A stretch of DNA of 33,734 nucleotides from a virus (taxonomy: Duplodnaviria > Heunggongvirae > Uroviricota > Caudoviricetes). Position 1 is the stretch's first letter. Every line of letters starts with the position of its first letter. Positions 1-33,734 of this stretch are shown piece by piece. The notes under the pieces were generated by a model. The model was not told where the DNA came from. It saw only the letters and a program-made list of their open reading frames with translations, and did not search any database. Made by a program: the position numbers and the translations under genes. The stretch is from positions 1 to 33,734 of IMG/VR virus record IMGVR_UViG_2778261657_000006; one strand, given 5' to 3'.

Positions 1-75
1 AAAACGAGTATTTTTAGTCATCCTGTTTACCTCTTTCTCAGGAAGTTTAGTCTCCAGGATTCCCGGGGCGGTTCA

Positions 76-1152
76 GTGAGTATGGCTAACGCCTGGCTCA
101 GATTATGGCATGACATGCCAAATGACCCTAAGTGGCGAACAATTGCCAGGGTGTCAGGGCAGCCAATTGCAACAGTGATGGCAGTGTATATCCACCTCCT
201 GGTGAGTGCGTCACGAAATGTCACGCGAGGTCACATTGATGTCACGACAGAAGATTTGGCAAGTGCACTCGACGTGACAGAGGAGGTAATTGATTCAATT
301 TTGCAGACGATGCAGGGGCGGGTACTTGATGGTGATTTAATCACTGGATGGGAAAAACGCCAGGTGCTGAAAGAGGACAACGGCAATATTTCGCAAACCG
401 CAAAATCTCCGGCAGAGCGCAAGAGGGCGCAGCGAGAGAGGGAAAGAAAGCGGGAACAAAATGGCGATTGTCACGGCGAGTCACGAAATGTCACGCACAT
501 GTCACGACGAGTCACGACAGATAAAGATACAGATAAAGATACAGATCAAGAAGATCAAAACACTATGGTCCATGGCGTAAAAAACGCCACGAACCAGGCA
601 GGGGATGCTCAGACCGTCAATCTTGGTCAGCCAGCAGGCACGACACCGGAAGCCGACTCAGCGTATGCGCTGAAAGCCGATTCGGGCGCTGTGCAGCAGG
701 TGATGACCGCAAGGCAGGAGCAATCACACCAACTTCAGCAGCCTGAAGCCGATTCCGCCATTCAGCGGGAAGCCGATCGGGTAGTCCCGGAAAACACCGG
801 GCAGCCTGTGGGACGAGTGGATTATCCTGATGTGTTCGAACAGGTCTGGCGGGAATACCCGTTGCGTGCCGGGGCAAACCCGAAGAAATCCGCTTTCAGT
901 GCCTGGAAAGCCAGATTACGCGAGGGGGTGCCACCAGAGGCCATGCTGGATGGTGTGAGGCGTTACGCAAGATACCTGGCGGCTACCGGGAAAACGGGAA
1001 CGGAATTTGTTCAGCGAGCGACGACGTTTTTGGGACCGGACCGGAATTTTGAGAACCCTTGGTTGCTCCCGGCAAGCGGCACGAACAACCAGCGTTGTGT
1101 GAATCATATTTCTGAACCGGATAACGAAATTCCGCCGGGCTTCAGGGGGTAA
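76..1152 (+). CDS. Putative phage replication initiation protein (O-equivalent; C-terminal region resembles the YdaU/DUF1376-type replication domain)
   Basis: 358-aa ORF. The coding sequence contains two clusters of 10-bp-phased TCACG repeats and an adjacent AT-rich tandem repeat, as in lambda where ori lies inside O. Basic KR-rich linker in the middle and a conserved-looking C-terminal domain (YPDVFEQVWREYP...GPDRNFENPWLLP). Start may be GTG at 76 or ATG at 82. Family assignment from memory, not searched. Confidence 0.55.
   Translation: MSMANAWLRLWHDMPNDPKWRTIARVSGQPIATVMAVYIHLLVSASRNVTRGHIDVTTEDLASALDVTEEVIDSILQTMQGRVLDGDLITGWEKRQVLKEDNGNISQTAKSPAERKRAQRERERKREQNGDCHGESRNVTHMSRRVTTDKDTDKDTDQEDQNTMVHGVKNATNQAGDAQTVNLGQPAGTTPEADSAYALKADSGAVQQVMTARQEQSHQLQQPEADSAIQREADRVVPENTGQPVGRVDYPDVFEQVWREYPLRAGANPKKSAFSAWKARLREGVPPEAMLDGVRRYARYLAATGKTGTEFVQRATTFLGPDRNFENPWLLPASGTNNQRCVNHISEPDNEIPPGFRG
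211..246. repeat. Iteron-like cluster 1: four TCACG/TCACA motifs phased at 10-11 bp (putative origin iterons)
   Basis: Direct reading: tcacgaaatg tcacgcgagg tcacattgat gtcacgacag, with motifs starting at 211, 221, 231 and 242. Confidence 0.5.
471..520. repeat. Iteron-like cluster 2: five TCACG motifs phased at 10-11 bp
   Basis: Direct reading: tcacggcgag tcacgaaatg tcacgcacat gtcacgacga gtcacgacag, with motifs at 471, 481, 491, 502 and 512. Cluster 1 is nearly a copy of part of this cluster. Confidence 0.55.
520..557. repeat. AT-rich tandem repeat (gataaagataca x2, then gatcaagaagatca) flanking iteron cluster 2; candidate DNA-unwinding element
   Basis: Direct reading. Encodes the DKDTDKDTDQEDQ low-complexity stretch inside the replication protein. 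Confidence 0.4.
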
Positions 1153-1192
1153 GTGTTAATTTCTGGTCATGAGGTAATTTTCAGGAGGGCTT

Positions 1193-1468
1193 GTGGCAAA
1201 AGTTTTTACACAAGAAGAGCGGGAAAAAATTAAAGGGCAGGTTGTTAAGCTAGTACGCCAGAGTGGGCGAGAGACGCTACGGCAACTGGAAGCTAAAACA
1301 GGTGCGACAAGATATCTGATGAGCGTTCTTGCCAGAGAGCTGGTTGCGAGCGGTGATGTATACAACTCTGGCTACGGGTTATTCCCGTCTGAACAGGCTC
1401 GTAAGGACTGGCAAAACGCCCGCAAAAAAACTCTCGAGGGCAAAGCTGAAGAAACCATCTGTGGTTGA
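1193..1468 (+). CDS. Hypothetical small protein (91 aa), possibly DNA-binding
   Basis: GTG start preceded by AGGAGG at about 6 nt. Basic, helical-looking sequence. An overlapping ORF in another frame (1329..1616) makes the local gene model ambiguous. Confidence 0.4.
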   Translation: MAKVFTQEEREKIKGQVVKLVRQSGRETLRQLEAKTGATRYLMSVLARELVASGDVYNSGYGLFPSEQARKDWQNARKKTLEGKAEETICG

Positions 1469-1730
1469 TCCGGACCTTATCTGGTCATTACCAGACGGAG
1501 AAATACGTCACTATGACAGGCGTCTAAACATAATCCGTCGCGAGTGCCGGAAGAGCGAAGTTATGCGGCGTGTGTTGAACTTTTATCATACCAGTAATAA
1601 GAAATTGGTTCGGTAAATGAAATTAAAGTGTATTGACTCAGATGTGAGGTAATATGTCTATGCATATAAACACTTTGTATGCATGTTGTGTTATTTTTAG
1701 TATGATAGAGTGTGTCAGATTTCTTATGAT

Positions 1731-1760
1731 TAAAAACAACCCTCAATAGAGGGTTGTTAC
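1731..1760 (-). terminator. Rho-independent terminator (bidirectional hairpin) immediately 3' of the OLD-family gene
   Basis: Perfect inverted repeat aacaaccctc-aata-gagggttgtt (1735-1758) followed by a T-run on the minus strand (plus-strand taaaaa at 1731-1736). Confidence 0.55.
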
Positions 1761-1788
1761 TAAATAATATTTATTACAACATTAAAAA

Positions 1789-3600
1789 TTAAAGGATCCA
1801 GATTTCAGGATTCTTTAGCGTCTCAATTTGGTTTTTATTACTGGCATAAAATGCATGATACATGTCTATCATTTTTTCGTTGGAGCTGATAAAAACAGAT
1901 GGATCTTTGTTTAAAATTCTGCTATATGTATCAAATATTGCTTTGTATTCTGGTGTTAAATTATTAGATAGAACTGATGTTACTGTCTCAACTTTGTTTG
2001 ATGGATTGAAATTTTTAAAAAACAGTCCTTCGAAATGAGGTATTTGAATAAATACCATTGGTTTTTTACTTTTAGAGCATTCGTTCATTATGGATACATT
2101 TGAACCCCATGCTCCATTACCTGAAACGCTTCCTTGCTTTAAGCATTTTGGAATGTCGGAGTCATGTACTGCTATATACTCAACGTTAAATTGATTTAAT
2201 ATTTTAGCAAATGTTTTTATATTCCCTTTTCCTAAACAGTCAATGATATGATAATCAACTCCGACAATATCACATATTTTGTTAATGACGATTTTTTCAG
2301 TTGGGCCTTCAACTAATATTATATTGTCGTAAAAGAAAAACTCATTAACCATTGGGTTGCATAATCTTATCATTTTCATATTATCTTTTTCCTCTTCAGA
2401 AAAAGATAGTTCATCTGTAGATATTGTTTTATTTAGCGATTTGTCTTTTTCTATCCTAATTATAGTCGTGTGCTTCTTGGATAAGTCTATGAATACAGGG
2501 GAGTGTGTTGTAGCCATCACCTGCCAGTTATCATTGTTTGCTGCAAAATCATAAAGCGAGTCCCTCGCACTTCTAATTATAGGAGGGTGAAGAAATGATT
2601 CAGGCTCATCAATCAATAAAATATATTGTTTTTTCTCAACAGAGATAGGCTTACCTTTCGCTTTTTTTATTTTATCTCGTGCATGAGATTCGTGAGTCAA
2701 AATTTGCAAAGCAGACCATAAAACGGAGCGGCGAACACCGTGACCTTGGTTCTCGAGAAGAGAGCTATTTATCCCATCCATTTTCACTGTAAGGTTAGAT
2801 TCTGAAACCATAACATCCGCATCTACGGGATCCTTGGAAAGTATGTTTAATTCCAGTTCTAGCCCAGGAAAAACAGATGATGATGATTTGGAGACCTGCT
2901 GTAGAAGATCATCGATTTTTGATTTGGAATCTTTCATAAGAGTGTCTGTCAACTCTTGTATTTTCTGTATTATATCAGCTTTACTTTCCCCTGTTTTCAG
3001 TAACTCATCTTTTGCATCTTCCTTTAAGAAACTTATGATAATTTTTTTAGTTTCATCCATGGATTTATCTGGGCTTATTCTTATTGGTTGAGGAACTCGA
3101 CTTTGTAGTAGTGTGTCAAGTCCCCCAGAGCCCCCATCAATAAATATGCGTTTGCCAGAGGCATCATCAAGGCCATAGGATTGTTTTTGGGCTGCTTTTT
3201 CTGGATGTGACCAAACCCATTTAACACAATAATAGAGTTTGCTTTCCAATGGGGTATTATTTTTCTCCCAATCTCCCCCATACTTTCTTGCCATATTTCT
3301 TCTGTCAAGAGCATCATCTTTATAAAACCATTTCTCTCCCCCTAATGTACGAATATCATCATCAGTGATATCAGTGAAAATTCCGCACATTTCAATTGGT
3401 ATAGATATATCTGAGTTATAAAAATCATGAGCAGTCAGGCCTTTTGCTGATCCTAAAGATGCAAACTTTTCATACGCATCTAATATTGTTGACTTTCCAG
3501 AGTTATTTGGACCAATTAGCACAACTATATCATCGATATATACTTCTATTTCATCTTTTATCGACTTGTAATTTTTAATATTAAATTGCTGTAGCTTCAT
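1789..3600 (-). CDS. OLD-family (overcoming lysogenization defect-like) ABC-type ATPase fused to a TOPRIM nuclease domain; candidate anti-phage defence / exclusion protein
   Basis: 603-aa ORF. N-terminal Walker A GPNNSGKST (aa 30-38), Walker B/D-loop LLIDEPESFLHP, H-loop ATTHSP. C-terminal TOPRIM signature ILVEGPTEK (conserved Glu, about aa 431) and HDSD (DxD, about aa 480; codons around 2161-2169). Very AT-rich compared with the flanking phage genes. Candidate TATAAT -10 upstream and a hairpin terminator downstream. Confidence 0.8.
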   Translation of the reverse strand: MKLQQFNIKNYKSIKDEIEVYIDDIVVLIGPNNSGKSTILDAYEKFASLGSAKGLTAHDFYNSDISIPIEMCGIFTDITDDDIRTLGGEKWFYKDDALDRRNMARKYGGDWEKNNTPLESKLYYCVKWVWSHPEKAAQKQSYGLDDASGKRIFIDGGSGGLDTLLQSRVPQPIRISPDKSMDETKKIIISFLKEDAKDELLKTGESKADIIQKIQELTDTLMKDSKSKIDDLLQQVSKSSSSVFPGLELELNILSKDPVDADVMVSESNLTVKMDGINSSLLENQGHGVRRSVLWSALQILTHESHARDKIKKAKGKPISVEKKQYILLIDEPESFLHPPIIRSARDSLYDFAANNDNWQVMATTHSPVFIDLSKKHTTIIRIEKDKSLNKTISTDELSFSEEEKDNMKMIRLCNPMVNEFFFYDNIILVEGPTEKIVINKICDIVGVDYHIIDCLGKGNIKTFAKILNQFNVEYIAVHDSDIPKCLKQGSVSGNGAWGSNVSIMNECSKSKKPMVFIQIPHFEGLFFKNFNPSNKVETVTSVLSNNLTPEYKAIFDTYSRILNKDPSVFISSNEKMIDMYHAFYASNKNQIETLKNPEIWIL

Positions 3601-3650
3601 TACATGTATCCTTTTTCTGTTCGGAGTGGCACTTGCTAGTGCAAACTAAC

Positions 3651-3685
3651 ATTATAAAAGAATAAAGTGATAGTCTTTTTATTAA
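3651..3685 (-). promoter_or_regulatory. Candidate sigma70 promoter for the OLD-family gene
   Basis: Perfect TATAAT on the minus strand (plus-strand attata at 3651-3656) about 50 nt upstream of the ATG at 3600. The -35 element is weak and AT-rich. Not validated. Confidence 0.3.
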
Positions 3686-3800
3686 CACTGGGGCGTATCG
3701 TGATACATGTTATGTAAATGTTGCTTATCTCTTTCCTTTTATATGATTTGCTGTTATTTTTAAATGCCGAAGGCTTCCATATGTTTTTATCTCAGTTATC

Positions 3801-3846
3801 ACTATCTTTGATAGTTCGTGTGCATGCGCAGTTTCTTTGAAACTGC
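3801..3846. promoter_or_regulatory. Two adjacent palindromes (actatc-ttt-gatagt at 3801-3815; gcagtttc-ttt-gaaactgc at 3828-3846); candidate operator sites
   Basis: Direct reading of perfect inverted repeats in the AT-rich intergenic region between the divergent OLD-family and hok genes. Confidence 0.3.
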
Positions 3847-4030
3847 AGATATCCGCTCTTTACCCAAACGGACAGACAGATTTGTGTTATGCCAACGCAG
3901 AGCGTCGATGGGGAAATAGTATAATAAATGAAAGTTGTTAGTGTCGGATGGGCGTCGTTAACAGGATTTGAGAAAATGAATTTAATTGTTGTTATTGTTC
4001 TTATGGTTCGCCTTTCTGATTGATTTCATG

Positions 4031-4059
4031 TTGGCGAGGTAACGGTAGTTAAGTAGAAT
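4031..4059 (+). promoter_or_regulatory. Candidate hok promoter (TTGGCG - 17 nt - TAGAAT)
   Basis: Sigma70-like hexamers with 17-nt spacing. The predicted transcript would carry a leader of about 170 nt before the hok ATG, matching the long structured leader typical of hok mRNAs. Confidence 0.3.
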
Positions 4060-4234
4060 GGCTGTGGGTGCTTGAGGCTATCTGCCTCGGGCATGAACAC
4101 CAACGGCAGATAGAGAAAAGCCCCAGTTAACATTACGCGTCCTGCAAGACGCTTAACATTAATCTGAGGCCAATTTCATGCTAGACACATGTAGGTTAGC
4201 CTCTTACGTGCCGGAAGGCAAGGAGAAGCAGGCT

Positions 4235-4390
4235 ATGAAGCAGCAAAAGGCGATGTTAATCGCCCTGATCGTCATCTGTTTAACCGTCATAGTGACGGCA
4301 CTGGTAACGAGGAAAGACCTCTGCGAGGTACGAATCCGAACCGGCCAGACGGAGGTCGCTGTCTTCACAGCTTACGAACCTGAGGAGTAA
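4235..4390 (+). CDS. hokD: Hok/Gef-family membrane toxin (type I toxin), HokD/RelF-like
   Basis: 51-aa product MKQQKAMLIALIVICLTVIVTALVTRKDLCEVRIRTGQTEVAVFTAYEPEE: single N-terminal transmembrane helix plus the conserved Hok motif (TRK.LCE.R...G..EVAAF.AYE). The ORF track extends it in frame to 4178, but the recognisable Hok protein begins at the internal Met. Confidence 0.8.
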   Translation: MKQQKAMLIALIVICLTVIVTALVTRKDLCEVRIRTGQTEVAVFTAYEPEE

Positions 4391-4458
4391 GAGACTAGGC
4401 GGGGGAGAAATCCCTCGCCACCTCTGATGAGTCAGGCATCCTCAATGCACCCGCACTT

Positions 4459-4486
4459 AACCCGTTTCGGCGGGTTTTGTTTTTTC
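4459..4486 (+). terminator. Rho-independent terminator after hok
   Basis: Short GC stem acccg...cgggt followed by tttgttttttcc. Confidence 0.5.
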
Positions 4487-4557
4487 CTGGCATTCTGGTT
4501 TACAATTCGCACGCCAGCCTGAACAACTGGCACCTGCTGCGCCAGCAGAGAAAACAG

Positions 4558-4836
4558 ATGGCGCACAAGACCAAATTTCACAATTCTGATAACTCAGCCG
4601 ACCCTGCCATCCGGTACGGGCGGCGTTCACACGTCTTTAAAACTGACTGGTACCAGCATGATCCGTGCACTGAAGAACAGGCCGAATGGCTGATTCAGTG
4701 TTATCGCAGGCGCGGACGCGAGGTCAGGAAAGACCTCAGTCTTGACTTACGACACTGGATAATTTCCGTCAGGCTTCCTTATTCCGAACGCCCACCACGT
4801 CCATCCCGCACATTCCAGCAACGCATCTGGAGGTAA
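4558..4836 (+). CDS. Hypothetical protein in the position of Qin rem (between hok and the DUF968 gene)
   Basis: ORF in frame with track ORF 4477..4836, whose TTG start lies inside the hok terminator. The first ATG at 4558 gives about 92 aa. Assignment rests on synteny with the Qin prophage (hokD-rem-ydfU), recalled from memory. Confidence 0.4.
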   Translation: MAHKTKFHNSDNSADPAIRYGRRSHVFKTDWYQHDPCTEEQAEWLIQCYRRRGREVRKDLSLDLRHWIISVRLPYSERPPRPSRTFQQRIWR

Positions 4837-4837
4837 C

Positions 4838-5893
4838 ATGCGGGTATTGCTTCGACCTGTTCTGGTACCGGAACTCGGACTGGTTATCGTTAAGCCTGGC
4901 CGTGAATCCATGCAGGTATTCCATAACGGCAGAGTACTGGTGGAACCGGAACCGAAAAGTATGCGCGGTCTGCCGTCCGGAGTCGTTCCTGCCGTTCGCC
5001 AGCCGCTGGCGGAAGATAAATCATTACTGCCATTTTTCAGCGATGAGCGGGTAATTCGTGCTGCCGGTGGTGCTGGTGCATTGTCTGACTGGCTGTTGCG
5101 CCATATTAAATCCTGCCAGTGGCCACACGGCGATTATCATCACAGTGAAACCGTCATTCACCGTTATGGTACCGGCGCGATGGTGTTGTGCTGGCACTGT
5201 GACAACCAGCTGCGTGACCAGACCTCCGAATCATTGGAGCATCTGGCTCAACAAAACCTGGCAGCCTGGATGATTGACGTCATCCGTCACGCAATGAATG
5301 GCACGCAGGGGCGTGAATTATCACTGGCTGAACTGTACTGCTGGGCTGTTGTAAATAATGTGGTGGATGCCATGACCGAAAATATGGCGCGTCGAATCCT
5401 GAAACTTCCGGGTGAAAACATCCGCTCAGTGTACCGCGAAAGCGACATCGTACCGGGAGAACAGACCGCCACCAGCATACTGAAACAGCGCACAAAAAAT
5501 CTTGCGCCGCTGCCTCACGCCCACCAGCAAAACCCGCCACAGGAAAAGACGGTGGTCAGCATTGCCGTTGATCCGGAGTCACCGGCTCAGTATCTCCTGC
5601 GCCAGAAACCACAACGGGAAGAGATGCCTGTATACACGCGCTGGGTAAAAACGCAGAAATGCATGACGTGCGGTAATCAGGCAGATGATCCGCATCACAT
5701 CATTGGTCATGGACTGGGAGGGATGGGAACAAAGGCTGATGATTTGTTTGTTATTCCGCTGTGCCGTAAATGTCATAACGAACTGCACGCCGGGGTAAAA
5801 GATTTTGAAGAAAAACACGGCAGCCAGCTGTTGTTGCTGATTCGTTTTTTAATGCACGCGAGAAATTCGGGTGTCCTGAAGTGGAAAGCATGA
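4838..5893 (+). CDS. ydfU: DUF968-family protein (YdfU-like), with a C-terminal HNH-like Cys/His motif
   Basis: 351 aa. C-terminus CMTCGNQADDPHHIIGHG...CRKCHNELHAG (CxxC...HH...CxxCH). GGAG ribosome-binding site before the ATG. Sits immediately upstream of rusA and Q, as in Qin/DLP12-type prophages. Confidence 0.6.
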   Translation: MRVLLRPVLVPELGLVIVKPGRESMQVFHNGRVLVEPEPKSMRGLPSGVVPAVRQPLAEDKSLLPFFSDERVIRAAGGAGALSDWLLRHIKSCQWPHGDYHHSETVIHRYGTGAMVLCWHCDNQLRDQTSESLEHLAQQNLAAWMIDVIRHAMNGTQGRELSLAELYCWAVVNNVVDAMTENMARRILKLPGENIRSVYRESDIVPGEQTATSILKQRTKNLAPLPHAHQQNPPQEKTVVSIAVDPESPAQYLLRQKPQREEMPVYTRWVKTQKCMTCGNQADDPHHIIGHGLGGMGTKADDLFVIPLCRKCHNELHAGVKDFEEKHGSQLLLLIRFLMHARNSGVLKWKA

Positions 5894-6271
5894 ATGACTG
5901 AACGCATAGAATTTGTTTTGCCTTACCCGCCGACGGTGAATACCTACTGGCGACGTCGTGGCAGCACATATTTTGTATCAAAAGCCGGTGAGCGTTATCG
6001 CCGTGATGTGGCGCTTATTGTTCGCCAGCAGCGACTGAAATTAAACCTGTCCGGAAGGCTGGCAATAAAAATTATTGCAGAGCCACCGGATAAGCGCCGC
6101 CGCGACCTGGACAATATCCTGAAGGCACCACTGGATGCGCTGACGCATGCCGGACTACTTATAGACGACGAGCAGTTTGATGAAATCAATATTGTGCGCG
6201 GACTGCCTGTTCCTGGTGGGCGGTTGGGCGTGAAGATTTACGAAATTACAGGTGATAACGATGGTGCGTGA
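5894..6271 (+). CDS. rusA: RusA-family Holliday junction resolvase
   Basis: 125 aa with the RusA hallmarks: [54 protein letters not shown]. Confidence 0.85.
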
Positions 6272-6647
6272 TATTCAGCAGGTTATGGAGCGGTGGGGAG
6301 CATGGGCTGCGAACAATCACGAAGATGTGTCATGGGCGTCAATCGCTGCTGGTTTTAAAGGATTAATCCCGCCGAAAGTGAAATCACGCCCTCAGTGTTC
6401 TGATGATGATGCAATGATAATTTGTGGCTGTATGGCCCGGTTGAACAAGAAAAATCAGGATTTGCACGATTTGTTGGTGGATTATTACGTAGGTGGAATG
6501 ACTTTTATGGGGTTGGCACGAAAGCATGGGTGTTCGGATACCTGTATTGGCAAGCGCCTGCAGAAAGCGGAAGGGGTTATTGATGGCATGTTGATGATGC
6601 TTGATATCCGACTGGAGATGGACAGATACGTAGAACGAATCATGTAG
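6261..6647 (+). CDS. Late-gene antiterminator Q (phage 82 / QuuD-type)
   Basis: Product [23 protein letters not shown]...[23 protein letters not shown]... closely resembles the DLP12 QuuD / phage 82 Q family as recalled. Overlaps the rusA stop. Followed by a promoter-terminator pair. Start could also be 6252. Confidence 0.7.
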
Positions 6648-6651
6648 GAGC

Positions 6652-6681
6652 TTGACCAGACACATTGTCCGGGGCTATATT
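6652..6681 (+). promoter_or_regulatory. Candidate late promoter pR' (TTGACC - 17/18 nt - TATATT) just after Q
   Basis: Direct reading. Position matches lambdoid pR'. A hairpin at 6689-6706 (cgccag-caaaat-ctggcg) lies in the predicted leader. Confidence 0.45.
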
Positions 6682-6741
6682 CCTCACGCGCCAGCAAAAT
6701 CTGGCGTCGGGATTGGCGTCCCGGATGAAAAAGGCGACAAC

Positions 6742-6763
6742 AGACGCGCCAGCGTCTTTTTTA
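6742..6763 (+). terminator. Candidate tR' rho-independent terminator (end of a short 6S-like leader transcript)
   Basis: agacgc-gcca-gcgtct stem followed by ttttttatt, about 80 nt downstream of the candidate pR'. Confidence 0.5.
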
Positions 6764-6920
6764 TTGTCGTTTGCACTGTCACATCTCAATGGTGGGCTGT
6801 GTGGGGGCGGAGCGATCCGCGCCGGTTCCTTTTTCCCGGTTACGCCAACCCTGCACAGTTCACCACCATACTGATTGGCGTCAGCAGTGGTGATGATTCA
6901 CATAGAAAAAGGATCATCCT

Positions 6921-7409
6921 ATGGCTATTCAAATCTCAGTTGAAACTCTTTCCCCGATCACCCATAACCAAATCCCTGTCATTACTACCGAGCTTTTGGC
7001 ACAACTTTATGGCACCGAAACTAATAACATCAAAGTGAACTATACACGCAATGCCGAGCGTTTTGTTTGTGGGAAACACTACTTCAAATTGGAAGGGGCT
7101 GAGTTGCGGGAATTTAAGAACAAGGTTACTCAAAGTAACTTAGTTGCACCGCGTACAAAGCACCTCATCCTCTGGACAGAACGCGGAGCAGCCCGTCACA
7201 CCAAAATGCTGGAAACCGATCAGGCGTGGGAAGTGTTCGAAAAACTGGAAGACTGTTATTTCAGCCAAAAACAACCACCAGCAGCACAAAACACCCCAAC
7301 CCAAAATGATGGATGCGCATTACTGATCCACTTCGATAAACACGGTCAGGTCGACTTCACGGAAAAACTACCCGCCGATGCGATGGTATGCACTCTGGAA
7401 CGGTTTTAA
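6921..7409 (+). CDS. ORF6N-domain / antirepressor-like protein (BRO/KilA-N superfamily-like) in the Q-to-lysis interval
   Basis: 162 aa. N-terminal region (ITHNQIPVITTELLAQLYGTETNNIKVNYTRNAERF..GKHYFKLEG.ELREFK) resembles the ORF6N/antirepressor fold as recalled; not searched. AGGA-type ribosome-binding site (aaaaaggatcatcctATG). Confidence 0.5.
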   Translation: MAIQISVETLSPITHNQIPVITTELLAQLYGTETNNIKVNYTRNAERFVCGKHYFKLEGAELREFKNKVTQSNLVAPRTKHLILWTERGAARHTKMLETDQAWEVFEKLEDCYFSQKQPPAAQNTPTQNDGCALLIHFDKHGQVDFTEKLPADAMVCTLERF

Positions 7410-7485
7410 AAATTTTCCCCGAACGCTTTACGATCGTAAAAAGTTGAATATCCTGTTAAGAGTGGTTACTACGCCAAACAGCTTA

Positions 7486-7509
7486 AACCCGCCACTGAGC
7501 GGGTTTTTT
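7486..7509 (+). terminator. Rho-independent terminator
   Basis: acccgc-cactga-gcgggt stem followed by tttttat. Confidence 0.55.
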
Positions 7510-7631
7510 ATGCCTGAAAAACGGTACAGGACGTTAAACGCGCTGGTGGTTGCGAATACTGGTCTTTCGGCTTGTATTTTTGTAAATCGATATATACTTA
7601 TCTTGTGACCAGTAATGTCAGGGCAATTGAT

Positions 7632-8375
7632 ATGAATGAAGCTTGTTCTGTTGTTTTTGTTCATTCCCCGTTTGTTGTGCTCTTTGAAGGAAAAGAGCTC
7701 TCTCTGGAAAGTGGTAGTGCACTTCTTGTCAGGGGGGGAGCTGGATCGTTATTGCCCTTTTCGGAATGTTTTCGGCGAATAAGTCTCAGTGAATCGACAA
7801 TTATCCGTTACCTGTTGTGTGGAGACGAAAAACAGGATGTAGTTTTAGTCCGGCAAATACCACGATATCTTTGCGTGAGTTTTCCCAAGGCAGAATTGAT
7901 GGGCATCCTGATTGATTATCTTTGTGAGGAAAAGATTCATACGGACAATTTAGCGGAAATGCTTTCCTTTTCGTGTCTGGCGTTTTTCTCATCAGAGAAA
8001 ATGTTTTCGTCGTTTCTGACCGCGTGTATTGGCAATATTAGTGACAGGCTTAGTGCATTGTTTCGTACGGACATTGCAGCAAACTGGACTCTGAGAGATG
8101 TGTCTTCGCGGTTATGTATCAGTGAAAGTTTGTTAAAAAAAAGACTGAAAGAAGAAGGCACCTGTTTCAGTGAGTTGTTGCTTACAGAGAGAATGAGAAT
8201 GGCAGCAATGCTGTTGAATCAATCTCGTTGCGCCATCAACAGAATCGCTGCTCAGTGTGGCTATAATTTTACATCTTATTTTATCAGCGTATTCAGGAGT
8301 TATTTTGGTGTTACACCGGCAGGTTACAGGATGGCTGCATTCAATGAGATGAGTTTAAGTGTTACTCAAGAATAA
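7632..8375 (+). CDS. AraC/XylS-family transcriptional regulator (prophage-encoded cargo)
   Basis: C-terminal AraC-type helix-turn-helix pair (WTLRDVSSRLCISESLLKKRLKEE...INRIAAQCGYNFTSYFISVFRSYFGVTPAGYR). AT-rich compared with phage core genes. Track ORF starts at TTG 7572; the first ATG is at 7632. Confidence 0.75.
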   Translation: MNEACSVVFVHSPFVVLFEGKELSLESGSALLVRGGAGSLLPFSECFRRISLSESTIIRYLLCGDEKQDVVLVRQIPRYLCVSFPKAELMGILIDYLCEEKIHTDNLAEMLSFSCLAFFSSEKMFSSFLTACIGNISDRLSALFRTDIAANWTLRDVSSRLCISESLLKKRLKEEGTCFSELLLTERMRMAAMLLNQSRCAINRIAAQCGYNFTSYFISVFRSYFGVTPAGYRMAAFNEMSLSVTQE

Positions 8376-8398
8376 TTGAATTTTGCACTCATTGAAAA

Positions 8399-8426
8399 CA
8401 GGCTCGCTGCGGCGGGCCTTTTTTAT
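8399..8426 (+). terminator. Possible rho-independent terminator after the AraC-family gene
   Basis: GC-rich imperfect hairpin (ggctcgctgcggcgggcc) followed by tttttta. Confidence 0.35.
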
Positions 8427-8554
8427 ATCCGCGCCACGTCCGGCGTACATCACATCAGATAACACCACACAAAAGGTATCTGCGGGTGCCTTTGACGGGG
8501 TGTTGTTTTTTTACGGGCCGACAGTGGCCCTTTTTTATTTACAGGAGAAAAAGT

Positions 8555-8944
8555 ATGTCTGAACCCTTATCCGGTTCCGGCACGGCTGCGGCGCTCGGTG
8601 GGGCGACGGTATTCGGGCTGTTTACCGGAACGGATTTCGGGATTGTGTTTGGTGCATTCGCAGGGGCGCTGTTTGTGGCCACGATACCACAGAAGATTTC
8701 TGTCTGGCGTGTGGCAGCGCATTTTCTGGTGTCGTTCATTGTTGGCGTGCTGGGGGCGGATGTGATGGCGTCTTACCTGGTTGAAAAACTGAATCTCCAC
8801 AGCACATCTCTCGACGCGCTTTGCGCGGTACTGGTATCGGTGGTGTCGGTGAAGATTCTCTCATTCATCCACCAGCAGGATATCGCATCGCTGGTATCCG
8901 GGCTGTTCTCCCGTCTGCGGGGTGGAGGCGGTAATGTTAAGTAA
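8555..8944 (+). CDS. Putative holin (multi-transmembrane small protein)
   Basis: ATG preceded by aggaga. About three hydrophobic transmembrane segments and a charged C-terminus. First gene of the lysis cassette, upstream of the endolysin. Confidence 0.55.
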   Translation: MSEPLSGSGTAAALGGATVFGLFTGTDFGIVFGAFAGALFVATIPQKISVWRVAAHFLVSFIVGVLGADVMASYLVEKLNLHSTSLDALCAVLVSVVSVKILSFIHQQDIASLVSGLFSRLRGGGGNVK

Positions 8945-9212
8945 CCTTCCCGGATTACTGAATGTGGTGTTAAGCACGGTTATCGTGCTGACGCTCTTTT
9001 TTTATCGTCGTGGTGAGTCGAGACATAAACCGCTGATGTCGTGGCTGGCCTGGCTGCTGATGCTGCTTTATGCCTTTGCGCCGCTTTGTTATCTGTGTGG
9101 TCGCTTTCCACCCGGTAACTGGCTGGTCGTCCTGATTAACCTGGTGTTCTGCGTGCTGGTGATACGAGCACGCGGGAACGTATCAAAAATCCTTGTATTA
9201 CGAAGGCGCTGA
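8934..9212 (+). CDS. Putative second holin/antiholin-like membrane protein
   Basis: GGAGG ribosome-binding site 5 nt upstream. Two to three transmembrane helices and a basic C-terminal tail (VLRRR). Overlaps the preceding gene end. Confidence 0.5.
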   Translation: MLSNLPGLLNVVLSTVIVLTLFFYRRGESRHKPLMSWLAWLLMLLYAFAPLCYLCGRFPPGNWLVVLINLVFCVLVIRARGNVSKILVLRRR

Positions 9213-9213
9213 T

Positions 9214-9759
9214 ATGAAGTCGAAAGATGAAATTTTTGACGAAATTCTGGGAAAAGAGGGCGGTTACGTCAATCACCCGGATGATAAAGGTGGTCCGACT
9301 AAATGGGGCATCACTGAAAAAGTTGCCCGTGCACACGGTTATCAGGGCGATATGCGTGACCTGACGCGTGGGCAGGCGCTGGAAATACTCGAGGCGGACT
9401 ACTGGTACGGACCACGATTCGACCAGGTTGAGGACCTGTCTCCTGATATTGCCGCAGAGTTGTGCGATACGGGCGTGAACATGGGGCCAACTGTGGCGTC
9501 CAGAATGCTTCAGCGCTGGCTGAACGTTTTCAACCTGCGCGGGAAACTCTATCCGGATATGGATGCAGATGGACGCATCGGGCCGCGTACTCTTAATGCA
9601 TTACGGGCATATCTGAAAAATCGCAGCAGGGATGGTGAACTGGTACTGGTGAAAGCCCTGAACTGTACGCAGGGCGAGCGTTATCTGGAGCTGGCAGAGA
9701 AACGCGAGGCCAATGAGTCGTTTGTCTATGGCTGGATGAAAGAGCGCGTGGTGGTTTAA
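9214..9759 (+). CDS. Endolysin, glycoside hydrolase family 108-like with a C-terminal peptidoglycan-binding domain
   Basis: N-terminus MKSKDEIFDEILGKEGGYVNHPDDKGGPTKWGIT is the typical GH108 start (EGGY...D.GG.T..GIT). C-terminal PG_binding_3-like region. Family recalled, not searched. Confidence 0.7.
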   Translation: MKSKDEIFDEILGKEGGYVNHPDDKGGPTKWGITEKVARAHGYQGDMRDLTRGQALEILEADYWYGPRFDQVEDLSPDIAAELCDTGVNMGPTVASRMLQRWLNVFNLRGKLYPDMDADGRIGPRTLNALRAYLKNRSRDGELVLVKALNCTQGERYLELAEKREANESFVYGWMKERVVV

Positions 9760-9854
9760 AAACTGACACTGAAGTGCTGAACACCCTCAACTCATGCAGG
9801 CTCTTTTCTGGGGCTACGATGAGCGAAAGTAAGGGGCATAGCATCAGATAGCAA

Positions 9855-9890
9855 AAACCCCGGCTGCGGTAACAGTCCGGGGTTTTCTGT
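9855..9890 (+). terminator. Rho-independent terminator after the endolysin
   Basis: ccccgg...ccgggg stem followed by ttttctgttt. Confidence 0.55.
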
Positions 9891-9919
9891 TTCTGGCCCT
9901 GGGTAAGGCAAAGGAGAAC

Positions 9920-10102
9920 ATGAGGAAGTATAAACTAATTCTGTTGAGGTTGACTATGAAAAACGGCCTTGAATTGAAAGCGCCTGTAACTGATGACATC
10001 AGCAGAGCGGTGGCTTTTGCCATTAAGTGGGGGGCGGTCGGTATCGCTGTGTCTCCGATGCTGTATGGGATGGCAAAATTGATCATTGCTGTGAAATCGT
10101 AA
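9920..10102 (+). CDS. Small hydrophobic protein (60 aa)
   Basis: Strong AAGGAG ribosome-binding site 5 nt upstream of the ATG. C-terminal transmembrane-like segment. No recognisable family. Confidence 0.4.
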   Translation: MRKYKLILLRLTMKNGLELKAPVTDDISRAVAFAIKWGAVGIAVSPMLYGMAKLIIAVKS

Positions 10103-10119
10103 GTGGGGCAGGGGTAAAT

Positions 10120-10254
10120 ATGTCAGATAGCATTATAAAACTGGCGCGAATTCTCTGTGTGGTTGTTGGCCTTTCATTTTCAGCAATGTTGGTTGCCATT
10201 TTCATTTCCACCGCCTGGCGAGTATTGAGCTTATCCGGATTGATTGGTGGATAG
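10120..10254 (+). CDS. Small membrane protein (44 aa)
   Basis: ATG at 10120 within track ORF 10027..10254. Single transmembrane helix (ILCVVVGLSFSAMLVAIFI). Confidence 0.3.
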   Translation: MSDSIIKLARILCVVVGLSFSAMLVAIFISTAWRVLSLSGLIGG

Positions 10255-10258
10255 TGAG

Positions 10259-10441
10259 ATGAAGCGAAAACACTGGACACACAGAATGCCGCGAACGGCG
10301 GCGAAATGGGCACTGGTAGCGATACTGGTGCCTTTTTTCCTGGTGGGATGCGTCAGCCTGGATAAGGCGCGCCAGCTTTTCGATACGGCCTCGCAGGTCT
10401 GCGAAATTGTCGAAAGTGCCAGGCAGTGTATGCAGAACTGA
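10259..10441 (+). CDS. Small lipoprotein (60 aa): possible o-spanin-like or exclusion lipoprotein
   Basis: Signal peptide with lipobox FLVGC (MKRKHWTHRMPRTAAKWALVAILVPFFLVGC...). Confidence 0.45.
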   Translation: MKRKHWTHRMPRTAAKWALVAILVPFFLVGCVSLDKARQLFDTASQVCEIVESARQCMQN

Positions 10442-10528
10442 TCGCCTGTAAGAACAGAATATTGTTGAATCTAAATTTACTTTGAACAGTGGCCCGGATG
10501 GAAAGGGCATCTAAATAGGAGCAGAAAA

Positions 10529-10738
10529 ATGTTAACTGTAAAAGTCATGTCTCAAAATGGTGGGGAAGAGATCCATTGCGGGCGTAGCATTGGCTATCAT
10601 CCAGAGCAGCGGAGTATTGCCGTATCGGGAAAGGATGGGAAAGTCATTCTGAAAGATGGAGATATTGCTTATGTAATGAACCAAAACGCTCAAATAATAT
10701 CTGTTTATCGGCCCAATAATAGTCAGAAAAACATTTGA
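10529..10738 (+). CDS. Hypothetical protein (69 aa)
   Basis: AGGAG ribosome-binding site 8 nt upstream. Lies in an AT-rich cargo region. No recognisable family. Confidence 0.45.
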   Translation: MLTVKVMSQNGGEEIHCGRSIGYHPEQRSIAVSGKDGKVILKDGDIAYVMNQNAQIISVYRPNNSQKNI

Positions 10739-10861
10739 ATTTCGCAAGGCCAAAGTTCAGTGGTGATCGTTATCAACTAATTGAAATAACAAGCTTATGT
10801 TTGTGTAATTGGTGATATAGCATGTTAATGCTGAATATCAGCGTCAACATGGAGTTATACA

Positions 10862-11077
10862 ATGGTTTTTAAACACTATTACGTGAACAAAAATGCTCAG
10901 AGCAATGGCGATCATGAGGTGCATGCTGAGGAATGTTCATATCTTCCTGCTGTAGCTAACCGCGATTACCTTGGTTACTATAGTGATTGTTCTTCGGCGG
11001 TAACAGAGGCAAAGGCCAAAGGATATTCCCGGGTGAATGGTTGCTATTGGTGTGCCAATAAGTGCCACACGTCTTAA
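10862..11077 (+). CDS. Hypothetical small Cys-rich protein (71 aa)
   Basis: GGAG ribosome-binding site upstream. Cys residues at CSYL, DCSS, GCYWCANKCH suggest a metal-binding or disulfide-stabilised fold. Followed by a clean terminator. Confidence 0.5.
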   Translation: MVFKHYYVNKNAQSNGDHEVHAEECSYLPAVANRDYLGYYSDCSSAVTEAKAKGYSRVNGCYWCANKCHTS

Positions 11078-11096
11078 TCAATTGTCAATAAACCAT

Positions 11097-11120
11097 AAAG
11101 GCCGCTCTGCGGCCTTTTTC
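11097..11120 (+). terminator. Rho-independent terminator
   Basis: ggccgc-tct-gcggcc stem followed by tttttc. Confidence 0.6.
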
Positions 11121-11140
11121 ATGTTAAAAAAGATTGCGGC

Positions 11141-11177
11141 ATTACAGCAGCCCTTCACTCTAAGGGGCTGCTGTAAT
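11141..11177. repeat. 13-bp perfect inverted repeat (attacagcagccc / gggctgctgtaat) with an 11-nt loop
   Basis: Direct reading. Followed by two copies of aataaaaaaccgg (about 11185 and 11319). Confidence 0.5.
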
Positions 11178-11499
11178 GTGAGAAATAAAAAACCGGTCAC
11201 AGGGAGCAGCTACACAGAACCGGCCGGCGAAGACCGCCAATACCACCCATGCATTGATGCAACATACTAATTACAATAGCCGCTATTGATGTAAATGCAA
11301 TGTTATGCATCGACGAAAATAAAAAACCGGCAGGGGAAATCCATTGAAGATTTGCCGGTGGCAAAAGAGGGCCATGTTTTTAACCTTAGTCGCAGAGTTA
11401 CGGAGTGCAACTACGAATGCTGCCGGTATATGGCTGAATGGCGTTTCAATGATGTACGTCATCTTATCTGTAAATGTTAATGATAAACGCTCTCATTTG

Positions 11500-11560
11500 T
11501 GCGGGTCCTCCCGGTGTAGTGGCCTTACCACGGGGCGGGAGCGGCGCGGAAAACGGCTAG
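11500..11560. other. Putative cos site (cosN-like)
   Basis: cgggtcctcccggtg...acggggcgggagcggcgcgg resembles the lambda cosN region (cgggtcctttccggtg...acggggcggcgacctcgcgg) as recalled from memory. Lies about 200 bp upstream of the terminase small subunit gene with AT-rich DNA in between. Confidence 0.45.
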
Positions 11561-11717
11561 TTTTTTGCATTTTCATGGTGGCGGCAGCATGTGAGGTAAT
11601 TTATTGATAATTAAAAGCTATTTCCATTTTCACCTGTACAATATTTTTTTCTCCCTGTCATTAGACCAGTTTGCAATTGATTGATATATATAAATAAATC
11701 TGATTTTTACCTGCCGG

Positions 11718-12266
11718 ATGGAGTTGCCTATGTCAAATGTGATTGGGATCGGTGATGCTTATCACTGGAGTGTTTTTAAAATCGCCGAGGCTTTTGGACT
11801 TCATCGGGACACAGTAAAAAAACGTCTCCTCGCAGCCAACACTCCTGTGGCTGCAACTGTCAAAGGAAACCCCGTTTATGCCCTGCAGCATGTCGGCCCT
11901 GCCCTGTTTGGCCCGAAGCATGAGGCAGTAGACTCTGTTCATGATCCATCCCGGATGGAGCCGAAAGAGAGAAAGGACTGGTACCAGTCTGAAAATGAAA
12001 GGATCAAGCTGGAAAAGGAACAGCGAAAACTCATCCCTGTCGATGAAGTGGTCATCGTCTATTCATCCATGAGAAAGGCTGTCGTTCAGGTTCTGGAAAC
12101 CATTCCGGATATTCTGGAACGCGATTGCGCCCTGACTCCTCAGGCTGTTGGTGTCGTACAGCAGGCCATTGATGACCTGCGATACACCCTTCAGGAAAAA
12201 TCCTACGAGGCCTGTGCTGCTGAATTAATTTCTGATGAGGAAGGAGAGAGTCTCGAGGAGGAATAA
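11718..12266 (+). CDS. Terminase small subunit (Nu1-like)
   Basis: N-terminal helix-turn-helix-like region and acidic C-terminus. Immediately upstream of, and overlapping, the large terminase start. The likely true start is ATG 11730, which has a GGAG ribosome-binding site. Confidence 0.65.
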   Translation: MELPMSNVIGIGDAYHWSVFKIAEAFGLHRDTVKKRLLAANTPVAATVKGNPVYALQHVGPALFGPKHEAVDSVHDPSRMEPKERKDWYQSENERIKLEKEQRKLIPVDEVVIVYSSMRKAVVQVLETIPDILERDCALTPQAVGVVQQAIDDLRYTLQEKSYEACAAELISDEEGESLEEE

Positions 12267-14365
12267 TGGGTTTTTCATCAGCCCGAAACCTTGGCAGGGA
12301 CATATCTGCAGGATTTTCCCCACCACGTCGTATGCCGATTTCGGAGGCTGTTAAAAAATTCATGCGTGTTCCCAAAGGGGCTGGTAACTCGGTACCATGG
12401 GATCCTGAACTGACACCCTACATCATTGAGCCCATGAACTGCCTGGCATCGCGTGAATACGATGCGGTGATTTTTGTTGGCCCTGCGCGGACAGGGAAGA
12501 CCATCGGTCTGATCGATGGATGGATTGTCTATACCATCGTTTGCGATCCTTCGGACATGCTCGTCGTGCAGATGACCGAAGATAAGGCCCGCGAGCATTC
12601 TAAAAAGCGGCTCGACAGAACGTTCAGAAGTAGTGCGGCGGTAAAGAAAAGAATGAGTCCACGTCGTAACGATAATAATGTCCATGATAAGACGTTTAGG
12701 GATGGCTCGTTCCTTAAAATTGGTTGGCCCTCGGTCAACATTATGTCATCGTCGGATTACCGGTTTGTCGCCTTAACCGATTATGACCGTTTTCCGGAGA
12801 ATATCGACAGCGAGGGTGATGGTTTCTCCCTGGCCTCAAAACGTACCACCACATTTATGTCCGCCGGAATGACTCTGGTGGAGAGCTCGCCGGGACGTGA
12901 CATCTGTGACAGCAAATGGCGACGTAAGTCGCCCCATGAAGCGCCACCGACGACCGGTATTCTTTCCCTTTACAATCGTGGTGATCGCCGCCGCTGGTAC
13001 TGGCCATGTCCGCACTGCGGTGAATATTTTCAGCCAGCCATGGATACCATGACCGGCTATCGGGATGAACCAGATCCCTTTAAAGCCAGTGAGGCAGCGT
13101 ATCTACTTTGCCCGCACTGCAGCGGCGTTATCACTGCGGATAAAAAGCGTGAGCTCAATAGTGCAGGAGTCTGGTTGCGTGAAGGTCAGGACATTGATTG
13201 TAACGGCAACATTTCCGGTGAACCGCGCCGCTCCCGTATCGCCAGTTTTTGGATGGAGGGGCCCGCTGCCGCTTATCAGACCTGGGCGCAACTGATTTAT
13301 AAGTTGTTGACCGCCGAACAGGAATACGAGGCAACCGGAAGCGAAGAAACACTCAAGACGGTTATCAATACCGACTGGGGATTACCTTATCTTCCCCGCG
13401 CCAGCATGGAGCAACGAAAAAGTGAACTGCTTGAGCAGCGGGCGGAGCCAGTTCCTTCCCGCAGTGTGCCGGATGGCGTTAATTTCCTTGTGGCGACGGT
13501 GGATGTACAGGCGGGACGTCATCGCCGTTTTGTGGTTCAGGTAACGGGCTATGGTAGTCGCGGCGAGCGCTGGATAGTTGATCGTTACAACATCACGCAG
13601 TCGTTACGTTGTGACAATAATGGAGAAAGCCTGCGTATTGACCCTGCCGGTTATCCGGAAGACTGGGATGTCCTGCTGACGGATGTTTTTCATAAAAGCT
13701 GGCTGCTGGCCTCCGATCCTTCTCAACAAATGCGACTGATGGCAATGGCGGTGGACTCCGGCGGTGAAGACGGGGTCACTGATAATGCCTATAAATTCTG
13801 GCGTCGTTGCCGTCGTGATGGCCTTGGTAAACGTATTTACCTGTTTAAGGGCGACAGCATCCGGCGCGCAAAACTGATCACCCGTACATTCCCTGATAAC
13901 ACCGGACGAACGGGCCGACGGGCGCAGGCTGCGGGTGATGTGCCTCTCTGGCTTCTTCAGACTGACGCTCTGAAAGACCGGGTTAATAACGCGTTATGGC
14001 GTGATTCTCCCGGTCCTGGCTATGTGCATTTTCCCGACTGGCTGGGGAGCTGGTTTTACGACGAATTGACGTATGAAGAGCGGAGCAGTGACGGGAAATG
14101 GAGTAAGCCGGGGCGCGGTGCGAACGAAGCCTTTGACCTGATGGTGTATGCCGAGGCGCTGGTCATTCTGCATGGGTACGAGAAAATTCAGTGGCCTGAT
14201 GCGCCGGAGTGGGCGTGCCGGGAAACCTGGCTGGAGTGTGTCAGTGACAACGCGGAGCCACCTGTTCTGCCGGAGCCGGAACGTCCCCCGGCCAGAAAGA
14301 AGAAACGAAAAAAAATGGCACCCGATGAGGATAACCCCTGGGTGACATCCGGAGGATGGTTATGA
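12266..14365 (+). CDS. Terminase large subunit (lambda gpA family)
   Basis: 699 aa. Walker A-like VGPARTGKT, CPHCG zinc-ribbon-like motif as in lambda gpA, ATGA overlap with the small subunit stop. Confidence 0.8.
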   Translation: MGFSSARNLGRDISAGFSPPRRMPISEAVKKFMRVPKGAGNSVPWDPELTPYIIEPMNCLASREYDAVIFVGPARTGKTIGLIDGWIVYTIVCDPSDMLVVQMTEDKAREHSKKRLDRTFRSSAAVKKRMSPRRNDNNVHDKTFRDGSFLKIGWPSVNIMSSSDYRFVALTDYDRFPENIDSEGDGFSLASKRTTTFMSAGMTLVESSPGRDICDSKWRRKSPHEAPPTTGILSLYNRGDRRRWYWPCPHCGEYFQPAMDTMTGYRDEPDPFKASEAAYLLCPHCSGVITADKKRELNSAGVWLREGQDIDCNGNISGEPRRSRIASFWMEGPAAAYQTWAQLIYKLLTAEQEYEATGSEETLKTVINTDWGLPYLPRASMEQRKSELLEQRAEPVPSRSVPDGVNFLVATVDVQAGRHRRFVVQVTGYGSRGERWIVDRYNITQSLRCDNNGESLRIDPAGYPEDWDVLLTDVFHKSWLLASDPSQQMRLMAMAVDSGGEDGVTDNAYKFWRRCRRDGLGKRIYLFKGDSIRRAKLITRTFPDNTGRTGRRAQAAGDVPLWLLQTDALKDRVNNALWRDSPGPGYVHFPDWLGSWFYDELTYEERSSDGKWSKPGRGANEAFDLMVYAEALVILHGYEKIQWPDAPEWACRETWLECVSDNAEPPVLPEPERPPARKKKRKKMAPDEDNPWVTSGGWL

Positions 14366-14574
14366 ATCAGAATGATATTGAAGCCATGATCCAGCGTTAT
14401 ATCGATGCGGAAATGGCTGTGCTGGACGGTAAATCCGTCACCTTTAATGGTCAGCAGATGACCATGGAAAATTTGTCCGAGATCCGACAGGGCCGCCAGG
14501 AGTGGGAGCGGCGGCTTGCTGCCCTGACTGCGCGGCGGCGGGGGGATCCTGGGTATAAACTGGCGAGGTTCTGA
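14356..14574 (+). CDS. Head-tail joining protein gpW-like
   Basis: 72 aa in the lambda W position between terminase and portal. C-terminal RRRGDPGYKLARF resembles the lambda W C-terminus. Confidence 0.65.
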   Translation: MVMNQNDIEAMIQRYIDAEMAVLDGKSVTFNGQQMTMENLSEIRQGRQEWERRLAALTARRRGDPGYKLARF

Positions 14575-16079
14575 TGGCAATTCTGGATGATGTGATTGGT
14601 GTTTTTTCACCAGGCTGGAAGGCGGCGAGATTGCGCTCAAGAGCGTTAATTCGCGCTTATGAGGCCGTAAAACCCACCCGCACACACAAAGCCCGACGGG
14701 AAAACCGTTCTGCTGACCAGCTCAGTAAGTATGGGGCGGTTTCCCTGCGGGAGCAGGCCCGTTTTCTGGATATCAATCATGACCTGGTAATCGGTGCTTT
14801 CGACAAACTTGAGGAGCGGGTGATTGGTGCAAAGGGGATCATTGTTGAACCCCAGCCATTACTGAAAAACGGTGATATGGCCACAGAAGTGGCAATGATT
14901 ATCCGTCGTTTGTGGTCGGAATGGTCTGTCAGTCCGGATGTGACCGGGCAGTATACGCGCCCCATGCTCGAGCGTCTGCTGCTGCGTACCTGGTTACGTG
15001 ATGGTGAAGTGTTTGCCCAGATGGTCAGAGGCGCAGGTGCCGGGCTGGTCTGGACTGCCGGCGTGCCTTTCTGGCTCGAGGCAATAGAGCCGGATTTTGT
15101 GCCCATGCTCAGTGATGAGTCCGCGGGAATGAATCAGGGGGTTTTTCTGGATGAGTGGGGCAGGCCGAAAAAATACCTGGTTTATAAAAATTATCCGGTT
15201 ACCGGCCGACAGAGTGATACCAAAGAGATCGCCGCTGAAAATATGGTGCATCTGAAGTTTACCCGCCGGCTGCATCAGACGCGTGGTACATCCATGTTGT
15301 CAGGTGTGTTGATGCGGATCAGTGCGCTTAAGGAATATGAAGATGCTGAACTGACAGCGGCGCGTATTGCTGCGGCTCTGGGGCTGTATATCCGTAAAGG
15401 AGACGGACAGGATTATGAAGACGTTGTGACAAATAAAGATAATGACCGGGAACTGCATATCACTCCCGGCATTATTTATGACGATCTGCGCAAGGGGGAA
15501 GATATTGGCATGGTCAAATCCGATCGGCCTAACCCTAACCTGGAAACTTTTCGTAATGGTCAGTTGCGGGCCGTGGCGGCGGGCACACGTCTGAGTTTTT
15601 CCAGTGCAGCACGTAACTATAACGGTACCTACAGCGCCCAGCGACAGGAACTGGTCGAGTCCACCGATGGTTATCTGATCATGCAGGACTGTTTTATTGG
15701 TGCTGTAACCCGTCCGGTGTACCGGGCATGGCTGAATATGGTGGTTGCCGCTGGGTTGCTGAAAATCCCGCCGGATGTCGATATGAAAACGTTATATAAC
15801 GCAACATATTCTGGTCCGGTGATGCCGTGGATCGACCCTGTCAAGGAGGCTGAAGCCTGGAAAATCCAGATCCGTGGTGGTGCGGCGACAGAATCAGACT
15901 GGGTGCGCGCCAGTGGGCGTAATCCGGATGATGTCAAACGTCGGCGCAAGGCCGAAATTGATGAAAACCGCAGGCTGGAGCTGGTGTTTGATACCGATCC
16001 AGCCTGCGATAAAGGAGGTGGTAATGCTGAAACAGAACGCGTGGTTCCGCGGCGAACCGAAGGCCAGCCTGAAGAATAA
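14574..16079 (+). CDS. Portal protein (lambda gpB family)
   Basis: 501 aa, in portal position and of portal size. Overlaps the W stop (TGATGG). Confidence 0.75.
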   Translation: MAILDDVIGVFSPGWKAARLRSRALIRAYEAVKPTRTHKARRENRSADQLSKYGAVSLREQARFLDINHDLVIGAFDKLEERVIGAKGIIVEPQPLLKNGDMATEVAMIIRRLWSEWSVSPDVTGQYTRPMLERLLLRTWLRDGEVFAQMVRGAGAGLVWTAGVPFWLEAIEPDFVPMLSDESAGMNQGVFLDEWGRPKKYLVYKNYPVTGRQSDTKEIAAENMVHLKFTRRLHQTRGTSMLSGVLMRISALKEYEDAELTAARIAAALGLYIRKGDGQDYEDVVTNKDNDRELHITPGIIYDDLRKGEDIGMVKSDRPNPNLETFRNGQLRAVAAGTRLSFSSAARNYNGTYSAQRQELVESTDGYLIMQDCFIGAVTRPVYRAWLNMVVAAGLLKIPPDVDMKTLYNATYSGPVMPWIDPVKEAEAWKIQIRGGAATESDWVRASGRNPDDVKRRRKAEIDENRRLELVFDTDPACDKGGGNAETERVVPRRTEGQPEE

Positions 16080-18096
16080 TTCCTGGTTCAGGATGAAGGC
16101 GGGTAATAAAAGTGACGCAGATATTTATATCTATGACGAGATTGGTTTCTGGGGAGTTACGGCGAAGCAGTTTGTCAGTGATCTGAATGCGCTGGGTAAT
16201 ATCACCCACATTAATCTCCATATCAATTCACCGGGTGGCGATGTCTTTGAAGGCATCGCCATTTTTAATGCGCTGAAAAATCATGGGGCGTCCATCACTG
16301 TTTATGTGGATGGTGTCGCTGCATCCATGGCATCGGTCATTGCAATGGTGGGTGATCCCGTCATCATGCCGGAAAACGCATTCATGATGATCCATAAACC
16401 ATGGGGAGTGAGTGGTGGCGATGCGGATGACATGCGTGATTATGCCGACCTGCTTGATAAAGTTGAGTCGGTCCTGTTGCCTGCTTATGCGCAGAAAACC
16501 GGGAAAACAACCGATGAAATTGCTGCCATGCTGGCGGATGAAACCTGGATGTCCGGTGCCGAATGTCTGGCACACGGATTTGCTGACCAGGTGACACCGG
16601 AAGTTAAGGCAATGGCATGTATTCAGTCAAAACGTACAGAGGAATTTAAAAAAATGCCGGAATCCATCCGAAATATGATTATTCCGCCACGCAACAGCGC
16701 AACGCGTGAACCTGAAAACCCAAATGCAGTATCTCAGACACAGGCGCAGGTTACGACTCAGGTTGCCGCAACGACGAACAGCGCTGCGCCCACTGCAACT
16801 GCATCTTCCGCAGATGAAAACAGCATCCGTGCACAGGTGCTGGCTGAGCAAAAAGCACGCGTGAGTGGTATTAATGAGCTGTTCGGTATGTTTGGTGGGC
16901 GTTATCAGACATTGCAGGCCAGTTGTCTTTCCGATCCGGAGTGCTCGCTTGAGCAGGCCCGTGAGAAGTTACTGAACGAAATGGGTAAGGAATTCTCACC
17001 ATCAAATAAAAATACCCCGGCCCATATTTATGCCGGTAACGGTAATTTTGTGGGGGACGGGATCCGCCAGGCGCTGATGGCGCGTGCCGGATTTGCTGAG
17101 CGTGAACAGAATAACGTCTACAACGGGATGACCCTGCGCGAATATGCCCGTATGTCGCTGACTGAACGGGGTATCGGGGTTTCCGGTTATAACCCCATGC
17201 AGATGGTTGGTGCGGCATTCACACACAGCTCGTCTGACTTCGGTAATATTCTGCTGGATGTTGCGAACAAAGCCATTCTGCAGGGCTGGGAAGAAGCCCC
17301 TGAGACTTACGAGCAGTGGACCCGGAAAGGTCAGCTGTCTGATTTTAAAATTGCTCATCGTGTGGGAATGGGGGGCTTCAGTTCTCTGCGTCAGGTGCGT
17401 GAAGGGGCTGAATATAAGTACGTCACCACCGGAGATAAACAGGCCACGATTGCACTGGCGACCTATGGTGAACTGTTCAGTATCACCCGTCAGGCCATTA
17501 TCAATGATGATCTGAATATGCTGACCGATGTCCCGATGAAACTGGGCCGTGCGGCGAAATCCACTATTGCCGATCTGGTTTATGCCATTCTGACGTCTAA
17601 CCCGAAAATCTCCACAGATAATGTAAGTCTGTTCGATAAAGCGAAACATGCAAACGTACTGGAGAGCGCTGCAATGGACGTGGCATCGCTGGATAAAGCC
17701 CGCCAGTTGATGCGCGTTCAGAAAGAGGGGGAGCGTCATCTGAATATTCGTCCTGCGTTCGTACTGGTACCGACAGCGATGGAATCCGTGGCTAACCAGG
17801 TGATTCGTTCTGCCAGCGTGAAAGGCGCAGATATTAATGCCGGCATTATTAACCCGGTGAAAGATTTTGCGACCGTTATTGCTGAGCCGCGCCTTGATGA
17901 TAACAGCCAGACCACCTTTTATCTGGCTGCGGCAAAAGGTACGGATACAATTGAAGTGGCTTATCTCAATGGGGTGGATACGCCATATATTGATCAGATG
18001 GAGGGCTTCAGTGTGGATGGTGTGACAACGAAAGTGCGTATTGACGCCGGCGTTGCACCGGTTGATCACCGCGGTCTGGTGAAATGTACGGCGTAA
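16024..18096 (+). CDS. ClpP-like (S14) prohead protease fused to a major capsid protein domain
   Basis: Start ATG 16024 with ribosome-binding site aaaggaggtggta. N-terminal ClpP motifs (INSPGGDVFEGIAIFNAL, VAASMAS, MIHKPWG). Large C-terminal domain consistent with a capsid subunit. Track ORF begins at 15874 inside the portal gene. Confidence 0.7.
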   Translation: MLKQNAWFRGEPKASLKNNSWFRMKAGNKSDADIYIYDEIGFWGVTAKQFVSDLNALGNITHINLHINSPGGDVFEGIAIFNALKNHGASITVYVDGVAASMASVIAMVGDPVIMPENAFMMIHKPWGVSGGDADDMRDYADLLDKVESVLLPAYAQKTGKTTDEIAAMLADETWMSGAECLAHGFADQVTPEVKAMACIQSKRTEEFKKMPESIRNMIIPPRNSATREPENPNAVSQTQAQVTTQVAATTNSAAPTATASSADENSIRAQVLAEQKARVSGINELFGMFGGRYQTLQASCLSDPECSLEQAREKLLNEMGKEFSPSNKNTPAHIYAGNGNFVGDGIRQALMARAGFAEREQNNVYNGMTLREYARMSLTERGIGVSGYNPMQMVGAAFTHSSSDFGNILLDVANKAILQGWEEAPETYEQWTRKGQLSDFKIAHRVGMGGFSSLRQVREGAEYKYVTTGDKQATIALATYGELFSITRQAIINDDLNMLTDVPMKLGRAAKSTIADLVYAILTSNPKISTDNVSLFDKAKHANVLESAAMDVASLDKARQLMRVQKEGERHLNIRPAFVLVPTAMESVANQVIRSASVKGADINAGIINPVKDFATVIAEPRLDDNSQTTFYLAAAKGTDTIEVAYLNGVDTPYIDQMEGFSVDGVTTKVRIDAGVAPVDHRGLVKCTA

Positions 18097-18120
18097 ATGT
18101 CGCAGACAACAACCCTGATG

Positions 18121-18139
18121 GCCCGTAAGGGCTTTTTTT
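18121..18139 (+). terminator. Possible partial terminator after the capsid gene
   Basis: gccc-gtaa-gggc hairpin followed by ttttttt. Confidence 0.4.
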
Positions 18140-18182
18140 GTACCTGAAATCAGCCCCGGGCAGGGGCTGTATGGAGACAGTT

Positions 18183-18506
18183 ATGGCAAAGAATTTTGTG
18201 GAAGAAGGAAAAACGGTGGAGATCATTGCTGGTAAAGACATCAGCAGTGGTGAACTGGTGCAGGTGGGAGATATTTTTGCAGTGGCACTGACCGATATTG
18301 CAAAGGGCGAAACGGGGGACGGGATAGCTGAGGGTGTATTTATGTTGCCGAAGCTGAAAACGGATGACATGAAAACGGGTAAGAAGGTTTATCTGAAATC
18401 CGGAAAAGTTCAGCTGACGAACAGTGGTTCCGATCCGCTTGTCGGGGTTACCTGGGCGGATGCCGGAACCAGCGCAGAAGACGTGCCGGTAAAACTCAAT
18501 GTCTGA
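18183..18506 (+). CDS. Small head-associated structural protein (DUF2190-like)
   Basis: About 107 aa, directly after the capsid gene. ATG at 18183 within track ORF 18138..18506. Confidence 0.45.
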   Translation: MAKNFVEEGKTVEIIAGKDISSGELVQVGDIFAVALTDIAKGETGDGIAEGVFMLPKLKTDDMKTGKKVYLKSGKVQLTNSGSDPLVGVTWADAGTSAEDVPVKLNV

Positions 18507-18774
18507 TCCTTTTTCCCGGCTGGCTGCGCGTATGGATGCGGTCACGATCAGAAGAATGGGAAAGATGGCTTCGATTAATGATGTCGATATGACGGTGATC
18601 CCGGGAGAAACACTGGCAGAGCTGAACGCGCTTTCCGGACCGGCGTTTTCCCTGGTGGTGTTTTCTCCGGGATACCGCCCACGGCGCGGGGACCGCGTTG
18701 TTTATGACGGACAACAATGGACGGTCACACGGCATGAACGCTTTAACGGTAAGCCAATGATCTTTATTGAGTAA
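18499..18774 (+). CDS. Head-tail joining protein (lambda FII-like)
   Basis: 91 aa in the position preceding Z. RRGD...W.V.R pattern resembles FII. Confidence 0.55.
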   Translation: MSDPFSRLAARMDAVTIRRMGKMASINDVDMTVIPGETLAELNALSGPAFSLVVFSPGYRPRRGDRVVYDGQQWTVTRHERFNGKPMIFIE

Positions 18775-18785
18775 AGAGGTGTGGG

Positions 18786-19364
18786 ATGAAGGGGCTTGAA
18801 AATGCCATCCGTAATCTGAACAGCCTTGATACCCGTATGGTACCACAGGCCAGCGCATGGGCGATAAACCGTGTGGCCGCGAAAGCGGTCTCGGTTGCCA
18901 CCCGGCAGGTCGCCGGAAATACCGTTGCGGGAGATAACCAGGTGAAGGGGATCCCCCTGAAACTGGTGCGTGAGCGTGTCAGGGTACTTAAAGCCAGCCC
19001 GGACGGAAAAATGTATGCCCGTATTCGCGTAAATCGCGGCAACCTGCCCGCCATAAAACTGGGGGCTGCACAGGTCAGAATGACCCGGCGTGGTGGCAGG
19101 TTACATTACCGTGGCAGTGTGCTGAAAGTGGGTAAATATCTTTTCCGGAATGCCTTTGTTCAGCAACTGGCGAACGGTCGCTGGCATGTGATGCGGCGTA
19201 TTGACGGCAAAAATCGTTACCCCATTGATGTGGTGAAAATCCCGTTGTCCGGACCGCTGACACAGGCCTTTGAGAATGCCCGTCGTGACATCATTGGTAA
19301 CGAGATGCCGAAACAGCTGGGGTATGCCCTGAAACAACAACTGAGGTTATATCTGACCCGATGA
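18786..19364 (+). CDS. Z: Minor tail protein Z
   Basis: 192 aa, same size and position as lambda gpZ. GGTG ribosome-binding site. Confidence 0.7.
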   Translation: MKGLENAIRNLNSLDTRMVPQASAWAINRVAAKAVSVATRQVAGNTVAGDNQVKGIPLKLVRERVRVLKASPDGKMYARIRVNRGNLPAIKLGAAQVRMTRRGGRLHYRGSVLKVGKYLFRNAFVQQLANGRWHVMRRIDGKNRYPIDVVKIPLSGPLTQAFENARRDIIGNEMPKQLGYALKQQLRLYLTR

Positions 19365-19762
19365 ACCGACACACACAAATTCGTCAGGCCGTATTGTCGT
19401 GCCTGAAAGCGACGTGCAGGGAGAATACCGTCCTGTTCGATGGACTTCCTGCTTTTATTGATGCGCAGGAACTGCCCGCCGTGGCGGTATGGCTGAGCGA
19501 TGCGCAGTACACCGGAAAAATGGTGGATGAGGCTGACTGGCAGGCGGTTCTGCATGTCGCGGTCTTTATCCGGGCGCAGGCACCGGATACAGAACTGGAT
19601 ACGTGGATGGATGACATTATTTACCCGGCTCTGACAGATATTCCGGCACTTTCAGATCTTATCGATACCATGATCCCGCAGGGATTTAACTATCAGCGTG
19701 ATAACGATATGGCCACCTGGGCGATGGCGGAAATCACGTATCAGATCACATATACAAATTGA
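19361..19762 (+). CDS. U: Minor tail protein U (tail terminator)
   Basis: 133 aa, lambda gpU size and position. ATGA overlap with Z. Confidence 0.7.
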   Translation: MNRHTQIRQAVLSCLKATCRENTVLFDGLPAFIDAQELPAVAVWLSDAQYTGKMVDEADWQAVLHVAVFIRAQAPDTELDTWMDDIIYPALTDIPALSDLIDTMIPQGFNYQRDNDMATWAMAEITYQITYTN

Positions 19763-19776
19763 ACAAGGAGATGGTA

Positions 19777-20517
19777 ATGCCAACACCGAATCCACTGGAA
19801 AAAACGAAGGGCGCGGGGACGACGTTCTGGATGTATACCGGCAAAGGGGACGCCTTTGCGGCTCCGTTGTCAGATACTGACTGGCTGCGTCTTGCGATGG
19901 TGAAGGATTTACAGCCGGGCGAAATGACTGCAGATGCGGAAGATGACGATTATCTTGATGATGAAAATGCTGACTGGAAAACGACAACCCAGGGGCAAAA
20001 ATCCGTCGGTGATACTTCGGCGACGCTGGCCTGGCGTCCGGGTGACAGCGGGCAGAAAAAACTGGTTCAGTTGTTCGACTCTGGTGAAGTCTGTGCGTTT
20101 CGTATCAAATATCCCAACGGCACTGTTGATGTTTTCCGTGGCTGGCTGAGCTCGCTGGGGAAAACTGTTACCTCTAAAGAGGTGATGACCCGCACTGTGA
20201 AAATCAGCGGTGTGGGACGTCCGTATCTGGCAGAGGAAGGCACCGGGCTTGTTAGCGTGACCGGTCTGACGGTGGCACCGGCATCTGCCAGTGTCAGGGT
20301 GGGGGCAACGACGACGCTGACATTCAGCACAGTACCGGAAGATGCTTCTGATAAAACGGTGAGTGTGGCGTCATCATCTCCTGATATCGCCACGGTTACG
20401 CTGAGTGGCATGGTGGCCACGGTGAAAGGTGTGAAAGCGGGCAGCACCTCGATTGTGGGGATGACTGCGGGTGGTGCGCAGGTTGCTGTGGCCGGTATTA
20501 CCGTTAATGGTGATTAA
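19777..20517 (+). CDS. V: Major tail protein V with C-terminal Ig-like (Big_2) domain
   Basis: MPTPNPLEKTKGAGTTFWMYTGKGD...NGTVDVFRGW closely matches lambda gpV. AAGGAG ribosome-binding site 6 nt upstream of ATG 19777. Confidence 0.9.
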   Translation: MPTPNPLEKTKGAGTTFWMYTGKGDAFAAPLSDTDWLRLAMVKDLQPGEMTADAEDDDYLDDENADWKTTTQGQKSVGDTSATLAWRPGDSGQKKLVQLFDSGEVCAFRIKYPNGTVDVFRGWLSSLGKTVTSKEVMTRTVKISGVGRPYLAEEGTGLVSVTGLTVAPASASVRVGATTTLTFSTVPEDASDKTVSVASSSPDIATVTLSGMVATVKGVKAGSTSIVGMTAGGAQVAVAGITVNGD

Positions 20518-20534
20518 CCTGGCAGTCTGTTTTT

Positions 20535-20562
20535 TACCCCGGTATGCCGGGGTTTTTTGTTT
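20535..20562 (+). terminator. Rho-independent terminator between V and G
   Basis: ccccgg-tatg-ccgggg stem followed by ttttttgttt. Confidence 0.55.
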
Positions 20563-20573
20563 ACGGAGGGGAC

Positions 20574-20963
20574 ATGTTTCTGAAACAGGACACATTTAAC
20601 TACGGTAATCAGTCTGTGGTACTGACGGAATTATCCGGACTTCAGCGGGTGGAGTATCTGGCGTTTGTCCAGAAACGGACAGCTGAGTTTGACGCCCTGG
20701 ATGATGCCATGCCGGTGGCTGATCGTCAGATTGAATTTCTGCGTATGGGGATGGATATCAATGCCTGGCTGGTTTCCCGGTCAATGTGGAATACGGACCC
20801 GTCACAGGATGTGGATGCGCTGAATGAGGATGTAAAAAACACCTGGTCTTATGACGCGCTTGGCGACGGGGGCAGTCTGGTTTTATCCCTGAGTGGTATG
20901 CCGGTCTCCACCGGTGATGTTCAGAACGGTGAACAGGTTCCCCTGACACCGGAAAAGTCCTGA
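20574..20963 (+). CDS. G: Tail assembly chaperone G
   Basis: MFLKQDTFNYGNQSVVLTELSGLQRVEYLAF resembles lambda gpG. GGAGGGG ribosome-binding site. Confidence 0.8.
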   Translation: MFLKQDTFNYGNQSVVLTELSGLQRVEYLAFVQKRTAEFDALDDAMPVADRQIEFLRMGMDINAWLVSRSMWNTDPSQDVDALNEDVKNTWSYDALGDGGSLVLSLSGMPVSTGDVQNGEQVPLTPEKS

Positions 20964-21286
20964 CGCGGGAGATGCAGTTTGTGATGCAGCTTGCCCGGGA
21001 GTTCCGGCGGGCAGACTGGCGGCGGATGTTATCAGAAATGTCAGCGTCAGAACTGGGCGAATGGGGGGATTTCTTCCGGAAGCAGAGTTTCGGGGATATC
21101 TGGCTGGATGCACAGATTTCCACACTGAAGTCGCTGATGGTTCAGATGGTGTCCGGTGAACGTATTCCGGCGGATGATTTCAGTCTGGTTACGGATGACA
21201 GGGTGATCCCTGAACGCACGGATGAAGAGCTGATGCATCTGGGGGAAGGTATATCGGGAGGAATGAGATTTGGACCAGATTGCTGA
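20574..21286 (+). CDS. T: Tail assembly chaperone G-T fusion produced by a programmed -1 ribosomal frameshift
   Basis: The -1 frame opens at 20933 and runs to 21286 with no ribosome-binding site of its own. Candidate slip site GGAAAAG at 20951-20957, just before the G stop. Conserved G-T arrangement of lambda-like siphoviruses. Confidence 0.6.
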
Positions 21287-24200
21287 CCTTGTCATTGATT
21301 TAAGCATTGATACCGCCGATTTTAAAGAGCAGCTTCCGCGTGTAAAAAATCTGCTGAATGGTACAGCAAGGGAGGCGGAGCGGGCCGAAGCCCGTATGAA
21401 ACGGTTTGAGGAAAGTCAGAAACAGGCTGCCAGCGCGACGGTGATACAGACTCAGGCCGTGGTGAAGCATGCGCAGGGGCATGTTTCGCTGGCGGAAGAT
21501 GTGGAAAGGGCGCGCCTGCGGATGGAGGCCCTGAGTCGTCAGATGCGGGAGGAGCAGGTTCAGGCGGCTGCGCTGGCTGCGGCGCAGGATAAGATGGCTG
21601 CCGCATTTTATCGTCAGATCGACAGCGTAAAACAGGCCAGTGCGGGGCTGCAGGAGTTACAGCGTATTCAGCAGCAGATCCGACAGGCCAGAAACAGTGG
21701 CGGGATTGCTCAGCAGGATTATCTGGCCCTGATTTCTGAGGTGACAGCGAAAACCCGCGTTCTGACACAGGCAGAGGAAACGGCCACCCGCCAGAAAACC
21801 GCATTTATTCGTCAGCTGAAAGAACAGACAAGTCGCCAGAAAATGACCACGACGGAACTGCTTCGGGCAAAGGCGGCACAACTTGGGTGCAGCAGTGCCG
21901 CGGAGGTGTACATCCGTAAAATGGAGAAAGCCGGAAACACCACACATTCGCTGGGACTGAAAAGTGCGGCAGCCCGTCGGGAGCTGGGGGTCATGATTGG
22001 TGAACTGGCGCGTGGTAATTTCGGTGCGCTTCGTGGCTCCGGGATCACCCTGGCTAACCGTGCCGGCTGGATTGATAAATTAATGACTCCGAAAGGCCTG
22101 GCGGTGGGGGGAGTTATCGGAGGGATCACTGCTGCGGTTATTGGTCTGGGTAAAGCCTGGATGGAGGGGCAGGAAGAAGGCGAAGCCTTTAACCGGCAGC
22201 TTGAGCTCACCGGACACTATGCCGGTGTGACAGCCGGGCAGTTGTGGGCGCTCAGTAAAAATCTTTCCGGTAATGGCATCACGCAACATGCCATGGCGGG
22301 GTCACTGGCGCAGGTAGTGGGGAGCGGTGCATTTCACGGTAACGATATTGGTATGGTGGCGAAAGCTGCCGCACAGATGGAACGCTCGGTAGGGCAGTCT
22401 GTCAGTGACACCATCAGTCAGTTTAAACGGCTGAAGGATGATCCGGTCAGTGCTGCGAAGGCGCTGGATGATGAACTGCATTTTCTGACAGCCACCCAGC
22501 TTGAACAGATCCGTGTGCTCGGAGAGCAGGGGCGCACCAGTGACGCAGCCCGGATAGCCATGTCTGCACTGGCAGAGGAAACCGGTAAACGTACGTCGGA
22601 TATTGATAATAACCTCAATGCGCTGGGCAGTACGCTGCAAACCTTGTCTGACTGGTGGAAGCAGTTCTGGGATGCGGCCATGAACATTGGTCGGGAAGAT
22701 TCCCTTGATGCGCAGATTGCGTCGCTGCAGGAAAAAATTCAGCGGGCGAAGAAATTTCCGTGGACTAAGGCGTCCACCACGGGGGAATACGATCAGCAAC
22801 AACTGGATGCGCTGCAAGAGCGAAAACGCCAGCAGGATTTGCAGGATGCAAAAGAGCAGGCTGAGCGAAATTATCAGGAGCAGCAGAAACGCCGGAATGC
22901 TGAAAATGCCGCGCTGAACCGGATGAACGAAACGGAAGCAGCACGACATCAGCGTGAAATTGCGCGTATTAATGCCATGCAGTACGCCGATCAGGCGGTC
23001 AGGGACGCAGCGATACAGCGTGAAAATGAACGTTACGAAAAAGCCATTAAGAAAAAAACGCCTGCCACCCGTAATGATGAGGCCACCCGGCTATTACTGC
23101 AGTACAGCCAGCAACAGGCGCAGGTGGAGGGACAGATTGCCGCCGCCAGACAGTCAGCGGGCATGGCTACTGAAAGGATGACAGAAGCGCATAAACAGCT
23201 TCTGGCCCTTCAGCAGCGTATCAGCGATTTAGCCGGTAAAAAACTGACAGCAGATGAAAAAAGTGTACTGGCTCACAAGGATGAGCTGATTCAGGCACTG
23301 ACGCTGCTGGATGCAAAACAGCAGGAGCTGCAGAAGCAGACTGCCCTCAATGACCTGAAGAAAAAGACCATTCAGCTGACCAGTCAACTGGCTGAGGAAG
23401 AGCGCGCACAGCGTCAGCAACACGATCTGGACGTTGCCATGGCAGGAATGGGCGATCAGCAACGGCAGCGGTACCAGTCGCAGTTGCGTCTACGACAGCA
23501 GTACCAGCAACAGCTGGAGCAACTTGAACGGGACAGTAAGCAGAAAGGCTCGTATGGTTCTGACGCATACCGGAAGGCTGAACAGACGCTGACAGACAGT
23601 CTGAACCGGAAACTGAATGAGAATCGCCGCTACTGGCAACAGATGGATGCTGCGCAGGGGGAGTGGAGAAACGGTACAAAACGCGCGTTCATGAATTTTA
23701 CTGCCGACGCGGATAATGCTGCCGGGACTGCAGAACAGATGTTTATGTCTGCTTTCAGTAGTATGGGAAATGGTCTGGCAACTTTTGTTACCACCGGCAA
23801 ACTCAATTTCAAATCTTTCACCTCATCTGTGCTGTCAGATATGGCAAAAATTCTGGCGCAGGCAACCATGATGAAGGCTGTCAAAGGGATTGGCAGTGTG
23901 ATGGGGTTTGATTTCGGTGATGTGAAAACCAATGCAGAAGGTGGTGTTTATCAGTCTGCTGATTTGAGTCGCTACAGTGGCACGGTGGTTAACCGTCCGA
24001 CGTTTTTTGCTTTTGCAAAAGGCGCGGGGGTGATGGGTGAAGCGGGGCCTGAGGCTATCCTGCCCTTGCGCAGGGGGGCTGACGGTAAGCTGGGTGTTGT
24101 GGCAGCGACCTGTGGTTCGGGGATGGTGATGTTTGCGCCGCAGTACAACATCGAGATCAATAATGATGGCCAGAACGGACAGATTGGGCCGGAAGTCATG

Positions 24201-24293
24201 CAGGCGGTTTACAACCTGGGGAAAAGGGCTGCAGAAGATTTTATGCAACAACAGTCCCGTGATGGCGGGCAGTTAAGCGGAGTATACCGGTGA
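21270..24293 (+). CDS. H: Tail tape measure protein H
   Basis: 1007 aa. N-terminus DLVIDLSIDTADFKEQ and C-terminus NNDGQNGQIGPEVMQAVYNLGKRAAEDFMQQQSRDGGQLSG match lambda gpH. TTG start (frame opens at 21267) with GGGAGG ribosome-binding site. Confidence 0.9.
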   Translation: MDQIADLVIDLSIDTADFKEQLPRVKNLLNGTAREAERAEARMKRFEESQKQAASATVIQTQAVVKHAQGHVSLAEDVERARLRMEALSRQMREEQVQAAALAAAQDKMAAAFYRQIDSVKQASAGLQELQRIQQQIRQARNSGGIAQQDYLALISEVTAKTRVLTQAEETATRQKTAFIRQLKEQTSRQKMTTTELLRAKAAQLGCSSAAEVYIRKMEKAGNTTHSLGLKSAAARRELGVMIGELARGNFGALRGSGITLANRAGWIDKLMTPKGLAVGGVIGGITAAVIGLGKAWMEGQEEGEAFNRQLELTGHYAGVTAGQLWALSKNLSGNGITQHAMAGSLAQVVGSGAFHGNDIGMVAKAAAQMERSVGQSVSDTISQFKRLKDDPVSAAKALDDELHFLTATQLEQIRVLGEQGRTSDAARIAMSALAEETGKRTSDIDNNLNALGSTLQTLSDWWKQFWDAAMNIGREDSLDAQIASLQEKIQRAKKFPWTKASTTGEYDQQQLDALQERKRQQDLQDAKEQAERNYQEQQKRRNAENAALNRMNETEAARHQREIARINAMQYADQAVRDAAIQRENERYEKAIKKKTPATRNDEATRLLLQYSQQQAQVEGQIAAARQSAGMATERMTEAHKQLLALQQRISDLAGKKLTADEKSVLAHKDELIQALTLLDAKQQELQKQTALNDLKKKTIQLTSQLAEEERAQRQQHDLDVAMAGMGDQQRQRYQSQLRLRQQYQQQLEQLERDSKQKGSYGSDAYRKAEQTLTDSLNRKLNENRRYWQQMDAAQGEWRNGTKRAFMNFTADADNAAGTAEQMFMSAFSSMGNGLATFVTTGKLNFKSFTSSVLSDMAKILAQATMMKAVKGIGSVMGFDFGDVKTNAEGGVYQSADLSRYSGTVVNRPTFFAFAKGAGVMGEAGPEAILPLRRGADGKLGVVAATCGSGMVMFAPQYNIEINNDGQNGQIGPEVMQAVYNLGKRAAEDFMQQQSRDGGQLSGVYR

Positions 24294-24622
24294 TGGAGAT
24301 ATTTAGCTGGAAAGTCCGTCCGGATATGAAGGTGGATTCAGAGCCCAAAGTGGTGACAGTTAAACTGGGTGATGGTTATGAACAGCGTCGTCCGGCGGGA
24401 CTGAATCCTCTGTTGCCAACGTACAGTGTCACGATCCGTGTCCGTAAAGGGGAGCATCAGGCGCTGGAAGCGTTTCTGGCCCGGCACGGTGGGGTCAGGG
24501 CGTTTCAGTGGACACCGCCTTATGGCTGGACACCTGTCCGGGTGGTCTGCCGTAAATGGTCGTCCAGTGTGGGGGCGCTGTGGGTCACGGTAACCGCAAA
24601 TTTTGAACAGGTCGTGGTATGA
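24290..24622 (+). CDS. M: Minor tail protein M
   Basis: 110 aa; FSWKVRPDM...FQWTPPYGW...ANFEQVV matches lambda gpM. Confidence 0.9.
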   Translation: MMEIFSWKVRPDMKVDSEPKVVTVKLGDGYEQRRPAGLNPLLPTYSVTIRVRKGEHQALEAFLARHGGVRAFQWTPPYGWTPVRVVCRKWSSSVGALWVTVTANFEQVVV

Positions 24623-24631
24623 GGAGGACGG

Positions 24632-25330
24632 ATGCAGGATATCCGGCAGGAAACACTGAATGAATGTACCCGTACGGAGCAGTCTGCCAGCCTGGTACTC
24701 TGGGAAATTGATCTGACAGAGATTGGCGGGGAGCGTTATTTTTTCAGTAATGAGCCTAACGAGAAGGGGGAGGCCGTCACCTGGCAGGGCCGGAAATATG
24801 AGGTGTATCCTGTTCAGGGAGCAGGGTTTGAAATGAAAGGCAAGGGAAGCAGCGCCCGCCCCACCCTGACGGTGTCCAACCTGTACGGGATGGTTACCGG
24901 GATGGTGGAGGATTTACAGAGTCTGGCTGGCGGAACGGTGATCCGGCGTAAGGTTTACGCCCGTTTTCTGGATGCGGTGAATTTTACCAATGGAAACAGT
25001 GAAGCCGATCCGGAACAGGAGGTGATCAGTTACTGGCGTATTGAACAGTGCAGCGATCTGACGGCGGTGACGGCAACGTTTGTTCTGGCCTCGCCAGCGG
25101 AGACAGACGGTGCGGTTTTCCCGGGACGTACCATGCTGGCCAACACCTGTACCTGGACCTATCGCGGTGATGAGTGCGGTTATCACGGTCCGGCTGTCGC
25201 GGATGAATATGACGAGCCGACGTCTGATATCACGAAGGATAAATGCAGTAAATGCCTGAGTGGCTGTAAGTCACGTCATAACGTCGGTAACTTTGGCGGT
25301 TTCCTTTCCATCAATAAACTTTCGCAGTAA
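24632..25330 (+). CDS. L: Minor tail protein L
   Basis: 232 aa, lambda gpL size, with conserved Cys cluster (CTWTYRGDECGY...CSKCLSGC). Confidence 0.85.
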   Translation: MQDIRQETLNECTRTEQSASLVLWEIDLTEIGGERYFFSNEPNEKGEAVTWQGRKYEVYPVQGAGFEMKGKGSSARPTLTVSNLYGMVTGMVEDLQSLAGGTVIRRKVYARFLDAVNFTNGNSEADPEQEVISYWRIEQCSDLTAVTATFVLASPAETDGAVFPGRTMLANTCTWTYRGDECGYHGPAVADEYDEPTSDITKDKCSKCLSGCKSRHNVGNFGGFLSINKLSQ

Positions 25331-25334
25331 ATCC

Positions 25335-26078
25335 ATGACAGAGACTGAATCAGTGATTCTGGCGCACGCCCGGCGATGTGCGCCAGCGGAGTCGTGCGGC
25401 TTCGTGGTGAGAACGCCGGAGGGGGAAAGGTATCTTCCCTGCGTGAATATCTCCGGTACTCCGGAGGCGTGTTTCCGGATGGTACCGGAAGACTGGCTGC
25501 GGGCACAAATACAGGGCGAGGTGGTGGCGCTGGTCCACAGCCATCCCGGTGGCTTGCCCTGGCTGAGTGAAGCCGACCGTCAGCTGCAGGTACAGAGTGA
25601 TTTGCCGTGGTGGCTGGTCTGCCGGGGTGAAATTCATAAATTCCGCTGCGTGCCACATCTGACCGGAAGGCGCTTTGAGCACGGGGTGACGGACTGTTAC
25701 ACGCTGTTCCGGGATGCTTATCATCTGGCAGGAATTGAGATACCGGATTTTCATCGTGAGGATGACTGGTGGCGTAACGGTCAGAATCTTTACCTGGATA
25801 ACATGGCAGATACCGGCTTTTACCCGGTCACCCTGTCAGCGGCGCAGCCGGGCGATGTGTTGCTGTGCTGCTTTGGTTCATCGGTGCCGAATCATGCCGC
25901 CATTTACTGTGGTGACGGCGAGCTGCTGCACCATATTCCTGAACAACTGAGTAAACGAGAGAGGTATACAGAAAAATGGCAGCGACGCACACACTCCCTC
26001 TGGCGGCACCGGGCATGGCACGCCTCTGCCTTTACGGGGATTTGCAACGATTTGGTCGCCGCATCGACCTTCGTGTGA
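25335..26078 (+). CDS. K: Tail assembly protein K (JAB/MPN and NlpC/P60 domains)
   Basis: HSHPGG JAMM motif and a downstream Cys-containing NlpC/P60-like region. The 3' end overlaps the I start by about 100 nt. Confidence 0.8.
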   Translation: MTETESVILAHARRCAPAESCGFVVRTPEGERYLPCVNISGTPEACFRMVPEDWLRAQIQGEVVALVHSHPGGLPWLSEADRQLQVQSDLPWWLVCRGEIHKFRCVPHLTGRRFEHGVTDCYTLFRDAYHLAGIEIPDFHREDDWWRNGQNLYLDNMADTGFYPVTLSAAQPGDVLLCCFGSSVPNHAAIYCGDGELLHHIPEQLSKRERYTEKWQRRTHSLWRHRAWHASAFTGICNDLVAASTFV

Positions 26079-26623
26079 AAACGGGGGCTGAAGCCATCCG
26101 GGCGCTGGCCACACAACTTCCGTCGTTTCGTCAGAAACTGAGTGACGGCTGGTATCAGGTACGTATCGCCGGGCGGGATGTCAGCGAGTCCGGGGTAACG
26201 GCACAGCTCCATGAGCCGTTACCGGACGGTGCGGTGATCCACATTGTTCCCCGGCTTGCCGGTGCAAAGCATGGCGGAATTTTTCAGACCATCCTGGGGG
26301 CTGTGGTTGTTGCGGTAGCCTGGTGGAACCCCGCGGGCTGGCTGGGTGCGGCAGCACTTACGGGGATGTATGCCGCCGGGGCCAGTATGATCCTCGGCGG
26401 GATAGCGCAGATGCTGACACCGGCCATCAAAACGCCGTCCATGGAGTCCGCGGATAACGGCAAACAGAACACCTTTTTTTCCTCGCTGGATAATATGATC
26501 GCCCAGGGGAATCCGTTACCGGTACTGTATGGTGAGATGCGTGTGGGGTCGCGTGTGATTTCACAGAGTATCAGTACTGCTGATGAGGGTGATGGTGGTC
26601 AGGTTGTGGTGATTGGTCGCTGA
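25976..26623 (+). CDS. I: Tail assembly protein I
   Basis: MAATHTLPLAAPGMARLCLYGDLQRFGRRIDLRVKTGAEAIRALATQLP... and C-terminal GEMRVGSRVISQSISTADEGDGGQVVVIGR match lambda gpI. Confidence 0.9.
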   Translation: MAATHTLPLAAPGMARLCLYGDLQRFGRRIDLRVKTGAEAIRALATQLPSFRQKLSDGWYQVRIAGRDVSESGVTAQLHEPLPDGAVIHIVPRLAGAKHGGIFQTILGAVVVAVAWWNPAGWLGAAALTGMYAAGASMILGGIAQMLTPAIKTPSMESADNGKQNTFFSSLDNMIAQGNPLPVLYGEMRVGSRVISQSISTADEGDGGQVVVIGR

Positions 26624-26642
26624 TGTAAAACGTTTTATGTGA

Positions 26643-26668
26643 AACCGCCTGCGGGCGGTTTTGTTGTT
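26643..26668 (+). terminator. Terminator-like hairpin between I and J
   Basis: aaccgcc-tgcg-ggcggtt stem followed by ttgttgtt. Confidence 0.35.
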
Positions 26669-26683
26669 AATGGAGCCAGATAA

Positions 26684-29600
26684 ATGGGTAAAGGTGGCAG
26701 CAAGGGGCACACTCCTCGCGAAGCGAAAGATAACCTGAAATCCACGCAGTTACTGAGCGTGATTGATGCGATCAGTGAAGGGCCGATTGAAGGTCCGGTG
26801 GACGGAATGAAAAGCGTGTTGCTGAACAGTACGCCGGTGCTGGACAGTGAAGGTAAGGCCAATTTCTCCGGGGTCACGGTGGTGTTCCGTGCCGGTGAGC
26901 AGGAGCAGACACCGCCGGAGGGATTTGAATCCTCCGGCTCCGAGACGGTGCTGGGTACGGAAGTGAAGTACGACACGCCGATTACCCGGACCATCACGTC
27001 TGCAAACATCGACCGTCTGCGCTTTACCTTCGGTGTGCAGGCACTGGTGGAAACCACCTCAAAGGGTGACAGGAATCCGTCGGAAGTCCGTCTGCTGGTT
27101 CAGATACAGCGTAATGGTGGCTGGGTGACGGAAAAAGACATCACCATTAAGGGCAAAACCACCTCGCAGTATCTGGCCTCGGTGGTGGTGGGTAACCTGC
27201 CGCCGCGCCCGTTTAATATCCGGATGCGCAGAATGACGCCGGACAGCACTACAGACCAGCTGCAGAACAAAACGCTCTGGTCGTCATACACCGAAATCAT
27301 CGATGTGAAACAGGGCTACCCGAACACGGCACTGGTCGGTGTACAGGTGGACTCGGAGCAGTTCGGCAGCCAGCAGGTGAGTCGTAATTATCATCTTCGC
27401 GGGCGCATTCTGCAGGTGCCGTCGAACTATAACCCGCAGACGCGGCAATACAGCGGTATCTGGGACGGAACGTTTAAACCGGCATACAGCAACAACATGG
27501 CCTGGTGTCTGTGGGATATGCTGACCCATCCGCGCTACGGCATGGGGAAACGTCTTGGTGCGGCAGATGTGGATAAATGGGCGCTGTATGTCATCGGCCA
27601 GTACTGCGACCAGTCGGTGCCGGACGGTTTTGGCGGTACGGAGCCGCGCATCACCTGTAATGCGTACCTGACCACACAGCGTAAGGCGTGGGATGTGCTC
27701 AGTGATTTCTGCTCGGCGATGCGCTGTATGCCGGTATGGAACGGGCAGACGCTGACGTTCGTGCAGGACCGGCCGTCGGATAAGGTGTGGACCTATAACC
27801 GCAGTAATGTGGTGATGCCGGATGATGGCGCGCCGTTCCGCTACAGTTTCAGCGCCCTGAAGGACCGCCATAATGCCGTTGAGGTGAACTGGATTGACCC
27901 GGATAACGGCTGGGAAACGGCAACAGAGCTTGTGGAGGACACGCAGGCCATTGCCCGTTACGGTCGTAATGTCACGAAGATGGATGCCTTTGGCTGTACC
28001 AGCCGGGGGCAGGCACACCGAGCCGGGCTGTGGCTGATTAAAACGGAGCTGCTGGAAACGCAGACCGTGGACTTCAGCGTGGGTGCTGAAGGGCTTCGCC
28101 ATGTGCCGGGCGATGTCATTGAAATCTGCGATGATGACTATGCCGGTATCAGCACCGGCGGGCGCGTGCTGGCGGTGAACAGCCAGACCCGGACGCTGAC
28201 GCTCGACCGTGAAATCACGCTGCCATCCTCCGGCACCACGCTGATAAGCCTGGTTGACGGAAATGGCAATCCGGTCAGCGTGGAGGTTCAGTCCGTCACC
28301 GACGGCGTGAAGGTGAAAGTGAGCCGGGTTCCTGACGGCGTTGCCGAGTACAGCGTGTGGGGGCTGAAGCTGCCGACGCTGCGCCAGCGCCTGTTCCGCT
28401 GCGTGAGTATCCGTGAGAACGACGACGGCACGTATGCCATCACCGCCGTGCAGCATGTACCGGAAAAAGAGGCCATCGTGGATAACGGGGCGCACTTTGA
28501 CGGCGACCAGAGCGGCACGGTGAATGGTGTCACGCCGCCAGCGGTGCAGCACCTGACCGCCGAAGTCACCGCAGACAGCGGGGAATATCAGGTGCTGGCG
28601 CGCTGGGACACGCCGAAGGTGGTGAAGGGGGGGAGCTTTATGCTTCGCCTGACCGTGGCCGCGGATGACGGCAGTGAGCGGCTGGTCAGCACGGCCCGGA
28701 CGACGGAAACCACTTACCGCTTCACACAACTGGCACTGGGGAACTACAGGCTGACAGTCCGGGCGGTAAATGCCCGGGGGCAGCGGGGCGATCCGGCGTC
28801 GGTATCGTTCCGGATTGCCGCACCGGCAGCACCGTCGAGGATTGAGCTGACGCCGGGCTATTTTCAGATAACCGCCACGCCGCATCTTGCCGTTTATGAC
28901 CCGACGGTACAGTTTGAGTTCTGGTTCTCGGAAAAGCGGATTACCGATATCAGGCAGGTTGAAACCACAGCCCGCTATCTTGGTACGGCGCTGTACTGGA
29001 TAGCCGCCAGTATCAATATTAAACCGGGCCATGATTATTACTTTTATATCCGCAGTGTGAACACCGTTGGCAAATCGGCATTCGTGGAGGCCGTCGGTCG
29101 GGCGAGCGATGATGCGGAAGGTTACCTGGATTTTTTCAAAGGCAAGATAACCGAATCCCATCTCGGCAAGGAGCTGCTGGAAAAAGTCGAGCTGACGGAG
29201 GATAACGCCAGCAGACTGGAGGAGTTTTCGAAAGAGTGGAAGGACGCCAACGATAAGTGGAATGCCATGTGGGCTGTCAAAATTGAGCAGACCAAAGACG
29301 GCAAACATTATGTCGCGGGTATTGGCCTCAGCATGGAGGACACGGAGGAAGGCAAACTGAGCCAGTTTCTGGTTGCCGCCAATCGTATCGCGTTTATTGA
29401 CCCGGCAAACGGGAATGAAACGCCGATGTTTGTGACGCAGGGCAACCAGATATTCATGAACGACGTGTTCCTGAAGCGCCTGACGGCCCCCACCATTACC
29501 AGCGGCGGCAATCCTCCGGCCTTTTCCCTGACACCGGACGGAAAGCTGACCGCTAAAAATGCGGATATCAGTGGCAGTGTGAATGCGAACTCCGGGACGC

Positions 29601-30082
29601 TCAGTAATGTGACGATAGCTGAAAACTGTACGATAAACGGTACGCTGAGGGCGGAAAAAATCGTCGGGGACATTGTAAAGGCGGCGAGCGCGGCTTTTCC
29701 GCGCCAGCGTGAAAGCAGTGTGGACTGGCCGTCAGGTACCCGTACTGTCACCGTGACCGATGACCATCCTTTTGATCGCCAGATAGTGGTGCTTCCGCTG
29801 ACGTTTCGCGGAAGTAAGCGTACTGTCAGCGGCAGGACAACGTATTCGATGTGTTATCTGAAAGTACTGATGAACGGTGCGGTGATTTATGATGGCGCGG
29901 CGAACGAGGCGGTACAGGTGTTCTCCCGTATTGTTGACATGCCAGCGGGTCGGGGAAACGTGATCCTGACGTTCACGCTTACGTCCACACGGCATTCGGC
30001 AGATATTCCGCCGGATACGTTTGCCAGCGATGTGCAGGTTATGGTGATTAAGAAACAGGCGCTGGGCATCAGCGTGGTCTGA
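26684..30082 (+). CDS. J: Tail tip / host specificity protein J (central tail fibre)
   Basis: 1132 aa. N-terminus [37 protein letters not shown] matches lambda gpJ. Confidence 0.92.
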
Positions 30083-30143
30083 GTGTGTTACAGAGGTTCG
30101 TCCGGGAACGGGCGTTTTATTATAAAACAGTGAGAGGTGAACG

Positions 30144-30764
30144 ATGCGTAATGTGTGTATTGCCGTTGCTGTATTTGCCGCACTTGCGGTGACAGTCACT
30201 CCGGCCCGTGCGGAAGGTGGACATGGTACGTTTACGGTGGGCTATTTTCAGGTGAAACCGGGTACATTGCCGTCGTTGTCGGGCGGGGATACCGGTGTGA
30301 GTCATCTGAAAGGGATTAACGTGAAGTACCGTTATGAGCTGACGGACAGTGTGGGGGTGATGGCTTCCCTGGGGTTCGCCGCGTCGAAAAAGAGCAGCAC
30401 AGTGATGACCGGGGAGGATACGTTTCACTATGAGAGCCTGCGTGGACGTTATGTGAGCGTGATGGCCGGACCGGTTTTACAAATCAGTAAGCAGGTCAGT
30501 GCGTACGCCATGGCCGGAGTGGCTCACAGTCGGTGGTCCGGCAGTACAAGGGATTACCGTAAGACGGAAATCACTCCCGGGTATATGAAAGAGACGACCA
30601 CCGCCAGGGACGAAAGTGCAATGCGGCATACCTCAGTGGCGTGGAGTGCAGGTATACAGATTAATCCGGCAGCGTCCGTCGTTGTTGATATTGCTTATGA
30701 AGGCTCCGGCAGTGGCGACTGGCGTACTGACGGATTCATCGTTGGGGTCGGTTATAAATTCTGA
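30144..30764 (+). CDS. lom: Lom-like outer membrane protein (Ail/Lom/OmpX family beta-barrel)
   Basis: Signal peptide ending in an ARAEG cleavage region, alternating beta-strand pattern, C-terminal ...GVGYKF. In the lom position after J. Confidence 0.85.
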   Translation: MRNVCIAVAVFAALAVTVTPARAEGGHGTFTVGYFQVKPGTLPSLSGGDTGVSHLKGINVKYRYELTDSVGVMASLGFAASKKSSTVMTGEDTFHYESLRGRYVSVMAGPVLQISKQVSAYAMAGVAHSRWSGSTRDYRKTEITPGYMKETTTARDESAMRHTSVAWSAGIQINPAASVVVDIAYEGSGSGDWRTDGFIVGVGYKF

Positions 30765-30791
30765 TTAGCCAGGTAACACAGTGTTATGACA

Positions 30792-30817
30792 GCCCGCCGG
30801 AACCGGTGGGCTTTTTT
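30792..30817 (+). terminator. Rho-independent terminator after lom
   Basis: gcccgccgg-aa-ccggtgggc stem followed by tttttt. Confidence 0.6.
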
Positions 30818-30828
30818 GTGGGGTGAAT

Positions 30829-33153
30829 ATGGCAGTAAAGATTTCAGGAGTCCTGAAAGACGGCACAGGAAAACCGGTACAGAACTGCACCATTCAGCTG
30901 AAAGCCAGACGTAACAGCACCACGGTGGTGGTGAACACGGTGGGCTCAGAGAATCCGGATGAAGCCGGGCGTTACAGCATGGATGTGGAGTACGGTCAGT
31001 ACAGTGTCATCCTGCAGGTTGACGGTTTTCCACCATCGCACGCCGGGACCATCACCGTGTATGAAGATTCACAACCGGGGACGCTGAATGATTTTCTCTG
31101 TGCCATGACGGAGGATGATGCCCGGCCGGAGGTGCTGCGTCGTCTTGAACTGATGGTGGAAGAGGTGGCGCGTAACGCGTCCGTGGTGGCACAGAGTACG
31201 GCAGACGCGAAGAAATCAGCCGGCGATGCCAGTGCATCAGCTGCTCAGGTCGCGGCCCTTGTGACTGATGCAACTGACTCAGCACGCGCCGCCAGCACGT
31301 CCGCCGGACAGGCTGCATCGTCAGCTCAGGAAGCGTCCTCCGGCGCAGAAGCGGCATCAGCAAAGGCCACTGAAGCGGAAAAAAGTGCCGCAGCCGCAGA
31401 GTCCTCAAAAAACGCGGCGGCCACCAGTGCCGGTGCGGCGAAAACGTCAGAAACGAATGCTGCAGCGTCACAACAATCAGCCGCCACGTCTGCCTCCACC
31501 GCGGCCACGAAAGCGTCAGAGGCCGCCACTTCAGCACGAGATGCGGTGGCCTCAAAAGAGGCAGCAAAATCATCAGAAACGAACGCATCATCAAGTGCCG
31601 GTCGTGCAGCTTCCTCGGCAACGGCGGCAGAAAATTCTGCCAGGGCGGCAAAAACGTCCGAGACGAATGCCAGGTCATCTGAAACAGCAGCGGAACGGAG
31701 CGCCTCTGCCGCGGCAGACGCAAAAACAGCGGCGGCGGGGAGTGCGTCAACGGCATCCACGAAGGCGACAGAGGCTGCGGGAAGTGCGGTATCAGCATCG
31801 CAGAGCAAAAGTGCGGCAGAAGCGGCGGCAATACGTGCAGAAAATTCGGCAAAACGTGCAGAAGATATAGCTTCAGCTGTCGCGCTTGAGGATGCGGACA
31901 CAACGAGAAAGGGGATAGTGCAGCTCAGCAGTGCAACCAACAGCACGTCTGAAACGCTTGCTGCAACGCCAAAGGCGGTTAAGGTGGTAATGGATGAAAC
32001 GAACAGAAAAGCCCCACTGGACAGTCCGGCACTGACCGGAACGCCAACAGCACCAACCGCGCTCAGGGGAACAAACAATACCCAGATTGCGAACACCGCT
32101 TTTGTACTGGCCGCGATTGCAGATGTTATCGACGCGTCACCTGACGCACTGAATACGCTGAATGAACTGGCCGCAGCGCTCGGGAATGATCCAGATTTTG
32201 CTACCACCATGACTAACGCGCTTGCGGGTAAACAACCGAAGAATGCGACACTGACGGCGCTGGCAGGGCTTTCCACGGCGAAAAATAAATTACCGTATTT
32301 TGCGGAAAATGATGCCGCCAGCCTGACTGAACTGACTCAGGTTGGCAGGGATATTCTGGCAAAAAATTCCGTTGCAGATGTTCTTGAATACCTTGGGGCC
32401 GGAGAGAATTCGGCCTTTCCGGCAGGTGCGCCGATCCCGTGGCCATCAGATATCGTTCCGTCTGGCTACGTCCTGATGCAGGGGCAGGCGTTTGACAAAT
32501 CAGCCTACCCAAAACTTGCTGTCGCGTATCCATCGGGTGTGCTTCCTGATATGCGAGGCTGGACAATCAAGGGGAAACCCGCCAGCGGTCGTGCTGTATT
32601 GTCTCAGGAACAGGATGGAATTAAGTCGCACACCCACAGTGCCAGTGCATCCGGTACGGATTTGGGGACGAAAACCACATCGTCGTTTGATTACGGGACG
32701 AAAACAACAGGCAGTTTCGATTACGGCACCAAATCGACGAATAACACGGGGGCTCATGCTCACAGTCTGAGCGGTTCAACAGGGGCCGCGGGTGCTCATG
32801 CCCACACAAGTGGTTTAAGGATGAACAGTTCTGGCTGGAGTCAGTATGGAACAGCAACCATTACAGGAAGTTTATCCACAGTTAAAGGAACCAACACACA
32901 GGGTATTGCTTATTTATCGAAAACGGACAGTCAGGGCAGCCACAGTCACTCATTGTCCGGTACAGCCGTGAGTGCCGGTGCACATGCGCATACAGTTGGT
33001 ATTGGTGCGCACCAGCATCCGGTTGTTATCGGTGCTCATGCCCATTCTTTCAGTATTGGTTCACACGGACACACCATCACCGTTAACGCTGCGGGTAACG
33101 CGGAAAACACAGTCAAAAACATTGCATTTAACTATATTGTGAGGCTTGCATAA
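30829..33153 (+). CDS. stf: Side tail fibre protein (Stf-like): lambda-type N-terminus, Ala/Ser-rich low-complexity shaft, C-terminal HxH-repeat tip domain
   Basis: N-terminus [36 protein letters not shown] matches lambda Stf. Long A/S/T-rich repeats. C-terminal [24 protein letters not shown] repeats and seven His-x-His motifs (HTHS, HAHS, HAHT, HSHS, HAHT, HQHP, HAHS, HGHT). Confidence 0.85.
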
Positions 33154-33734
33154 TGGCATTCAGAATGAGTGAACAACCACGGACCATAAAAATTTATAAT
33201 CTGCTGGCCGGAACTAATGAATTTATTGGTGAAGGTGACGCATATATTCCGCCTCATACCGGTCTGCCTGCAAACAGTACCGATATTGCACCGCCAGATA
33301 TTCCGGCTGGCTTTGTGGCTGTTTTCAACAGTGATGAGGCATCGTGGCATCTCGTTGAAGACCATCGGGGTAAAACCGTCTATGACGTGGCTTCCGGCGA
33401 CGCGTTATTTATTTCTGAACTCGGTCCGTTACCGGAAAATTTTACCTGGTTATCGCCGGGAGGGGAATATCAGAAGTGGAACGGCACAGCCTGGGTGAAG
33501 GATACGGAAGCAGAAAAACTGTTCCGGATCCGGGAGGCGGAAGAAACAAAAAAAAGCCTGATGCAGGTAGCCAGTGAGCATATTGCGCCGCTTCAGGATG
33601 CTGCAGATCTGGAAATTGCAACGGAGGAAGAAACCTCGTTGCTGGAAGCCTGGAAGAAGTATCGGGTATTGCTGAACCGTGTTGATACATCAACTGCACC
33701 TGATATTGAGTGGCCGACTTCACCTGCAGAGTAA
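33153..33734 (+). CDS. tfa: Tail fibre assembly protein (Tfa chaperone)
   Basis: 193 aa directly downstream of, and overlapping, the stf stop. Typical Tfa position and size. Confidence 0.8.

Follow-up and report, generated by a model that had tools for sequence, protein, structure and literature searches.

The head-shell gene in the DNA analysed, a viral stretch of 33,734 nucleotides (the window), very probably belongs to a lambdoid E. coli prophage of the Gifsy-2/mEp460 type and would encode a protease, a spacer with a scaffold-like segment and an HK97-fold capsid protein as one self-processed polypeptide. Such a fusion gene is already known. It is of the type of the Gifsy-2 'tripartite capsid gene' and has an NCBIfam model of its own, NF045540. 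The gene, its portal neighbour and its ribosome-binding region are located as follows:

16024..18096, + strand: whole fusion gene (ClpP-like prohead protease / scaffold-like segment / major capsid protein), 690 aa plus stop
14574..16079, + strand: portal gene of the lambda family (TIGR01539 portal_lambda, 440 bits)
16012..16019, + strand: Shine-Dalgarno site AAGGAGGT, 4 nt 5' of the fusion-gene ATG

The open frame between 15874 and 18096 (+ strand) is uninterrupted, and reading from the ATG at 16024 yields a protein of exactly 690 aa. The anti-SD pairing of AAGGAGGT was calculated with -12.9 kcal/mol and is the strongest among all in-frame starts of the ORF. The portal gene extends 56 nt into the fusion gene, in a different reading frame. 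The equivalent start is used in the PGAP annotation of E. coli RM11911, likewise with a portal overlap of 56 nt, and the overlap annotated for Gifsy-2 is 86 nt. A sequence-only reading of the window had proposed a ClpP-family N-terminus and a capsid-sized C-terminal domain within this single ORF and had named a frameshift between them as evidence to the contrary. Neither a stop nor a frameshift was found between the two domains. The 690-aa fusion ORF is real and intact.

The protein matched NF045540 (scaf_prot_MCP1, 'ClpP-like prohead protease/major capsid protein fusion protein') with 993.7 bits (cutoff 475). This alignment covers the full model, with residues 32-689 placed on positions 2-651 of the 652-position profile, and the match to PHROG 133 with 1176 bits likewise runs from end to end. 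The domain matches of the fusion and of the gene downstream are far beyond chance. Both proposed domains were found; the two-domain description itself has to be amended, as the alignment places a hypervariable spacer and a conserved scaffold-like segment between them. Judged from the sequences, the gene is therefore made of three parts (protease, linker with scaffold-like segment, capsid) and not of two:

16024..16608, + strand: protease domain, ClpP/S14-like, residues 1-195 (Pfam CLP_protease, NF045542, solved ClpP matches)
16324-16326, + strand: codon of Ser101, aligned to E. coli ClpP Ser97
16393-16395, + strand: codon of His124, aligned to E. coli ClpP His122
16540-16542, + strand: codon of Glu173, at the position of the ClpP catalytic Asp171
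16609..16704, + strand: conserved linker, residues 196-227, KAMACIQSKRTEEFKKMPESIRNMI-PPRN (alignment)
16705..16812, + strand: hypervariable, indel-prone, P/T/Q/A-rich low-complexity spacer, residues 228-263 (alignment)
16813..17010, + strand: conserved helical scaffold-like segment, residues 264-329 (alignment motif, AF2 helices)
17011..18093, + strand: major capsid protein domain, residues 330-690, Phage_capsid_4, assigned to the HK97-fold superfamily (Pfam PF25209, profile matches)

The HMM searches suggested beforehand for ClpP and for capsid or Mu gpT-like families gave matches to CLP_protease, Phage_capsid_4 and Mu-like_gpT. Pfam CLP_protease covers residues 46-191 with E=1.6e-36, and NF045542 ('head maturation protease, ClpP-related') scored 223 bits (cutoff 120). 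When the whole protein was searched as a single sequence against the PDB, ClpP chains were the sole matches (E=5e-17). The oxyanion-loop motif SPGG is retained. Across 82 diverse fusions, the Ser column is kept in 80 and the His column in 81, while the third catalytic column holds Glu in 66 and Asp in 10 (76/82 either). This pattern indicates purifying selection on an active site. The third residue differs from the canonical Asp of ClpP; the Glu is nonetheless conserved.

The linker of residues 196-227 is mostly invariant in 13 enterobacterial homologues and weakly conserved in distant relatives. In the alignment of these 13 homologues, the subsequent spacer is not conserved and is interrupted by gaps as long as 15 residues. 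It comprises 36 aa in the window protein, and its equivalent ranges from 2 to 210 aa with a median of 34 in the 82 diverse fusions. Two megablast pieces in the comparison with phages left 7% of the query uncovered between them, which probably corresponds to the spacer. The segment that follows carries the motif DE..IRAQVLAEQKARV..IN.LF.MFGG in the 13-homologue alignment. In the full-length AlphaFold2 (AF2) model, it is the only segment with a pLDDT of 65-80, and helices were predicted at residues 262-288, 295-303 and 309-320. Its position and the Gifsy-2 literature suggest a scaffolding role of residues 264-329. It is quite unlikely that the hypervariable spacer acts as a tuned tether and not as a passive linker, with a length that decides between cutting in cis and cutting of a neighbouring chain and that would set the timing of maturation together with the Ser-His-Glu triad. 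If this were true, a very common prophage gene would provide a natural series for the control of polyprotein self-processing by tether length.

Within the C-terminal part, Pfam PF25209 (Phage_capsid_4) matched residues 394-687 with E=4.2e-54, and Mu-like_gpT also matched with E=5e-08. Stand-alone homologues of 362-367 aa start at the equivalent of approx. residue 330. The capsid domain alone, searched as a single sequence against the PDB, found the JBD30 capsid protein as a weak match (E=2.6e-4). A profile built from 19 protease-less relatives was required to reach E=4e-12 on the same protein, and it matched Mu gp34 with E=1.3e-9. Mu gp34 has been described as a canonical HK97-like fold. The capsid-fold similarity that had been anticipated for this domain was thus found, and residues 330-690 are assigned as an HK97-fold capsid protein by profile homology and from the literature. 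The mean pLDDT of AlphaFold2 was low with 36.7 for the full-length protein and 32.4 for residues 300-690, because the underlying alignment of 13 sequences (homologues ≥72% identical) was too shallow.

The gene downstream of the fusion had been noticed as coding for a DUF2190-like small protein, possibly of the decoration type:

18183..18506, + strand: head decoration (cement) protein gene, 107 aa, DUF2190/Phage_cement_2 (PF09956, PHROG 122)

Its product matched PF09956 (Phage_cement_2, formerly DUF2190) with E=1.3e-19 and PHROG 122 ('head decoration') with 1.4e-44, which agrees with that view. The TTG at 18138 was rejected as its start; the ATG at 18183 was set by the PGAP orthologue and a codon check. 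Terminase, portal and tail had been considered lambda-like, and the window indeed holds genes of the lambda families GpA, portal_lambda, Z, U, V, G, T, H, M, L, K, I, J, Lom and Stf. The fusion gene lies directly after the lambda-type portal gene and before the DUF2190 gene, and the order is the same in Gifsy-2 and E. coli RM11911. The phage can be called mosaic, as had been claimed, in so far as a non-lambda head is combined with terminase, portal and tail of lambda families. However, this is not peculiar to it: the block TerS-TerL-W-portal-fusion-decoration-FII-Z-U-V is common to Gifsy-2, mEp460, cdtI and ~2000 E. coli prophages. The replacement of lambda C, Nu3, D and E by the fusion holds for C, Nu3 and E only, as the role of D lies with a separate gene of a family that is unrelated to gpD.

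In lambda, protease and scaffold are linked, with Nu3 nested in C, and the cement protein is trimeric. The window and lambda draw on the same families for terminase, portal, head-tail and tail modules. The lambda protease is of family S49 and its cement protein of the gpD family, whereas an S14-like protease and a DUF2190-family protein are found here. When the fusion and the gene downstream were scanned with Pfam and NCBIfam, lambda gpE, gpD and Peptidase_S49 were not matched, and the match to SppA_dom remained below threshold (22.7 bits against a cutoff of 155). In HK97, the scaffold function is carried by the delta domain of gp5, which is fused N-terminally to the HK97-fold shell protein and removed by the packaged prohead protease. 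However, this protease (gp4) is encoded by a separate S78 gene, and the HK97 shell is crosslinked and has no decoration protein; in the window, the protease is ClpP-like and fused. No match to Peptidase_S78 or Phage_capsid (PF05065) was found in the Pfam scan, and the head does not classify as HK97-type.

The closest comparison is the Salmonella phage Gifsy-2. Its STM1034.3n product (NC_010393) and the window protein are 68% identical over 688 aligned residues, i.e. over the full length, substitutions being much rarer in the capsid part than in the parts N-terminal to it, and the decoration protein is 62% identical to STM1034. The three-part architecture is shared, and so are the neighbours, namely a DUF1441 TerS, a gpA-type TerL, a W-like protein and a lambda-type portal overlapping the gene start. 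The DUF2190 decoration gene, a Gifsy-2-family FII and then Z, U, V, G, T and H follow downstream in both. Differences concern the host (E. coli here and Salmonella for Gifsy-2), the total length (690 aa here and an annotated 696 aa in Gifsy-2) and the spacer, which is 12 residues longer in the window protein and different in sequence. There is no functional difference in kind between the two genes. The 'tripartite capsid gene' of Gifsy-2 was studied experimentally (Effantin et al. 2010, Virology 402:355), and according to papers that cite this work, self-processing to the mature shell protein and T=7 capsids with decoration trimers are known for Gifsy-2. A search of the structural literature on Gifsy-2 yielded low-resolution work only.

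From family knowledge and the Gifsy-2 work, a maturation route can be proposed for the window gene. The full-length protein would build a procapsid on the lambda-type portal and have its N-terminal parts turned to the inside. The fusion would provide protease, scaffold and shell in a ratio of 1:1:1, and separate C, Nu3 and E genes would not be needed. The packaged protease would then remove the protease and scaffold portions by self-processing and leave a mature shell protein of ~350-360 residues with a predicted start near residue 330. Finally, the shell would expand, probably with T=7 geometry, and trimers of the DUF2190 cement protein would bind and stabilise it in the role of lambda gpD. 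The window prophage itself may be non-inducible.

There is next to no chance that the single ORF is an artefact, i.e. that a sequencing error or a frameshift fused what are separate protease and capsid genes. It is true that separate ClpP-like protease genes are commoner in phages overall, since most of the 1639 tblastn matches span only the N-terminal ~30% of the query, and that chimeric or frameshifted calls exist in databases, for example 1159-aa proteins of portal, protease and capsid as well as P0121. However, the same uninterrupted one-ORF architecture is kept in 13/13 aligned homologues (656-690 aa) and in Gifsy-2. By tblastn, the fusion occurs in 80 phage records, and 81 of the best 150 cluster representatives at 50% identity have it as one ORF. 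Of 5426 complete E. coli genomes, 2071 (~38%) contain DNA homologues of the gene, for which PGAP uses the fusion name. In addition, the NCBIfam fusion model is curated, and an identical 690-aa E. coli protein (P0002) is present in NCBI and UniRef on independent contigs. The recurrence of the intact fusion across homologues effectively refutes an artefact.

Two further alternatives accept the ORF and concern its products. Internal in-frame starts could give separate scaffold and/or capsid proteins besides the polyprotein, so that assembly would not depend solely on the 1:1 fusion. Lambda Nu3 inside gene C is a precedent, in-frame ATGs occur at residues 197, 211, 289, 320 and 352, and natural relatives of 410-470 aa contain scaffold and capsid without the protease. 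This is nevertheless unlikely: a convincing SD is absent at the in-frame starts between residues 195 and 400, the best internal site (residue 211) reaches -6.0 kcal/mol compared to -12.9 at the true start, and separate products are not required by any of the data. The ClpP-like domain could also be catalytically dead and serve as an internal scaffold or core only, with processing by a host protease or none at all. The replacement of the ClpP catalytic Asp171 by Glu173 would agree with this. Given that Ser101 and His124 are retained in 80-81 of the 82 fusions, that Glu or Asp occupies the third position in 76, that the SPGG loop is kept and that NCBIfam classes the domain as a head maturation protease, a dead enzyme is very unlikely, and an active protease within a self-processed fusion is the preferred reading.

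Within the family, the relatives under NF045540 (mEp460, cdtI, Ayreon and Tritos) differ from the window gene by allelic variation only, mostly in the first ~25 residues and the spacer. At the DNA level, mEp460, cdtI and Ayreon share ~90% identity with the window gene, and E. coli prophages to which PGAP gives the fusion name share up to 94%. The different N-terminal protease explains why NF045541 (scaf_prot_MCP2), which matched residues 227-687 with 401 bits, stayed below its cutoff of 525. Fusions of the NF045541 type share the Phage_capsid_4 domain and the scaffold-like segment with the window protein; related fusions carry Peptidase_S78 (HK97 type) or Peptidase_S49 (lambda gpC type) and not ClpP/S14. 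A text search of the literature found no dedicated paper on the NCBIfam product name. The correct label of the gene is protease/scaffold/major capsid protein fusion, and that of the DUF2190 gene downstream is head decoration protein. Beyond correct annotation the significance is small; still, heads of this type are among those found most often in E. coli prophages. Many records label such genes as 'Clp protease ClpP', 'Nu3' or 'head-tail preconnector protease C'.

An uninterrupted open frame was found at 15874-18096 (+), and it contained the fusion gene, which encodes 690 aa from ATG 16024. The Shine-Dalgarno sequence AAGGAGGT lies at 16012-16019, 4 nt upstream of this ATG, and its anti-Shine-Dalgarno pairing (-12.9 kcal/mol) was the strongest among all in-frame start codons of the ORF; the runner-up in the first 400 codons reached -6.8 kcal/mol. 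The sequence-only observation, which had placed the ORF at 16024-18096, was confirmed at these coordinates. The fusion gene begins inside the lambda-family portal gene (14574-16079) and shares its final 56 nt. The NCBI pipeline gives an equal start and an equal 56-nt overlap for E. coli RM11911, and in the Gifsy-2 annotation the two genes overlap by 86 nt.

The protein matched CLP_protease with residues 46-191 (E=1.6e-36) and Phage_capsid_4 with residues 394-687 (E=4.2e-54), and Mu-like_gpT was a further significant Pfam match. NF045540, a dedicated NCBIfam model for exactly this protease/capsid architecture, covered it end to end with 993.7 bits (cutoff 475). PHROG 133 also matched end to end, and the N-terminal domain passed NF045542 ("head maturation protease, ClpP-related"). 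These matches bear out the proposed union of a ClpP-like protease and a capsid domain in a single ORF. The fusion gene is a member of NF045540 and shows every testable defining feature of it; the finding is already known. P0002, a 690-aa E. coli protein in NCBI and UniRef that carries the NF045540 name, is 100% identical. DNA homologues were present in 2071 of 5426 complete E. coli genomes, all with the identical PGAP name and usually one per genome (max. six), as well as in the phages mEp460, cdtI, Ayreon, Tritos and several Stx-converting phages. At the protein level, the full-length fusion occurred in 80 phage records, with 57% identity for Pseudomonas phage MD8. This head type is widespread and no peculiarity of this phage.

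More than ten database relatives (P0046, P0051-P0059 and others) have 1159 aa, with portal, protease and capsid merged into a single ORF. Their junction reads 'DKGGSSAQRNDRS' (equivalent window site 16010-16030), which implies that one base was lost from a C-run at the fusion gene start codon in the mEp460-like lineage. The corresponding C-run is absent from the window. These entries stem either from alleles of defective prophages or from errors in assembling the homopolymer. In the relatives P0121, P0062, P0080 and P0099, parts of the fusion protein are joined to terminase (GpA) or tail protein L domains, probably through deletions in decaying prophages or misassemblies; such joinings inflate the apparent diversity of architectures.

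Alignments of 13 enterobacterial homologues and of 82 diverse fusion proteins resolved five segments in the protein:

Residues 1-195, protease; Ser101, His124 and Glu173 aligned to E. coli ClpP Ser97, His122 and Asp171
Residues 196-227, linker, conserved among enterobacterial homologues
Residues 228-263, P/T/Q/A-rich spacer without sequence conservation and with frequent indels
Residues 264-329, conserved helical segment, at the place expected for a scaffold or delta domain
Residues 330-690, capsid domain, boundary from stand-alone homologues

The sequence-only interpretation was supported with minor corrections, one being that the gene has three parts rather than two. Across the 82 diverse fusions, Ser was kept in 80 and His in 81, and the third position was Glu in 66 and Asp in 10; the protease active site is therefore subject to selection, and its third residue is usually Glu. 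The spacer equivalent ranged from 2 to 210 residues (median 34). Two AlphaFold predictions reached a pLDDT of only 36.7 and 32.4 because the supplied alignment was shallow. In the full-length model, residues 264-329 were the sole stretch at pLDDT 65-80. Stand-alone capsid homologues of 362-367 aa begin at the equivalent of approx. residue 330, and the module boundary was therefore placed there.

When the capsid domain was searched against the complete set of 1.84 billion cluster representatives, 10,626 clusters matched at E<=1e-3. The domain was aligned with 18 protease-less relatives (41-68% identity), and this profile was searched against the PDB. Noteworthy matches were confined to two major capsid proteins, that of Pseudomonas phage JBD30 (8RKC/8RKX, E=4e-12) and that of phage Mu (9JOD, E=1.3e-9). 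The capsid fold anticipated for the C-terminal domain is thus backed by profile similarity. PMC11915804 describes the Mu protein as a canonical HK97-like fold, and the icosahedral capsid of JBD30 is the subject of the entry for that phage (PMC11445458).

Pfam and NCBIfam scans gave no match to gpE, gpD, S49, S78 or PF05065, and the head is therefore neither lambda-type nor HK97-type. It would work like HK97 in the fusion of scaffold to shell protein, and like lambda in the link between protease and scaffold and in the trimeric cement. NF045541, which appears to cover the S78 form of the fusion, matched residues 227-687 below its cutoff. Among the relatives, Phage_capsid_4 occurred with Peptidase_S78 (P0144, P0196, P0204), with Peptidase_S49 (P0233), without a protease (P0138, P0166, P0148) and as capsid only (P0216). 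Unrelated or distantly related prohead proteases, namely S14 (ClpP-like), S78 (HK97-type) and S49 (lambda gpC-type), are joined to one capsid domain, and together with the protease-free variants they clearly illustrate how the protease can be displaced while the shell module stays constant.

The surrounding genes form a standard late operon: holin, GH108 endolysin, DUF1441 small terminase, gpA-type large terminase, W-like adaptor, lambda-type portal, fusion gene, DUF2190/Phage_cement_2 decoration gene (18183-18506), a Gifsy-2-family FII-like gene and lambda-family Z, U, V, G, T, H, M, L, K, I, J, Lom and Stf. This gene order recurs in Gifsy-2 (NC_010393), whose fusion protein shows 68% identity over 688 residues and whose decoration protein shows 62%. 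The Gifsy-2 study of Effantin et al. reportedly described an N-terminus similar to ClpP, a central domain (~200 residues) that may act as a scaffold and a C-terminal capsid protein, and is said to have used the HK97 capsid protein and lambda gpD for fitting the T=7 capsids. The small DUF2190-like gene noted downstream of the fusion was confirmed. The terminase, portal and tail are of the lambda family as proposed; the mosaic is not particular to this phage. Of the lambda genes C, Nu3, D and E said to be replaced by the fusion, the role of D stays with the separate decoration gene. PMC8538268, which cites Effantin et al., counts Gifsy-2 among the phages whose threefold axes each bear a trimeric cement protein. 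The FII-like gene (18499-18774) is the one small gene between the decoration gene and Z (18506-18786). No lambda FI homologue was found in the head module of the window, and Gifsy-2 likewise has none.

What was observed is an uninterrupted ORF with three modules and a conserved active site, orthologous and syntenic to the characterised gene of Gifsy-2. Very probably, the polyprotein would co-assemble on the portal, its protease and scaffold parts enclosed by the shell, and the protease would then cut off everything N-terminal of approx. residue 330, before the shell expands and is cemented by the DUF2190 protein. That the single ORF is a sequencing or frameshift artefact is scarcely conceivable. 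A catalytically dead protease domain is very unlikely, as the conservation of its active site speaks against it. Extra products from internal starts, as in lambda C/Nu3, are improbable, since no good internal Shine-Dalgarno sequence exists within the ORF.

Two antisense ORFs, 17002-18069 (-) with 355 aa wholly within the capsid domain and 27284-29308 (-) with 674 aa wholly within the J gene, were considered shadow ORFs opposite these sense genes. An AraC-family HTH regulator gene (HTH_18/HTH_AraC, 7572-8375 (+)) looks like cargo or a moron rather than a standard late gene. It lies directly upstream of the lysis cassette:

8486-8944, holin
9193-9759, GH108 endolysin

At 1789-3600 (-), a 603-aa OLD-family protein with an AAA_15 ATPase and an OLD-like TOPRIM domain is encoded, for which stand-alone 'Old' was the top PADLOC model (E=3e-73). 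As its gene lies in a low-GC island (2001-4000, 35% GC) on the strand opposite to the phage genes, the prophage probably carries it as a moron for anti-phage defence.

Follow-up and report, generated by a model that had tools for sequence, protein, structure and literature searches.

An intact, Ur-lambda-type side tail fibre gene in a lambdoid prophage

The side tail fibre of Ur-lambda was described by Hendrix and Duda (1992, as cited in PMC12617516), and a partial structure of it is available (PDB: 9e7m/9mgh). Three Stf chains form one fibre, and four such fibres are carried on a collar of twelve StfN subunits, located in the tail where gpV meets gpM, each fibre consisting of a coiled-coil arm, a hinge (residues 394–422), and a distal arm (PMC12617516, PMC11338833); the collar itself is made by residues 1–91 of gpStfN (PMC12617516). 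The distal tip binds the porin OmpC reversibly, making adsorption ∼10–30 fold faster, and gpJ then binds LamB irreversibly (PMC12617516, PMC11338833). Mosaicism between Stf and gp37 of phage T4 is a long-published property of lambda Stf itself; no atomic structure exists of the lambda Stf receptor-binding domain, and AlphaFold3 trimer models of the tip agree with gp37 (PMC12617516). According to the literature, gp37 binds OmpC, as lambda Stf does; the T4 receptor-binding residues sit in the equivalent tip, and seven coordinated irons lie along its needle, with H929 as one of the iron-site residues (PMC6957217). T4 uses gp38 and gp57A (PMC6957217), whereas lambda uses Tfa, which can replace T4 gp38 (Montag et al., 1989, as cited in PMC9659904).

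We analysed a 33,734-nucleotide stretch of viral DNA (positions 1 to 33,734 of the IMG/VR record IMGVR_UViG_2778261657_000006), referred to below as the window, in which a candidate side tail fibre gene lies near the right-hand end. The gene order around it, J-lom-stf-tfa, is that of lambda:

26684 to 30082: J, encoding the full gpJ (Pfam family match)
30144 to 30764: lom (Ail/Lom; Pfam family match)
30791 to 30812, plus strand: terminator-like hairpin in the gap between lom and stf, with a 9-bp stem (7 GC pairs) followed by TTTTTGT
30829 to 33153, plus strand: stf, an intact side tail fibre gene of the Ur-lambda type (774 codons and a stop)
33153 to 33734, plus strand: tfa, the tail fibre assembly chaperone gene (193 aa; PF02413 Caudo_TAP, E = 9e-44)

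The stf frame is unbroken from ATG 30829 to TAA 33151–33153, that is, 774 codons with no internal stop. The outermost start of the open reading frame is a GTG at 30823, two codons 5′ of ATG 30829; the ATG is the annotated start of lambda orf-401 and matches the first Stf residue in PDB 9e7m, and it is preceded by a Shine-Dalgarno-like GGGGTGA that follows the hairpin, the hairpin itself ending 16 nt short of the ATG. At the other end of the gene, the stop codon of stf and the start codon of tfa overlap as TAATG, the last A of TAA beginning the ATG. Tfa is 98.4% identical to lambda orf-194 (its last residues are WPTSPAE, compared with WPAVPVME in lambda) and shows a distant match to the phage Mu assembly protein U (5yvq_B). 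The arrangement recurs in E. coli NS-NP030, where it stops 233 bp short of potB, so that tfa is the last gene of the prophage. No tRNA genes were found in the window.

When stf was compared with phage records by megablast, 16 lambda or lambda-derived genomes, J02459/NC_001416 among them, were returned at 100% coverage and 99.8%–99.9% identity. Base by base, the gene differs from that of laboratory lambda PaPa (J02459) by four substitutions and one indel (99.8% identity), the substitutions being K338E, S689N, and two silent changes. The indel falls in a short run of C residues:

32012 to 32015, plus strand: CCCC run, at which lambda PaPa has CCC, splitting stf into orf-401 and orf-314

Both J02459 and HK630 have a single-base gap opposite this run, and KT232076 has the C; a GenBank note to HK630 likewise records a missing C relative to the Ur-lambda sequence, with a resulting frameshift. 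Codon 395 is the last one in frame in PaPa, and orf-401 diverges from the window's reading frame from aa 396 onward. The extra C at 32012–32015 therefore joins orf-401 and orf-314 in one Ur-lambda frame. At the protein level, the product shows zero differences from the Stf of lambda KT232076 (ALA45720.1; K-12 CV601) and from WP_001407643.1 of E. coli NS-NP030, and one difference from the Stf of LC730321. Its designation as a side tail fibre in the sequence-only reading is thereby supported, as is the lambda-like N-terminus that this reading described (aa 1–94 are 100% identical to the "Tail fiber protein" of PDB 9e7m/9mgh).

According to the same reading, the last third of the protein is unlike lambda Stf and was swapped in horizontally at this locus. 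Such a chimera, with a lambda-type N-terminus and an acquired, non-lambda gp37-like tip, would be expected to have a host range unlike that of lambda. The tip is indeed an exchangeable module, as had been proposed, in that other proteins carry it downstream of N-terminal parts of unrelated sequence, and the long Stf proteins (1023 aa) of PhiR68_2 and mEp460_ev081 also show a modular build: their genes likewise sit between lom and tfa, and they are 60% identical to the window's Stf over aa 1–519, which span the N-terminal domain, shaft, and distal region, and 71% identical over aa 530–774, the gp37-type tip, but a further module of ∼270 aa separates their shaft from their tip. Modularity is real at the level of the Stf family. 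At the present locus, however, the C-terminal third is that of lambda itself: a single residue (S689N) sets it apart from orf-314 of J02459, the KT232076 protein is 100% identical, and every 200-nt bin across stf is 99.5%–100% identical to lambda with no drop at any junction. The alignment, bin, and protein comparisons refute the chimera, whose probability we regard as negligible. Nothing contradicts the reading that a lambdoid prophage carries the intact, Ur-lambda version of bacteriophage lambda stf, a reading to which we assign a probability of roughly 95%. Ur-lambda gpStf is matched in full-length DNA, in protein, in the intact frame, in the start codon, and in the J-lom-stf-tfa order; laboratory lambda PaPa departs from the window gene in the broken frame and the four substitutions given above. 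The feature is, in other words, already known: its protein has identical counterparts in databases and ranks among the best-known phage fibres.

A difference from Ur-lambda does emerge once the genes beyond stf are considered. The head, terminase, tail tube, and tape measure genes of the window are cdtI/mEp460-like and not those of lambda, and near-identity to lambda is confined to one block:

29252 to 33715, plus strand: ∼99.7% lambda block, covering the C-terminal end of J, then lom and stf, and almost the whole of tfa

In a pairwise alignment, this block differs from J02459 at 14 positions in 4,464 bp. On its 5′ side, DNA identity to lambda is 91%–98% at 26938–29250 (most of J) and 63%–93% at 24368–26900 (M to I); on the other side, the sequences diverge again from 33716 on, 19 nt short of the stop codon of tfa. 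Good alignment to lambda is thus limited to 24368–33715, and blastn against lambda gave no match elsewhere in the window except for one 65% stretch at 19113–20237. The encoded proteins follow the same trend, with identities to lambda of 56.8% for V, 55.6% for M, 85.3% for L, 91.5% for K, 79.1% for I, 97.7% for J, and 99.5% for Lom. The head genes and remaining tail genes have ∼86% DNA identity to cdtI, Tritos, and mEp460. Among the head genes there is also an open reading frame in which a ClpP protease is fused to the major capsid protein. The same combination of genes is found in other E. coli genomes. What is mosaic is the genome and not stf: a lambda adsorption cassette of ∼4.5 kb is combined with head and tail-tube genes of non-lambda type.

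This arrangement bears on whether the gene makes a fibre at all. It could instead be a decaying or unexpressed remnant that has happened to stay intact within a defective prophage, given that V and M are only ∼56% identical to their lambda counterparts, so that StfN might not dock; that the strong terminator-like hairpin at 30791–30812 might block transcription; and that laboratory lambda forms plaques without a functional stf, which is dispensable for this (PMC12617516). Several observations make such a remnant improbable. The 2,325-nt frame has stayed open through a shaft in which the other frames hold 2–20 stops, its partner tfa is also intact and is coupled to it in translation, and other E. 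coli prophages of this tail type have retained the very same protein. The hairpin is the same in lambda (the bins covering 30738–30937 are 100% identical), yet Ur-lambda makes fibres, and a Q antiterminator is encoded in the window. As for docking of a lambda-type StfN on this prophage's tail, which we assume, it is supported by the 91.8% identity of StfN in mEp460_ev081, a phage with this tail type, and by the recurrence of the gene combination in E. coli. For a functional Ur-lambda-type fibre, the behaviour of the identical lambda protein suggests that the StfN collar would anchor the trimeric fibres and that contact of the tip with OmpC would precede binding of gpJ to LamB.

Stf is built of four parts, namely StfN, an Ala-rich heptad coiled-coil shaft, a distal region, and a tip homologous to gp37. 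Pfam matches on the product are phage_tail_N (PF08400) at aa 1–134 (E = 8.7e-75), a Phage_fiber_2 repeat (PF03406) at aa 358–396, Collar (PF07484) at aa 533–580, and Phage_fiber (PF03335) repeats. The corresponding features are as follows:

30829 to 31230, plus strand: StfN, the N-terminal tail-attachment (collar) domain (aa 1–134; PF08400 and PDB match)
31132 to 32007, plus strand: proximal Ala/Ser/Thr-rich heptad coiled-coil shaft (aa 102–393; limits from PMC12617516)
32380 to 33150, plus strand: gp37-type receptor-binding tip, comprising collar, needle, and head (aa 518–774; 2xgf_A, PF07484, PF03335)
32665 to 32736, plus strand: GTKTTxSFDY tandem repeat (aa 613–636), with one 10-residue unit more than T4 gp37
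32809 to 32940, plus strand: hypervariable head (distal tip) segment, the presumed receptor-contact region (aa 661–704)
32976 to 33072, plus strand: run of 9-residue xGxHxHxxx units, with HxH motifs at aa 719, 728, 737, and 746

The shaft had been described as Ala/Ser/Thr-rich and repetitive, in agreement with its composition over aa 135–357 (38.6% Ala, 20.2% Ser, and 9.0% Thr, i.e., 68% together). Fourier analysis (FFT) of the Ala/hydrophobic pattern over aa 102–393 gives peaks at 3.5 and 7.0 residues, and the ten best offsets in a self-identity comparison of the shaft are all multiples of 7 (0.31–0.35, compared with a maximum of 0.275 in shuffled sequences). By this periodicity, the Ala/Ser shaft is a strict heptad coiled coil, which is more than low complexity.

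Three long open reading frames run over the shaft in other frames:

31052 to 31903, minus strand: other-frame open reading frame, 283 aa
31268 to 31870, plus strand: other-frame open reading frame, 200 aa
31326 to 32276, minus strand: other-frame open reading frame, 316 aa

At least one of these could in principle be a real overlapping gene, in view of their lengths (200–316 aa) and of the CDS annotation that J02459 gives to one of them (the legacy "orf206b" at 20147–20767). However, they all lie inside the Ala/Ser/Thr-rich segment, where the codon composition (GC of 0.61, 0.68, and 0.50 at positions 1, 2, and 3) leaves few stops: three of the other shaft frames have 2, 2, and 5 in 291 codons, and the five non-stf frames together range from 2 to 20 stops each. 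Their translations are low-complexity mirror images with no Pfam match at E ≤ 0.01, and these frames are unannotated in modern lambda records. Since composition explains the depletion of stops, we reject them as genes, any overlapping gene here being extremely unlikely, and the earlier view of these frames as spurious products of the shaft holds.

We then come to the tip, for which a phmmer search of PDB sequences aligns aa 518–774 with the T4 gp37 tip (2xgf_A, chain residues 17–242) at E = 1.2e-72, confirming the proposed T4 gp37 type. Identity to 2XGF is 65.5% over 226 aligned residues, and it is unevenly distributed: the collar and needle are 72%–74% identical, whereas the head segment (aa 661–704) is only 21% identical over 33 aligned residues and is 11 residues longer than in T4. 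The collar domain and a conserved 15-residue C-terminal stretch are shared between the two proteins, while the part of Stf N-terminal of aa 518 is without counterpart in the crystallised fragment (gp37 residues 785–1026). An AlphaFold2 model of aa 518–774, run as a monomer only and with a 22-sequence alignment, gave a mean pLDDT of 44.3 and a pTM of 0.22, values that are uninformative for an obligate interdigitated trimer; a trimeric fold for the tip is accordingly proposed here from its homology to 2XGF.

The tip contains eight HxH motifs (starting at aa 601, 643, 657, 705, 719, 728, 737, and 746), one more than the seven counted in the sequence-only reading, and these hold 16 of the 17 His residues of Stf. 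Such a number is far outside expectation, 20,000 shuffles of aa 518–774 giving 0.93 ± 0.92 motifs and none reaching 8. The spacings are 42, 14, 48, 14, 9, 9, and 9 residues, so that the regular spacing claimed earlier is true only of the last four motifs. All seven gp37 iron-binding HxH motifs (883/885, 915/917, 929/931, 966/968, 980/982, 989/991, and 998/1000) have an aligned counterpart in the tip, in accordance with the suggestion that the motifs are of the metal-coordinating kind; the gp37 numbering was checked against H929, which is named as iron-binding in PMC6957217. Relative to T4 gp37, the lambda tip has two additional units. One is the extra 10-residue unit in the tandem repeat at aa 613–636, a 24-residue string that had been noticed as Gly/Thr repeats and in which TRF finds a 30-nt period at 32665–32733. 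The other is a 9-residue unit, absent from T4 gp37 in the 2XGF alignment, that carries the eighth HxH and lies in the run of such units where TRF finds a 27-nt period at 32976–33045.

How general these features are can be seen from homologues of the tip, of which 2,352 were found at E ≤ 1e-5. In an alignment with 22 of them (59%–94% identical), six HxH pairs are invariant, and the proposed conservation of the motifs among homologues, on which the sequence-only reading had staked its interpretation, is borne out to this extent. Only 4 of the 22 sequences, each with a shortened head, lack the pair at 657/659, and the optional pair is present only together with the 9-residue unit. It should be noted that the placement of the 9-residue indel depends on the alignment, the optional pair being 728/730 in the homologue alignment and 737/739 in the T4 alignment. 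The head segment, aa 661–704, is unalignable among the 22 homologues.

Among the matches listed, 113 complete tips could be sorted by layout. The majority (83/113) have one FDYG[T/S]K unit and 3 + 4 HxH motifs, i.e., the T4 layout; two FDYG[T/S]K units are combined with 3 + 5 HxH motifs in 10 (the lambda layout) and with 2 + 4 in 18; and the remaining 2 have other layouts. The long Stf proteins of PhiR68_2 and mEp460_ev081 differ from the window's Stf in this respect as well, with one FDYG[T/S]K unit, seven HxH motifs in a T4-like layout, and another head segment. Five HxH motifs on the returning strand occur only with two FDYG[T/S]K units (10/10 of such tips among the 113 listed), a pairing of indels with a Fisher p of 2e-7 that is to be read as a pattern only, the sequences being phylogenetically related and not independent.

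We read the paired indels as a one-rung lengthening of the needle because an antiparallel, interwoven needle would need both. On this basis, we lean, if only slightly, toward the view that the lambda-type tip is a gp37 needle lengthened by one rung through matched 10- and 9-residue duplications, so that it has eight axial metal sites in place of seven, and that prophage tips fall into discrete six-, seven-, and eight-site classes, to which 18, 83, and 10 of the 113 tips, respectively, would belong. In such a structure, each HxH motif would contribute six His residues from the three chains to bind one metal ion on the fibre axis (iron in T4), and by homology to 2XGF the axial ions may staple the interwoven needle. 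The extra 10 residues on the outgoing strand, together with the extra 9 residues and their HxH on the returning strand, would then give a longer needle with an eighth metal site. The same homology suggests that receptor specificity may be set by the variable head segment at aa 661–704.

The fitting annotation for the gene is "side tail fibre Stf, intact (Ur-lambda type), OmpC-binding" rather than "novel mosaic fibre." Its discovery value is small, the fibre being well studied, including by cryo-EM in 2025 and in engineering work. For the prophage itself, adsorption that depends on LamB and OmpC is predicted. The presence of the lambda cassette in a prophage with non-lambda heads and tail tube at ∼99.7% identity is a clean example of recent module exchange, and, for the wider family of gp37-type tips, the layout classes with six, seven, or eight HxH motifs and paired indels may offer a simple rule for placing the junctions of chimeric fibres.

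The near-identity to lambda ends 19 nt upstream of the tfa (tail fibre assembly chaperone) stop, leaving a last stretch at 33716..33734, and the C-terminus of Tfa reads ...WPTSPAE (193 aa), as opposed to ...WPAVPVME (194 aa) in lambda. Tfa of E. coli NS-NP030, a strain whose prophage carries an identical side tail fibre protein (Stf), has the same ending variant as the window. Because potB lies 233 bp downstream of this tfa variant in NS-NP030, we place the right end of the prophage directly after tfa, and the b region of lambda is absent. When the J-lom-stf-tfa segment (26000..33734) was compared with 5,426 complete E. coli genomes, at least 80% of it was held by 93 of them; the closest (98.3–98.8% identity) come mostly from cattle or farm sources, and several K-12-derived laboratory strains (J53, NCM3722) are at 96.8%.

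Within this segment, lom has a terminator-like hairpin on either side, and the second of the two (9-bp stem with 7 GC pairs, followed by a T-run) lies 16 nt upstream of the stf ATG:

30099..30114, + strand, terminator-like hairpin on the upstream side of lom
30144..30764, + strand, lom
30791..30812, + strand, terminator-like hairpin on the downstream side of lom

This arrangement fits lom being a moron, and is also compatible with Q antitermination being required for late transcription to reach stf.

The head module is unlike the lambda head genes C/Nu3/D/E. A ClpP protease domain (aa 96–241) and a major capsid domain (aa 444–737) are joined in one frame, whose counterparts in E. coli carry the RefSeq name "ClpP-like prohead protease/major capsid protein fusion":

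15874..18096, + strand, 740-aa ClpP protease/major capsid ORF

Further upstream, the window contains the following:

76..1152, + strand, 358-aa ORF
1789..3600, − strand, 603-aa OLD-family nuclease
4477..4836, + strand, 119-aa ORF
6252..6647, Q antiterminator
6921..7409, + strand, ORF6N-domain protein, just after Q
7572..8375, + strand, AraC-family HTH regulator (PF12833/PF00165)
8486..8944, holin

The OLD-family ORF stands alone, on the strand opposite to the surrounding early (replication/nin) region of the prophage. For the 358-aa and 119-aa ORFs no Pfam match was found at E ≤ 0.001; the former overlaps DNA whose annotation in related phage records is either "replication protein O" or "replisome organiser".

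The AraC-family regulator gene lies between Q and the holin, in the slot that stx occupies in Stx phages. The regulator is likely a lysogenic-conversion or regulatory moron, and its ORF6N-domain neighbour gives weak PADLOC matches to PDC-S05, a candidate system (E = 9e-10). The OLD-family nuclease, with Pfam AAA_15 and OLD-like TOPRIM domains and a PADLOC "Old" match (E = 3.4e-73), is probably an anti-phage defence moron.
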